Positions 1-64,000 of a DNA stretch of 64,000 bases are shown here, in pieces; the first letter of the stretch is position 1; every line of letters begins with the position of its first letter. The stretch is from Candidatus Pyrohabitans jungbluthii (GTDB taxonomy: Archaea > Hydrothermarchaeota > Hydrothermarchaeia > Hydrothermarchaeales > BMS3B): assembly GCA_002010065.2 (NCBI GenBank), contig MTMD02000014.1, forward strand, positions 127,167 through 191,166, given 5' to 3'. The notes beneath the pieces were generated by a model. That model saw only the letters and a list, made by a program, of their open reading frames with translations, had not been told where the DNA came from and did not search any database. The position numbers and the translations under genes are program-made.

Positions 1-325
1 GCTTGGCTAGGCCGCCGGCGATGTGCTCATCTGCGCTCTCCACCTCCTGCGCAAGGTATGCCCTAACTTTCTCCTCGTCCGCCGTAGCTATGTTTCGCGC
101 CGTCTGCTCAGTTATGCCGAGCTCTCTGGCAATCTCCGCATAGCTCTTCATCGCCTCATTTCTGAGCACCACCACGTATGCCGCCTCCGCCAGGGATGGA
201 AGCCAGGTGAGGTTGCGGTACTCCACCAGCTTCTTCAGCCCGCCAAGAAGGGAGATGCTCTCGGCAAACACCTGCTCTGCCATCGTATCAATGCTAGTAG
301 CTACGGGTTTTGAAATAACCTCCAT
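1..325 (-). CDS. KaiC-associated regulatory HTH protein (TIGR03879-like), 3' end outside window
   Basis: Not in ORF track. Manual translation from ATG at 325: MEVISKPVATSIDTMAEQVFAESISLLGGLKKLVEYRNLTWLPSLAEAAYVVVLRNEAMKSYAEIARELGITEQTARN...; GGAGGTGG SD; directly downstream of the KaiC-domain gene. Confidence 0.8.
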   Translation of the reverse strand, partial: MEVISKPVATSIDTMAEQVFAESISLLGGLKKLVEYRNLTWLPSLAEAAYVVVLRNEAMKSYAEIARELGITEQTARNIATADEEKVRAYLAQEVESADEHIAGGLAK

Positions 326-340
326 TTCCACCACCTCCCT

Positions 341-1183
341 TCACTTCTTTATGTACTCCTCAAGGGGAGCGATTATGTCTATGACCCCGAGGTCGGAGAT
401 ATCAAACACCCAGGTGCGAGAGTCATGCGGAGCCAGGCGGCATCCGTCTATGCGCAGTGTGCGCAGCACACTCCCAAGAGGCAAGTGGTAGAGCGAGACA
501 TCCCACCTGGTCTCTATTATCTTCTTATCCAGCACTATGGTGCCGTCGACGATGTGCGCCACAGCCAAGCCGCCGGCTGCCTCTGCGCTCTCGCTCGCCT
601 GCGCAGAGCGCTTCTGAGATACTAAAAGAGCGGTCTGGTGCCATTTTTTGAGGAAATTGAAAAACTGCCTTACAATCTGCCTTGCCGCGACCTCCTTGTG
701 CTCATATAAACCTGTGATGCTGTCTATAATTACGTTTGTAATCTTCTTTTCCTTAATTGCGTACGCCATGGTATCGAGCAGCGCCCTGGGGTTCTCCCTC
801 AGTTCCTCGTTATCCGAGGCGTCTATCACCACAATGTTCTTCTCCACTGTAGCGAAGTCAGCGCCCAGCGCCTCGCTCTTCTGCTTCAGCGCCGTGTATA
901 GAAAATTCGCTGGACTTTCCACTGTAACATAAAGCACCCTGTAGCCCGCGCTTGCTTGAGCTACTGCGAACTGCTCGGCTAGAATGCTCTTGCCGGTGTC
1001 GGGTATTCCGGTGATGTTCATCACCGCAAGGTATGGTATTCCCCCGAGAGGCTTGCGCTCATAGCCCTGCTCACCCTTCTCAATCTTGTAAAACAGCTCA
1101 TCCAGCTTTGTGCCAGTGGGTATGCCGAACAGCTTCGGCGCTTTACCCTCAAGCTCCGCCAAGGTATAGTACTCCCCCACCAT
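341..1183 (-). CDS. KaiC domain protein (AF_0795-like RecA-superfamily ATPase)
   Basis: Walker A GIPDTGKS, IIDSITGLY, GGLAVAHIVDGTIVL, RIDGCRL motifs. Confidence 0.88.
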   Translation of the reverse strand: MVGEYYTLAELEGKAPKLFGIPTGTKLDELFYKIEKGEQGYERKPLGGIPYLAVMNITGIPDTGKSILAEQFAVAQASAGYRVLYVTVESPANFLYTALKQKSEALGADFATVEKNIVVIDASDNEELRENPRALLDTMAYAIKEKKITNVIIDSITGLYEHKEVAARQIVRQFFNFLKKWHQTALLVSQKRSAQASESAEAAGGLAVAHIVDGTIVLDKKIIETRWDVSLYHLPLGSVLRTLRIDGCRLAPHDSRTWVFDISDLGVIDIIAPLEEYIKK

Positions 1184-1280
1184 ACATTATGATTAAAGTA
1201 ACCTAACGTGAAAAAATAATGGAATGGCTTATAGTATGCTAAGGCAAAAACTTTGCGCAATCAGCGCAAAAGGAAAATGC

Positions 1281-2483
1281 TCAGAAGGTGGTTAGCTCAC
1301 CCTTAATGAACATATCCGTAATTTTGGTTATATTTGCAAGATTTTCATCCACTATACCTGAGATGTCGCTCTCAATTGCGCTGAGGCTAACACCATCCTC
1401 GAGGATGAGCTGCACGCTTGCTGCCTTTGGCTGGTCTATGGGTTTGCCTATCTGCGAGAGGAGGCGCACATATACCTCCTTAACTCCTGAAACCTCGCGG
1501 GTAATCTGCTCCGCTATCCTGGGCGCGAGCAGGTTGTAGATTTTGCCTACGTGGTTTACAGGATTCTTGCCTGCCGCCGCCTCCATACTCATGTGGCGGT
1601 TAGGTGTAATTAGCCCGTTAACCCTGTTCCCCCTGCCCACGCTGCCGTCGTCACCCATCTCAGTGGAGGTGCCTGTTACAGTCAAGTAGACTGTCTTCCT
1701 CTCATAGTCATCGCCTGTGTTTAGGAAGACCTCCACCTCGCGCTCGGTTATCTTCGAGGCGAGCTTCTCTACCTCCTCCTTTATCTGCTGCACCACGCTT
1801 ATGTAGTGGTCTAGGTCGGGGACGTGCTTTGCCACCATAGCCATTGAAATCGTCAGAGCTATGCGGTCACCCTCGCGGAGACCCATCACCTTTATATCCT
1901 CCCCGCTCTCTGGGAACCTCTTCTTAAATTCATCGCTGTTCAGGTAGCGCTCTGTCTGGTAGCACAGCCTTTCAACGTCGCTGAGAGGTGCGAAGCCCAC
2001 ACCAAAAGAGGTGTCATTTGCAAGGGGCACCTGCTGAGAGCGCTTAAAAACATCCACCAGGTCTACGCTACCCTGACCAATGCGGGAATCTATAATAACG
2101 TCGCTTTCCACGTCGAGGTTTCTTACGGCGCCGGTAAGATACTCCTTAGCAGCCTTAATGGCGATTTTGTGTACAGGCACAACCTTCTCATCTACGATGG
2201 TGGTCGCTCTTCCCGAGAGCAGGATGTATATCGGCTTTATTACCTTTCCACCTCCGAACCTCACATCAGCCTGGCCGCCAACAAGCTCCACCTGGTCTGT
2301 GTTGTGGTGCATAACATAGCCAAACTCCTCGATATACTCCCTGCACAGTGCCCTGCTCACGGCGTCGGCGATGCCGTCGGCCAGGCTATCTGGATGACCT
2401 ATACCCTTCCTCTCCACAAGCTCAACCCGCTGCTCTTCCACGGGGGTGCGTACAACCTGCTCAACAAAGATATTCCGCGGCAT
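1281..2483 (-). CDS. mat: Archaeal S-adenosylmethionine synthetase
   Basis: [52 protein letters not shown]. Confidence 0.97.
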
Positions 2484-2609
2484 AACAATCCTCCTTAAAA
2501 GGGATATCCCGGGTAGAATAAATATTTTACCAAGGGAAAAGGAATTGTGGTTGAGCGGGTTAGGTATTGATTTGGTTTTTATTTTGCCTTGTAATTGTAT
2601 GTGTACACA

Positions 2610-3542
2610 TCACTTCATCGAAAACCTGCGCTGCGGTTCAATTGTGAGCACAACCTTGCCATCTTTAAACACGCGCACTATGCCGCCGCTCTGGCTCACG
2701 GTGATGCCTATGCTCCGCGTTTTTGCTGTCGTCGCTGCCACTGCAGCGTGCCTCGAGCCTAAACCGCGGGGTATGTCAACGCTGCTGGTGTCAACGTTGA
2801 GGTAAACCCCAGCGGACTCTATAATCCCCTCGCTGCTTATAACAAACACCCCATCCAGCTGAGCAAGCTCCTTGATGGTCTCCTTTATCTCTGGGTTGAG
2901 CACTGAGCGCTCTCCCACGAGATGTCCTTCGAAGGGGTTGAGGATGAGCTGCCTTGAGTTTGCCAGTATCTTCTTCGAGTCGCCTATCAGGAAGGCGGTG
3001 CCTATCATCCTGCCCTCTCTTCCTTCTTTACCTATCTCAAGGGCGATGTTCAGCACCGCCTCAAACACCTCAGGCTTGACCTCTATGTCGCGGAGGAAGT
3101 GGTAAAGCGCCAAGTCGAGGGCTTCTGCTTTTACCTCGTAGTAGAAGATGGAGTTTGCCTCTGTGTTCAGCGTCGAACCCACTGCTACAACCACATCCTT
3201 ATCGTGGATAATTCCCTTCTCAATCCCGCGCACAATCGCATCTTCAATCATCTCCGCCACGGAGCTTTTCCTTGTCAGGAGCTTGAGCACGTGCACCTCA
3301 GGCAAGCTGCGCTTCACCTCCTTGTCCACAAATTCAACTTCAAGGGTGCTTTCCGTTGCTTCTTTAAGCATATTCTGAAACAGTTCCTCTGAGGCTGTGG
3401 CGAAGATTACTGGCAAGCGCAGCCTTGCCTTTTTAAACTCTTCAAAGCTGTCCCCAGTCTCAGTTACAACTACTATTGCAGAAGCTTCAAGCTTTTTGGC
3501 TATATCAATGGCGCTGTTGATAATTACCTCTACATGCTTCAT
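2610..3542 (-). CDS. dacZ: Diadenylate cyclase DacZ (PK_C-like N-terminal domain + DisA_N domain)
   Basis: ELAQLDG (DGA-like) and GLGSRHAA (RHR-like) DAC motifs; N-terminal alpha/beta domain. Confidence 0.9.
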   Translation of the reverse strand: MKHVEVIINSAIDIAKKLEASAIVVVTETGDSFEEFKKARLRLPVIFATASEELFQNMLKEATESTLEVEFVDKEVKRSLPEVHVLKLLTRKSSVAEMIEDAIVRGIEKGIIHDKDVVVAVGSTLNTEANSIFYYEVKAEALDLALYHFLRDIEVKPEVFEAVLNIALEIGKEGREGRMIGTAFLIGDSKKILANSRQLILNPFEGHLVGERSVLNPEIKETIKELAQLDGVFVISSEGIIESAGVYLNVDTSSVDIPRGLGSRHAAVAATTAKTRSIGITVSQSGGIVRVFKDGKVVLTIEPQRRFSMK

Positions 3543-3575
3543 TAATTAAGAATTCCAGGCCGCACAATATAAAGC

Positions 3576-4544
3576 TTAGGTAAGCACCTCTCCCAGCTTC
3601 TCCGCAAGCAGAAGCACGTCGTCTCTGCTCATGCTGAGCACATCCAGCTTTTTAAGCTCAACGCAGAAACCATGCTCAAGAAAGCGGTCATAATTTGGAC
3701 AGGTGGTAATGAGGCTCTTTCCAAGGTCTGTTATTAATCCACAAGAGCGCGCTCTTCTGGCAACCTCCTTCGGCTCAGGGTGCAGCACGCCTACACATAC
3801 CCCTCGCCTCTCAGTGTGAACAACATTGGGTAGCCTAGCCTTGAGAAGTGAAGCAAACCCCGTCAATCGTTCTACTACGCTCGGAGCAATTTTGAGCTCT
3901 TCCACAAGCCCAGCGGCGAGAACACCGCTGAGGCGGCAAGCTTTAATTACCTTTGCCGCTCGCCTCAAAAACTCTTCATCGTTGGTTGAGATAAAACCGC
4001 CTGCGGTGAGATTGGCGATTTTCGGGTCTCCGGTGGAGCAGATAATTACATCGGCATTCTCGCCCTTCGCGAGTTTTTTATCCCCTATGGCTGAGGAGGC
4101 GTCCTCGATTAGGAGAACCCCATACTCCTGGCAAATCCGGTGAATCCCGCGCAAATTCTGCTCAGCGATGTAGCCAGCGAAGGAGGTTATAATTAGAGCC
4201 TCAGGCTTCTCGCGCTCAAGCGCCTCCTCAAGTACCTCAAGGCGAATCACCCCCAGCTCGGTTTCAACCTCGCACACCTCTTTACCCAGAAGCTGGGCAT
4301 ACGCCTTAAAGCCCCTCCATCCCCCCTGGTCGGGAAGCATCACTTTGTTTTCCACGGCGCTTAACGCAGCCAGCGCGGCGCAGCTTCCACTCGCCACCAG
4401 CTTGGCGAATTCGTGGCGGGTGAGCTTCGCTATAGCCTCACTTGCCTTCTCCACCATTTCGGCGCTAGATTCAACGTCCAGGGACATAGCCGCCTGGGAT
4501 ATCGCCAGCTTCGCCGCCTCGGAGGGCCTCCTGTGGGGAAACAT
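3576..4544 (-). CDS. PLP-dependent transferase (fold type I), function unknown
   Basis: LIEDASSAIG, STGDPK (putative PLP lysine), GGFIST. Confidence 0.7.
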   Translation of the reverse strand: MFPHRRPSEAAKLAISQAAMSLDVESSAEMVEKASEAIAKLTRHEFAKLVASGSCAALAALSAVENKVMLPDQGGWRGFKAYAQLLGKEVCEVETELGVIRLEVLEEALEREKPEALIITSFAGYIAEQNLRGIHRICQEYGVLLIEDASSAIGDKKLAKGENADVIICSTGDPKIANLTAGGFISTNDEEFLRRAAKVIKACRLSGVLAAGLVEELKIAPSVVERLTGFASLLKARLPNVVHTERRGVCVGVLHPEPKEVARRARSCGLITDLGKSLITTCPNYDRFLEHGFCVELKKLDVLSMSRDDVLLLAEKLGEVLT

Positions 4545-4595
4545 AGCTAAGAGTCCACCGGAAAATATTAAAAACTTGTCTTTGAAGTTGGAGGT

Positions 4596-5348
4596 ATGTC
4601 GGGCAAGCTATACCTCGTGGGAATAGGACCTGGAAGCCTGGAGCATGCAACGCCTCGAGCGATTGAGGCAATTAAAGAGAGCGATGTAGTGGTCGGCTAC
4701 AAAAGCTACCTGAAGCTTGTGGAAGACCTGCTCTCGGGCAAAGAAGTGGTATCCTCGGGGATGCGCAAGGAGGTGGAGCGGGCTAAGCTGGGGGTGGAGC
4801 TTGCGCTTCAGGGGAAGAAGGTGGCAGTGGTGAGCAGCGGGGACCCTGGTGTTTATGCAATGGCAAGTGTTGTGCTGGAATACCTCGCCGAAAATTCAGC
4901 CAAGCTGGAGGTAGAGATCATCCCCGGCATAACTTCTGCCAATGCCTCCGCCGCGCTGCTGGGCTCGCCCCTGGGTAACGACTTCGCAGTAATAAGCCTC
5001 AGCGATCTCCTTGTGCCATGGGAGGAGATAGAGCGCCGCATTGAGTTAGCTGCTAAGGGCGACTTTGTTATTGTGCTGTACAATCCGAGAAGTTCCAGGA
5101 GAAACTGGCAGCTTGACAAGGCGAGAGAGATTGTGCTCAGGTATCGCGAGCCAGAAACGCCAGTTGGCATTGTAAAGAACGCCTACCGCGAGGGTTGCAC
5201 CGTCGAAGTTACCACCCTGGGTGAGATGGATACAGAGCAGGCGGACATGCTCACCACCGTCATAATAGGCAACTCCCAGAGCTTTGTTTACGATGGCAAA
5301 ATCATCACCCCCCGCGGGTATAAGAGGAAGTACTCTCTGAGGGGGTAG
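4596..5348 (+). CDS. cbiH: Cobalt-precorrin-3B C17-methyltransferase
   Basis: VGIGPG, SSGDPGVYAMA, DFAVISLSDLL, YNPRS, ITPRGY. Confidence 0.95.
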   Translation: MSGKLYLVGIGPGSLEHATPRAIEAIKESDVVVGYKSYLKLVEDLLSGKEVVSSGMRKEVERAKLGVELALQGKKVAVVSSGDPGVYAMASVVLEYLAENSAKLEVEIIPGITSANASAALLGSPLGNDFAVISLSDLLVPWEEIERRIELAAKGDFVIVLYNPRSSRRNWQLDKAREIVLRYREPETPVGIVKNAYREGCTVEVTTLGEMDTEQADMLTTVIIGNSQSFVYDGKIITPRGYKRKYSLRG

Positions 5349-5349
5349 C

Positions 5350-6108
5350 ATGCTCTGGGTGCTCGCAGGGACAAGCGACGCAGGCGAAATCATCTCAAGG
5401 CTCTCTAAAGAGGGTTTTGAGGTTGTTGCCAGCGCTACCACGCAGTATGGAGCAGAGCTTGCGAAGCGTGCTGGTGCAGGCGAGGTTGTGGTTGGGCAGC
5501 TTAGCTTTGAGGAGATGCTACGCCTTATCAAAGACAGGCACATTCGCGTTGTTATCGATGCCACCCACCCCTTCGCCGCTGAGGCGAGCGAGAATGCGAT
5601 GAGGGCGGCAAAGGTTGCGGGAGTGGAATACATCAGGTACGAAAGGGAGAGGCTTAGCCTAGCCGGCGAGAACATACGCGAGGTTGAAAGCTTTGAGGAG
5701 GCTGCAAAAGCGGCGTCGGAGCTTGGTGGTGTTGTCTTCTATACCGCCGGGATAAAGAATCTCCCCACCTTCCTTAAGCACTGCACATCCCGTGTTGTTG
5801 TTAGGGCGCTTCCCTTCCCGGAGGTAATAGCTCGCATAATTGGGCTGGGGGTTAGCCCAGAGGATATAATCGCTATGCATCCCCGCTTTGACAAAGAGCT
5901 GAACAAGGCGCTGCTTAAAGCGTACAAAGCAGAGGTGCTGGTAACCAAGGAGAGCGGCAGGGAGGGGGGTGTAGTGGAAAAGTTAGCCGCAGCCCGCGAG
6001 GTAGGCATCCCCGCGATAGTTGTGCGCCGCCCAAGGTTAGCGTACCCGAAGGTGTGTGAGAGCGTGGAGGCGGTTGTGCAGGAGATTAAAAAACTATCTT
6101 TAACGTAG
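5350..6108 (+). CDS. cbiJ: Cobalt-precorrin-6A reductase
   Basis: LAGTSD, IDATHPFA, VTKESGREGG. Confidence 0.95.
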   Translation: MLWVLAGTSDAGEIISRLSKEGFEVVASATTQYGAELAKRAGAGEVVVGQLSFEEMLRLIKDRHIRVVIDATHPFAAEASENAMRAAKVAGVEYIRYERERLSLAGENIREVESFEEAAKAASELGGVVFYTAGIKNLPTFLKHCTSRVVVRALPFPEVIARIIGLGVSPEDIIAMHPRFDKELNKALLKAYKAEVLVTKESGREGGVVEKLAAAREVGIPAIVVRRPRLAYPKVCESVEAVVQEIKKLSLT

Positions 6109-6128
6109 TTATTCTTTAACCAGAGGGC

Positions 6129-7064
6129 ATGCGTTTCACTGCACTTGCGGTTCTGCTTCTCCTCCTCGGCGCCGCTCACGCTCAGAGCAGTGTGGTGTTT
6201 GAGAAGAGCTTGAGCAAGAGCGTCGTAGCTGTGGGAGAGCCTGTAACAGTGGTGCTCACTGTCAGCAACAACGGCAAGGAAGCCATAACCGACCTGAAGC
6301 TCAAAGATAGCGTTTCTCTGCCAGGATTCAGCTACAACTACCTTGAGTACCTCAGCTACCTCGCCCCAGGGGAAAAGCGCAGCTTCACCTATACCATAGT
6401 CCCCACTCAGGAGGGCAACTTCACCCTGCCGAGTGCTGAGCTTGAGTTCAGCGTGGGCGGGAAGAAGGTTACCCTTCGCTCAGATGAGGTTGAGCTCCAC
6501 GTTGTTGCGGTAGCGCCGCCACCAAGCGGGAGCACTCAAAACTTTACGGGAGATGTAGCCAATAAGAGCGCCGAGACCAGGCTTTACCCAGAGCCCAAGA
6601 AGGGGCTTACTGTGAAGCAGGCTCTGAAGTTCTCGCTTATAGGCTTTCTGGGTTTGCTCCCCTTTGCTTACCTCGCCTTTAAGCGCTTTGGAAAGCGCGG
6701 GAGGGAGATAGCCAAGATATACCAGGAGAAGAAGATAGAGGCTCCAAAGCGTGATGTTTTCAAAGAGGCGAAGGAGGTGTTCTACGGGGGAAAGAAAAAG
6801 GAAGCTTTCATTATGATCTCTGAGGAGCTAAAGCAGATTTTCAACCGCAGGTATTCCCCTGACAGGAAGCTCACCCTGCGCGAGTACCTGGCGCTCCTCG
6901 AGAAGGATGAGGTGGACGAAGAAGTTAAAAGCCTCGCCCGAGATACGGTTAAGCTTTGCGAACTTGTGGAGTTTGCCAACTATGAAGCCTCACCTGAGGA
7001 GTTCCACCTCGCGCTTAAGGGGCTGAGCAAGGTTAAAACCAAACTGGAGAAGGCGCAGAGATGA
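6129..7064 (+). CDS. Secreted, membrane-anchored BatD/DUF11-like protein
   Basis: Signal peptide, Ig-like segment (VGEPVTVVLTVSN...GNFTLPSA), TM helix, C-terminal CELVEFA. Confidence 0.65.
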   Translation: MRFTALAVLLLLLGAAHAQSSVVFEKSLSKSVVAVGEPVTVVLTVSNNGKEAITDLKLKDSVSLPGFSYNYLEYLSYLAPGEKRSFTYTIVPTQEGNFTLPSAELEFSVGGKKVTLRSDEVELHVVAVAPPPSGSTQNFTGDVANKSAETRLYPEPKKGLTVKQALKFSLIGFLGLLPFAYLAFKRFGKRGREIAKIYQEKKIEAPKRDVFKEAKEVFYGGKKKEAFIMISEELKQIFNRRYSPDRKLTLREYLALLEKDEVDEEVKSLARDTVKLCELVEFANYEASPEEFHLALKGLSKVKTKLEKAQR

Positions 7065-8911
7065 AGGCTCCTTATCTTGGCAGGCTGCGCCTGCGCTGGT
7101 GCATGCAGTGCAACCTTCCTCTGCTCACTAAGAGATGCGCTATCTGCGGCGACCCTGGGGAGAGCGTGGCTATTACCCCTCCGGGAGATGTAAGACCAGC
7201 TTTTGCTCGCGATGTAGAGATTATAAACCGCGCCGCTGAGAAGCAGTTCGGTACTCGTTTGCTCTCTGAAGACAGCTTGGTGGTGCTTAACCGCGCCCCT
7301 GGCGAGGACGTGCTGGACGAGATAATTGCCGACGGAGCTGTGCTCGGAGCGCTGCGCTACGATTTTGAGAAAGGCTATGTGCTCATGCCTTCGCCTGCAG
7401 GAGCGCAGAGGCTGGTTAAGGGCGGGAAAGGCTACGTCGAGGTTGCCCCGGACGTGGAGCCTTTCCTGGCGAAAGGGGCGAGTGTTCTTTTGCCGGGAGT
7501 GGTGGACTTCGACCCGGAAATAAGGCGCGGAGACGAGGTTATTGTAACCTGCAGGGGCAGAGCCATAGCCGTGGGAAAGGCTAAGATGAACGCAGAAGAT
7601 GCGGCTTCGCGAACAAAGGGCATGTTCGTCAAGGTTCGCAGGTACAGCGGCGAGGCGAAAGATGAGCTTCCTGGCGGGAGAAGCTGGGACGACGCTGTAA
7701 GGGCAAACCAGCAGGTTATCGAGAGCTATGAACGCGAAGCGGTGAGGTTTATAAGGGAAATCGCGGAGAAAAGCCGCAAACCGGTAATAGTGGCCTTCAG
7801 CGGGGGTAAGGACAGCCTGGCAACGCTTCTCCTGGTGAAGAAAGCCCTGGGCGAGGCTACCGCTCTGGTTGTAGATACGGGTGTTGAGTTTCCTGAAACC
7901 ATTAGGTTTGCTGAGGAAGCTGCGAGAGCGATAGGTGCGGAGCTTCTCGTGGCGAGGGCTGGCGATAGATTCTGGAGGGGCGTTGAGTACTTTGGCTTTC
8001 CGGGCAGGGACTACAGGTGGTGCTGCAAGGTGGTGAAGCTTGGTCCCACAGCAAAGGTTATCAAGGAGCACTTCCCCCAGGGGTGCTTGGCTTTCATAGG
8101 TCAGCGCCGCTATGAGAGCGAGGCAAGAGCGGCCTCTCGAAGGGTGTGGCGCAACCCCTGGCTGAGAAGCCAGCTTGCAGCCTCGCCGATACAGGAGTGG
8201 ACAGCGCTGCACGTGTGGCTCTTCCTCCTCAAGGAGGGTGTTGCCTTTAATCCGCTCTACCAGGAGGGAAACTACCGCCTGGGATGCTGGCTCTGCCCTG
8301 GCTCTGAGATGGCGGAGATAGCCATGCTCAGGCAGAGCCACCCCGAGCTATGGGAGAAGCTCCGCGATTTGCTTGCAAAGCAGGGCTTCGGCGAGGCAGA
8401 GTTTTTGCATGGGCTGTGGCGGTGGCGGACTTTACCTAGGGGGCAGGAGCAGCTCGCAAGAAAAGCCGGGCTCAGGGTAAGAAGAAGGAGGGCGAGGTTT
8501 GTGTATACGCTTGAGAGAGGCGAGGAGCTTCTCGCTAGGACACGCTTCAGCGCAGCCTTTGAAGACATAGCCAGCTTTGCCAGGGCGCTGGGGATTAAAA
8601 CTGAGAGCAACGACTTTATAGAGGTAGAGGGGATAAGGTTCTATCGTGATGGTGTTGCTGTGGCTGTGGCAGGAGATAGAGCCACGCTGCAGGAGAAGGT
8701 AAGGAGGATGCAGGGCGTCATAGAGAGGGCAGAGCACTGCCTCGCTTGCGGTGTGTGCGTAGCCCAGTGTCGCTACAATGCGATTGAAATTAAGGAGAAG
8801 GCGAAGATAACTGAGCGCTGCTCTGCCTGCGGGGCATGCCACGAGAGATGCCCGCTTGTGAGGTACCTTGTAGCTAAGGCTGAGGTTGTGTTTGAGGATG
8901 CGCAGGATTGA
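7061..8911 (+). CDS. PAPS reductase family protein with PUA and 4Fe-4S domains
   Basis: SGGKDS PP-loop, RWCCKVVK, RLGCWLCP, two CxxCxxCxxxC motifs, PUA-like GASVLLPGV. Confidence 0.88.
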   Translation: MKAPYLGRLRLRWCMQCNLPLLTKRCAICGDPGESVAITPPGDVRPAFARDVEIINRAAEKQFGTRLLSEDSLVVLNRAPGEDVLDEIIADGAVLGALRYDFEKGYVLMPSPAGAQRLVKGGKGYVEVAPDVEPFLAKGASVLLPGVVDFDPEIRRGDEVIVTCRGRAIAVGKAKMNAEDAASRTKGMFVKVRRYSGEAKDELPGGRSWDDAVRANQQVIESYEREAVRFIREIAEKSRKPVIVAFSGGKDSLATLLLVKKALGEATALVVDTGVEFPETIRFAEEAARAIGAELLVARAGDRFWRGVEYFGFPGRDYRWCCKVVKLGPTAKVIKEHFPQGCLAFIGQRRYESEARAASRRVWRNPWLRSQLAASPIQEWTALHVWLFLLKEGVAFNPLYQEGNYRLGCWLCPGSEMAEIAMLRQSHPELWEKLRDLLAKQGFGEAEFLHGLWRWRTLPRGQEQLARKAGLRVRRRRARFVYTLERGEELLARTRFSAAFEDIASFARALGIKTESNDFIEVEGIRFYRDGVAVAVAGDRATLQEKVRRMQGVIERAEHCLACGVCVAQCRYNAIEIKEKAKITERCSACGACHERCPLVRYLVAKAEVVFEDAQD

Positions 8912-9392
8912 AGTCTACCCCAGCGAGGGCAGCAACTCTCTCGAGAAGTGGTACAGGATAAAGAACCCTCTCCGCGTGGTATTCAACTTTATTGTAATAT
9001 ACACCTGCCGCTTTGTGCCTTCGCTGGCGCTTAAGCGCGTGCTTTTGAGGCTAACTGGAATGAAGGTGGGGAAGAATGTCTCCATTGGCCTGGGTGCGAT
9101 GTTCGACATATTTTTCCCTGAGCTCATTGAGATTGGGGACAACTCAATAATAGGCTATAATGCAACGTTGCTCGCGCATGAGTTTCTCGTCAATGAGTGG
9201 CGCAGGGGCAAGGTGAAGGTGGGAAAAAACGTTATGATCGGCGCCAACAGTTTAGTGCTGCCTGGCGTGGAGATTGGCGACGGCGCTACCGTGGCGGCGT
9301 GCTCCCTTGTTAATAGGGACATTCCCCCAGGCGCTTTTGTGGGAGGCGTGCCCGCGAGAGTGCTGAGAGGCGAGAGCGATGAAACGCTATGA
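8898..9392 (+). CDS. Hexapeptide-repeat acyltransferase
   Basis: Left-handed beta-helix repeats (IGDNSIIG, VGKNVMIG, IGDGATVA), GGVPAR. Confidence 0.88.
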   Translation: MRRIEVYPSEGSNSLEKWYRIKNPLRVVFNFIVIYTCRFVPSLALKRVLLRLTGMKVGKNVSIGLGAMFDIFFPELIEIGDNSIIGYNATLLAHEFLVNEWRRGKVKVGKNVMIGANSLVLPGVEIGDGATVAACSLVNRDIPPGAFVGGVPARVLRGESDETL

Positions 9393-10008
9393 TGCGCTTG
9401 TGCTCGCGGTTGCAGTAATCAACATTGCAGGCACAGCCTTTGGCTTTTACTACTACCGCAATATGTTCGCGCTTTTTCCTGCGAAGCTCTGGATTTTTAT
9501 ACCAGATTCGCCCCTCGCCACGCTCTTCTTCGCTTTCTCCCTCTTCCTCATCTACCTTAAAAAGCGCGTCGACGCATTCTACCTCGTGGCGATGGCGCAG
9601 AGCATGAAGTATGGCTTCTGGACAATGTTTGTCATTCTCTACTTCAGCGACTACTTCCTCGCCCCCTACCATCGATACTACTATTACCTCATGTTTGTGC
9701 TGCACTTTGGGATGCTGATTCAGCCGGCGCTTATACTGCATAAGGTCAGAATCACCAGGCGGGAGCTCGCTATAGCCACCGCGTGGCTGGCGCTCAACGA
9801 CTATTTCGACTACCTTCGCAACACCAATCCGCTGGTTATCTATGCCTTTCCTGCAAACAAGCTGGTGCTAACAGGTGTGGTCACCTTCCTCGCCGGTATG
9901 GCGATTCTGGCTGTGCTCTATATTCTGGCGCGGAGGAAGGAGGTGTTCGCTTCCTTCTGGGCGAGGATTGAGGGTGGGGGCTGCAGCCCCTCTTCATTTA
10001 TGCGGTAG
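9379..10008 (+). CDS. DUF1405 family membrane protein
   Basis: GTAFGFYYY, FIPDSPLATLF, KYGFWT, NDYFDY. Confidence 0.8.
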   Translation: MKRYDALVLAVAVINIAGTAFGFYYYRNMFALFPAKLWIFIPDSPLATLFFAFSLFLIYLKKRVDAFYLVAMAQSMKYGFWTMFVILYFSDYFLAPYHRYYYYLMFVLHFGMLIQPALILHKVRITRRELAIATAWLALNDYFDYLRNTNPLVIYAFPANKLVLTGVVTFLAGMAILAVLYILARRKEVFASFWARIEGGGCSPSSFMR

Positions 10009-10849
10009 TCGTCTTCCTAGGCTCTGCTCTGGAATCCCCGGAATAAGCCAGGTAGATTGCCGGCAGCGCTACCGCAAGGTAGGCGAGGTGCACTATTACG
10101 CGGAGCCACTCGGCTTTGACGGTGTACCCGAAGAGCACCGCAAGCACGCTCCCCACCAAGCCCTTGTGGTGAAGCAGCGAGCCCTTCTCTATGCCTAGGT
10201 CGTAGGCGGGCTCACCCAGCCAGCCGAGCTCAATACCCTCTTCTTCAGCATACTCAATGAGCTCGTGCACCCCATAGCCAGCGAGCCCGCCTGCAATGAG
10301 TATCAGCATGATGCTGGAGTAGTAGAAGAACCTCTTTATGGGGAAGCTCATTCCAAGAGAGAAAATTCCATAGGCTAGGAGAAGGGCAACCGCAGTGCCA
10401 ACTATGGCTCCTATACCAGTGCCTGTGAAATCTCTGGCTGCGAAGGGCGTTAAGAAGAGCACCGTCTCAATGACCTCCCGTACCACGAATATAAAGGAAG
10501 CAAGAGCAACTGCGAGATGGCTCCTGCTGGATGCCACCTTTTTCTCTACCTCTCTCTTAATCTCCCTGCCCTTGGTTGCCATCCAGTATACCATGTAGGT
10601 TAGAACAGCCACAGCAGTGAGGGAGGCTATGCCCTCAAAGAGCTCCTTCTTGCCCTCACCGAGACCGCCGTAAATGAGGGCAACCGCAAGAGCTATGGCT
10701 GCGCCTGCCAATAGCGCTCCCACAGCGCCATACACAGCACTCTTTACGTACTCCTCTCTTCCGGTTCTCTTGAGGTACATAACGAGTATCATAACCAGCA
10801 GCAGTGCCTCAAAAGCTTCCCTGAAGGTTATTACAAACTGTCCCAGCAT
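9998..10849 (-). CDS. FTR1 family high-affinity iron permease
   Basis: Two RExxE motifs (FREAFE, VREVIE); about 7 TM helices. Confidence 0.92.
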   Translation of the reverse strand: MLGQFVITFREAFEALLLVMILVMYLKRTGREEYVKSAVYGAVGALLAGAAIALAVALIYGGLGEGKKELFEGIASLTAVAVLTYMVYWMATKGREIKREVEKKVASSRSHLAVALASFIFVVREVIETVLFLTPFAARDFTGTGIGAIVGTAVALLLAYGIFSLGMSFPIKRFFYYSSIMLILIAGGLAGYGVHELIEYAEEEGIELGWLGEPAYDLGIEKGSLLHHKGLVGSVLAVLFGYTVKAEWLRVIVHLAYLAVALPAIYLAYSGDSRAEPRKTTTA

Positions 10850-10864
10850 TTTCCATCACCTCAA

Positions 10865-10906
10865 TTAGGCATACCTAATTTTAGGTTTATATGTAGGTTT
10901 CCCTAA
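10865..10906. promoter_or_regulatory. Two DtxR-type operator palindromes upstream of FTR1
   Basis: TTAGGCATACCTAA (10865-10878) and GTAGGTTTCCCTAA (10893-10906). Confidence 0.8.
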
Positions 10907-10911
10907 TTCTG

Positions 10912-11292
10912 TTAGGTTTTCTGATTTTTTCCGCTCTCCTTCAGAATCGTGTACCCATAGGTTTCGCAGCGATACCTATCACCGCATCCCCTGCATTTTT
11001 CCATAGAAGGCTCTTTCTCCAGCCCAGCCAGGCACCTTCTCAGTGAAGATAGGCTGTGTCTGTGGATTCTGACTATCGGTATTCCCATGTCATCTGCTAT
11101 CTCCGTAGCCTTCTTAGCCATATTCGTGGAAACCATGCTGGTAAGCACCAGTATCAGATCGGCATTCTTGAGCTTATATTCCAGGTTTCCCCTCCATCTG
11201 CTAAAAATTTCCACGTCTATGCCAGATTCTGCAAATATCTCCCTGTAATGCTCTTTCATCCTCTGCATACCACCAATAAGAACTGCTTTCAT
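10912..11292 (-). CDS. DUF2325 domain protein with Cys-rich tail
   Basis: VLIGG...ADLILVLTSMVS; C-terminal CRGCGDRYRC. Confidence 0.75.
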   Translation of the reverse strand: MKAVLIGGMQRMKEHYREIFAESGIDVEIFSRWRGNLEYKLKNADLILVLTSMVSTNMAKKATEIADDMGIPIVRIHRHSLSSLRRCLAGLEKEPSMEKCRGCGDRYRCETYGYTILKESGKNQKT

Positions 11293-11349
11293 ACAATCAC
11301 CATGTAATATTTTATTTTTTAGGTTAATAAATATATTTTCCAAAAATAA

Positions 11350-11721
11350 TTAGGTTCTGACTTTTCTAACAAAATTTTTTATACATTCGAGGGTTTCTAT
11401 GCTTATGATGTGTTCTATTCGGTGGGCATCCTTTCTTGCAACTTCGGGCGGGACCTCCATTATCTCTAGGAGCTTCACTATCGCTTCGTGTCTGTCTTTG
11501 ATATTCCTGGCTATTTTCTCCCCCTCCTCGGTTAAAGATATATAGGCACGCTTTTCGTAAATCAACAGTCCCATTTTGCTCAGCTTGTGCACCATCTCCG
11601 TAACTGATGGTGGTTTCACATTTAGGGCGAGTGCTATATCTTTTATCCTGACATAACCTTTATCTCTTTTTATCTCATAAATAATCCTCAGATAATCCTC
11701 TGCCCTTCTGCTGAGCCTCAT
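11350..11721 (-). CDS. DtxR/MntR family metal-dependent repressor
   Basis: EDYLRIIY, KPPSVTEM, LTEEG, RHE, AHRIEH. Confidence 0.92.
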   Translation of the reverse strand: MRLSRRAEDYLRIIYEIKRDKGYVRIKDIALALNVKPPSVTEMVHKLSKMGLLIYEKRAYISLTEEGEKIARNIKDRHEAIVKLLEIMEVPPEVARKDAHRIEHIISIETLECIKNFVRKVRT

Positions 11722-11733
11722 GCACACACCAAT

Positions 11734-11782
11734 TTAGGTTAACCTAATTAGGAATTCCTAAATTAGGAATTCCTAAATTAGG
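11734..11782. promoter_or_regulatory. Tandem array of DtxR-type operator palindromes
   Basis: TTAGGTTAACCTAA (11734-47), TTAGGAATTCCTAA (11748-61 and 11763-76), plus a TTAGG half site (11778-82). Confidence 0.85.
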
Positions 11783-11846
11783 TGTTTAAATATTTTTGCC
11801 TAAATTCTTCCCCAAATTTTATAACCCAAGCTGGGCAGGAATACTC

Positions 11847-14021
11847 ATGGGTAAAAGGATTGCCTTTTTCATGGACTATGATAAGTACGGTCGCGAAGAG
11901 GCGCCGGCGATACTCCAGTTCATTCAGACGCTGCGCAATTATGGTCACGACGTTGATTTCATGACCTCTGAGAGGGAGCTTCTGGAGAGGCTTCCTCAGG
12001 GTTATGACGTGGTGGCACTCTCTGCATTCAGCAGCTTGGAGTTGAGAGACATACTTAAAACGGCGATAAGGGTTAAGCAGGCGGATTCTCGCGTGGTTAA
12101 CGTACTCGGCGGGCACGGCGTTGTTGAGAACGCTTCAAAGCTAATCCTCGCCACGGGCATAGATGCAGTTGTGGAAGGCGAGGCAGAGAACACCTTTCCT
12201 TTGATGCTTAAGCACCTGGAGAAAGCTAAGCAGAGTATGAGCTTACCTCCGCGTCATGCCTCCTTATCCCTGCGTGCGGAAAAGCTTGCCTACCTAGATG
12301 AAGAGGCGGTTGAGCTTCTCAGAAAAAACGAGTTCAGGAGCCCTGTTACTGAGGAGAAGGCAGAAGAGATTCTTGGTGAGCATTTTACGAGGAGGATAAA
12401 CTACCGCGGGAAGGAGCTTGAGATAGAGGTTCCCATCACAGGGGTTTATGTAAAAACCCGTGAGGGCAAGGTGTTCTACTCGGGCTCAGCCCACGATGAG
12501 GAGGTCATAGATAGAGCGTACAGAAGGAACGAGGAGCGTCTCGGCAATGCTATATCCAAGCGTGAGTTTTCTCGTTTCATCCACGCCCACCCCACAAGGC
12601 AGGAGCTGGAGGAGAACTTCACAGGCTACCCCTGGGATATCGTCGAAGCGAAAGGGTGGCGTGCCTTAAGCCTGTACCTGCAGCGGGGGTGCAACTGGGG
12701 CAGGTGCGAGTACTGCAGCATAACCACGCCAGCGGGGCGAAGCATAAGCGTGGAGAAAGTGGTGGCGCTTCTCAAAGAAGCAACGGAGCATGGCATAGCT
12801 CAGGTAACCTTTGACGACGACCAGTTTGTGCAGAATGAGCGCTGGGTGGCTGAGCTGTGCAGGGGTATTCTGAGGGAGGAGCTCAACCGCAAGCTTAGGT
12901 TCGGGGCAATGCTGCGCGTCGACGCCGTGAGAGACCTCTCCCTGCTCAGGCTGATGAAGCAAGCTGGCTTTGCAAAGGTTCAGGTAGGTTTGGAGAGCCT
13001 TGTGCCGGAGAAGATTGCGTACTTCAGAAAAACCCTGCCCGGGAGGGAGGAGGAGTACATCCAGAAAGCCTTCGCTTTAATCAATGCATGCATGCGTGCT
13101 GGTTTAGATGTTGGAATCTTTGTGATAACCACAAGACCCAAGCAGAGAGAAGCCCTGGAGGAGGTGGCACGCGAAATTGAAGCCCTGCTCCAGCTTCTTC
13201 TCTCGCTCTACCGCACGCATCGCAGACTCCCCACAATAAGCTTCAACGACATGCTCATGGCATATCCTGGAGCGCCGCTGCTGAGGAAGGAGAAGTATAA
13301 GCGCATGCTTGTTCCAGTGGCGATCGCAAACGGCGAGCTTCTGACGCTGGAGGTGCCCTACATTTTCGAGCTAAAGAGCATGCAGCTTGCAAATTACCTG
13401 GCTATTCTAAGGGAGATGGCAAAGCGTAGAGGTATGCCCCCGGAGCAGTTAAACGAAACCCTGGAGCATTTTGAGGACCTCATCGCTGCGCTAAAGGTGG
13501 CGGCGGAGCACTTGGGAAGCGAGGTCTCAGCCTGCCTCGAATACCTCTCAGGCTTAAGTGAAGGCGAAAGGAGGGAGCTGGCACAGCTTTTGAATCTGGA
13601 TTCGCCCAACCTTGAAAAAGCCTTGCTCAGCGGTGCTGTGTCAATAGCCGAGCTAAAGCGCGCGGTTGAGCGCACAGGCGAGGAAAATCTCAGCATACTG
13701 TGCGAACGCCTCCCGACCAAGCTAAAAGAGGCAAGCACGAAGCTTGAGGAAAGGTGCAGGGAAATGGAGCACCTTCTCTATGCTCTGGAGAGTGAGGTTT
13801 ACATGATTGTGAAGACCCACCTCAGCAGGGTTAGAGCAGAGCTTCGCAGCCTTGAGCAGAGAGGCGAGGCATTTCATGAAAGTGTGCACAGAATAAGAGA
13901 GGAATCTCAGGAGCTTCTCAACAAATACTACCCCTACTACCTTGCAAGAACCTCGCTTCAGAACCTGCTTGCGTGGCTTGAGGAGTACGAGAGGGTTACC
14001 CCTCCCTCTCAGAGGGGTTGA
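11847..14021 (+). CDS. B12-binding radical SAM protein with long helical C-terminal extension
   Basis: LGGHG, VEGEAE (B12-binding domain), RGCNWGRCEYC, VGLES; start moved to the ATG at 11847. Confidence 0.82.
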   Translation: MGKRIAFFMDYDKYGREEAPAILQFIQTLRNYGHDVDFMTSERELLERLPQGYDVVALSAFSSLELRDILKTAIRVKQADSRVVNVLGGHGVVENASKLILATGIDAVVEGEAENTFPLMLKHLEKAKQSMSLPPRHASLSLRAEKLAYLDEEAVELLRKNEFRSPVTEEKAEEILGEHFTRRINYRGKELEIEVPITGVYVKTREGKVFYSGSAHDEEVIDRAYRRNEERLGNAISKREFSRFIHAHPTRQELEENFTGYPWDIVEAKGWRALSLYLQRGCNWGRCEYCSITTPAGRSISVEKVVALLKEATEHGIAQVTFDDDQFVQNERWVAELCRGILREELNRKLRFGAMLRVDAVRDLSLLRLMKQAGFAKVQVGLESLVPEKIAYFRKTLPGREEEYIQKAFALINACMRAGLDVGIFVITTRPKQREALEEVAREIEALLQLLLSLYRTHRRLPTISFNDMLMAYPGAPLLRKEKYKRMLVPVAIANGELLTLEVPYIFELKSMQLANYLAILREMAKRRGMPPEQLNETLEHFEDLIAALKVAAEHLGSEVSACLEYLSGLSEGERRELAQLLNLDSPNLEKALLSGAVSIAELKRAVERTGEENLSILCERLPTKLKEASTKLEERCREMEHLLYALESEVYMIVKTHLSRVRAELRSLEQRGEAFHESVHRIREESQELLNKYYPYYLARTSLQNLLAWLEEYERVTPPSQRG

Positions 14022-14565
14022 GTTCATGAATTCCCATCTTCTCTAACTCGCGCTTTATCAGCTCCACGGGAATGCTGCCCACGAAGCGCAGCCTGCCGTT
14101 TATTGTCACCATGGTTGTGGGGCCACTCTTCTCCAGTTGTTCTTTCACCTCGGGGTACTTCTCAACGTCGTCGCTCATTATGTCAACCCAGCTAACCTTA
14201 ATCCTGCCCTTGCCGTACTTCTTGTCCATGAAGTTCTGAAGCACCTCCGCGTCCAAATCTATGCTCTCTGGCAGGTCGCACAGCCCGTCTTCTTCGCAGT
14301 TGTAGGGTATTAGAGTGCCGAAGATGATAATCTCAGCCTGCGTAGCCTGCTCTTCCTCTTCCAGCTCTCCCGCAAAGGCTTTGCGGTAGTCTATCTTCCA
14401 TACCCCTTGCTCCCTCGCCTCAAAAGTGGGGCAGCTTCTCTCCTTCCACTTGTGTATTACCCACTTCTGGTTGAACTCATCAAACTCAGCGCCGAAGCAG
14501 GGTCTCCTCGTATGAATGCAAAGCTCCTCTTGCTCAGGGTCGTGATACTTGCACTCTCCAAGCAT
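13996..14565 (-). CDS. Hypothetical protein: Cys-rich N-terminus plus thioredoxin-like C-terminal domain
   Basis: CKYH..C..PC..C, CEEDGLC, MVTINGRLRFVG; GAGGAG SD. Confidence 0.6.
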   Translation of the reverse strand: MLGECKYHDPEQEELCIHTRRPCFGAEFDEFNQKWVIHKWKERSCPTFEAREQGVWKIDYRKAFAGELEEEEQATQAEIIIFGTLIPYNCEEDGLCDLPESIDLDAEVLQNFMDKKYGKGRIKVSWVDIMSDDVEKYPEVKEQLEKSGPTTMVTINGRLRFVGSIPVELIKRELEKMGIHELNPSEREG

Positions 14566-14749
14566 AACAATCTCCTCGTGTCTGCGAACAGGTTAACGAT
14601 TTTATCCAAATTGGTAGTGGTGGTGTGTGCATGGGCGCAGCAGCGCTATCTCGGAGGTATATACTCTATATAGCTTATTTACATTATTTGGAAAAAACAT
14701 AAATATCTCTCCCATGAGTTAATAGTAACCCACAGAGGCGAGGCAATAC

Positions 14750-15166
14750 ATGCGTATTCTCGTAGCAATCGATGGTTCCCGAGATTCGCGAAAGGCTCTG
14801 CGTTTTGCTTTGAAGCTCGCGAAGGATAGTGGTTACTCTATCTCCCTACTTCACGTTGTGCCAAAGCTTCCAACCACGAAGGAAGAAGTAATACGCCTGA
14901 TAAAGGAGGAGATAGGCTCCCCCGAGGAGGCTGGCAAGCGATACCTTGAGGAGGCAAAGAAAATCGCAGAAGAGGAAGGTGTGCAAGTGCAGGAGGTTAT
15001 TCTAAAAGAGGGCAATCCTGTGGAGGAGATTCTTAAGGCAGAGAAGGGCTATGATTTAGTGGTGGTTGGTTCTCGGGGTATGGGCAGGGTGGACAGACTT
15101 CTCCTGGGCAGTGTTTCCTCCAAGCTGGTGGTTGCCTCTTCAAAGCCGGTGCTGGTGGTGAGGTAG
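14750..15166 (+). CDS. Universal stress protein
   Basis: ILVAIDGS, GSRG, LLGSVS, PVLVVR. Confidence 0.95.
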   Translation: MRILVAIDGSRDSRKALRFALKLAKDSGYSISLLHVVPKLPTTKEEVIRLIKEEIGSPEEAGKRYLEEAKKIAEEEGVQVQEVILKEGNPVEEILKAEKGYDLVVVGSRGMGRVDRLLLGSVSSKLVVASSKPVLVVR

Positions 15167-15168
15167 GC

Positions 15169-15357
15169 ATGGGCGTAACCGCTAACCCTGTGACGATAAC
15201 TTGGGTTGTTGGCATTGGTTTAGCGGCGCTTATTGCAAGTGCTCTCTTGCTGAACGAGCGCACCCGTGAGTGGAGTGATAACAAAATCTTCTTCACATCC
15301 ATGATAACGAGCCTATCTCTTGTACTGCTGTTTCTAAAACTCACAGGGAGGATTTAG
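15169..15357 (+). CDS. Small 2-TM membrane protein
   Basis: GAGGT SD; fills the gap between usp and pit; two hydrophobic helices. Confidence 0.65.
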   Translation: MGVTANPVTITWVVGIGLAALIASALLLNERTREWSDNKIFFTSMITSLSLVLLFLKLTGRI

Positions 15358-15360
15358 AGC

Positions 15361-16395
15361 TTGGACGTAATACTAACACCCTTCCTCATTGCAGCCCTGC
15401 TTGCCGGGCTTTACATGGCCTGGAACATAGGAGCGAACGATGTCGCCAACGCTATGGGCACCAGTGTTGGCTCTCGCGCAATAACCTACAGGCAGGCGAT
15501 ACTCATTGCCGCGATCTTTGAGTTCGGTGGCGCCGTGGTTTTCGGGAAGCATGTCACGGAGACGATACGCAAGGGCATTGTCGACCCGAAGTACTTCACC
15601 TCACCGGAGGTGCTTGCGTTTGGAGCCTTCGCAGCTCTTGTCGCTGCCGGGATATGGCTCACCATCGCAACATGGGCGAGGCTTCCTGTCTCTACGACGC
15701 ACAGCATCGTCGGAGCCATGGCGGGTTTTGGCATCGCGGCCCAGGGTTTAGGCGTGGTGAACTGGGGCAAGATGAGCAAAATCGTTGCAAGCTGGATCGT
15801 ATCGCCGATTGTAGGTGCCCTTGTGGCCTTCATTCTCTTCACAGGCATGCGCCACTTCCTGCTTAAGAAGGTGGACGACAGGCAGCGGGTGGAGAGGATT
15901 TTCGGGAAGTTTCAGATAATGACTGCTTGCTTTGTGGCATTCGCCCATGGAAGCAACGACGTCGCCAATGCCGTAGGCCCCCTTGCAGCAGCGCTCACCT
16001 TCTCTCAGGGAACAGCCGTAGAGGTGGCTGCAAAGCTTCCTGTACCCAAGTGGCTTCTCGCTTTTGGTGGCTTTGGTATAGTTCTGGGTCTTGCAACCTG
16101 GGGGTATCGCGTAATGGGTACAATAGGCGAGAGGGTTACGCAGATTACGCCAACCCGCGGCTTTACCGCAGAATTCAGCGCCGCAAGCGTTGTGCTGGCG
16201 AATTCGCAGATAGGCATGCCCATATCTACGACACATACGCTTGTGGGCTGCGTTATAGGCGTAGGTTTAGCTCGTGGAATAAAGGCATTAAATTTAAAAA
16301 TAATCAGGGATATAATTTTATCCTGGTTAGCAACAGTACCTTTCGCTGCCCTTGTGGCGGCGATTACATTTAAGGTGTTGATGTACCTGAGGTGA
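15361..16395 (+). CDS. pit: PiT family inorganic phosphate transporter
   Basis: GANDVANAMGT and HGSNDVANA signatures, PVSTTH/PISTTH. Confidence 0.95.
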   Translation: MDVILTPFLIAALLAGLYMAWNIGANDVANAMGTSVGSRAITYRQAILIAAIFEFGGAVVFGKHVTETIRKGIVDPKYFTSPEVLAFGAFAALVAAGIWLTIATWARLPVSTTHSIVGAMAGFGIAAQGLGVVNWGKMSKIVASWIVSPIVGALVAFILFTGMRHFLLKKVDDRQRVERIFGKFQIMTACFVAFAHGSNDVANAVGPLAAALTFSQGTAVEVAAKLPVPKWLLAFGGFGIVLGLATWGYRVMGTIGERVTQITPTRGFTAEFSAASVVLANSQIGMPISTTHTLVGCVIGVGLARGIKALNLKIIRDIILSWLATVPFAALVAAITFKVLMYLR

Positions 16396-17072
16396 CCCAG
16401 TTGAGGAGTGTTCTTGGAATGTTTGCACCGTCGCCCTTTGAACCCCTGGAGGAGCATGTGAAGATAGTCAGACAGTGTTCTGACCTGTTTCGCGAGATGG
16501 TGGTTGCCTACCTTGACAAGGATTTCGAGAGGTCTGACAAGATAGCACTTCGTATATCTGAGCTGGAGCATGAGGCTGACAAGATAAAGAACCACATTCG
16601 GGAGCACCTCCCTAGGAGCATATTTATGCCTGTTGACAGGGGGGACTTTCTCAATTACTTGCGGGAGCAGGACCAGGTCGCTGACCGCCTTGAGGAGGTA
16701 GCGCTAACAATGAGCCTGCGCAGGACAGAGATTCCGGAAGAGCTCCGCGATGATTTTTTGGACATGGCGAAGAAGGTGTGCGACGTCGTTGATCTCGTAC
16801 CTTTAGCGGTTAGAAGCATGATTGAACTTCTTGAGTCGACGTTCCGGAAGAAGGACAGCAAGGTAAACCTGTACATTAGCCTGCTCAATGAAAAAGAGCA
16901 GCTCACTGACGACTTGGATTTGAAGATAAGGAAGCGCATCTTCGACATTGAGGACAAGCTAACCCATGGCGAACTATTCCACCTGATGCGCGTGGTCAAG
17001 CTCTTGGCTCGTGTCGCTGACCATGCTGAGAACTGCGGCGACCGCATGCGCGTGATGGTGGCCAGACTGTAG
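16392..17072 (+). CDS. TIGR00153/DUF47 phosphate transport regulator
   Basis: LEHEADKIK, DQVAD, ADHAEN; coupled to pit. Confidence 0.9.
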   Translation: MTQLRSVLGMFAPSPFEPLEEHVKIVRQCSDLFREMVVAYLDKDFERSDKIALRISELEHEADKIKNHIREHLPRSIFMPVDRGDFLNYLREQDQVADRLEEVALTMSLRRTEIPEELRDDFLDMAKKVCDVVDLVPLAVRSMIELLESTFRKKDSKVNLYISLLNEKEQLTDDLDLKIRKRIFDIEDKLTHGELFHLMRVVKLLARVADHAENCGDRMRVMVARL

Positions 17073-17375
17073 GTGATGGAAATGATGGAGCCAAAAACCG
17101 AGATAATAATGGTGGGACACATTCTGGAGAAGAACATAATCTTCGAGGTATACGAGAGGATAAAGGATTTTGGTGTGGACGTGAAGCACTGCGAAATCTC
17201 ATTCACTACCCTTAAGGAGGGCATAGAGCAGCGCAAACCCTCGACGATGCGGTGCTACCTCGTTGGTCCAAAGGAGGAGCGGGAAAAGGCGATTGAAGAG
17301 ATTAAGAAGATAGCAGAGAAGTACGACTGTGGCATAGAGACCATAGATTATGAGGAGATGTGGAGGAGGCGATAG
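17073..17375 (+). CDS. Hypothetical ACT-like protein (resembles the LOR/SDH N-terminal repeat)
   Basis: EIIMVGHILE pattern; coupled to the DUF47 gene. Confidence 0.55.
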   Translation: MMEMMEPKTEIIMVGHILEKNIIFEVYERIKDFGVDVKHCEISFTTLKEGIEQRKPSTMRCYLVGPKEEREKAIEEIKKIAEKYDCGIETIDYEEMWRRR

Positions 17376-17987
17376 CTAACACCGCTTAAGGGCACGCTCC
17401 ACCACATCGCCGCGAGGCGAAGTCTCGGCAAATACTATCCCCTCGAAGGTGTAGATTTTTGTTTCTTCATCAAGCCAGCAGTCGGGCATAAGCCCGGCTT
17501 TCATGCAGGTGTGGCTGAGGAACTCTTCGCTTGTCCAGCCCTCGTCTACGGGTACCTGGGGCAGGAGTAAACCACGGGCTAAGCCTTTCTCTACAATCAA
17601 CCCATGCTTTCCTACCTTTACCTTTTCCGGGTATTCTCTGGGCGAGCTAACTTTCAGCAGTTTGGGTTTGGTAAGCACGCTCACCTCTATGGTGCAGTGC
17701 TCAAGCTCCCTGAGGCTAACGGGATAGAACCTCGGGTCCTGCGTCGCCGCCGCTATCGCCGCCTTTATTGTCGCCTCCACAAGGGGGTAGATTGGCTCAG
17801 GGTAGCCTATGCATCCGCGCAACTCGTGCGTGGGGTAGGTCTCCAGGGTGACGAAGACGCCCGCCTTTTCTTTCAATTTTTCGGGCGCATCTTCTGGTGG
17901 CGAAAGCTCTCGTTTCTCCCGCAGGTAGACCTCAATGGTACGCCTCGCAAGCCTTACAAGGTACTTCCCCTCTTCCAGTGTGTACAT
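17376..17987 (-). CDS. AMMECR1 family protein (TIGR00296)
   Basis: GVFVTL, LRGCIG, DPRF, GLLLPQV, CMKAG. Confidence 0.93.
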   Translation of the reverse strand: MYTLEEGKYLVRLARRTIEVYLREKRELSPPEDAPEKLKEKAGVFVTLETYPTHELRGCIGYPEPIYPLVEATIKAAIAAATQDPRFYPVSLRELEHCTIEVSVLTKPKLLKVSSPREYPEKVKVGKHGLIVEKGLARGLLLPQVPVDEGWTSEEFLSHTCMKAGLMPDCWLDEETKIYTFEGIVFAETSPRGDVVERALKRC

Positions 17988-18025
17988 GCTTATTAATTCT
18001 TCTCCGGAGTTTATCAATTTAGTGT

Positions 18026-18346
18026 TCAGAAGGTGAGCAGCTTGTCACTCCACTTCACTATATCGTACAAATCCTTCATCGTTGAAATCGGACACAGCTC
18101 GCTTTCCTCACTGCCCCTGAGCTTCAAGCATGTGCCGCACGCAAATATCTCTCCACCATTTTCCAGAAAGCTGCGCATCTGCTCCGTAACCTTGAACTTC
18201 TCTGTGTCGAAGGACTCACACTCTACGCCCTTGCCGAGGAGAAACACCTTAACCTCGTCTCCCGCATTAAGCGCAAAGTTTCCAAAGCGGAAGGCATTCC
18301 ACACAGTCTCAGAGTCGTTGGAGTATATCACAATGCCAACCTTCAT
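18026..18346 (-). CDS. DsrE/F-like family protein
   Basis: VFLLGKGVE, ACGTCLKLRG, DKLLTF. Confidence 0.85.
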   Translation of the reverse strand: MKVGIVIYSNDSETVWNAFRFGNFALNAGDEVKVFLLGKGVECESFDTEKFKVTEQMRSFLENGGEIFACGTCLKLRGSEESELCPISTMKDLYDIVKWSDKLLTF

Positions 18347-18436
18347 CTTCCTACCTCCTGAGAATTTTATTATATCATGATATATTAATATTTTTCGTTT
18401 ACTTCGGGTAAATTATGCGACCCTTCTCAAAACTCG

Positions 18437-18898
18437 CTACCACAGCATGTACTTCTTGAGTAGCATCGCATCCTCACCGTCACTGTAGTATCCCTTGAGG
18501 ATGCCCTTCTCCACGTAGCCAAGCCTCTTGTAGAATTTCACCGCTCTGGTGTTGGATACGCGCACCTCTAACCAGAGTTCCACCACTCCCTTCTTTCTGA
18601 GTTCCTCCTCCACCGCCAGCATCAAAGCCTTGCCAATGCCTCTGCACCTGTGCCTTGGGTCAACGGCTATAGCTATGATGTGTCCCTTTGCGTCCACCTT
18701 TCTGGCAATAACATAGCCAACAACTTGGCTGTCCTCCTCAGCCACCAGGAAGGTGTCGCCATAAAGCTCGTACAGGTTGATTAGGAAGATGGGGTGGTAC
18801 GGGTCTTTAAAGCTCTGAGCCTCGATTTCATACACTTTCTGCAAGTCGCTGGGCCGAAACTTTCTGATTAGCAGCATATCAAAAGCACCCGCACTCAT
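18437..18898 (-). CDS. rimI: RimI/Ard1-type N-acetyltransferase (GNAT)
   Basis: IAVDPRHRCRGIG, LEVRVSN, YYSDGEDA; the start may be 18877. Confidence 0.88.
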   Translation of the reverse strand: MSAGAFDMLLIRKFRPSDLQKVYEIEAQSFKDPYHPIFLINLYELYGDTFLVAEEDSQVVGYVIARKVDAKGHIIAIAVDPRHRCRGIGKALMLAVEEELRKKGVVELWLEVRVSNTRAVKFYKRLGYVEKGILKGYYSDGEDAMLLKKYMLW

Positions 18899-18987
18899 TG
18901 AAAAGCAACCCCGTTAATATTATCTGAGAGTTACATATTATCTTTTCCCAGAGGAGCACAGCAGAATGTCTAATCAGGGATGATTGA

Positions 18988-19389
18988 ATGACACAGAGAT
19001 TTGAAATCCTGGCAGAATTTTTAAAGAAGAATTATGGAAATGCTGCCAAGATTGTAGAAGTGGGTGTGGGTAGCGAGAGGCATGTGCTGAATGAGCTGAA
19101 GGCGAGTATAAAGGGCGAGGTTGTGGGCGTGGACATCAAAGGAGGGGAAGGCGTGGTAAAAGATGATGTGCTTTCACCCAATCTGGAGATATATCAGGGC
19201 GCTGATCTGATTTACGCCATTCGCCCGCCTCCCGAGCTTTACCCCACGTTAATATCGCTGGCGGCAAAGGTAAACGCCGACCTAATAATCCGCCCCCTGA
19301 GCACAGACCCTCCGCCTCAGGGTATGAAGCTGGTGAACTATCGCGGAGAATTTTTCTACGTTACCCAGAAGCGAAAGCTTCTGTTGTGA
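18988..19389 (+). CDS. UPF0146 family protein
   Basis: VEVGVG, DDVLSP, YAIRPPPEL. Confidence 0.9.
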   Translation: MTQRFEILAEFLKKNYGNAAKIVEVGVGSERHVLNELKASIKGEVVGVDIKGGEGVVKDDVLSPNLEIYQGADLIYAIRPPPELYPTLISLAAKVNADLIIRPLSTDPPPQGMKLVNYRGEFFYVTQKRKLLL

Positions 19390-19436
19390 CGAAGTTATCC
19401 GTTTCGTGCTAAGCACGATAGGGTGACGAAGTTACC
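19386..19436. repeat. REP-like intergenic element: 12-bp direct repeats around a hairpin
   Basis: GTGACGAAGTTA at 19386 and 19423; TCGTGCT-A-AGCACGA between them; related copy at 61736-61791. Confidence 0.65.
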
Positions 19437-19671
19437 TTAGCTTCGCTCCACACTCGCTGCAGAATTTGAAGAATGGCTCATTTTTGGCACCGCACCTTCT
19501 GCAGGTTATCGGGCGAACAAGCTCAAAGGCGTCGCACTCTCGAGCACGCATATCCCGTGACAGGGCGCAGAACATGCTCAGCTCTGCACCATTGAAGTTC
19601 CACTTTACTATTAAATTGGAGCAGAAGATGCACTTGCTTGTGACCTGGGCTATGTCGCGGAGGTTTGTCAT
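19432..19671 (-). CDS. Small zinc-ribbon protein
   Basis: CIFC, CRRC...CSEC. Confidence 0.7.
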   Translation of the reverse strand: MTNLRDIAQVTSKCIFCSNLIVKWNFNGAELSMFCALSRDMRARECDAFELVRPITCRRCGAKNEPFFKFCSECGAKLR

Positions 19672-20786
19672 TACTTCTCCTTCTTCTGGAGATTTTTAAG
19701 TACTTTTTCCACATACTCTGCAACCGCCTCTTCTACGCGTGGCTTAAAGTACTCCAGCCTCTCCTTCGCTTCTTTGGATATCTCTGGCGCGCTGTGTGTG
19801 AACACCACGCGGGGGTCACGCTCTGGCTCAAGCGCTTTGCTACCTTGGAGCACATCAACGTCGCTGAAGGTTCCCAGAAGCTCTCTCCCCGCGTGCCTCA
19901 CCTCTTCCTCCACTTTTCTGCCGTGGCGGGTGCCGAACATGGAGAAGAGGGGGAACTTTGTTATCCCGTTCGCACCCGCGAGGAGCGCAACGCCTATGTT
20001 GGGGAGCTGGTCCACCCAGGTGCCTGAGATTATCTTCACCTCAGGGAAGCTTATTCTCACCGCTGCTATCACCCCTGCCTGGTACAGCGAGGCTGGCGGG
20101 GGAGAGTTTTCATAGCGCGTGCCCCTGTGGGGGTTGAGGGAGTAGATGGTAACCCTGTCCAACTTCAGCTCCTGAATTAGCTCAAGAAGCGTGTAGGTGT
20201 CGGCTACGCTCTCCCCCAGACCCAGGATTATCGTAATCCCTGTTGCATAGCCCATCTCCTTCGCTGTAATAAGCATGCGCTTTATTGGAGCTAGAGGTTT
20301 GCCAGGCACAATCTCGCTGCGAAGCTTCTTGCTCACGCATTCCACGCTTCCAGTTACACCTTCCACCGCTCTGCCGAGCTGCTCAAGCTCTTCGCCGCTG
20401 AGCACACCCACATTGAGCCACACCTTAGACTGCGCTGCATAGGCTACCATCTCCGCAAGAAGGCGCAACTCTTCTAATGTATAAGCGCCGTACCCTCCTG
20501 AGAGGAACTCCACCTCCCAGCCGAGCCTGCGCATAAGCTCCGCCTCAGCGAGGATTCGCCAGGGTGCGCGCTTCGCCTTTTCAGCCTCCCTCAGCCTTTC
20601 TTTCTGCTTCGCCATGTAGCAGAAGGCACAGCTTGCGACGGAGCACCACCAGGAGAGGAAGATTGCCCTCTCCAGGGTGACGTAGCTGCCGTGGTGTTTT
20701 AGCGTTAGCGCATTCGCCTCTGCCAGCGCCTCGAGTAAGTGCTCAGAATCGCTGAAAAGCTGGGAGACCTCTTTCGGGGTGAGCAT
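19671..20786 (-). CDS. Radical SAM protein (biotin-synthase-related)
   Basis: CSVASCAFC (Cx4Cx2C), SGG, IILGLGE, LNPHRGT, AGAN. Confidence 0.82.
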   Translation of the reverse strand: MLTPKEVSQLFSDSEHLLEALAEANALTLKHHGSYVTLERAIFLSWWCSVASCAFCYMAKQKERLREAEKAKRAPWRILAEAELMRRLGWEVEFLSGGYGAYTLEELRLLAEMVAYAAQSKVWLNVGVLSGEELEQLGRAVEGVTGSVECVSKKLRSEIVPGKPLAPIKRMLITAKEMGYATGITIILGLGESVADTYTLLELIQELKLDRVTIYSLNPHRGTRYENSPPPASLYQAGVIAAVRISFPEVKIISGTWVDQLPNIGVALLAGANGITKFPLFSMFGTRHGRKVEEEVRHAGRELLGTFSDVDVLQGSKALEPERDPRVVFTHSAPEISKEAKERLEYFKPRVEEAVAEYVEKVLKNLQKKEK

Positions 20787-20912
20787 ACATAAGCAGGTGA
20801 GGCTATCCAGTAAAAAGCTGTTTGTTCATCTCCAGCCATCCAGTCATAAAGATATAAATATCCAAAAATATTATAAAAGTGTCTACACCGTAATATTCAT
20901 AAGGCGATAAAA

Positions 20913-22292
20913 ATGAAAGTAATTGAAAATCTTGAAGTAAGAAATTATAGAGGTATTAAAAATATTTCCTTCAAATCAAATTCTGTAAATATATTGGTTG
21001 GAAGAAATAACACAGGAAAATCGGCATTATTAGAATCAATAGCATTTATATTGTCATTTAACAAAAAATTTAAGGATTCAATAGGAAATGACCTATTGGA
21101 TTATATAACCGAAAAATATGAGGAATCGTATTTGGTGAATATAAATGGCAAAACTGCAGAAATTAAAGCAGAGATTAAAGATAAAGAGTACACTATTTCC
21201 ATTGAATATTATTCTGATGGTCTGCCACAGGATGAAAGACTGAATTATATAATAGAGTATTTTGAAAATTTAATAAATAGGTGGTATCGCAATTACATTG
21301 AAAAGGAGGAAAGATATACTGAGAATATCACCAATGACGTAATTAATACTTTTTTTAATGAACTAAAAAATATAAATTTAAAATTAAAACAATCAGATCT
21401 AAAAATTTTGGAAAACAATATCAAGAATAGATTATTAAGAAAAAAAATTTTTAGAACTATGGATAGATATATAGAATCTGAAATACAAACTGAGTTAGAT
21501 AAAGTTAAATCGCAAACGCAAAAAGATATCTACAATTTGCCAAAATTGATTATCACTGCTTATGAAAATTCACAAATAGTAGGATTGTATATACTTTTTG
21601 CAGAATCATTAGATTTAATAGAAAAATTTGAAAATATTAGGTCAAAAAAAGTAATTACGCTATTTTCATTCCTATCCAAATATAAATATTTTGAAATAGA
21701 TGATGAATATGAAATAATTCCATTTAAAGGTGATTTAAAGCATATTCCTCTACTTTTTGATTTTGAAAGGGTTACATATGATATAGAAGATTTACATGAT
21801 TCTGTGGTAGAAACAGGAAAAATTAGGCGTGCAGTAGATTTACTCAAAGAGAGAGATATTATTGATGATATTAGAAAAACTGAGAGAGGTCTTATGGTAT
21901 TTCCGAAACAATATGATGAGCCATTGCCTCTATCTTCAATGGGTGATGGTTTCTTAGCGTTGCTTAAAATCATATTTTTAATTGCTATAGCTGAGAGAGG
22001 AGTAATTTTAATAGAAGAACCAGAAGTGTCTCTTCACCCGGGATATTTAGATATAATTGCTGAAGAAATTGTATTAAATTCTGATAAAGTACAATTTTTT
22101 ATATCTACCCACAGCTTTGATTTAATTCAGGCTATTTTAGAAAAGGCTGAAAAATATAAAAAGCTGGATGAAATAAATATAGTAAGACTCCATTATAGAG
22201 AAGCTGCAAATCAGATTTATCCTGAAGTCTTGGATGGGGAGATGGCTAAGGAAGAAATTGATGAGATAGGAACAGATCTGAGGCAAACATAA
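20913..22292 (+). CDS. ABC-type ATPase (AAA_15/AAA_21), putative defence ATPase
   Basis: NYRGI, GRNNTGKS, LSSMGDG signature, IEEPE, STHS. Confidence 0.88.
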   Translation: MKVIENLEVRNYRGIKNISFKSNSVNILVGRNNTGKSALLESIAFILSFNKKFKDSIGNDLLDYITEKYEESYLVNINGKTAEIKAEIKDKEYTISIEYYSDGLPQDERLNYIIEYFENLINRWYRNYIEKEERYTENITNDVINTFFNELKNINLKLKQSDLKILENNIKNRLLRKKIFRTMDRYIESEIQTELDKVKSQTQKDIYNLPKLIITAYENSQIVGLYILFAESLDLIEKFENIRSKKVITLFSFLSKYKYFEIDDEYEIIPFKGDLKHIPLLFDFERVTYDIEDLHDSVVETGKIRRAVDLLKERDIIDDIRKTERGLMVFPKQYDEPLPLSSMGDGFLALLKIIFLIAIAERGVILIEEPEVSLHPGYLDIIAEEIVLNSDKVQFFISTHSFDLIQAILEKAEKYKKLDEINIVRLHYREAANQIYPEVLDGEMAKEEIDEIGTDLRQT

Positions 22293-22314
22293 TATTTAAG
22301 AGGGGGAAATATTA

Positions 22315-23022
22315 ATGAAGATATTCGTATTAGAGGGTCCTAATGACGTAGTTTTTATAGAATCGATTTTAAATCATCACTTTAAAAAAACAAATATACC
22401 AAAAGCCTCTAATAATAAAATAAATTTACGAAAAAGTATAAAAACGCTGATGAGTAAACTTAGAGACTCTAAAGAGTATAATTATCTTAAAAACGAATTT
22501 GGAATAATTATTTACGGTGACAACGGTAAGGATAACGTAATCTCAAAAGTTATACCCAGATTATGTTATGATTTAATAGGAAAAAATCCTCCAAAACAAA
22601 TTGAATTTCTTGTAGTCTTAGATGAGGATGGCGAACCACTTAGTAATATAATGGTCAGAATTAAAGAGGAGATTATTAATAGGAATATGCCAGATTCGGA
22701 AGTATTAGATATAAATAGTAGTAACATCAAAGTTCAATTCAATTCTGATGACAGTTATTGGATTTATATTCGAGTGTGTTTAATTCCTCATAGTTTGGAA
22801 TATCAGATTATACATAAAGCAATTGAAACAAAAATATCATTAAGCAAAAGACAACAAAGAAAACTACTAAACAGCAAAGAAGATGAGGCATTAAGAGAAA
22901 TTGCAAATTTACTGGATGTTTCAAAGGAAGAATTGTTCCGACTTAGTGTTTTTGATGGTTGGTTTCTTGGTAGCGAATGGTACGACGGGATAATTCAGAA
23001 AATCGGAAATTTTATTAGTTAA
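22315..23022 (+). CDS. TOPRIM-like nuclease partner (DUF3226/DUF4435-like)
   Basis: VLEGPND, VLDED (DxD), SLE motifs; downstream of the ABC ATPase. Confidence 0.65.
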   Translation: MKIFVLEGPNDVVFIESILNHHFKKTNIPKASNNKINLRKSIKTLMSKLRDSKEYNYLKNEFGIIIYGDNGKDNVISKVIPRLCYDLIGKNPPKQIEFLVVLDEDGEPLSNIMVRIKEEIINRNMPDSEVLDINSSNIKVQFNSDDSYWIYIRVCLIPHSLEYQIIHKAIETKISLSKRQQRKLLNSKEDEALREIANLLDVSKEELFRLSVFDGWFLGSEWYDGIIQKIGNFIS

Positions 23023-23077
23023 CTTACGATTATTTCTTTTTTTATGTTGTTTTAAGCTAATTATTATGACTGGAAGA

Positions 23078-23677
23078 TCATCTCCAGCCGGTGATAATAA
23101 AAACAGGATTCATTGCCTTCATCATTGTAACGCCCTCGCGCACCTTCTCGGCTCTTGCAAAGCTGGCAAGCACCACCTCCTGCTCAAAGTTCGCTGCCTC
23201 GAGGGCAGCGCACGCTTTATGGAGCGTCTCCAGGGTTATCGCAGTTATCACCACTCGGCCCCCAGGATGCAGCTTTTTTGCTATTGCTTCGATTATCTCC
23301 TCCATCCTGCCCCCGCTTCCGCCTATAAACACCCTGTGTGGCGCCTCGAGGTTGCGCAGTGCCTCGGGAGCCTCGCCCTCAACTACGCGCGCCTCCCCGT
23401 CACCAGGCACCGCATTGCTGGCAACCACGCCGAACTTCGCCAGGTTTCGCCTCAGAAGCTCCAACGCTTCCCCACGCTTCTCCACAGCGTAAACCCTCGC
23501 CCCGAGCAGAGCCGCCTCAACGGTAACGCTACCCGTGCCCGCGCCTATGTCGTAGAGCACGTCACCGCGACAAAGCCTGAGCTTCGCCAAAGCTAAGCTG
23601 CGCACCTCCTCCTTGGTCATGGGCACATTGCCGCGCTCGAATGCTTCGTCGGGTATTCCCGGCACTGTACGCTTCAT
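23078..23677 (-). CDS. cbiT: Cobalt-precorrin-6B C15-methyltransferase (decarboxylating)
   Basis: PMTKEEVR, DIGAGTGSV, FIGGSGG, NPVFII. Confidence 0.94.
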   Translation of the reverse strand: MKRTVPGIPDEAFERGNVPMTKEEVRSLALAKLRLCRGDVLYDIGAGTGSVTVEAALLGARVYAVEKRGEALELLRRNLAKFGVVASNAVPGDGEARVVEGEAPEALRNLEAPHRVFIGGSGGRMEEIIEAIAKKLHPGGRVVITAITLETLHKACAALEAANFEQEVVLASFARAEKVREGVTMMKAMNPVFIITGWR

Positions 23678-24279
23678 TCCCACACCACCATTATGCTGTT
23701 CCCGCCAAAGCTTTCCTTTGAGACCTCCTCAAGCGTCGCCACGACGACACGTTCCTCTGGTAAGCTCAAGCTTTCGCACACGGCGCAGCGACGGTTTCCC
23801 CAGCGGGCGAGTAGCGCTTTCGCAACCTCTTGGGGCAGGTTTTTTGCATCGCACAATATAACAATCTTCTCCTCTTTGCGAAGCTCCTTCAAGGCATCGT
23901 CGCGCCCATGTAAGCTTATAACCCTCGCCCCGTTCCACGGCTCCTTAATCTTGGCAAAGCAGAGCTGCACTGAGCTTATCCCTGGGATCACCTCAAGCAT
24001 ATCCTCGGGGAACCTCTTCTTGAGAAACCGGAGGATGCTGAACAGTGTGGCGTCGCCAGAGGTAAGTACCGCGACGTCTTTGCGAGAATGCTTCTCAATA
24101 AACTCCACCACCTCTTCCAGGTTGCGGCTTATCACCATTCTTGGCTTTCCGCGGGGCGCAAACCTCAGCGCAGTCTCGCCGCCTGCAAAGGCAGATGCAC
24201 GAGCGATGGCGCGCCTTGCCGCCGGGGTTAGGTACTCCTCACTTCCAGGGCCAACGCCTACAACAAGTATCTTCCCCAC
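23674..24279 (-). CDS. cbiE: Cobalt-precorrin-7 C5-methyltransferase
   Basis: VGVGPG, SGD, PGISSVQ, SLHGR. Confidence 0.92.
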   Translation of the reverse strand: MGKILVVGVGPGSEEYLTPAARRAIARASAFAGGETALRFAPRGKPRMVISRNLEEVVEFIEKHSRKDVAVLTSGDATLFSILRFLKKRFPEDMLEVIPGISSVQLCFAKIKEPWNGARVISLHGRDDALKELRKEEKIVILCDAKNLPQEVAKALLARWGNRRCAVCESLSLPEERVVVATLEEVSKESFGGNSIMVVWE

Positions 24280-25343
24280 CTTATCTGCCTCGCTTTTTCG
24301 TCGCTACCTATTACCTCTCCTTTCAGGTTAATTAGCGCCGTGCCTATGTTAACTTTTCCTCCCACGCGCTCCTCAGCGCGCTGTGAAGCTCTCTCTGCGA
24401 TGCGGTTAAGCACCTCAGCAAAGCCTTCGCTGAAAAGCAGAGCTACCGCCTCTTCTGCTGTAGTTGAGTTAAGCACCTGCTTTATCAGTTCTCGGGAGGC
24501 GCCCGCCTCAGCGGCGTATGCAGCGATGGTTTCGAGGCGGGCATCTGCAACCTTGCTGTGGGTGTGAAAGATGCCAGCGGCGACCTTAACGAGCTTGCCC
24601 ACATGCCCATAGAGCAGCACCCCTTTAATCCCTCTCTCAGCGCATTCGTCGAGCATATAACCAACGTAGTTGCCGCACTGCACAATTGCATCCTCTGGTA
24701 CGCCCCTCTTGAGAGCATTCCTCTCGCCTATTCTCCCTGGAGTGAGCACAACCTCTGCGAAGCCATTAGCAAGGGCAACATCGATCTGAGGCACCAGGGA
24801 GCGCTTGAATGCGTCCTCACTCCAGGGTTCTACTATACCACTCGTACCCAGGATTGAAATACCTCCCACTATGCCAAGCTTTGGATTCATTGTCTTCTGG
24901 GCAAGCTCTCTACCTTTAGGCACAGAGACCACAACCTCCACCCCACCCTCTGGCAGAGCTTCCCTCACCGCACTGCGTATCATCTCTCTGGGCACGGGGT
25001 TAATTGCAGCCTCGCCCACGGGTATCGCTAGTCCAGGCTTAGTCACCACGCCTACGCCCTCACCGCCCCTTATCCTGACATCTTCGCCTTCGCATTTCCT
25101 CACCTCTGCGCATATCAGCGCGCCGTTGGTCACGTCGGGATCGTCGCCGGCGTCCTTAACCACGCAGGCTCTGGCTTTATCTCCGTATCCTTCCAGCAGC
25201 GCGATGCTGAGGCTCACCCTCTTGCCAGAGGGCAGGGCAACGCTTACCCTTTCCCTTCTGTCTCCGGTCAGGAGCAGCGCCGCTGCCTTCGCGGCTGCGG
25301 CTGCGCAGGTGCCAGTGGTAAAACCTTTTCTGAGCTTCTTCAT
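24258..25343 (-). CDS. cbiD: Cobalt-precorrin-5B C1-methyltransferase
   Basis: GFTTGTCA, KDAGDDPDVT, AINPVPR, GISILGTSG, HTHS. Confidence 0.97.
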   Translation of the reverse strand: MKKLRKGFTTGTCAAAAAKAAALLLTGDRRERVSVALPSGKRVSLSIALLEGYGDKARACVVKDAGDDPDVTNGALICAEVRKCEGEDVRIRGGEGVGVVTKPGLAIPVGEAAINPVPREMIRSAVREALPEGGVEVVVSVPKGRELAQKTMNPKLGIVGGISILGTSGIVEPWSEDAFKRSLVPQIDVALANGFAEVVLTPGRIGERNALKRGVPEDAIVQCGNYVGYMLDECAERGIKGVLLYGHVGKLVKVAAGIFHTHSKVADARLETIAAYAAEAGASRELIKQVLNSTTAEEAVALLFSEGFAEVLNRIAERASQRAEERVGGKVNIGTALINLKGEVIGSDEKARQIRWGRYLL

Positions 25344-25384
25344 AATGAAAAAGGTAATATCCTTGGGAAGATATAGTTTTATCT

Positions 25385-25657
25385 ATGAAGAGGGTGCATG
25401 TCTTTATCTCGGGCAGAGTGCAGGGCGTGTTTTTCCGCGAGTACACTCGTAGAAAAGCTGAGGAACTCGGGGTTAAAGGCTGGGTTCGCAACCTGCCCGA
25501 CGGAAGGGTAGAAGCAGTCTTTGAAGGCGAGGACGAGGCGGTGGATGCCATAGTAAAGTGGTGCTGGGAGGGCTCACCTTATTCGAATGTGAGCAATGTT
25601 GAGGCAATGGAAGAGGAGTATACAGGCGAGTTTGAGAGGTTTGAAATCAGGTGGTAA
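25385..25657 (+). CDS. acyP: Acylphosphatase
   Basis: GRVQGVFFR, GWVRNLPDGRVE. Confidence 0.97.
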   Translation: MKRVHVFISGRVQGVFFREYTRRKAEELGVKGWVRNLPDGRVEAVFEGEDEAVDAIVKWCWEGSPYSNVSNVEAMEEEYTGEFERFEIRW

Positions 25658-25838
25658 AGCATAGCATTGTTATTACATGGTGAGCTTTGCCGGAGCAGGA
25701 TAGCATCAGGGTATCACCAGGATGAAGAAGGTGTTTGCCTTCATCTTATGAGCACGCTAAGCACAGGATAAGGCTGTTTAAAATACTCGAGCACGTTATA
25801 ATTCCCGACCTGAGGGTTAAAGTATAACCGGGATTTTC

Positions 25839-26525
25839 ATGAAGCTGGCAGCACTTGTTAGCGGGGGCAAGGACAGCGTTTTTGCCCTGTATAGGGTGGT
25901 GAAAGCTGGGAATAGCGTAGCCTATCTGCTGAATATGCTTCCCGAGCGCGAGGACAGCTGGATGTTCCACCATCCCAATGCAGCGCTGGTGGAGCTCCAG
26001 GCTAAGGCGCTGGGAATACCTCTGATAAGGGGCACGACCAGGGGAGAAAAGGAGGCAGAGTTAGTAGACCTGCGCCGCCTCATCGCAAGCGTTGCAGACG
26101 AGGTTGAGGGTATAGTAACAGGCGCTTTAGCCTCGAAATACCAGCGCGAGCGGATAGAGAGGATATGCTCAGAGCTTGGTTTAAAGGTCTACTCGCCCCT
26201 CTGGGGGATAGAGCCGGAGAAGTACTGGGATGAGCTCCTTGCGAGCGGCTTTGAGGTTATGATAACTGCGGTAGCCGCCGAAGGCTTAGGCGAGGAGTGG
26301 CTAGGTGTTGTGGTGACGCGGGAGAAGCTGGCAGAACTCAAACGCCTGGCGAAGCACTACCGCTTTCACCTTGGCTTTGAAGGCGGCGAGGCTGAGACGC
26401 TGGTGCTTGATATGCCTCTATTTAAGCAGAGGATAGTGGTTAAAAGGGCGAGGAAGCTCTGGCGGGGAAACAGTGGGGTCTACATAATTGAGGAGGCTGA
26501 GCTCGCTCCCGAGGAAGAGAGATGA
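25839..26525 (+). CDS. dph6: Diphthine--ammonia ligase (TIGR00289-like)
   Basis: SGGKDS, SWMFH, GALASKYQ, GFEGGEAET. Confidence 0.88.
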   Translation: MKLAALVSGGKDSVFALYRVVKAGNSVAYLLNMLPEREDSWMFHHPNAALVELQAKALGIPLIRGTTRGEKEAELVDLRRLIASVADEVEGIVTGALASKYQRERIERICSELGLKVYSPLWGIEPEKYWDELLASGFEVMITAVAAEGLGEEWLGVVVTREKLAELKRLAKHYRFHLGFEGGEAETLVLDMPLFKQRIVVKRARKLWRGNSGVYIIEEAELAPEEER

Positions 26526-26571
26526 GTGGTGTCGGAAGTTATTTATAATGTGAAGTTTATCATATCAGAAT

Positions 26572-27009
26572 ATGAAGGTAAAGGAAATAATGCATGCGCC
26601 CACATTTGTTCCCCCAGATACCACGATTGCAGAAGCGGCGAAGATAATGGTCAGGAAGAACATAAGCAGCGTTATTGTGGGAACGCCTACCGATCCAATA
26701 GGCATGTTCACAGAGCGTGACATGCTGCGCGAGGTTGTGGTTAAGAATCTGGACACGCAGAAAACCTCGCTCGTGGACATAATGTGCGGCACAGAACTCA
26801 AGCACGTGATGTGCCGGGTTATAACCACGGTGCACCAGGATGCGCCAATAGAAGAGGCGGCGGAGCGCATGATGGGACGCTATGTGCGCCACATGCCGGT
26901 CGTGGATGACGAGGGGAAAATAGTGGGGATGGTGAGTGCGCGCACTGTGATGAACGCCCTGCGAAGGAAGTCCTACTTCGCCACCAGGGGAATGTACAAC
27001 AGGGATTAG
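26572..27009 (+). CDS. CBS domain pair protein
   Basis: GMFTERD; HMPVVD..GKIVGMVS. Confidence 0.9.
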   Translation: MKVKEIMHAPTFVPPDTTIAEAAKIMVRKNISSVIVGTPTDPIGMFTERDMLREVVVKNLDTQKTSLVDIMCGTELKHVMCRVITTVHQDAPIEEAAERMMGRYVRHMPVVDDEGKIVGMVSARTVMNALRRKSYFATRGMYNRD

Positions 27010-28356
27010 TTAAAACTCCCACAGGGAAACCTGCTTTGTTCTGTCCCCTCTCGCGAGCCGTCTCATTCTCTCTTTTGTTATCTCTTCAGCTTGCTTGTAA
27101 ATTTCACCAGCGAGCTTTTCATCGCCAGCCAGTAGCTTTATCTCCTTCAGCTCAAGCTCGAGCTCGCTCGCCGCTAGGGCAGCCATCTCGGGGTTGTGTT
27201 TCATGAGCAGCACCAGCATCGGGATAAACTGCTCCTTAATAATGCGCTTTGAGGCGTGTATCTTGGTGTGGGCATCCTTCCTGCCCTGAAGCTTCTCCGC
27301 CAGAGCGTCCAAGCTTTGCCTTTCACCTCGCAACTGAGCGTACATGGCGAATATCTTGGGGTACTGGTAGCGGGTATAGCCGGGGTACTTCCTCTTTTTT
27401 GCCAGTGCCACACCCGCGCTCATGAGGTCAACCATGTAGCTGAGCAAGCCCCAATCCTGCCTGCGCAGTATTCTTCCATGGAATACATCGGCGCGGGAGA
27501 GGTAGTTGTACGCTCTTGCCAAATCCTCTGGATCGCGGTACTCTAGGGGAAGATTCTCAGCTAACCACTTTAGTATTGTGTCTGGCTCTTCCCCCGAGTC
27601 GAAAACCGCTTCTCTTGCTCTGTCTATGCTCTCCGTTTTTAGTATTCTAACTAAGGTGTCGAAGATTTTTATCTCAACATCGCGCATAGTGAGAAGCTCA
27701 ACATCGGCTAAGCTCAGCTTCCGCCTACCCTCTGCTAGAGCCTGAAGGTCGTTTATGGCGCTTCGCAAATCACCGTTTGAGTTGGCGGCGATAATTTTCA
27801 GCACCTTTTCCTCAGCCTCAATACCCTCGCGGCGGCATATCTCCTTCAGCACGCGAAGCACAGTGCGCTGATTTATGCGCTTGAACTCCACCATCAGTGT
27901 CAGATTTCTGAAGTCAGCGGGAAGCTTCCAGGGGTCGTTGGCTATGAGTATTATTGGATGCCTGCTCTGCCCAATCAGCTTCTTCAGCGCAGCTAAGCCG
28001 CCGTACTCCGCCCTGCCGTGGATTCCGTCCACCTCGTCCAGAATTATAACCTTTTTCTCCCGCTCCGGGTCAAGCGTCCCAAAGCGCGAGGCGCTCCCAA
28101 CAATGCGGTTTATCACGTCTCGCGTGCGCCAGTCGCTGGCGTTCAGCTCTATGTAGTCGTAGTTTAAATCTCTCGCCAGGGCGTAGGCGGCGGAGGTTTT
28201 TCCAGAGCCAGGCGGACCATAGAGCAGCACCGCCCTCTTCTTTGGCTTGCCCAGCTTCCACTCCTTCACCCACGCTACCAACGCTGCTATCGCCTTGGGG
28301 TTGCCAGCAACCTCCTTAAGCGTTCTCGGGCGATACTTCTCAACCCAGGTCTTCAT
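27010..28356 (-). CDS. rfcL: Replication factor C large subunit
   Basis: WVEKYRP, GPPGSGKT, ELNASD, DEVD, GDLRSAINDLQ, C-terminal PIP box QVSLWEF. Confidence 0.96.
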   Translation of the reverse strand: MKTWVEKYRPRTLKEVAGNPKAIAALVAWVKEWKLGKPKKRAVLLYGPPGSGKTSAAYALARDLNYDYIELNASDWRTRDVINRIVGSASRFGTLDPEREKKVIILDEVDGIHGRAEYGGLAALKKLIGQSRHPIILIANDPWKLPADFRNLTLMVEFKRINQRTVLRVLKEICRREGIEAEEKVLKIIAANSNGDLRSAINDLQALAEGRRKLSLADVELLTMRDVEIKIFDTLVRILKTESIDRAREAVFDSGEEPDTILKWLAENLPLEYRDPEDLARAYNYLSRADVFHGRILRRQDWGLLSYMVDLMSAGVALAKKRKYPGYTRYQYPKIFAMYAQLRGERQSLDALAEKLQGRKDAHTKIHASKRIIKEQFIPMLVLLMKHNPEMAALAASELELELKEIKLLAGDEKLAGEIYKQAEEITKERMRRLARGDRTKQVSLWEF

Positions 28357-28736
28357 CGCTTCTCCTCCAGCAGCCTCTCGCAGGCATCGAGCAGCTCCTT
28401 TACCTCGCTGTAGCTCACCTCAGCGCTTGCATTGCTCGCTATGCGAAGGTGAAGCTCCGCCACGCGCCTTGCAAGGGTGGTGAAGTCCTCGTTAGCGATG
28501 CCCTTCTCCTCCATAAGCTCAATCAGGTTGTGTAGAGGGTGCCCGTCTTCGCGCTCCTCAGCAAGGCGCGCGTTGAGCTCAGCCTCGCTCACAAGCTTTG
28601 GAACGAGCAGGTGCTTTGCGTAATGGTAGAGCACCACCTGCAGGTTTGTTGCCACGTCTAAGCGCGAGAAGTGGCTATCGCTGAGAATTTGCCTCAGGTA
28701 ATCCAACTCTCTCCTCGCTTGTTCCATTCTAACCAC
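28353..28736 (-). CDS. Hypothetical helical protein
   Basis: Overlaps both neighbours in operon fashion; host-like codon use. Confidence 0.6.
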   Translation of the reverse strand: MVRMEQARRELDYLRQILSDSHFSRLDVATNLQVVLYHYAKHLLVPKLVSEAELNARLAEEREDGHPLHNLIELMEEKGIANEDFTTLARRVAELHLRIASNASAEVSYSEVKELLDACERLLEEKR

Positions 28737-29010
28737 GTTTTATAATAAACCTGGCAGGCGTAACGTAGGTGGACTTGCATTTTGGGCAGCGTTTAATGTT
28801 TTTCAGCCTTGTGATATTTATAGGCTCCCCACAGGAGTTGCATACCGCAGGCAGGACGTAGAGGCGCTTTTCCCGGCTGCGCAGGGTGCGTTGCACATGC
28901 TTTAAGTCGGCGAGAATCTCACGCCTGGAGCACTGAAAAAGCCTAGCCAGCTCGTCAATACTCCTGCTCTGTGCCTCGAGCTCGCGAATTATCTCCTCTC
29001 TGCGCGTCAT
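28729..29010 (-). CDS. HTH + Zn-ribbon transcriptional regulator (COG3357-like)
   Basis: TRREEII, DLKHV, PAVCNSCG, RCPKCKS. Confidence 0.88.
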   Translation of the reverse strand: MTRREEIIRELEAQSRSIDELARLFQCSRREILADLKHVQRTLRSREKRLYVLPAVCNSCGEPINITRLKNIKRCPKCKSTYVTPARFIIKRG

Positions 29011-29079
29011 TTCGCCTCGCTGAGGATATATTTCAACAACCTATTATAAAGGTATCCTCCCCGTATAATATGAGATTGA

Positions 29080-31540
<2,461 letters not shown>

Positions 31541-31544
<4 letters not shown>

Positions 31545-31798
31545 TCTGAAGCCCCCTCAAGCTTTGCTAGGCGCTTTCTGACCCTCATAAGATGTTTAAT
31601 CCTTTTCATTCTCAGTTTTTTGAGGATTTCTTGGTCTATCTTTACAAGGTCGTACAGTTCTGAAAAAATCTCAAAGGCTCGTTTCGGTGTCAGCTCCCTA
31701 AGGACTCTCTTCTTGTAGTCCCTCTCCCACCGAAAAAATGCCTGGTAGCGTTCATTAGCAGAGTAATCCGTCTTTGCCTCTTTAATTTTTCTAGGCAT
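31541..31798 (-). CDS. Small basic protein, putative partner/antitoxin of the nucleotidyltransferase
   Basis: 4-nt overlap with the downstream NTase; LTPKRAFEIFSELY. Confidence 0.6.
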
Positions 31799-31884
31799 AG
31801 CTCTTCCTGCCTCAATATAAGTTGCAGTGCCTTATATAAAAATCTTGGCGGAAAGTGAAGATTGCCATCAGGTGAGGTGATCCA

Positions 31885-42379: not shown

Positions 42380-43042
42380 ATGGTGAGAATACTTATCGTG
42401 GACGATGACTCACAGATATGCGAAACCCTGGCGGAGATTCTCGCAGACGAGGGTTTTGAAGTGGAATACGTCCTTTCCGGTGAGAAGGCTCTTCAGAAGA
42501 TTGACAGCGAGCAATACGATGTGGTTATAACCGACCTGCTCATGCCGAAGGCTGATGGGATGGAGATTTTAACCCATGTTAAGCGCGTTAAGCCAAAGAC
42601 GCAGGTTATCATGATTACAGCCTTCGCTACAATAGAGAACGCGGTTGAGGCTATGAAGCGCGGTGCAAGCGACTATATAGCTAAGCCCTTTAAGATAAAC
42701 GAGATACAGTCTTCAATAAAGCGCGTGCTCGAGGAGGCGAAGTTCAAGGAGGAGTTCCTCTCAGCGCCACGGGATGTTGAGGAGGAGCTTGAGATCACGC
42801 TTAAGGTGCTGGCAAATCCCATAAGGAGAAATGCGCTGAAGATAATCGAAGCTGAGGGGAAAGCGTCCTTTAGCAGGATACTTGGCAAGATTAACTTAGA
42901 CGACCCCACGAAGCTAAGCTTTCATCTGCGCCAGCTCAGGGAAGCAGGTCTTGTTGACCAGAATATAAACAAGGAGTACTACATTACCGGTAAAGGGGAG
43001 AGGGCACTGAATATTCTGAGGGAGCTTATGACAGCTCTCTGA
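42380..43042 (+). CDS. Response regulator, REC + ArsR-like wHTH
   Basis: IVDDD, TDLLMP, KPF; C-terminal LANPIRR...LSFHLRQLREAGLV...YYIT. Confidence 0.9.
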   Translation: MVRILIVDDDSQICETLAEILADEGFEVEYVLSGEKALQKIDSEQYDVVITDLLMPKADGMEILTHVKRVKPKTQVIMITAFATIENAVEAMKRGASDYIAKPFKINEIQSSIKRVLEEAKFKEEFLSAPRDVEEELEITLKVLANPIRRNALKIIEAEGKASFSRILGKINLDDPTKLSFHLRQLREAGLVDQNINKEYYITGKGERALNILRELMTAL

Positions 43043-43153
43043 TTTCTGAAAAGGATTTATAAATCTCTTGAGTTATATAAAAAAATTTCAAATAAAATAT
43101 TTATACATGTTAATTAATTAAAATTATATTGAATAAAGAGGGGCTTTTGGAGA

Positions 43154-43309
43154 GTGGTGGCATTGCCTCTTGAGGAAGAGATTCTCAAGCAACTTGCAAG
43201 CAATGATGTCAGGGACATAGAAGAACTGGCTATTAAACTTAAAGTTGAAGAGGAAATTGTGAGGGAAACCCTCAACAGGCTTAAGTCTGCTGGTCTACTG
43301 TTAATATGA
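43154..43309 (+). CDS. Small wHTH protein (~50 aa)
   Basis: Not in ORF track: LEEEILKQLASNDVRDIEELAIKLKVEEEIVRETLNRLKSAGLL. Confidence 0.65.
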   Translation: MVALPLEEEILKQLASNDVRDIEELAIKLKVEEEIVRETLNRLKSAGLLLI

Positions 43310-43318
43310 GAGGAGAGA

Positions 43319-43954
43319 TTGATGCGGTTTGCATGGGCCATCCTCTTAGGTTTTGCTATATCTAATTTTGCCTCTCTAATTTACGAGGTTGCGTGGAGCA
43401 GGGAACTTACCTACATTTTTGGCACTTCGGTTTATGCGGTGAGTACCATTCTCACATCCTTCATGGCGGGGCTAGCCCTGGGGAGTTACATCTTCGGGAA
43501 ACTTGCTGACCGCTACGAAAATCCGGTAAAGCTCTTTGCCCTGCTCGAGATTGGAATCGGTACCTACGGCGTTGGCACACTGGCGATATTCCCTTTTCTT
43601 CGCTATCCCTTCTTTTTCTTCCACGACCTCTTCGAGGGAACCTTCTTATTTTCTTTATCCAAGTTTTTGCTCTGCTTTTTTGTGCTTCTTCCTCCAACTG
43701 CGCTGATAGGTGGAACCTTTCCCCTAGTAGGAAAAATTTACGCCAGTGGCATTGCCACTCTCGGCAAACGCGTGGGCGTTGTTTATACCGCCGATACCCT
43801 GGGTGCTGCCATGGGCTCATTTCTCACCGGATTTATTTTTCTTCCATATCTCGGGCTTAAGAATACCATATTTGCCGCTGCTGCCATAAACCTGCTCCTG
43901 GGCATAGCGATTTACAACTTTTCATCGCCGAGGGGGGGTGAGGCCGCTGAATAA
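43319..43954 (+). CDS. MFS-like/spermidine synthase fusion, N-terminal membrane repeat
   Basis: YEVAWSR, FMAGLALGS, GGTFP, DTLGA. Confidence 0.8.
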   Translation: MMRFAWAILLGFAISNFASLIYEVAWSRELTYIFGTSVYAVSTILTSFMAGLALGSYIFGKLADRYENPVKLFALLEIGIGTYGVGTLAIFPFLRYPFFFFHDLFEGTFLFSLSKFLLCFFVLLPPTALIGGTFPLVGKIYASGIATLGKRVGVVYTADTLGAAMGSFLTGFIFLPYLGLKNTIFAAAAINLLLGIAIYNFSSPRGGEAAE

Positions 43955-46208
43955 AACACACCCTGTGCTGGACAAGCTCATTCTCTTTGGATTTTTCCTT
44001 TCAGGATTCGCTGCACTTAGTTATGAGCAGATATGGACGCAGTTGCTTATGCTTGTCTACGGTGCATCAACCTACGCCTTTTCGGTTATGCTTACGTGTT
44101 TCTTCATCGGTCTTGCCCTTGGAAGCTACCTCATAAGCAGGGTGGTTGACCGTCTGAGAATGCCAATAATAACCTTCTCTTTTGTTGAACTCGCAATAGG
44201 CCTTTTTGGGCTTTTGCTGCTTCCAGTTTTCACAAAGCTTGACGAGCCCTATCTGCGCTTCTACCTGACAGCGCCTTCCTACCACTACTTCCTGCTCTCA
44301 TGGTTCATAATACCCTTCTTTCTTCTCTTTCCCACAACACTAATGGGTGCAACGCTACCTCTTGTAAGCAGAATTTTCGCTGCCGACGAGGCGAGAATAG
44401 GCACCGCCATAGGGGAAGTTTTCTCAGCCAATACATTTGGAAGCATAGCAGGAGCATTCCTAACTGGATTTGTGCTCATCCCAAGCTTGGGTGTTGAAAA
44501 GGCGACGCTCATTGCAGCTCTCGCCAACATCTCCGTAGCTCTCCTTCTCTTCCTCTACTCTGATAGGCTGCTGGCGATGCAGGGTATATATTCACTGCCT
44601 CTTGGCAGGTACTTCAGGAAGCGGAAAAGGCAGTTCTACTCCCTTCTTTTTGTTTCTCTCCTTCTTTCTCTCTTTATCGCCAGCTACAGGATAGACCCCA
44701 CTTTTGCCGGGGTTTACTACGCTGGCAAGAGGTTTTCGAGCTTGGAAGAGTGGAAGGAGGCAAAGGAGAGCTTTGAAATAATCTACAGCAGGTTTGGTCT
44801 CTATGGTCTGGTGATGGTTGGCAGGGACAGCGAGGGCCTTTATCTTGCAGTTAACGGCAAGACCGAAGCAAGTACAACTCGCGAAGACATGGAGACGCAA
44901 TACTTGATAGCCTACCTACCTTTAATGATCCATGGCAATGCCAAGGATGTGCTTAACATTGGCTTGGGCGGAGGCTTCACCCTTGCCGCTATTGCGACGA
45001 TGCCGGTGGAAAAAATAGACAACATCGAGATAAACCCCCTCGTTGCTGAAGTCGCAGAAAAGTACTTCTCTCAGTACAATAACCACGTGCTTAGAGATCC
45101 GAGGGTAAAGCTAATCTTCGCCGACGGCAGAAATCACCTGTGGCACTCCTCGGATAAATATGATGTGATAATCTCAGAGCCCTCAAATCCGTGGATCTCG
45201 GGCGAGGGACATCTATTTACTAAGGAGTTCTTTGAAATAGTGCGCCAGCATTTAAAAGAAGACGGCATATTCTGCCAGTGGGCACCCATGTATGAGCACG
45301 ACAGCGAGGATATAAAAATAATGCTTCGAACGATTAGCAGCGTCTTTCCCTACGTTCAGGTTTACAACTCGGGCGCAGATATGATTATTCTCGCATCGCA
45401 GCAGGAGATAAACCCCGACTTCTCAAAAATTCTCAGCTATCTTTCACGAGAGGAGGTTCGAAGGAGCCTCGCTACCATATACGGGGAAGACAGACCTCTA
45501 CAGCTAGCGGACGAGCTTTTCAAAACCTTTCTTCTCGACTCCGAGGAAGTAAAAGAATATGTGAGAGGAGAGCAGACTTTGAATACCGATGACCACACCG
45601 TGCTTGAATTCAGAAGTGCTCTCAATACCATAAAGAAAAAGTATCATGACCCTAGGCATGTGATTGAACCTTTAAATGATATAATTGCCTTTAAGAAATC
45701 CTACACAGGCAGTCCGGTTTTCACACCCCCACTCTCTGGTTTGGTAGCCTCGTCCGAGGATAGGGATACCCTCCTCTTCCTTGGACTTGAGGTTAGCACT
45801 GGGAATAACTGGAGCCTCAGCGATTTAAATTATGGGCACATGCTGGCGATTTCCAAGGAGGGGACGGTAATGTATTCACTGGGCAAAAGTGCTGTTTACA
45901 GCTTGCCCAACCAAGGTAAGCTCGCTGTAGTCGGCCTGGACATGAGCGCTCCACCTCCTGAGGAAGTATTGGGAGGTATAGTAAGGGAGGTGTTCGGCCT
46001 CGATGAAGTTAGGGTAGTGGGAAGCTATAGAGGTGAGGAACACATCTTCCACACCTTTGAAGTCAGTGCTGCGAGAGGCCGCCTACTGGGTATGTCTAAG
46101 GCCTGGTATTGTGAGCATAACGGAATTCTCTACATAGCAATCGCAGCTTTCCCTGCTGGAGAGGGTGACGCAGGAAAGGCTCTGGAAGCGCTTCGCTGCC
46201 TACATTAG
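43938..46208 (+). CDS. MFS-like/spermidine synthase fusion: membrane repeat + SpeE-like domain + C-terminal extension
   Basis: YEQIW, NTFGS, IGLGGG, EINP, DGRN, ISEPSNPW. Confidence 0.85.
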   Translation: MRPLNKTHPVLDKLILFGFFLSGFAALSYEQIWTQLLMLVYGASTYAFSVMLTCFFIGLALGSYLISRVVDRLRMPIITFSFVELAIGLFGLLLLPVFTKLDEPYLRFYLTAPSYHYFLLSWFIIPFFLLFPTTLMGATLPLVSRIFAADEARIGTAIGEVFSANTFGSIAGAFLTGFVLIPSLGVEKATLIAALANISVALLLFLYSDRLLAMQGIYSLPLGRYFRKRKRQFYSLLFVSLLLSLFIASYRIDPTFAGVYYAGKRFSSLEEWKEAKESFEIIYSRFGLYGLVMVGRDSEGLYLAVNGKTEASTTREDMETQYLIAYLPLMIHGNAKDVLNIGLGGGFTLAAIATMPVEKIDNIEINPLVAEVAEKYFSQYNNHVLRDPRVKLIFADGRNHLWHSSDKYDVIISEPSNPWISGEGHLFTKEFFEIVRQHLKEDGIFCQWAPMYEHDSEDIKIMLRTISSVFPYVQVYNSGADMIILASQQEINPDFSKILSYLSREEVRRSLATIYGEDRPLQLADELFKTFLLDSEEVKEYVRGEQTLNTDDHTVLEFRSALNTIKKKYHDPRHVIEPLNDIIAFKKSYTGSPVFTPPLSGLVASSEDRDTLLFLGLEVSTGNNWSLSDLNYGHMLAISKEGTVMYSLGKSAVYSLPNQGKLAVVGLDMSAPPPEEVLGGIVREVFGLDEVRVVGSYRGEEHIFHTFEVSAARGRLLGMSKAWYCEHNGILYIAIAAFPAGEGDAGKALEALRCLH

Positions 46209-47101
46209 GGTGCCATTGGGGTATACTTCTCCAGAAATTCGTACTTCTCTCTGTAGAGAATGCGCAGCGCCGCTTTTGCCTGCGTCGACGCGTTTGCGCT
46301 CATCTCCACCAGCTTTATGAATTTCCCGGTGCGCATGCTCTCCCTTATATCTGCCATAACCCCGCGAAGCATGGCGATGTTATGCTTCACCAGCAGTGGG
46401 AGGCTATTTTGCAGCCTTTCCTTATCATTTGCAATGCACACCTCGCAGGTGCACGGAAGCTCCTTCATTCTATCGAGGGGGTAGCTTTCATAAGGGGTCA
46501 GGTAGAAGCCGCGCAGTGCCGAGCTTATCGCATAGCTTGCGTCCAGTAAATCCACGCCCATGTATGCGAGCACAGGAAAGAGCGCAAGGGGAGCGCCCGG
46601 CAAGTAAAGCACAGTGTTTGGGCTTACCGCCTCTCTTACGCGCGTAACAACCTCCACCAGTAACCTGGGGCGCTGGCAGAGTTTGGCACCGTTGGCTATG
46701 CAGAGCAACCTTCGCGACGCGAGTTTACGGGCTGCACGCTCTCTTAGCTCGGGATACTTACCCCCTTCGATTATAGCACCATGTTCAGGGAACTGCTCCG
46801 CAAGAGCGAGGGTTTTCTCCACCCCAAGCTCAGCCAGCTCTCTGTGGATGTCGAGCCCAAAGCCAGCGCTGGGCAGGATTCCAAAGCGTCTTATTTTCGC
46901 TCCTACGCCGAGAGTTCCGTAGTGGACCACCACCGGCGCCTTTGAGGTGCGCATCCAGTAGGGGGTGATGTAAACTTCATGCTTTAGGCGGGAGGTGGAA
47001 GAGGTTATGTTAAGGAGAAAGTTGGGAGTGGGAATCTTTTTATCTTCGAGATGCCATACTCCCAGGCGAGCAGGACCAGAGTGGGCAAGTATTTCCAGCA
47101 T
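46205..47101 (-). CDS. Archaeosine synthase ArcS/TGT-like N-terminal domain (split form)
   Basis: GPARLG, TP, YMGVDLLD, CTCEVC Zn site, LEKYTP end; no PUA domain. Confidence 0.7.
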   Translation of the reverse strand: MLEILAHSGPARLGVWHLEDKKIPTPNFLLNITSSTSRLKHEVYITPYWMRTSKAPVVVHYGTLGVGAKIRRFGILPSAGFGLDIHRELAELGVEKTLALAEQFPEHGAIIEGGKYPELRERAARKLASRRLLCIANGAKLCQRPRLLVEVVTRVREAVSPNTVLYLPGAPLALFPVLAYMGVDLLDASYAISSALRGFYLTPYESYPLDRMKELPCTCEVCIANDKERLQNSLPLLVKHNIAMLRGVMADIRESMRTGKFIKLVEMSANASTQAKAALRILYREKYEFLEKYTPMAP

Positions 47102-47148
47102 GGGCTAAGCTTGCATTTCCTGCTATAATAAGCTTTGGAGGCTGAGCG

Positions 47149-47724
47149 ATGGAGAGGAAGATTGTGTATTTTGACTCCCCCGGCAAGAGGAACACCGACG
47201 AGGTTATCCGCATTGCAAGGGAGCGCGTGAAGGAGGGCGGCATCGAGAAGGTGGTCGTTGCCAGCGCCTCAGGGGCTACGGCGGTTAAGGTTCTGGAGGC
47301 TTTCTCAGGGCTACGCGTCAAGATAATTGCCGTAACCTACCATGCGGGCTTCTCCTCGCCAGGAAGCGTTGATTTAGAGGAAGAGAACCGCCGTGCCCTG
47401 GAGGCGGCGGGAGTACCCATAGTAATGGCTACGCATGCGCTCAGTGGCGTTGAGCGTTCCTTTTCGCGGAGATTCGGCGGCATCTCTACGGTTGAAGTTG
47501 TGGCAGAGACTTTACGAGCCCTCTTCGGGCAGGGGCTCAAGACATGCGTTGAGGTGGCGATAATGGCATGCGACGCTGGCAGGGTTTCACCGCACGAAGA
47601 CGTTATAGCTCTGGGTGGCACAGGCGGAGTAGGCGTGGACACTGCGTGCGTAATTCGCCCCGCGAACATGAACCGCTTCTTCGATATGCGGGTGAGGGAG
47701 GTACTCTGCATGCCGAGGAAGTGA
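47149..47724 (+). CDS. Pyruvate kinase C-terminal-like protein (COG1751)
   Basis: YFDSPGKRNT, VASASG, HALSGVER, GQGLKTCVE. Confidence 0.88.
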   Translation: MERKIVYFDSPGKRNTDEVIRIARERVKEGGIEKVVVASASGATAVKVLEAFSGLRVKIIAVTYHAGFSSPGSVDLEEENRRALEAAGVPIVMATHALSGVERSFSRRFGGISTVEVVAETLRALFGQGLKTCVEVAIMACDAGRVSPHEDVIALGGTGGVGVDTACVIRPANMNRFFDMRVREVLCMPRK

Positions 47725-47850
47725 GTGCTACAACAACCCTTGCACTCGTGACTCGCTACTCTATGGAACACGCCGTGGAAAGCTTACAACATTGCTTTCA
47801 CACGGCATGTGCACAATAAGATACACACCGAGTAACCTCTCAGAAACTCA

Positions 47851-48134
47851 AAATTGGTTATAAGAGGTTAACATCCCATTAGTAATAGGGCGCAGCCTTC
47901 GGCGAAATGCCCGGAGGTGGCGAGGAGCCTGAGATGAAGGGCATCAAAATCCTGGCTGCGCTATAGCTCGCGCATGGGCGCGAGGATCTCTTTTGAAACC
48001 CTCGACAAGAGGGTTGATGACAGCAATGAGGGCTCAAGCTCATCGCTTGGGTCTGATGTAGGCTCGGCAGTGGTGAAACCCGGTTAGTGGTGCTTGTAAA
48101 AAACCTTTTGAGCAGGGAAACCCCGCCAATCCTA
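47851..48134 (+). promoter_or_regulatory. rRNA promoter and structured 5' leader with 16S processing-stem strand
   Basis: AAAATTGGTTATAAG BRE/TATA-like; AGGCTCGGCAGTGGTGAAACCCGGTTAGTGGTGC pairs with 49631-49664. Confidence 0.65.
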
Positions 48135-49623
<1,489 letters not shown>

Positions 49624-49736
49624 GAGCACGGCACCGCTAACCGGGCACCAAATCTGCCGAGCCTGTTCCAGAAAGTTTAACACGTTAGGGCTCGGGTAAT
49701 GAGGTGGGCGCACACATAGTGTGCGTCTGTTAATCC

Positions 49737-49809
49737 GGGCCCGTAGCTCAGTTGGAAGAGCATCCGGTTTGCAGCCGGAAGGCCACGGGTTCAAATCCCG
49801 TCGGGTCCA
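49737..49809 (+). tRNA. tRNA-Ala(TGC)
   Basis: Cloverleaf, anticodon TGC at 49770-72, G3:U70 pair, no encoded CCA. Confidence 0.97.
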
Positions 49810-49956
49810 CTTCACCCTTTCATCATCATGGTCATCTAGTGACTGAGGCCCGCAATCTCGCGGTTGCGGGTCAATAGGCCGAGAGCGATTATGATAATCG
49901 CTCGCTGAGGCCCCGCATAGGTCTGGCTGAGTGCAATCTGACTCTGTGCCCCAGTA

Positions 49957-53009
<3,053 letters not shown>

Positions 53010-53054
53010 GAAAAGGCGCAGAGTCAGGCACTGATCAGCCAGACCTATGCGGGG

Positions 53055-53075
53055 CCTTTTATTCTTATTCGCTTG
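53055..53075 (+). terminator. T-rich rRNA operon terminator
   Basis: CTTTTATTCTTATTC immediately after the 23S processing stem. Confidence 0.5.
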
Positions 53076-53358
53076 TTCTGAGATGTGTTGAGTTTTGTTG
53101 AAAAAGAAGGATGACTGCCCTTACTCTTCTATATCTGAAGCAAAATAGCATAGAAGAGCCCCCTATTAGGACATATTTCAATATCACCCATATGAATTCC
53201 TCAACAAATTCTTTTCTTTCGTCGATTATATTTTGCATCCAGATATTTGAAGATTTGATTCGTATTAATTACATACTTTGAATATAACTTTTTCTTTCAA
53301 GCACGGCGAAAGAATCATAAACAAGTTCTTAGAATTTAATATATTAGAGGTTTTCTAT

Positions 53359-54060
53359 GTGTTCGGTATCTACGATATCCCCTTAAGGATGGAGAGGGAG
53401 TTCACCCTTTCGGTTGAGGAGAGGGGCGAAAACTTTGTTTACCGCAGGGAGAGCGGTGACGAGATAGTTGAGAAGATGCTCCTCGCGGGAGATGGGAAAC
53501 TCCTTGTTAACCCTGTGGAGCCTCTAAACAAGCCCAAGGAGATAACCCCTCTTCTTTTAATAGAGTTCCAGAAGCCTGTGGTTATTGAGCCAGGGGCAAA
53601 GAGGAAAATCTTCCTGAAGTTCCCCATTGAAATAGGGGTGTTCATCTCTGGGGGCAAAAAACTTGAGGTGATGGACATCTTTACCATTGCCAGGCAGAAG
53701 TATACCCTGTATGGCGATGTGAGCACAGGTAAGATCTGCAGGTACTGGAAAAGTGATGTTTACCCTTCCATACCTGAGGCTGACCCCGTGAGGGAGGGGA
53801 TTCTGGAGCTCAGGTTTGAGAATTTGTCAAGGGGCTGGGTGGAAGTGACAAGGGCGGTGTTCAACGCCTACGGCATGAAAATCTACTACAGCGATTCTAT
53901 GGTGAGTATGCGTGGAAACATGCGAATACTCGGCGAAGGCACGGCGGAGACGTACTTCTCCAACTCGCCCCTTGAAAAGGGTATGAAGAAGGCTGTAGAG
54001 CTTTACACTGCCAGAAGACTTGCAATTTCAACAAAATTTCTGATGGAGGCGGGACTGTGA
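53359..54060 (+). CDS. DUF432 family protein
   Basis: NPVEP, FPIEIGV, KYTLYG; typical partner of mscS; start at GTG 53359. Confidence 0.85.
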   Translation: MFGIYDIPLRMEREFTLSVEERGENFVYRRESGDEIVEKMLLAGDGKLLVNPVEPLNKPKEITPLLLIEFQKPVVIEPGAKRKIFLKFPIEIGVFISGGKKLEVMDIFTIARQKYTLYGDVSTGKICRYWKSDVYPSIPEADPVREGILELRFENLSRGWVEVTRAVFNAYGMKIYYSDSMVSMRGNMRILGEGTAETYFSNSPLEKGMKKAVELYTARRLAISTKFLMEAGL

Positions 54061-54860
54061 TTTTGGATACCGTGATTTACGGGGAAATAACCCTCTTCAA
54101 TCTCCTTCAGGTTCTGTTTATCCTTATCATTGCAGCGATTTTGGCAAAGGTTGTGGTTTTAAACATCAGGAGGTCTCTCAAGGATAAGCTGAGGAAGGAC
54201 CATCTGGAAATCCTTGTCAAGGCTGTTTACTACACCATCATCGGCGTTGCGGTGATTTCAGTCCTCCCCATCCTGGGTGTAAATCCTTCAGGCTTTCTTG
54301 TGGCGGGGGGGATAGCGGGGCTTGTTATAGGCTTTGCCAGCCAGAAGATAGTTGCCAACCTGATCTCAGGGGTTTTTCTTGTTGTGGAGAGACCTGTGAA
54401 GATAGGGGACCAGATAAACATAGGCGACGTCTCGGGCATTGTGGTTGACATACACATCATCTCAACCATAATAAGAACCTTCGACGGGCTCTACGTGCGG
54501 GTGCCAAACGAGAAGGTGTTCACATCCAGCATAACCAACTTCGTTGGAAACGTGGCGAGGAGGTTTGAGTACGAGGTGGGGATAAGCTATAGCGACGACG
54601 TTGATAAAGCCAGTGAGGTAATTATAAAAGTCATTGAAGAGCACCCCTTTGCCCTTAAAAACCCCGCACCCCAGGTTTTTGTGGACAGGCTTGGAGAGAG
54701 CGCGGTTGTGCTGAGGGTGAGGATATGGGCACCCTCCACAGAGTGGTTTGGTGTGAGAATGGAGCTTCTGTGGAAAATTAAGAAGGCTCTTGAGGAGGAG
54801 GGCATAAAGGTACCCTTCCCGCAGCGCGTGGTGTGGCTTAGGGATGAGCCCTCCCGATAA
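54057..54860 (+). CDS. mscS: Small-conductance mechanosensitive channel
   Basis: GFASQ, NLISG, ERPVKIGD, VPN, PFPQR. Confidence 0.93.
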   Translation: MILDTVIYGEITLFNLLQVLFILIIAAILAKVVVLNIRRSLKDKLRKDHLEILVKAVYYTIIGVAVISVLPILGVNPSGFLVAGGIAGLVIGFASQKIVANLISGVFLVVERPVKIGDQINIGDVSGIVVDIHIISTIIRTFDGLYVRVPNEKVFTSSITNFVGNVARRFEYEVGISYSDDVDKASEVIIKVIEEHPFALKNPAPQVFVDRLGESAVVLRVRIWAPSTEWFGVRMELLWKIKKALEEEGIKVPFPQRVVWLRDEPSR

Positions 54861-54935
54861 CGCAAAGTCTACTTTATGCAATGGCAGGTGTTTTTATATT
54901 CTTTAAAATCCATGTATTAACAGGGAGGTGGATAA

Positions 54936-55409
54936 ATGGTGGTTCAGATGAAAGTTAAAGGGGGAATTGTGCCGGGGGAGACAGCTTTAAAGTACGTGCA
55001 GAATCTGATTGATCCTACCAGGCAGGTAAGAAGCGGGTGGATTGAACTCACCCTTAAGGATGTATATATCCTCGAGGGATCGGGGAGTGTGGATTTTAGC
55101 GGCAAGGAGTCAAGCGCGGGTAAGCTCAAAAAACACCCTAAGCTGAAGAGAGAGGGCGATGCTTACGGCTGGTGGGCATTGGGGGGCGGAAGCTATGTCA
55201 TAGAGTTCAATGAAAAGATTTCCCTGCCCGAAAACTCCTACGCCCTGCTTTCTCCCAGACCACACCTGGTAATCAATGAGGCATTTCACCCCACTATGGT
55301 ATTGCATCCAGGTGAAAATCTCTGTCACGTTACTCTTTCAGTGGGCTCGCCCGGAATTAACCTCAAGGAAAATGCCAGGATTTCCAGGCTTTCAATCTTT
55401 GAATTTTGA
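54936..55409 (+). CDS. dCTP deaminase/dUTPase-like protein (divergent)
   Basis: ELTL, YVIEFNE, NARISRL; canonical PRSS appears as PRPH. Confidence 0.65.
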   Translation: MVVQMKVKGGIVPGETALKYVQNLIDPTRQVRSGWIELTLKDVYILEGSGSVDFSGKESSAGKLKKHPKLKREGDAYGWWALGGGSYVIEFNEKISLPENSYALLSPRPHLVINEAFHPTMVLHPGENLCHVTLSVGSPGINLKENARISRLSIFEF

Positions 55410-55476
55410 CTTTTCCTCCCCAATTTTATTTTTATATAAACATGGCTGCCATCGCCAGCCGTCCTTAAAAGCCACC

Positions 55477-55893
55477 CTAACCAGTAATCCTGCGCCTGTA
55501 CTCCCTGAATATGTCAGTACTCCCTATTACCCCCACAACCCTGCCATCCTTCTTCACCGGCAGGTTGCAAATCTGGTTCTCGCCCATTAGCCTGGCTGCC
55601 TCTCTCACAGTGTCGTCGGCATCTATGAAAATCACAGGCTTCTCCATGATGTCGCCCACTCTGACCTTGAGCGGGTCCAAGCCCTTGCCTATCACCTTCT
55701 CCATTATGTCAAATCGCGTCACCAGCCCGAGCTCCTTGTAGGGGTTCATCCTCGCTACGATAATGCAACGGAAATTGTGCTCAAGCATGCGGCTCATCGC
55801 GTCTATGACTCGCAATTCGGGCTCCACCATGAGCACATACTTTGTCATCAGCTCAGAAACCCGCATGTCCGGAATAGCCTTGTAGTCTGCCAT
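55477..55893 (-). CDS. CBS domain pair protein
   Basis: GLVTRFD, LPV..DGRVVGVI. Confidence 0.9.
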   Translation of the reverse strand: MADYKAIPDMRVSELMTKYVLMVEPELRVIDAMSRMLEHNFRCIIVARMNPYKELGLVTRFDIMEKVIGKGLDPLKVRVGDIMEKPVIFIDADDTVREAARLMGENQICNLPVKKDGRVVGVIGSTDIFREYRRRITG

Positions 55894-56052
55894 GCGCCTC
55901 CCTTCTGTTGCTTTATTATTTATATCTGCGCGTGGTAGAAAAAGTTTTCTTTTTGGATGCCTGTAAAAACCATTTAAAGGTGCCGACGTTACGCTTTGGC
56001 ATGCCTTAAACCATTTATATTAGTAATGTTGATTTAGAGCAAGGTGGTTGTC

Positions 56053-57102
56053 ATGGACAAGTACAGCGTCGCAGTATTGGGAGCCACTGGAATGGTGGGG
56101 CAGCGCTTCATTCAGCTTTTAGCTGAGCACCCCTACTTTGAACTCACCAGCGTTGCAGCCTCTGAGCGGAGCGCAGGTAAGCGCTACGCCGAAGCAGCGA
56201 AGTGGTACCTCGAGGGCGATATTCCAGAGGCTGTGAGAGACCTCACTGTAGTGCCGGTATCTCCTGAGAAGGTAAAGGCTGACATAGTTTTCTCTGCCCT
56301 GCCCAGTGGCGTCGCAAAGGAGGTGGAGCCCGAGTTTGCCAAGGCTGGATTTATAGTGGCGAGCAACGCCTCAGCCTACCGCATGGCTGAGGATGTGCCT
56401 CTGCTTATCCCTGAGGTCAACCCGGAGCATCTCGACATGATAGAGGTGCAGCAGGAGCGCAGAGGCTGGGACGGGGCGATAATCACCAACCCCAACTGCT
56501 CCACGATAATGGCAACCCTTACTTTCAAGCCCATCTACGACGCCTTTGGCATTGAAGAGGTCGTCGTAACCACGATGCAGGCTCTCTCCGGCGCTGGCTA
56601 TAACGGTGTGCCAAGCATGGCGATAGTTGACAACCTCATCCCCTACATAGCAAAAGAGGAGGAGAAGGTGGAGACCGAGGCGCTCAAGATTCTGGGCAAC
56701 TTCAACGGCGCGGAGATAGAGCAGGCGGATTTCAAAATTTCTGCCTCCTGCAACCGCGTGGCTGTGCTCGACGGCCACACTGAGTCGATTTTCCTGCGCA
56801 CGTCCAAAGAGGCAACCCCTGAGGAGATTAAGCAGGCGATGCGAAACTTCAGGGGTAAGCCTCAGGAGCTTGGCCTACCCACTGCACCACCCGAGCCTCT
56901 GATTGTGCGGGAGGAGCAGGACCGCCCGCAGCCCCGCTTAGACAGAAATGCTGGCAATGGCATGGCAGTAACCGTGGGCAGGGTTAGAGAGGACAAGATT
57001 CTCGGTGTGAAGTACATGGCTATGGGGCACAATACAATACGCGGCGCCGCGGGAGCGAGTGTGCTCAACGCCGAGCTTCTTGTAAAGACAAGGAAGCTGT
57101 GA
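56053..57102 (+). CDS. asd: Aspartate-semialdehyde dehydrogenase
   Basis: [34 protein letters not shown]. Confidence 0.97.
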
Positions 57103-57108
57103 AGGGAG

Positions 57109-58092
57109 ATGACAACAGCTGAACTCAATGAGGAGGCAAAGGCGAAGGCAAAGCTTCTTGGCTATGTGCTCAGAGAGGTGCACAAAGTAATCGTTGGGCA
57201 GGAGCGCGTGCTCAGGCGCCTCCTGCTGAGCCTTCTCAGCGATGGCCATGTGCTGCTCGAAGGTCTACCCGGCCTGGCCAAGACGCTTATGATTCGCACC
57301 CTGGCGAAGACGCTGCGCTGCGACTTCGCACGCGTGCAGTTCACCCCAGACCTGCTGCCGGCTGATTTAATAGGCACAAAGATATACAACCAGGCGACGG
57401 CGGAGTTTGAAACAAAGCTTGGCCCTATTTTCACAAACATCCTGCTCGCTGACGAGATAAACCGCGCGCCTCCCAAGGTGCAGAGCGCTTTGCTTGAGGC
57501 GATGCAGGAGAGGAGTGTGACAATAGGTGGGGAAAGCTACTCGCTGCCTAAACCTTTCCTTGTGCTAGCCACGCAGAATCCAATAGAGCAGGAGGGAACC
57601 TACCCCCTGCCGGAAGCGCAGGTGGACCGCTTCATGTTCAAGGTGCACGTGGGCTACCCCAGCGAGGAGGAGGAGCTGGAGATAATTGACAGGCACACCT
57701 CTGGTGGGGATATAGAGGTGGAGGCCATACTCTCGCCTGAGGATATACTCCAGCTTCAGAGCTATGTTCGCAAAGTCTACATCGCCGAGGAGATAAAGGA
57801 GTACATAGTGAGGATAGCCTTCGCCACGCGCAACCCCTCGCGTTTTGGCTTAGATGAGCTATCGCCGTACATCCAGTACGGTGCATCTCCCCGGGCTTCG
57901 ATATTCCTCGCCCTGGCAGCGAAAGCCAATGCTCTGCTCGAAGGCAGGAGCTACGTCATACCCGACGACATCAAAGCAATCGCGGAGGACGTGCTGAACC
58001 ATAGACTTATCCTTACCTATGAGGCTGAAGCGGAAGAGGTTTCGCCGGGTGAGATTATAGAAAAAATCCTGAGCGCCGTAGAGGTACCCTGA
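57109..58092 (+). CDS. moxR: MoxR family AAA+ ATPase
   Basis: [40 protein letters not shown]. Confidence 0.95.
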
Positions 58093-58093
58093 A

Positions 58094-58981
58094 GTGGAGC
58101 CGCGGGAAATTCTGAGAAGGGTAAGGGAGATAGAAATTAAGACGCGCAGGATAGTGGACACCTTCTTGGCGAGCAGGTATCGCAGCACCTTTCGCGGGCG
58201 AGGCATAGAATTCGCGGAGGTGAGAGAGTACCAGTACGGCGACGACGTGCGCTACATCGACTGGCGGGTCACAGCGAGGTTCGGGAAGCCGTACGTCAAG
58301 CAGTTCGTTGAGGAGCGCGATCTGCTTGTGGTGGTTGTCTTCGACGTCTCGGCCTCCTGCGAGTTTGGCACCAGCGCTGCTACTATGCGCGAGCGAGGCA
58401 TTGAGGTGGCAGCGACGCTTGCATACTCCGCATTCAAGCACGGCGATAGATTTGCGCTTCTGCTCGTCTCCGACAGGGTGGAGAGCTACCTGCCGCCGCG
58501 AAAGGGGAGAGGGCAGGTGTACCGCGTCGTGAGGGAGCTTATCTATGCTAATCCTCGCAGTCGAGCTACGAGGATTAGCGCTGGCTTGGAGTTCCTGCAC
58601 CGTGTGCTGAAGGAGCGCGCCATAATCTTTGTAATTTCGGACTTTTTCGACCCCTCGCTTGAAGAAGCCGCTAAGCATATGCGCCGCCTCTCTGCGAAGG
58701 GCTGTGACGTGGTTGCAGTTAAGCTTAGCGACGAGCGCAACTACATCCTGCCTGACGTTGGCCTGGTGGAGGTGCTCGACCCCGAGAGCGGCGAGCGCCT
58801 GGTGGTCAACACCTCTCGCAAAGAGATTCGGAAAGCGTACTTCCGTGAAGCTCTTGATGAGAGGCTCCGCCTGGAGGAGATGCTTCACAGCGCCGGGGTG
58901 GAGCTCGTTGAGATAGACTCTTCGCAGGATGTGCTAAAGCCCCTGCTCCGCTTCTTTGTGAAGCGCATAAGGAGGCGCTAG
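58094..58981 (+). CDS. DUF58 family protein
   Basis: EFAEVREY..GDDVRYIDW, DVSAS, ISDF. Confidence 0.93.
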   Translation: MEPREILRRVREIEIKTRRIVDTFLASRYRSTFRGRGIEFAEVREYQYGDDVRYIDWRVTARFGKPYVKQFVEERDLLVVVVFDVSASCEFGTSAATMRERGIEVAATLAYSAFKHGDRFALLLVSDRVESYLPPRKGRGQVYRVVRELIYANPRSRATRISAGLEFLHRVLKERAIIFVISDFFDPSLEEAAKHMRRLSAKGCDVVAVKLSDERNYILPDVGLVEVLDPESGERLVVNTSRKEIRKAYFREALDERLRLEEMLHSAGVELVEIDSSQDVLKPLLRFFVKRIRRR

Positions 58982-58982
58982 A

Positions 58983-59915
58983 ATGGAGTTCGCAGCTCAG
59001 GAGAGGCTTTTTCTGCTCGTGCTCATCCCCGCGTATGCTGCCTTTTACTACTTCTCGCTTAAGCGCAGGCGCAGGGTGGCGCTAAAATTTGCGAACTTTG
59101 AAACGCTGCGCAGGATAACCGCGCATGGCAAGCCAGTGTACGAGAACTACATACCTTTTGCCCTTCGACTTATTGCGCTTACGCTTTTAATCTTGGCGCT
59201 GGCAAAGCCTCAGAGTGTTATAAAGGTGGAGACCACCAGCAGCGATATTGTGCTTGCGATAGATGTCTCCGGGAGCATGAAGGCAACCGACTTCTCGCCT
59301 AATCGTCTCGAGGCTGCGAAGAGCGCTGCTCTTGTGTTTGCGTCTGAGCTGAAGAAAGGCGACCGCCTGGGCGTTGTGACTTTCTCGGGGGTTAGCTATG
59401 TCGTCGCGCCGCTGAGCGATGACCTTGGTGAGGTAAAGCAGCGCATTGCCAGTATAACCTTCGGGCGCGAAGACGGCACCGCTATTGGCGACGGGCTGAT
59501 CGCCGCGGCGAGTATGCTCGCGGGCAGCGAGGGCAGGAAGCGCGTTGTGGTGCTGCTCAGCGACGGCGAAAACAACCGCGGGGTTGCGCCTCGAGATGCC
59601 GCTATTTATGCCCAGCGCATGGGAATTAAGGTTTATACCGTGGGTATAGGTTCACCTGCTGGAGTTATACCAGGCACTCTCCAGCCTGTCGGTCTTGACG
59701 AGGAAACCCTAAAAGGAATAGCCCAGCTCACCGGCGGAGAGTACCATTTCGCCTCAAGCAGCGAGGCACTCCGCGACGTTTACCGCGAGATCGCTAGGAG
59801 CATAACCTTCGAGGAGCGTCGCAGCGACATCTCGGGCTATTTCCTGGCAGCGGCGCTTTTACTCTTCATTATTGAGTTTGGTTTAGCGGCGACGAAGTAT
59901 CGAACTTTGCCGTAG
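58983..59915 (+). CDS. BatA-like VWA domain membrane protein
   Basis: DVSGSM MIDAS, GTAIGDG, LSDGENN, LALAKP. Confidence 0.92.
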   Translation: MEFAAQERLFLLVLIPAYAAFYYFSLKRRRRVALKFANFETLRRITAHGKPVYENYIPFALRLIALTLLILALAKPQSVIKVETTSSDIVLAIDVSGSMKATDFSPNRLEAAKSAALVFASELKKGDRLGVVTFSGVSYVVAPLSDDLGEVKQRIASITFGREDGTAIGDGLIAAASMLAGSEGRKRVVVLLSDGENNRGVAPRDAAIYAQRMGIKVYTVGIGSPAGVIPGTLQPVGLDEETLKGIAQLTGGEYHFASSSEALRDVYREIARSITFEERRSDISGYFLAAALLLFIIEFGLAATKYRTLP

Positions 59916-59923
59916 GTGTGCCC

Positions 59924-60958
59924 ATGAGGATCGCTGTGGTCTATCTCACAAAGAATGGAGCAAGGCTTGCGGAGCGCCTCGTAAAAGCACTGCCGGAGCA
60001 CGAAGTCGAAGCCTTCGGGAAGAACGCCAGTTTTGGTACAGAGCTTTCCAAGCCGCTTTCACAGTTCTTCGCCGAAGCTTTGCGCAGCTTCGATGCAATT
60101 GTTTGTATAATGGCTCTGGGGATAGTGGTGCGCACCTTAGCAAAGCATCTCACCCACAAGCGCACAGACCCGGCGATAGTTTGCATCGACGAGCTTGGCA
60201 GGCACGTGATTAGTGTTGCCTCGGGGCACAGGGGCGCGAACAGCTTAGCCAAGCTCATCGCCTCCCGTATAGGAGCCACGCCTGTGATAACCACCTCCAC
60301 CGACGTTCAGGGCTTAGCGAGCGTTGAGGAGATAGCGGAGCGGTTTAATCTTGCGATAGACGAAGGCGACCTGAAGGCGGTTAACGCGGCGATAGCCAAT
60401 CATCGTCGCGTCGCTATTTTCACCGACCTGGCGATAGAGGTAGAGCCGTTTGAGAGTCATCCCATTGTGGAGCTTTCTCGCGAAGAATGCGACGCGTGCG
60501 TGGTTATTACCAATAAGCTCGTTCAGCTCCCGGCTAAGCCTTGTGTGCTTCTAAGACCAAAGAATATCATCCTGGGCATAGGGGCAAGGAAGGGCATTAA
60601 AAAGGAGAAGGTGCTCTCTGCAATATCTCGTGCCCTGCGCGAGGCTGAGCTGAGCATGGCCAGCATTAAGGCTCTTGCGACGATACCCCAGAAGGCAGAG
60701 GAGCCGGGAATAGCTCGCGCCGCAGCCTCGCTGGGCTTGCCCATTGTCTCTGTGCCCATTGATGAAGTTAAGCGGGTGGAGGAGCGCTTTCAGGGCAGTG
60801 AGTTTGTTAGGCGCAGCGTAGGCATAGCTGCTGTGGCAGAGCCCTGCGCCTACATAGCCTCGGGGAAGGGGAAGCTGCTCCTGAGCAAAAGAGCCTACGG
60901 CGGTGTTACAATCGCAATAGCGGAGGAGACGAGAGATGCTGAGCACAGGCATAGCTAA
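59924..60958 (+). CDS. cbiG: Cobalt-precorrin-5A hydrolase
   Basis: MALGIVVR, DPAIV, SGHRGAN, PVITTSTD, VAEPCA. Confidence 0.94.
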   Translation: MRIAVVYLTKNGARLAERLVKALPEHEVEAFGKNASFGTELSKPLSQFFAEALRSFDAIVCIMALGIVVRTLAKHLTHKRTDPAIVCIDELGRHVISVASGHRGANSLAKLIASRIGATPVITTSTDVQGLASVEEIAERFNLAIDEGDLKAVNAAIANHRRVAIFTDLAIEVEPFESHPIVELSREECDACVVITNKLVQLPAKPCVLLRPKNIILGIGARKGIKKEKVLSAISRALREAELSMASIKALATIPQKAEEPGIARAAASLGLPIVSVPIDEVKRVEERFQGSEFVRRSVGIAAVAEPCAYIASGKGKLLLSKRAYGGVTIAIAEETRDAEHRHS

Positions 60959-61730
60959 ACTCGACCGCATGCTGGGCGGAGGCTTTATCCCGGGCACAAG
61001 CGTGGTGGTGCTTGGAGCCACAGGTATAGGAAAGACCCACCTGGGCTTAGCCTTCGCCAACGCTGGCTTAAAGCAAGAAGGGAAAAGGGGCGCCATTTTG
61101 GATTTAACTCTACGCGGGGACTCGCAGCGCCACCGCGAGTATGCTCAGCGCCTTTTTAACTGGGAGCTGGAAACGCCAGCTGAGCTCGAATCCTTCACCT
61201 TGGGCGACGGACGACTGCTGAGGCTGCTCGCCAGCGAAGAAGCGCTGCCAGAGGGTGCGCTGAACCGGAGCCTTCCCAGGTTACTCCGCTTCCTGTATGG
61301 CAGCTTCGCTTCCGGGGTTAAGCGTCTGGTTGTGGACGGGATTGAGCCTCTGGGCACAGCGCCCCTGCAGGAGGAGGTGCTCGCCTACCTGCAGCGGATG
61401 GTGCGCAAGAGCTACGACTGGCTCGCCAGGGAGGCGCTGAGAGAGCGCTTCTTTGCAAGTCGCGAGCTAGTGGCTGAGCGAAGCTACGACGCCAGCGAGA
61501 TAACCATAGTGTATTTAGTAACCACGCAGGAGAGCCTTCTCAGCGAGTTGATGAAGCGGGGGCTGAGCAGCTCAGGCATGGAGGCGAACGCCACCACGGT
61601 GATCCTCATGGGGAGGGTTATGGATAGTAAAAGCGTCAGGCGCGCTCTCTACGTGGCAAAGCACCGTGGCGCTGAGTGCAGCGATGAGATAGCTGAGTTC
61701 AGGATCACAGACCGTGGGATAGAGATGTAG
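60936..61730 (+). CDS. KaiC/RecA-superfamily ATPase
   Basis: STGIAKLD, GATGIGKT, VVDG, KHRG. Confidence 0.82.
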   Translation: MLSTGIAKLDRMLGGGFIPGTSVVVLGATGIGKTHLGLAFANAGLKQEGKRGAILDLTLRGDSQRHREYAQRLFNWELETPAELESFTLGDGRLLRLLASEEALPEGALNRSLPRLLRFLYGSFASGVKRLVVDGIEPLGTAPLQEEVLAYLQRMVRKSYDWLAREALRERFFASRELVAERSYDASEITIVYLVTTQESLLSELMKRGLSSSGMEANATTVILMGRVMDSKSVRRALYVAKHRGAECSDEIAEFRITDRGIEM

Positions 61731-61735
61731 CTGAA

Positions 61736-61791
61736 GTCACCCTCACTTCGTTCGGGTAACTCCGTCACACCACAACTTCGTTGCGGGTAAC
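61736..61791. repeat. REP-like tandem imperfect repeat (same family as 19386-19436)
   Basis: GTCACCCTCACTTCGTTCGGGTAAC-TCC-GTCACACCACAACTTCGTTGCGGGTAAC. Confidence 0.6.
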
Positions 61792-61927
61792 CCTGCTCAG
61801 AGTCTGGCTTTTCGTCATATAGGGGCGCCTTTTCCCCGTAGAATACCCACTATCCGGTGAGGATGGGGTGATAGGGGCGGGTGCGGCGCCCCTATATCAG
61901 CTGGCTCTTAAGCTCATCATCGCAGGT
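61792..61927 (-). ncRNA. C/D-box guide sRNA with a long hairpin between D' and C'
   Basis: Minus strand: CCTGC stem, C box ATGATGA (61920-14), 13-nt guide, D' CTGA (61900-897), 12-bp closed hairpin, C' ATGACGA (61818-12), 11-nt guide, D CTGA (61800-797), GCAGG stem. Confidence 0.8.
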
Positions 61928-62148
61928 AATATTAATGGGAAGGTTAACGAATTCGGGATTTACCTAACATAGCATATAGAGGAATCTCACAGGGTTATTG
62001 TACTTGAAATTAAATGCATTTTAATTAAAAAACATTCGAATAATTTCAATATTTTTTAATTGATTTCAAAAACCTCTAAAAATGTGAAATTATTTAAGAA
62101 TATATAAAAATTCGTGAAATTAAAACATGCAAAATGTAGGAGTTATAT

Positions 62149-64000
62149 ATGACTGAGCGTAGTCATATATGGAAAGAATTGAAACAGGGTAATGAGATTT
62201 ACCGAGTTTTTGAGGAGATTTTAGATACTCTTCCATTCTATGTCATGCTTATTGATGAGGACCATCACATCTTATTAGCCAACAAAGTGGTTAAACAGGA
62301 GCTGAATGTGAATCCGGAGCAGATCATAGGCGGATATTGCCCAAAGGTGATTCATGGAATGGATGAGCCATATCCTGACTGTCCGCTGGAAGATGCCAGA
62401 AAGATAGGTTGTGCCGTGGAAAGGGAGTTATTCATATCTGAATACGGGAAGTGGTTGAAATTAGCGGTTTATCCCACCCGATATCGAACTCAAGATGGTA
62501 AAACAATCTTCATCCACTTTGCCCATGATATAACAGAGCGCAAGAAAGCGGAGGAAGCGTTGATTGAGAGTGAGACTCGCTTCCGAACGATGGCTGAGGG
62601 TTCATTAACTGGGGTGTACATCGTCCAAGATGGCAAATTTCGGTATGTCAACCCTGCGCTGGCACAAATTTTCGGATATAAACGCGATGAACTTATAGAT
62701 AAACTGGGGCCCATAGACTTAACCCATCCCGATGACCGCGCTTTTGTTGCAGAGAATATTCGACGGCGCATTGATGGTGAGGTAGAGTCGGCGCACTACA
62801 CCTTCCGTGGACTGCGCAGAGATGGCAAAACCATTTACTGTGAGGTCCTTGGTAGGCGTATCGAATACCAAGGGCGCCCTGCAGTTATTGGTACCTTGAT
62901 AGACATTACAGAACGCAAGCGTACTGAGCAGGAGCTTCAGCGGAACTACGATATTCAGACAGTGATAAACGCGCTATTGCACCTTTCATTAGAGGAATTA
63001 CCTCTCGAAGAGCTCTTAAGACGAGCAATTGACATTATTCTCTCAGTTCCCTGGCTTGCGTTTGAATCAAAGGGTGCCATATTCCTTGTTGAAGATGAGG
63101 CCAATGTTTTGGTGATGAAAGCCCAAAAGGGACTTTCAGAACCGCTAAAAGAGGGATGTGGTCGGGTTCCATTTGGCAAATGCCTTTGTGGGCGCGCAGC
63201 ATTGATGAAGGAGATACAGTTTGCAGATTGTCTCGACGATCGTCATGAAGTCAGATATGAAGGGATTACTCCCCACGGGCATTACTGCGTCCCCATCCTA
63301 TTCGGTGGCAGGGTACTTGGAGTTATAAATATCTATATAAGGGAAGGCCACCGTCGGGATCAATTAGAGGAAGAGTTTTTAACTGCAATTGCCAATACGC
63401 TGGCAGGGGTTATACAGCGCAAGAAAGCTGAAGAGAAGTTGAAGAGTTCGATTGAAGAACTCAGGGTGGTTCTTGAGATAGACAGGAACATAATTAAGAA
63501 GCATGAACTATCGTCCTTACTCAAGTTCATACTGAACAAGGCGAAGGAGCTTACCGCTGCGGATGTGGCTTTCTATGGTTTTGTAGAAGGCGATGTAATT
63601 CGTCACCATACATTTTTGGGCATACGCACCAACGCGATCAAAAACTTAGAGCTGAAGAAGGGCACAGGTCTTGGCTGGCTTGTGCTCAACGAGGGGAAAC
63701 CAGTTGTCGTGGAAGATTTCTTCGCTGACAAGCGCCTCATAGACGCGCCTTATGAGGCTGTGAAGAAAGAAGGTTTGATTTCCTTCTTAGCGGTCCCATT
63801 CATGTCTGGTAAGGGCGAACCACTGGGCGTGTTGTATGTGGCGAACCGCAGAAGGACAAAATTCACAGAGGAGCAGATAAGGGCGTTGCGCACCCTCGCT
63901 TCACAGACTTCCGTTGCCGTTGAGCATGCTAGGTTATTTGAGGAGCTTAAAAATGCACACGAAAAACTTCAGCGGGCGTATGAGGAGCTACAGGAAGCGT
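62149..64000 (+). CDS. PAS-PAS-GAF-GAF sensor protein (probably a histidine kinase), runs off window
   Basis: Not in ORF track because there is no stop. Open frame from ATG 62149: HDITERKKAEE, THPDD, IDITERK, GKCLCG GAF, GTGLG GAF, EHARLFEE. Confidence 0.88.
   Translation, partial: MTERSHIWKELKQGNEIYRVFEEILDTLPFYVMLIDEDHHILLANKVVKQELNVNPEQIIGGYCPKVIHGMDEPYPDCPLEDARKIGCAVERELFISEYGKWLKLAVYPTRYRTQDGKTIFIHFAHDITERKKAEEALIESETRFRTMAEGSLTGVYIVQDGKFRYVNPALAQIFGYKRDELIDKLGPIDLTHPDDRAFVAENIRRRIDGEVESAHYTFRGLRRDGKTIYCEVLGRRIEYQGRPAVIGTLIDITERKRTEQELQRNYDIQTVINALLHLSLEELPLEELLRRAIDIILSVPWLAFESKGAIFLVEDEANVLVMKAQKGLSEPLKEGCGRVPFGKCLCGRAALMKEIQFADCLDDRHEVRYEGITPHGHYCVPILFGGRVLGVINIYIREGHRRDQLEEEFLTAIANTLAGVIQRKKAEEKLKSSIEELRVVLEIDRNIIKKHELSSLLKFILNKAKELTAADVAFYGFVEGDVIRHHTFLGIRTNAIKNLELKKGTGLGWLVLNEGKPVVVEDFFADKRLIDAPYEAVKKEGLISFLAVPFMSGKGEPLGVLYVANRRRTKFTEEQIRALRTLASQTSVAVEHARLFEELKNAHEKLQRAYEELQEA

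Follow-up and report, generated by a model that had tools for sequence, protein, structure and literature searches.

An AT-rich cassette in an archaeal vitamin B12 gene cluster

How did a short block of strongly AT-rich DNA come to lie inside a vitamin B12 gene cluster of the archaeon Candidatus Pyrohabitans jungbluthii, and what does it carry? We investigated these questions in a window of 64,000 nucleotides, the window being the whole stretch of DNA that was analyzed. Maximum-likelihood two-state segmentation placed the AT-rich block at 20846–23130, with a GC content of 0.280 inside versus 0.556 outside. The left edge of this block is 8 nt from the direct repeat described below, and the right edge runs about 40 nt too far, where the 3′ end of cbiT is itself AT-rich. 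At third codon positions, the GC content is 0.20–0.23 in the two cassette genes versus 0.65–0.71 in cbiT, cbiE, the radical SAM gene, and gyrB. There is no second AT-rich island of this kind within the 64-kb window.

The cassette is 2,240 nt long and is flanked by host genes on the minus strand. To its right is cbiT (23078–23683), with cbiE (23674–24279) and cbiD (24258–25343) upstream of it on the same strand, and to its left is a radical SAM gene of the PRK06267 type (19671–20786). If the insert is removed, the start of the radical SAM gene falls 39 nt past the cbiT stop codon; with the insert, the distance grows to 2.29 kb and an antisense cassette lies in between. The host cbiT is intact: its product ends in ...ITGWR, and relatives at 93, 78, and 79% identity share the final GWR. 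On its composition and its exact repeats, the AT-rich block is very probably foreign DNA that was inserted with a target duplication of host sequence. The insertion appears recent because the repeats are perfect and the composition is unameliorated, so occupied and empty sites may still coexist in nature.

Boundaries of the cassette

A 12-nt direct repeat, TCATCTCCAGCC, bounds the cassette at 20826–20837 and 23078–23089. The 64 kb contain no other exact copy, and one further copy with 1 mismatch is found at 27119. The repeat is exactly 12 nt long, since the next outer bases differ (T at 20825 and A at 23077). It holds the last three codons and the stop codon of cbiT. The right copy is the native host copy, because its minus strand encodes the G-W-R-stop of cbiT, and the left copy is a duplicate of this 3′ end. 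Within the direct repeats is a perfect 11-nt inverted repeat, TCCAGTCATAA, at 20839–20849 on the plus strand and 23064–23074 on the minus strand, sitting 1 and 3 nt inside the two direct-repeat copies. Even at up to 1 mismatch, these are its sole matches in the window. The boundary can also be parsed symmetrically, with a 10-nt duplication (the first 10 nt of the left direct repeat) next to 14-nt terminal inverted repeats at 20836–20849 (plus) and 23064–23077 (minus) that match at 12/14 positions. Each end then consists of 3 nt plus the 11-nt core. The direct repeat is 12 nt where this transposon parse needs 10, leaving two extra identical bases to chance (1 in 16). The inverted repeat, at 11 perfect nt, is short.

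We compared these features with block shuffles of the window. A 12-nt direct repeat with copies 0.5–10 kb apart was present in 200 of 200 shuffles and is unremarkable alone. The real window has 860 direct-repeat pairs of at least 10 nt, and in none of the others is the adjacent perfect inverted repeat as long as the 11 nt next to the TCATCTCCAGCC pair (runner-up, 8). An adjacent inverted repeat of 11 nt was found in none of the 200 shuffles, where the maximum was 10. The direct repeat and adjacent inverted repeat together are remarkable, unlike the 12-nt repeat alone.

Host DNA on the left side contains a degenerate third copy of the terminal motif, TCCAGTAAAAA, at 20806–20816 on the plus strand. 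It matches at 9/11 positions; measured from it, the left direct repeat is 9 nt to the right and the left terminal copy 33 nt to the right. Allowing up to 2 mismatches across the 64 kb, the terminal motif has 4 extra matches on the plus strand and 0 on the minus strand; arithmetic from those counts puts the expectation at ~0.0075 extra copies at a distance of up to 60 nt from either end. TCCAG, which forms the outer 5 nt of the motif, is also found within the 12-nt repeat. The left end of the element and the right host flank share a likeness (GTCATAA versus GTGATAA), which we dismissed as chance because the two are 4 nt out of register.

A first-pass annotation of this DNA had described an abrupt switch to very AT-rich DNA, a duplicated sequence made of the last codons and stop of a cbiT left intact, a perfect 11-bp inverted repeat just inside, and a parse into a 10-bp target duplication with 14-bp ends matching at 12/14. 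Every coordinate it gave is exact when read from the window sequence, and each of these points holds, with GC at 0.28 versus 0.56 and exact repeats.

Cassette layout and the ABC ATPase

The cargo consists of two open reading frames only (at least 50 aa, coding strand), at 20913–22292 and 22315–23022, and the two genes form one operon. From a reading of the sequence, a TATA-box-like element, TTATAAAA, is found at 20871–20878 on the plus strand, ~38 nt before the start of the first gene, and AGGCGAT follows at 20902–20908, 4 nt before the ATG. These are probably the cassette's own promoter and ribosome-binding site. A run of 7 T at 23037–23043 (plus), 14 nt past the second stop codon (23020–23022), is probably an archaeal oligo-T terminator.

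The first gene (20913–22292, plus) encodes an ABC ATPase of 459 aa, with Pfam matches to AAA_15 (9.7e-27) and AAA_21 (1.5e-20). Walker A, signature, Walker B, and H-loop residues are all intact. An alignment with 36 relatives shows invariant G30/N32/N33/G35/K36/S37, M343/G344/G346/F347, E369/P370/E371, H375, and T399/H400. A profile of the ATPase searched against the PDB matched 9n69 at 7e-13 and Thermus OLD (6p74) at 1.4e-12, followed by PtuA, GajA, and AriA, the last at 2.7e-5. The best PADLOC match is PDC-M38A (PDLC04608) at 1.5e-29; three more PDC-M38A models match, as do HEC-01A models at 2.9e-19.

The small protein is an OLD-type TOPRIM protein

The second gene (22315–23022, plus) starts 22 nt past the ATPase stop codon, with GAGGGGG ahead of its start, and encodes a protein of 235 aa. 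Its alignment, structure model, and Foldseek matches identify an OLD-type TOPRIM protein with a C-terminal helical domain. A word-based homologue search gave only the protein itself and one relative at 79% identity, and an exhaustive search was needed. The family is rare, with 61 representatives in 1.84 billion proteins. Among 31 aligned relatives, the invariant residues are E7, D11, G71, D103 (in LDxDG), and S160/E162. In the structure model (pLDDT 94.7), the conserved residues are found in the β1–α1 loop, after β2, after β3, and, in the C-terminal helical part, at the beginning of the first helix. The two-metal site of Burkholderia OLD is described as E400, E404, an invariant glycine, D455xD457, and T506xE508 (PMC6755086). 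E7, D11, G71, D103xD105, and S160xE162 correspond to this set one-to-one; an equivalent of K562 was not identified.

The best Foldseek match of the model is the C-terminal region of Burkholderia OLD (6nk8_A), with a probability of 1.00 and an E value of 1.2e-3. PH0156 (2p62_A; probability 1.00, TM 0.52) is next, then Xanthomonas OLD (6njv). No Foldseek match of the model reached E ≤ 0.001. At the level of sequence, a phmmer search of the small protein against the PDB gave only noise, and the best PDB match of the family profile was 2p62 at E = 0.014, aligned over EGxxD...DxD. The Pfam match to DUF3226 (PF11536) scores 16.4 bits (E = 0.0079), below the gathering cut-off of 27 bits. Weak DUF3226 matches are seen in 11 of the 31 family members, and the homologue from the Desulfurococcales locus described below scores 21.6 bits; all are under the gathering score. 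Pfam OLD-like_TOPRIM was matched by 1 of the 31, at 0.025. Atlas neighbors of the small protein carry both DUF3226 and OLD-like_TOPRIM. The small protein is remotely related to DUF3226 (PH0156), and its TOPRIM sequence similarity to OLD is near the detection limit.

Taken together, the cargo is very probably an ABC ATPase paired with a predicted OLD-type TOPRIM nuclease. The activity of the small protein as a nuclease, and any substrate, would follow by analogy from its fold and metal-site residues, and the two proteins may form a complex. The first-pass annotation had called the first gene an ABC ATPase and its partner TOPRIM-like, both of which agree with the domain matches, the OLD-type fold, and the two-metal motifs in 31 relatives. 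Its further description of the pair as PARIS/OLD-like stands for the OLD-type TOPRIM partner and fails for PARIS membership, for which none of the 31 relatives match AriB.

Related loci

A profile search of genome contigs using a 10-sequence alignment returned three loci. One of these was a false positive, in which 32 residues matched and glycosyltransferase and epimerase genes cover the region on the other strand. The ATPase gene is directly upstream of the small gene in 3/3 loci, counting the window and both real related loci, with gaps of 22, 16, and 1 nt, and in all three the flank has a lower AT content than the pair. In the Desulfurococcales locus, the pair adjoins a type I restriction R-subunit fragment and a YgjP-like peptidase. 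That locus has an imperfect 22/30 direct repeat around the pair, equalled in 1 of 200 shuffles, which we take as suggestive only, and it has no inverted ends around the pair. The terminal motif was not found in any of the three loci returned, and a blastn-short comparison found no non-coding ends common to the window and the related loci. Therefore, the inverted ends are not a property of the gene family, as they are absent from the Desulfurococcales locus and the ends are not shared between loci. Searches of plasmid and phage collections, with the small protein using tblastn and with the whole cassette using blastn, gave no match.

How the cassette arrived

Transposition by an enzyme supplied in trans is the most likely mode of arrival, because the cassette has inverted ends and encodes no recombinase. 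We found no transposase or integrase in the cassette, as the first-pass annotation had noted, or in the 66 window ORFs scanned. No other copy of the ends was found in the 64-kb window at up to 1 mismatch, nor was an autonomous element carrying them there. In a literal search of the literature for the termini, the matches listed all deal with mammalian, AAV, or animal-virus work, and none with insertion sequences. The explanation as a whole, namely the recent insertion of a self-contained foreign cassette with an ATPase–TOPRIM defense-like operon by transposition in trans, has in our judgment about an even chance of being correct. Its central element, a transposase supplied in trans that acts on inverted ends known from a single copy, is plausible and tentative. 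A low-GC foreign cassette would have inserted into the 39-nt spacer between cbiT and the radical SAM gene, duplicating 10–12 nt of host DNA with the cbiT stop codon included. A transposase encoded elsewhere would recognize the 11–14-nt inverted ends, and the cassette would be an archaeal counterpart of bacterial "mobile insertion cassettes" (MICs).

Several other routes could produce parts of this arrangement. A small circular DNA may have integrated site-specifically at the cbiT 3′ end using a tyrosine or serine recombinase encoded elsewhere, which we consider unlikely. The circle would have had the same 12-nt core between two inverted 11-nt arms, and the present 12-mers would be the attL and attR cores. 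A repeat that covers a gene 3′ end is the classic choice of integrative elements, the two arms form a dyad around the core when the element is re-circularized, and both the TCCAG in the core and the 9/11 motif copy 9 nt to its left fit a target resembling the element's own site. However, the overlap regions of tyrosine recombinases are 6–8 nt, and the arms here are 16 nt apart, far above such an overlap or the 6-nt spacer of dif. Read directly, the right host flank lacks a matching inverted arm where the mirror position would be, and there is no integrase in the cassette or window. Less likely still is illegitimate or microhomology-mediated integration at a chance 12-nt identity, with no mobile unit and an inverted repeat that is coincidental or serves another purpose. 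The 200/200 shuffles with such direct repeats speak for it, as do the related pairs, AT-rich islands of two genes that lack inverted ends. Against it, the ends are symmetric in the 10-nt parse, and a perfect 11-nt inverted repeat 1–3 nt from both repeat copies arose in 0/200 shuffles.

Some familiar archaeal and bacterial mechanisms fit poorly. A casposase (stand-alone Cas1) acting in trans on a non-autonomous casposon-like element would account for the target site and the ends, as casposons are reported to insert at gene 3′ ends (aEF-2, tRNA) and to have inverted ends and target duplications, and the Aciduliprofundum casposase is reported to integrate any DNA between its inverted repeats, the last five nucleotides being sufficient (PMC9939771). 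The duplication given in that source is 15 nt, compared to 12 or 10 nt here. Neither cas1 nor polB is present in the cassette or window, and we rejected this very unlikely reading because the duplication length differs and cas1 is missing there. The first-pass annotation had offered Xer-type delivery as an alternative, as the inner ends CATAA/TTATG resemble bacterial dif half-sites. Such an Xer/dif-type (IMEX-like) capture by the host XerA recombinase would also suit the 11-nt length, since a dif-like site is described as two 11-nt inverted arms with a 6-nt spacer (PMC2958812). However, the best partners at spacings of 4–10 nt match at 4/11 for the left arm and 6/11 for the right arm, no better than 3000 random 11-mers (mode 5/11), and the idea was dropped as extremely improbable.

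Least likely of all is an assembly artefact, a chimeric contig in which low-GC DNA was joined into a high-GC genome. Relatives of the host proteins are largely metagenomic, and a 100%-identical but truncated ATPase is found on a separate contig of 4,180 nt. Against this, both junctions are precise and share one 12-mer, and 12 nt is below assembler k-mer length. Proteins identical to the small protein are recorded on 5 contigs and to the ATPase on 3, and cbiT and its downstream spacer are intact on either side of the insert. Finally, it is highly improbable that the cassette is an undescribed archaeal mobile element, a minimal defense cassette with only the ATPase and TOPRIM nuclease genes, that moves itself, its nuclease making a 10–12-nt staggered cut, or that homes to end-like sites. 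Homing is suggested by the TCCAG inside the duplicated target and the 9/11 end copy 33 nt away in host DNA. Were this true, immunity genes could spread between distant archaeal phyla without a classical recombinase.

If instead the ends are real transposon ends, as in transposition in trans, this locus would cleanly illustrate how a pair of immune genes can be carried by a cassette that has no transposase, in an archaeon of deep-branching, hyperthermophile type. It would also show a way for defense genes to arrive by themselves within a housekeeping operon and away from any defense island.

Comparison with known systems

As a mobile unit, the cassette resembles MICs and other non-autonomous IS derivatives carrying passenger genes in its short inverted ends, target duplication, passenger genes, and lack of a transposase. 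The original work on such cassettes reportedly concerned MIC231 of Bacillus. Bacterial examples that have been described include the qnrD and qnrS2 MICs and elements derived from Tn3. The present cassette differs in having no known cognate IS or second copy, an archaeal host, and a candidate defense pair as cargo, and a full-text literature search found no archaeal MIC with such a pair.

The cargo shares its architecture with PARIS, a system that is activated by a phage anti-restriction protein: an ABC ATPase gene of the AAA_15/21 type comes first, and a TOPRIM gene of its own comes second. AriA models match the ATPase at 5.1e-27 and 5e-26, but their lengths (373 and 304) are close to those of the generic Pfam AAA_15 and AAA_21 models (374 and 304), and AriA structures rank only 29th among the PDB matches of the ATPase profile. 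For AriB, DUF4435 in Pfam, the window small protein gave no match of that type at E ≤ 10, and no family member matched an AriB model at E ≤ 1. We therefore rejected PARIS membership, since no AriB model matches. AriB itself is reported to be a TOPRIM nuclease that cleaves tRNA (PMC12409363).

The resemblance to OLD extends from the ABC ATPase and the TOPRIM with a helical domain to the conserved two-metal set (E, E/D+4, G, DxD, and [T/S]xE), and OLD structures are among the leading matches for both proteins (6nk8 and 6njv by structure, 6p74 by ATPase profile). OLD is a single polypeptide, whereas the cassette has two ORFs separated by a stop codon and a 22-nt gap. Unlike in Gabija and Class 2 OLD systems, there is no adjacent UvrD-like helicase gene, as the flanks are cbiT and the radical SAM gene. 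DUF3226, with PH0156 of Pyrococcus horikoshii (2p62), is the best profile match and also a structural one; it has no described function, and a full-text literature search found nothing on it. The small protein defines a rare, unannotated archaeal branch of predicted OLD-type TOPRIM nucleases. It links the orphan DUF3226 and the solved but unexplained PH0156 structure to ATPase-coupled nucleases and supplies exact positions for mutagenesis. HEC-01 and HEC-04 also pair an ATPase with a TOPRIM effector having the OLD metal site, embedded in Hma systems (10.1101/2024.01.29.577857). However, the small protein matched no HEC-01B model, and HEC-04 is a fusion. The same source reports no protection by the HEC-01 ATPase–TOPRIM pair in its authors' assays.

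By analogy with OLD, PARIS, Gabija, and the HEC and PDC candidates, the ATPase may act as sensor and regulator. Infection would prompt it to allow cleavage of nucleic acid by the two-metal TOPRIM nuclease, halting the virus or the infected cell. From these comparisons, we predict that the pair probably serves in antiviral defense. No PADLOC TOPRIM-partner model, including PDC-M38B, matched the window small protein at E ≤ 1. Among its relatives, 10/31 match the PDC-M38B model PDLC04620 (best 1.3e-5), and fewer match six other B models. A full-text literature search found no mention of PDC-M38; the PDC systems number 145 and are described as untested candidates predicted by "guilt by embedding" (10.1101/2024.01.29.577857). 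The closest known system is PDC-M38, a PADLOC phage defense candidate that is likewise a two-gene system of an ATPase and a small partner and whose ATPase model is the best PADLOC match here. Since the window small protein matches no PDC-M38B model, the cassette pair is at best a distant archaeal branch of PDC-M38.

Boundaries and composition of the cassette

The cassette lies between cbiT and a radical SAM gene and carries genes for an ATPase and a small protein. It is bracketed by two copies of the direct repeat TCATCTCCAGCC, at 20826-37 and 23078-89, the only exact copies in the 64-kb window. The repeat is exactly 12 nt long, since the bases outside the two copies differ. Inside these copies is a perfect 11-nt terminal inverted repeat, TCCAGTCATAA, on the plus strand at 20839-49 and on the minus strand at 23064-74; even at up to one mismatch, this pair gives the only matches in the 64-kb window. 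The first-pass annotation had described these repeats, inverted ends, and coordinates, and all were confirmed in the sequence. Its parse as a 10-nt target site duplication also holds: if the first 10 nt of the 12-mer are taken as the duplication, each end becomes 3 nt plus the perfect 11 nt, and the resulting 14-nt ends are identical at 12 of 14 positions.

A 12-nt direct repeat within 0.5-10 kb was present in 200 of 200 block shuffles; taken alone, such a repeat means little. The real 64-kb window contains 860 repeat pairs of 10 nt or more, and no other pair is accompanied by a perfect inverted repeat as long as that of the cassette pair (11 nt, with 8 for the runner-up); over 200 shuffles the longest adjacent inverted repeat never exceeded 10. 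The GC content is 0.28 inside the cassette versus 0.56 outside, with a sharp break that coincides with the repeats, just as an abrupt AT-rich switch had been reported (maximum-likelihood edges 20846 and 23130). GC3 is 0.20-0.23 for the cassette genes versus 0.65-0.71 for host genes. No second island of comparable composition was found in the rest of the 64 kb.

A lower-GC patch (0.43) at 31001-32000 holds a gene for a 243-aa DUF2204/DUF6036/AbiEii-like nucleotidyltransferase (30813-31544, minus strand), directly after gyrB, with a family-less 85-aa ORF (31541-31798, same strand) just upstream of it; the two may form a toxin-antitoxin or abortive-infection pair. The sole ORF of another lower-GC stretch (0.41), at 62001-63000, is family-less (93 aa; 62490-62771, minus strand). 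GC is likewise low (0.42) in the MntR and DUF2325 genes. Between the divergent MntR-like repressor gene (11350-11727, minus strand) and a B12-binding radical SAM gene (11796-14021), the 15-nt palindrome-like unit AATTAGGAATTCCTA forms a perfect 2.5-copy tandem at 11746-11782, which looks like an operator.

Insertion at the 3' end of cbiT

The genes cbiD, cbiE, and cbiT run from 25343 down to 23078 on the minus strand, and the radical SAM gene follows cbiT from 20786 down to 19671 on the same strand. The right copy of the 12-mer forms the last three codons and stop of cbiT. The five nearest CbiT proteins have 93, 78, 79, 74, and 74% identity; the 93% relative represents a cluster of 5 member sequences, and the 78% relative is named by NCBI as Candidatus Pyrohabitans sp., Hydrothermarchaeota. 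A GWR C-terminus is common to three of the five (93, 78, and 79%), and all five stop at the identical aligned position. Because the relatives share this end or stop position, the 12-mer is, by comparison, host sequence and cbiT is intact, in agreement with the earlier proposal of an insertion that left cbiT undisrupted. The repeats are still perfect and the codon composition is still unameliorated, both of which point to a recent event; together they uphold a recent foreign insertion with a duplicated target and inverted ends.

Without the insert, the cbiT-radical SAM spacer would be 39 nt. With it, the two genes are 2.29 kb apart, and the intervening DNA is antisense and rich in A/T runs. The radical SAM gene would probably need a new promoter, for which outward-facing TATA-like sequences in the cassette's AT-rich left end are a possible source.

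The window is archaeal, with genes for the RFC large subunit, Dph6, and gyrase B and a 16S-tRNA-Ala(TGC)-23S operon at 48135-53008; nowhere in the window did a 5S rRNA pass the Rfam threshold. Cobalamin genes occur in at least three scattered clusters in the 64 kb: cbiH/cbiJ (4596-6108), cbiD/cbiE/cbiT (23078-25343), and cbiG (59918-60958). Several KaiC-like ATPase genes are also present, at 341-1183 and 60936-61730.

Route of insertion

Inverted ends abutting duplicated host DNA are the signature of transposition. Searches of the cassette turned up no recombinase of any family, Cas1, transposases, and integrases included; the first-pass annotation had already noted that a transposase or integrase is missing. 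The same negative result holds for 66 ORFs of the window, namely 64 of the 72 non-overlapping ones that reach 80 aa, the remaining eight of which overlap the rRNA operon, plus two others. Elements described from bacteria as "mobile insertion cassettes" likewise lack a transposase and carry passenger genes. On that model, we tentatively favor transposition of a cassette mobilized in trans, a reading drawn from one copy and held with somewhat less than even confidence.

The related-locus search covered 185,579 species representatives, the window's genome not among them, and the plasmid and phage collections held nothing similar to the cassette. Around the related pair in a Desulfurococcales MAG (L001), no inverted ends were found; there is instead an imperfect 22/30 direct repeat, equalled in 1 of 200 shuffles. 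Because the relatives' loci lack the ends seen here, these are not a feature of the gene family and would have been acquired locally.

The target itself resembles the ends. The five outermost bases of the terminal motif, TCCAG, also occur within the duplicated 12-mer, and a degenerate copy of the motif, TCCAGTAAAAA, matches at 9/11 in host DNA at 20806-16. This copy lies 33 nt away from the left end, and the number expected so close to an end is about 0.0075. The resemblance would suit a transposase favoring end-like targets, or else a site-specific recombinase that recombined a circular form, carrying the two terminal arms, into a host site. However, the arms on such a circle would lie 16 nt apart, too wide for a dif-like or typical tyrosine-recombinase core, and we regard this route as unlikely. 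Xer-type delivery, raised in the first-pass annotation, failed a direct test for a dif-like site. A casposase supplied in trans would agree with the target at a gene 3' end, but the duplication reported for casposases is 15 nt (PMC9939771), which does not match that of the cassette, and cas1 was found neither in the cassette nor in the scanned window ORFs, making this very improbable.

Operon layout and the ABC ATPase

The two cassette ORFs lie on the plus strand, 22 nt apart. Reading by eye, we found a TATA-like TTATAAAA ~38 nt upstream of the gene 1 start, AGGCGAT 4 nt ahead of its ATG, GAGGGGG just ahead of the gene 2 start, and a run of seven T downstream of the gene 2 stop. These putative signals suggest a self-sufficient operon.

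By its sequence matches, the 459-aa product of gene 1 is an ABC ATPase (Pfam AAA_15, 9.7e-27; AAA_21, 1.5e-20). In an alignment with 36 relatives, the residues of Walker A, the signature, Walker B, and the H-loop do not vary. These 36 were picked by eye among the higher-scoring of 120 search matches, and nearly all of the 36 span 99-100% of the query. A truncated ATPase of 277 aa, 100% identical, is found on a different contig, of 4,180 nt, and the identical small protein and full ATPase occur on five and three contigs, respectively. Another ATPase relative, 84% identical, lies on a 1,638-nt contig. An assembly break inside the cassette could mean that only part of the population carries it.

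The small protein is a predicted OLD-type TOPRIM nuclease

A word-based search with the 235-aa product of gene 2 gave one relative, 79% identical and encoded on a 3,598-nt contig. An exhaustive search of 1.84 billion representatives gave 61 at E<=1e-3, 33 at <=1e-10, and 9 at <=1e-30; the family is rare. We aligned the query with 30 of the 61 matches, picked by eye as near-full-length (31 members); the 31 others were mostly fragments or partial. E7, D11, F14, G71, D103, E162, and W222 are invariant; the family motifs are EGxND, YGDNGK, LDxDG, and IPxSLExQ.

The AlphaFold model (pLDDT 94.7, pTM 0.90) places E7 and D11 after strand 1, G68/G71 after strand 2, D103xD105 after strand 3, and S160xE162 at the start of the first helix of the C-terminal helical part. 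The arrangement is the same as that described for Burkholderia OLD, where TOPRIM E400 and E404 four residues on, an invariant glycine past beta-2, D455xD457, and, on helix 1 of the helical domain, T506xE508 coordinate two magnesium ions (PMC6755086). No counterpart of the OLD lysine K562 was identified in the small protein. The first Foldseek match is the Burkholderia OLD C-terminal region (6nk8_A; E 1.2e-3, probability 1.00, TM 0.43/0.49), followed by PH0156 (2p62_A; probability 1.00, TM 0.52) and Xanthomonas OLD (6njv; probability 0.99); none reached E<=0.001, and the others among those listed are mostly low-TM nucleotide-binding folds. The family profile searched against the PDB by sequence also places 2p62 at the top (0.014). 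Sub-threshold Pfam matches to DUF3226 occur in 11/31 members, 1/31 matches OLD-like_TOPRIM, and clusters annotated with DUF3226 and OLD-like_TOPRIM are among the Atlas neighbors. Since these lines agree, we assign the small protein to the OLD-type TOPRIM nucleases, with a predicted two-metal site that is complete. The proposed pairing of an ABC ATPase with a TOPRIM partner is thus borne out by families, motifs, and the modeled fold.

Single family members show weak ribbon-helix-helix or antitoxin-like matches (RHH_1, 0.0069; DUF6290, 0.028; BrnA antitoxin, 0.07) at residues ~175-215 of the C-terminal helical part, a hint that it includes a module for nucleic-acid binding comparable to the controller-protein-like helical domain of OLD.

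Conservation of the pair and its place among defense systems

The ATPase gene precedes the small gene at 3/3 loci: the window, L001 (2369-3766 and 3783-4514; gap 16 nt), and L002, a Thermoplasmata MAG contig (56-1330 and 1332-2015; gap 1 nt). The pair is conserved as a unit and is more AT-rich than its surroundings at each locus. At L001, genes for a fragment of a type I restriction R subunit (T1R_D3-like/Helicase_C) and for a YgjP-like metallopeptidase immediately precede the pair (137-2214, JAMOPC010000491.1). L001 is thus a defense-island setting, whereas the window pair sits in a housekeeping operon.

The first-pass annotation had proposed a PARIS/OLD-like system and a PADLOC check. PARIS membership was not supported: AriB models match 0/31 small-protein family members, the AriA models matched by the ATPase equal generic Pfam profiles in length, and the AriA structure (2.7e-5 against the ATPase family profile) is outranked by 9n69 (an unnamed AAA ATPase), Thermus OLD 6p74, PtuA, a retron ATPase, Rad50, and GajA. 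PADLOC gave PDC-M38A as the top model for the ATPase (1.5e-29) and no match for the window's own small protein. Among its family, 10/31 members match one PDC-M38B model (best 1.3e-5), fewer match six further B models, and 3/31 each match retron RT-Toprim models and mad4. Since the ATPase and the small-protein relatives match its A and B models, both genes point to PDC-M38 as the nearest system.

PDC-M38, named in the supplements and not in the searchable article text, is one of 145 untested candidates predicted by Payne and colleagues from genes embedded in known systems (10.1101/2024.01.29.577857). That article sets ATPase-TOPRIM pairs alongside OLD, Gabija, PARIS, and Wadjet, and reports no protection by one such pair, HEC-01, in the authors' own work. 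With PDC-M38 a candidate and no protection by HEC-01, an antiviral role for the cassette pair is a plausible prediction. If the pair works like these systems, its ATPase would respond to infection by licensing the nuclease, which might then act on DNA, like OLD, or on tRNA, like AriB (PMC12409363). The cassette looks like known kinds combined in a new form: a candidate ATPase-TOPRIM system, represented here by a distant archaeal branch, carried on an apparent mobile insertion cassette like those of bacteria.

Follow-up and report, generated by a model that had tools for sequence, protein, structure and literature searches.

The locus on the minus strand at positions 61792–61927 of the window, i.e. 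the whole stretch of 64,000 nucleotides analysed, raises the question of how an archaeal box C/D guide RNA gene comes to carry a long hairpin between its D′ and C′ boxes, and whether the RNA can still act as a methylation guide. The genome analysed here, G000, is 1.99 Mb in size and 99.95%-complete. Other G numbers refer to genomes of relatives, and L229 is a metagenome contig. The host is a thermophilic euryarchaeon, and named relatives with the same gene are Candidatus Hydrothermarchaeota or Methanobacteriota MAGs.

A sequence-only reading of this DNA had proposed a C box, guide, D′ box, hairpin, C′ box, guide, D box and terminal stem, and this layout matches the minus strand 61927–61792 base for base (Table 1). 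The identity as a box C/D sRNA also holds, as all boxes are present, the guides are 13 and 11 nt long, the terminal stem has 5 bp and the architecture is unique in the genome. A pattern search requiring C, D′, C′ and D in order plus 4 bp or more of terminal stem yields one match in the 1.99-Mb genome, which is the present locus, and the same pattern yields none in the reversed genome. The terminal stem CCTGC/GCAGG is also found in G003, G004 and L229 in the ortholog alignment. A spacer of three nucleotides (G-A-U) separates the stem from the GA of box C.

Table 1. Features of the sRNA gene and of the DNA directly 3′ of it (window positions).
Feature	Position	Strand	Basis or remark
Box C/D sRNA gene, whole, 136 nt up to terminal stem	61792..61927	-	sequence; fold joins ends CCUGC/GCAGG
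5′ end ACCTGCG	61927-61921	-	sequence
Terminal stem, 5′ strand CCTGC, partner 61792-61796	61922..61926	-	sequence and fold
C box ATGATGA	61914..61920	-	sequence
D′ guide GCTTAAGAGCCAG, 13 nt	61901..61913	-	pairs with tRNA-Lys(CUU) nt 28-38
D′ box CTGA	61897..61900	-	sequence
D′-C′ insert, 79 nt, multi-stem hairpin	61818..61896	-	12-bp arms, 61885-61896 with 61818-61829
Intact copy of ~43-nt dispersed hairpin repeat, ATAGGGGCG-loop-CGCCCCTAT and C-rich tail	61855..61897	-	nhmmer, 48.2-48.5 bits
C′ box TGACGA	61812..61817	-	sequence
D guide AAAGCCAGACT, 11 nt	61801..61811	-	best match is tRNA-Lys(CUU) D-loop AGUCUGGCU
D box CTGA	61797..61800	-	sequence and orthologs
Terminal stem, 3′ strand GCAGG	61792..61796	-	sequence and fold
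Two hairpins of second dispersed repeat family (GTTACCC...GGGTGAC type)	61736..61791	-	directly 3′ of sRNA; context, outside sRNA

Orthologs were compared in nine double-guide relatives and in a half-mer from G005. The C box is RTGATGA in all nine and in the half-mer, and the D′ box is CTGA in 9/9. The C′ box is TGANGA in 9/9, with C, A, G or T as the fourth base and both GA dinucleotides invariant. All four boxes are kept in the nine double-guide relatives, a conservation on which the sequence-only reading had made its proposal depend. The D′ guide core AAGAGCCA is present in every double-guide ortholog and the D guide core GCCAGAC in eight of the nine as well as in the half-mer; G005 has lost the entire D′-guide half. 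Across the relatives, the intergenic DNA flanking the sRNA is far more diverged than the sRNA itself.

The D′ guide forms 11 contiguous Watson-Crick pairs with positions 28–38 of tRNA-Lys(CUU), with C32 at N+5 upstream of the D′ box. In a shuffled-guide control the match is equalled by 3 of 1000 guides. The anticodon arm of tRNA-Lys(CUU), with Cm32 as the predicted product, had been named as the target of this guide from the letters of the DNA, with at least 9–10 nt of complementarity over guide position 5 as the minimum; the 11 pairs agree with that assignment and exceed the minimum. In each of the nine orthologous D′ guides a run of 8 or more uninterrupted pairs is centred on C32, and in G003 a U-to-C change brings the pairing down to 9. 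Among five relatives searched, four have a tRNA 100% identical to this one, and the fifth has one of 96% identity. No covariation is seen between D′ guide position 1, which is G or U, and tRNA position 28, the tRNA being invariant in family f1. Apart from the tRNA and the sRNA gene itself, the genome matches either guide exactly over 11 nt at only two places, C1:40768 and C13:26910, both inside coding sequence. In Haloferax volcanii, tRNA-Lys is known to carry Cm32 (passages of PMC2584109). Judged from its sequence and conservation, the sRNA appears to be a genuine archaeal methylation guide, and its D′ guide is predicted to direct Cm32 of tRNA-Lys(CUU).

An Rfam scan of the window at gathering thresholds shows no match at the sRNA locus. 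At E<=10 around the locus, nothing relevant emerges beyond snoPyro_CD, the best hit below threshold; its 13.9 bits fall short of the cut-off of 45, and it covers 61882–61924 only, in the 5′ half. This model, which is Rfam's Pyrococcus C/D model, has no room for an insert. Other canonical C/D candidates are scarce, consisting of one double-guide match and three looser C...D matches genome-wide; thus the C/D system may be little used in this genome. The lack of an Rfam match over threshold and the small number of C/D sRNAs would be expected if the boxes were a chance arrangement around a repeat and there were no sRNA gene. The conservation data contradict this, since repeat-free orthologs carry the same boxes and guides in two families and a third family shares the D′ guide, and a guide-tRNA match that so few shuffled guides reach argues in the same direction. 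A chance arrangement is scarcely credible.

The proteins that a C/D guide needs are encoded in the genome. Genes for fibrillarin (PF01269, 307.7 bits) and Nop5 (PF01798, 200.2 bits) adjoin at C1:84772-86108, and L7Ae-family genes are also present (PF01248, 104.8 bits). In other archaea, Cm32 is the product of a TrmJ-type SpoU methylase. The SpoU methylase profile PF00588 gives no hit in the 99.95%-complete genome and is present in 14/14 control genomes. In a survey of 38 genomes of the class, PF00588 scores above cut-off in eight, none of which has the guide; of the 30 genomes lacking PF00588, ten have the guide and 20 have neither. The lineage thus appears to lack the TrmJ-type SpoU methylase, the protein enzyme for Cm32, and the absence of PF00588 together with the presence of the guide suggests that the guide RNA may have replaced the enzyme. 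A missing PF00588 is no proof against another Cm32 enzyme.

The D guide is less easily assigned. It had been read as complementary to tRNA-Lys(UUU), with methylation at about U29. However, the anticodon stem of that tRNA is UCGGC/GCCGA here and not CUGGC, so the guide does not fit and the U29 prediction falls. U29 of tRNA-Lys(UUU) is rejected as a target by this stem mismatch. A search of D guide positions 2–11 against the genome's tRNAs, allowing at most one mismatch, gives no match. The best match is one of 9 contiguous pairs with the D-loop of tRNA-Lys(CUU), and 20 of 1000 shuffled guides also reach 9 pairs. Two weaker sites compete, a 23S match AGUUUGGCU, whose fifth base is window position 52287, and the 5′ flank of pre-23S. 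The D-loop of tRNA-Lys(CUU) is thus the best candidate target, but because of the competing 23S-related sites its assignment stays uncertain. The D-loop match, if used, would direct 2′-O-methylation to the U that immediately precedes G18.

Archaeal L7Ae binds K-loops, and therefore a short D′-C′ loop is the archaeal norm. A short K-loop at this place is typical of archaeal C/D sRNAs though not strictly defining, and the present linker is 79 nt. The long linker described earlier from the sequence is confirmed, with 12-nt arms TATAGGGGCGCC and GGCGCCCCTATA enclosing 55 nt. The 81-nt hairpin has a predicted free energy of −40.4 kcal/mol (z = −4.59), and 0/200 shuffles fold as well. The insert ends in 13-nt perfect inverted repeats, ATATAGGGGCGCC and GGCGCCCCTATAT. 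By eye, neither an ACA box nor a pseudouridylation pocket nor a further pair of boxes is visible in its sequence and fold. An H/ACA guide hairpin was considered and rejected: the internal loops measure 3 x 5 and 5 x 4 nt, the upper stem has no GA/AG, and UGACGA follows the stem.

Linker length varies widely among the orthologs: it is 4–5 nt in G006, G008, G019 and G029, 27 nt in G009, 52 nt in G004 and 79 nt in G003. On this distribution the insert is lineage-specific and not ancestral. In L229 the boxes and guides are identical to those of G000, and the insert, here 73 nt, is reverse-complemented as a whole. After reverse complementation it matches G000 and G003 at 65 and 66 of 79 aligned columns, respectively, against 49 in direct orientation. 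The L229 insert still folds into a hairpin within the terminal stem, with a different fold at its base. An otherwise identical sRNA with an inverted insert means that the hairpin shape is kept and the RNA sequence is not.

A look-up of sequencing runs containing this DNA listed no RNA run. DNA reads from four runs were also searched, and the contigs assembled from them break at the repeat. At a likeness of at least 85%, none of the contigs in these runs joins D′ to C′ without the insert. One contig in run X7 and two in X8 join 61850 to 61897 on opposite strands, which could reflect an inverted insert or mis-joins at the repeat.

A linker of 79 nt lies far beyond the usual archaeal range, gauged here in part from the orthologs, and the insertion might have disabled the gene, either wholly or in its C′/D′ half, leaving a pseudogene whose boxes have not yet drifted. 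The loss of the whole D′-guide half in G005 would fit such decay, as would the promoter evidence, for no clear TATA box is seen by eye at the expected distance upstream of the sRNA in G000. Against this, the insert is common to at least three diverged lineages (G000, G003 with 93% identity, and L229) with boxes and guide cores intact, C′ varies only at its non-critical fourth base, and the flanking DNA has diverged much more. A pseudogene is therefore quite improbable. The insert might instead be excised from the transcript like an archaeal intron to give a normal sRNA with a short linker, given that it forms a separate hairpin whose position is constant and that the archaeal splicing endonuclease takes non-tRNA substrates. 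However, the D′/C′ junction displays no bulge-helix-bulge, in which two 3-nt bulges flank a 4-bp helix: the base of the hairpin consists of 12 uninterrupted pairs, an internal loop of 3 x 5 nt comes first in place of two staggered 3-nt bulges, and the inverted variant in L229 folds differently at its base. Excision is very improbable.

In its first 43 nt the insert copies a hairpin repeat that is dispersed through the genome. A search with the repeat profile (nhmmer, E<1e-3) shows 22 copies at 17 loci in G000, and 16 of these loci fall between open reading frames, using crude ORF calls. Matches to the repeat pattern number 18 in G000, 11 in G001, 2 in G006 and 1 each in G008 and G003, the one in G003 being the sRNA itself; viral contigs give none. 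The repeat unit consists of a 9-bp hairpin followed by AUCACCCC...CCUCACC, with a conserved C-rich tail of 15–17 nt. The end of the repeat, (A/G)TAG, is paired with CTAT (columns 2–5 with columns 23–26), and 98.6% of cells agree with the hairpin pairing, two pairs being changed on both sides. Clustered copies are arranged head-to-tail and not as inverted pairs. Copies are found near structured-RNA genes, in G008 within the rRNA spacer directly behind tRNA-Ala and in G001 in the 3′ flank of tRNA-Arg. The genes downstream of repeat loci encode a dehydrogenase, an AIR-synthase-like protein, Cdc6/Orc1, UPF0047, a methyltransferase, BioY and HxlR; a regulon linked to the repeat was rejected, as these seven genes have no common theme. 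The layout of the unit resembles helix 45 and the anti-Shine-Dalgarno tail of the organism's own 16S rRNA (GGAUCACCUCCU).

The 3′ half of the insert is single-copy in G000. It matches the repeat unit only over 13–15 terminal bases, in inverted orientation (11.2 bits), and not over the whole unit, and a REPIN was rejected on this ground. Of the features of a MITE, terminal inverted repeats are present; the element does not recur as a whole, only the 43-nt unit does. A comparison of filled and empty repeat sites gave no clean case of a target-site duplication. Neither a Y1 (RAYT) transposase (PF01797, present in 6/14 control genomes) nor a TnpB is found in G000.

The hairpins directly 3′ of the sRNA belong to a second family, GTTACCC...GGGTGAC, with 23 matches in G000 against none in a reversed control, and similar hairpins also follow the sRNA in G003, G004 and L229. 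Among the papers listed on Hydrothermarchaeota repeats, none deals with such hairpin families, judged by titles and the openings of abstracts. One reading would make both families archaeal counterparts of REP/BIME elements that spread free of an IS200 transposase, prefer structured-RNA genes, flip between inverted ends and provide copies that act as decoys. We regard this combined proposal as doubtful. As to its decoy part, transcribed copies, including the one in the guide RNA, could titrate Shine-Dalgarno sequences or factors of the 16S 3′ end.

The sequence-only reading had suggested that the hairpin may be a second functional module, either a protein-binding site or an additional guide. 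This idea does not survive the comparison with relatives, in which the insert is absent or different, and it is opposed as well by the insert being in part a copy of a genome-wide repeat and by its reverse-complemented form in an otherwise identical sRNA. A related possibility is that the hairpin is a selected RNA module, in that it closes the K-loop with a stem to give a K-turn and so stabilises C′/D′ at high temperature, or is the site of a protein that recognises its shape. Some linker hairpin is found in G009, G004, G003, G000 and L229, which are all the double-guide members of two genera. By eye, both substitutions in the outer 3′ arm of G003 become wobble pairs (G-U or U-G) when read on the sRNA strand, and six cells in the repeat family are likewise G-U or U-G on the C-rich strand. 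But the inserts are of three unrelated types, one of them in both orientations, so their sequence is not conserved; four relatives manage with the shortest linkers, and the hairpins of G004 and G009 do not close directly onto the boxes. A selected module is thus unlikely. The G004 and G009 linker hairpins have no further copies in their own genomes. In G000, by eye, the 12-bp closing stem would, if fully paired, end 1 nt short of the GA of C′, against 3 nt in a canonical K-turn, so a standard K-turn is not guaranteed. The 9-bp hairpin of the repeat unit and the closing stem are competing folds that both draw on the same 5′ arm.

The locus is probably a working box C/D guide for C32 of tRNA-Lys(CUU), with the insert as a tolerated, repeat-derived passenger in the C′/D′ loop. 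The D′ guide, together with L7Ae, Nop5 and fibrillarin, would pair with positions 28–38 of the tRNA and direct 2′-O-methylation of C32. A copy of the 43-nt palindromic repeat would have entered the linker, with a complementary 3′ arm closing the whole insert. The insert would occupy the loop of the C′/D′ motif, where extra sequence may do little harm; as a self-folding hairpin it would still join D′ and C′ and point away from the guides, and could for that reason be tolerated in either orientation. We infer that the gene is expressed, that its RNA assembles into an RNP and methylates the tRNA, and that the insert is neutral.

If so, the internal loop of an archaeal C/D sRNA can take a foreign palindrome of 73–79 nt in either orientation while boxes and guides are still under selection. 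This would provide a natural test of how far the K-loop geometry of C′/D′ matters to L7Ae and Nop5. RNA-guided Cm32 on tRNA-Lys(CUU) is predicted in a lineage seemingly without TrmJ. If true, it would add to Cm56 in Pyrobaculum a second instance in which a guide RNA has taken over from a stand-alone tRNA methylase. The analysis also exposes two small hairpin-repeat families in an uncultured class of thermophilic archaea.

Some eukaryotic C/D snoRNAs have a long D′-C′ region able to form a stem, and a long, structured D′-C′ region is thus a feature the present sRNA shares with them. The eukaryotic protein 15.5K/Snu13 depends on a canonical K-turn and often leaves C′/D′ unbound (passages of PMC1865073).

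With the archaeal C/D sRNAs that methylate tRNAs, as in Pyrococcus, Pyrobaculum and the tRNA-Trp intron guide, the present RNA shares the same four boxes, guides of 11–13 nt, the N+5 rule, the terminal stem and an anticodon-arm target. It differs in its D′-C′ linker, which is long and folded where theirs is a short K-loop. In Pyrobaculum, about 80% (115/144) of the tRNA-targeting sRNAs combine one tRNA guide with one orphan guide, and two guides on one tRNA are called rare, which would apply here if the D-loop match is real (passages of PMC6009581). The present target, C32 of tRNA-Lys(CUU), is absent from the passages of that paper used here, and its supplementary tables may list C32 or D-loop targets. 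In Pyrobaculum aerophilum a C/D guide makes Cm56 in place of the protein enzyme Trm56, so that there, as proposed here, the tRNA ribose methylation of a stand-alone SPOUT enzyme is given to a guide in a lineage without the enzyme (passages of PMC6313347). Unlike the Pyrobaculum case, the position is 32 and not 56, the enzyme would be TrmJ/SpoU, the lineage is another one, and the replacement is a presumed one.

The repeat resembles the bacterial REP, BIME and REPIN elements in being a short GC-rich palindrome, nearly always intergenic, with tens of copies that are single or clustered, and in having sub-families with compensating stem changes, G-T pairs, variable or nested loops and a patchy occurrence in close relatives (passages of PMC3733652). 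It differs from REP in being archaeal, the phyla named in those passages all being bacterial, in a terminal ATAG that is base-paired and not an unpaired GTAG tag, and in its conserved C-rich tail, its head-to-tail clusters and a genome in which no Y1 (RAYT/IS200) transposase or TnpB was found. MITE-like elements in Pyrobaculum calidifontis likewise tie a small, mobile-looking, non-coding repeat to C/D sRNA genes (passages of PMC6009581). In that case the element bears the boxes and multiplies the sRNA, whereas here a repeat without boxes lies inside the internal loop of a single-copy sRNA.

Read on the minus strand, the sRNA runs ACCTGCG, ATGATGA (C), GCTTAAGAGCCAG, CTGA (D'), 79 nt, TGACGA (C'), AAAGCCAGACT, CTGA (D) and GCAGG, identical to the box and guide parse of the sequence-only reading. 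The 79-nt insert between D' and C' starts with TATAGGGGCGCC and ends with GGCGCCCCTATA. The 81-nt hairpin gives −40.4 kcal/mol (z = −4.59) and the fold of the 151-nt region closes the terminal stem CCUGC/GCAGG (z = −2.85); in each case none of 200 shuffles is as stable. A regular expression for C, D', C' and D plus a terminal stem of 4 bp or more matches the 1,993,079-bp genome once, at this sRNA, and the reversed genome not at all. A scan with Rfam shows nothing above threshold at the sRNA, the closest model being snoPyro_CD (13.9 bits vs a cut-off of 45, 5' half only). The neighbours of the sRNA gene are a KaiC-like ATPase gene on one side and a PAS/GAF sensor gene on the other, both on the opposite strand. 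Fibrillarin and Nop5 are encoded adjacently in the genome, which also encodes L7Ae-family proteins. By all sequence criteria save the short K-loop and a curated-model match, the sRNA is of the archaeal box C/D class.

The 16S - tRNA-Ala - 23S operon is inside the window, with rRNA G+C of 63% and 61% against 50–53% for the genome. Canonical C/D candidates are very few for an organism with 63% G+C rRNA, with one double-guide match (the sRNA studied) and three looser C...D matches, counts that come from strict expressions and are no census. One of the looser matches, on contig C5, looks genuine. The ARAGORN search of the genome found no tRNA-Trp; a 94-nt call on C8, reported as tRNA-Ser(aga), has CCA where the anticodon would be and then about 20 extra bases, and is probably an intron-containing tRNA-Trp, judging from its sequence. 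This intron is too short for a C/D guide.

Among the 46 tRNA genes found by ARAGORN, the D' guide forms 11 contiguous Watson-Crick pairs with tRNA-Lys(CUU) over CUGGCUCUUAA, canonical positions 28–38. Counting upstream from D', the fifth guide base faces C32 (N+5, the methylation position), which supports the prediction of Cm32 made for this guide from the sequence. The only further tRNA match is tRNA-Asn(GUU), with one mismatch, and nothing closer than two mismatches is found in 16S or 23S. When scanned against the 46 tRNAs, 16S and 23S, 3 of 1000 shuffled D' guides reach 11 pairs. The tRNA-Lys(CUU) sequence is 100% identical in four relatives (G003, G004, G006 and G009); in G019, which has U in place of C28, identity is 96%. 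Orthologous D' guides all keep at least 8 contiguous pairs around C32 and vary at guide position 1 and past position 10.

Cm32 is established in both tRNA-Lys species of Haloferax volcanii, where PMC2584109 assigns it to a TrmJ/YfhQ-type protein; in a review (PMC6313347) Cm32 is likewise ascribed to TrmJ in archaea, and Cm56 of Pyrobaculum aerophilum to a C/D guide. The SpoU family PF00588 gives no match in this genome (99.95% complete) and is present in 14 of 14 control genomes. It is above cut-off in 8 of the 38 genomes of the class, in families f3 and f8. The C32 guide is found in none of these 8 and in 10 of the 30 without PF00588 above cut-off. Such a distribution is consistent with replacement of the enzyme by the guide, though as evidence it is weak, since the relatives are non-independent and 20 genomes have neither. 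In a genome lacking a TrmJ-type enzyme, Cm32 is predicted to be guided by this sRNA.

The proposed D guide target, tRNA-Lys(UUU), does not hold: its anticodon arm here is UCGGC-CUUUUAA-GCCGA, and every tRNA differs from the guide by more than one mismatch. Among stable RNAs the guide matches best at AGUCUGGCU, the D-loop start of tRNA-Lys(CUU), with 9 Watson-Crick pairs from guide position 1 and N+5 at the U just 5' of G18. Shuffled D guides reach 9 pairs anywhere in 20 of 1000 cases; the match is more notable because the D' guide targets the same tRNA. Two sites compete, each with 9 pairs including one G-U: AGUUUGGCU in 23S, just 5' of the GGGGCGG P-loop sequence, and GGUCUGGCU, in the 5' strand of the pre-23S processing stem, which is conserved in G006 and shows one change in G005. 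The 3' strand of this stem carries CAGCCAGACC, with the GCCAGAC core of the D guide. Since the core is common to both, the D guide could compete for the 5' strand GGUCUGGCUGA. The D guide of G019, AAGGCCAGACC, fits the D-loop more poorly (8 pairs with a G-U). In the Pyrobaculum set of PMC6009581 the second guide is an orphan in 115 of 144 tRNA-targeting sRNAs, and two guides seldom address one tRNA. The GCCAGAC core is kept in 8 of 9 double-guide orthologs and belongs to the sole guide remaining in G005, so the D guide probably has a real target. The odds that this target is the D-loop of tRNA-Lys(CUU) are about even, and both guides may address one tRNA.

Orthologs were gathered from relatives by DNA search and patterns; the same sRNA is also found in public MAG records titled Candidatus Hydrothermarchaeota or Methanobacteriota archaeon. 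Boxes in all nine double-guide orthologs read RTGATGA (C), CTGA (D'), TGANGA (C') and CTGA (D), and within C' only the fourth base varies. The D'-C' linker is 79 nt here and in G003, 73 nt in the metagenome contig L229, 52 nt in G004, 27 nt in G009, 5 nt in G008 and in G019 (another family), and 4 nt in G006 and in G029 (a third family, D guide different). Short linkers in the most distant relatives, with 27, 52 and 79 nt in the two nearest genera, mark the short K-loop as ancestral and the hairpin as a later gain. The half-mer of G005 is reduced to C box, D guide and D box by deletion of the D' guide, D' and C'; this lineage has lost the tRNA-Lys C32 guide and retained the D guide. A 1.5-kb contig of G035 ends in the 5' part of a G004-type sRNA (100% identical); G035 is classed in another family and the contig may be mis-binned.

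With the 161-nt sRNA region as query, the genome itself gives 18 matches, nearly all at query positions 43–94. The 5' part of the insert is an intact unit (48.5 bits) of a dispersed hairpin repeat of about 43 nt. The 3' half occurs nowhere else in the genome and matches the repeat unit over the last 13–15 bases only, in inverted sense (11.2 bits); thus the insert is bounded by perfect 13-nt inverted termini. Linker hairpins of G004 and G009 are not repeated within their own genomes. In L229 all four boxes, both guides and the terminal stem are the same. Its linker, when reverse-complemented, agrees with the insert here at 65/79 columns and with that of G003 at 66/79, vs 49/79 and 49/80 in direct alignment. 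The non-repeat half is also inverted, so the insert behaves as a single piece throughout. A flip between the inverted ends or two insertions in opposite senses would give this orientation. The L229 RNA would carry the complement of the insert, and its predicted fold is still a hairpin inside a closed terminal stem. The inversion argues more strongly than any other evidence for shape, not sequence, as the property of the insert that the sRNA tolerates or needs.

With a profile made from 15 copies, 22 repeat copies are detected (E<1e-3) at 17 loci, 16 of these loci between ORFs by crude ORF calls. The unit consists of ATAGGGGCG, a 7-nt loop and CGCCCCTAT, then YACCCCWTCCKYACC; two sub-types carry the loop CCGCACC or CCTTCCC with matching tail variants. 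Units are often in head-to-tail pairs or triplets, and some contain other small nested hairpins. Pairing in the 9-bp stem holds for 98.6% of cells over 32 distinct copies from four genomes, collected by a degenerate expression that partly pre-selects the stem columns, column 2 exempt. Double-sided changes occur at two pairs (G-C to A-U in six copies, C-G to A-U in one), and six cells are G-U or U-G, on the C-rich strand. The stem pattern matches 18 times in this genome, 11 in G001, twice in G006 and once each in G008 and G003, the last being the sRNA itself; six other family members and a viral collection show none. Seven of ten G001 loci share position with a copy here and three do not, G006 has a two-unit block where this genome has 7 nt, and a unit is found 3 nt past tRNA-Ala in the rRNA spacer of G008 and 3 nt past tRNA-Arg in G001. 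Neither Y1 transposase nor TnpB was found in the genome.

At 10 or more repeat loci the first unit starts 7–11 nt past a TATA-like box (TTTAAATA, TTTAAAAT, ATATAA and similar, by eye), which would place the transcription start inside the hairpin loop and the units at transcript starts or across promoters. With its 9-bp hairpin and the following AUCACCCC..CCUCACC, the unit resembles helix 45 and the anti-Shine-Dalgarno end GGAUCACCUCCU of 16S rRNA in this organism. The gene downstream of the BioY locus copy has GGUGAGGA in its ribosome-binding region, to which the tail UCCUCACC is complementary; as Shine-Dalgarno sequences all resemble one another, this may be chance. One repeat cluster is directly upstream of a Cdc6/Orc1 gene, the side at which archaeal replication origins are usually located. 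A second hairpin family displays conserved ends GTTACCC...GGGTGAC (U-G wobble on the sRNA strand) and a variable but self-complementary interior, with 23 matches in the genome vs 0 in the reversed control; 4 of the 23 are less than 250 nt from a tRNA gene vs 1.3% of the genome.

Coordinates of the sRNA and of the features discussed with it (C, contigs of this genome)
Feature	Location	Strand
Box C/D sRNA	window 61927-61792	minus
Intact repeat unit in insert	window 61897-61855	minus
Unit tail compared with 16S	window 61855-61872	minus
16S 3' end compared	window ~49600-49623	
KaiC-like ATPase gene	window 60936-61730	plus
PAS/GAF sensor gene	window 62149 onward	plus
Second-family hairpins, two copies directly after sRNA	window 61736-61791	minus
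Second-family hairpins, examples of 22 besides sRNA flank	C8:249165-249227; C2:515241-515267; C12:7090-7117	
23S flanks, processing stem	window 53020-53070 and 49910-49935	
Competing D guide site in 23S	23S gene position 2326	
Repeat loci with TATA-like box, examples	C1:61800-61860; C11:21740-21760; C2:256570-256600; C10:9986-10020	
Repeat cluster at Cdc6/Orc1 gene (L011)	C7:50555-50811	
Looser C...D match	C5:18940-18995	
Probable tRNA-Trp with intron	C8:133463-133556	
G005 half-mer	L150, ~locus position 1470-1520	
Contig with partial G004-type sRNA (L003 / L227)	G035:C127:1-1552	

In the particle, L7Ae would bind the terminal C/D K-turn and the C'/D' motif, Nop5 and fibrillarin would complete the assembly, and a D' guide duplex of 10–11 bp would put C32 of tRNA-Lys(CUU) in the fibrillarin site. 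L7Ae is described in PMC1865073 as tolerating K-turns with a loop in place of stem I, and the D'-C' linker would be at exactly the stem I position. A self-pairing insert there would leave the guide spacing of 13 and 11 nt unaffected, with the hairpin projecting outward. With all 12 bp of the stem formed, a single unpaired base precedes the GA of C', so that a standard K-turn would need some fraying or a two-base slip at the UAUA/UAUA end.

The sequence-only reading was thus confirmed in its observation and partly right in its interpretation. The sRNA gene is ordinary in kind and unusual in form, and offers a clean test case for K-loop tolerance and for RNA-guided replacement of a tRNA methylase. 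A literature search found no published description of the repeats. The repeat family is similar in habit to bacterial REP/BIME elements but differs in their defining features, as RAYT is absent and there is no unpaired GTAG tag. MITE-like inverted termini are confined to the sRNA insert. The nearest published link between a small repeat and a C/D sRNA is the box-carrying MITE-like element of P. calidifontis described in PMC6009581. New in the sRNA are an internal loop hosting a repeat-derived palindrome of 73–79 nt in both orientations, the predicted guiding of Cm32 and, perhaps, dual guides on one tRNA.
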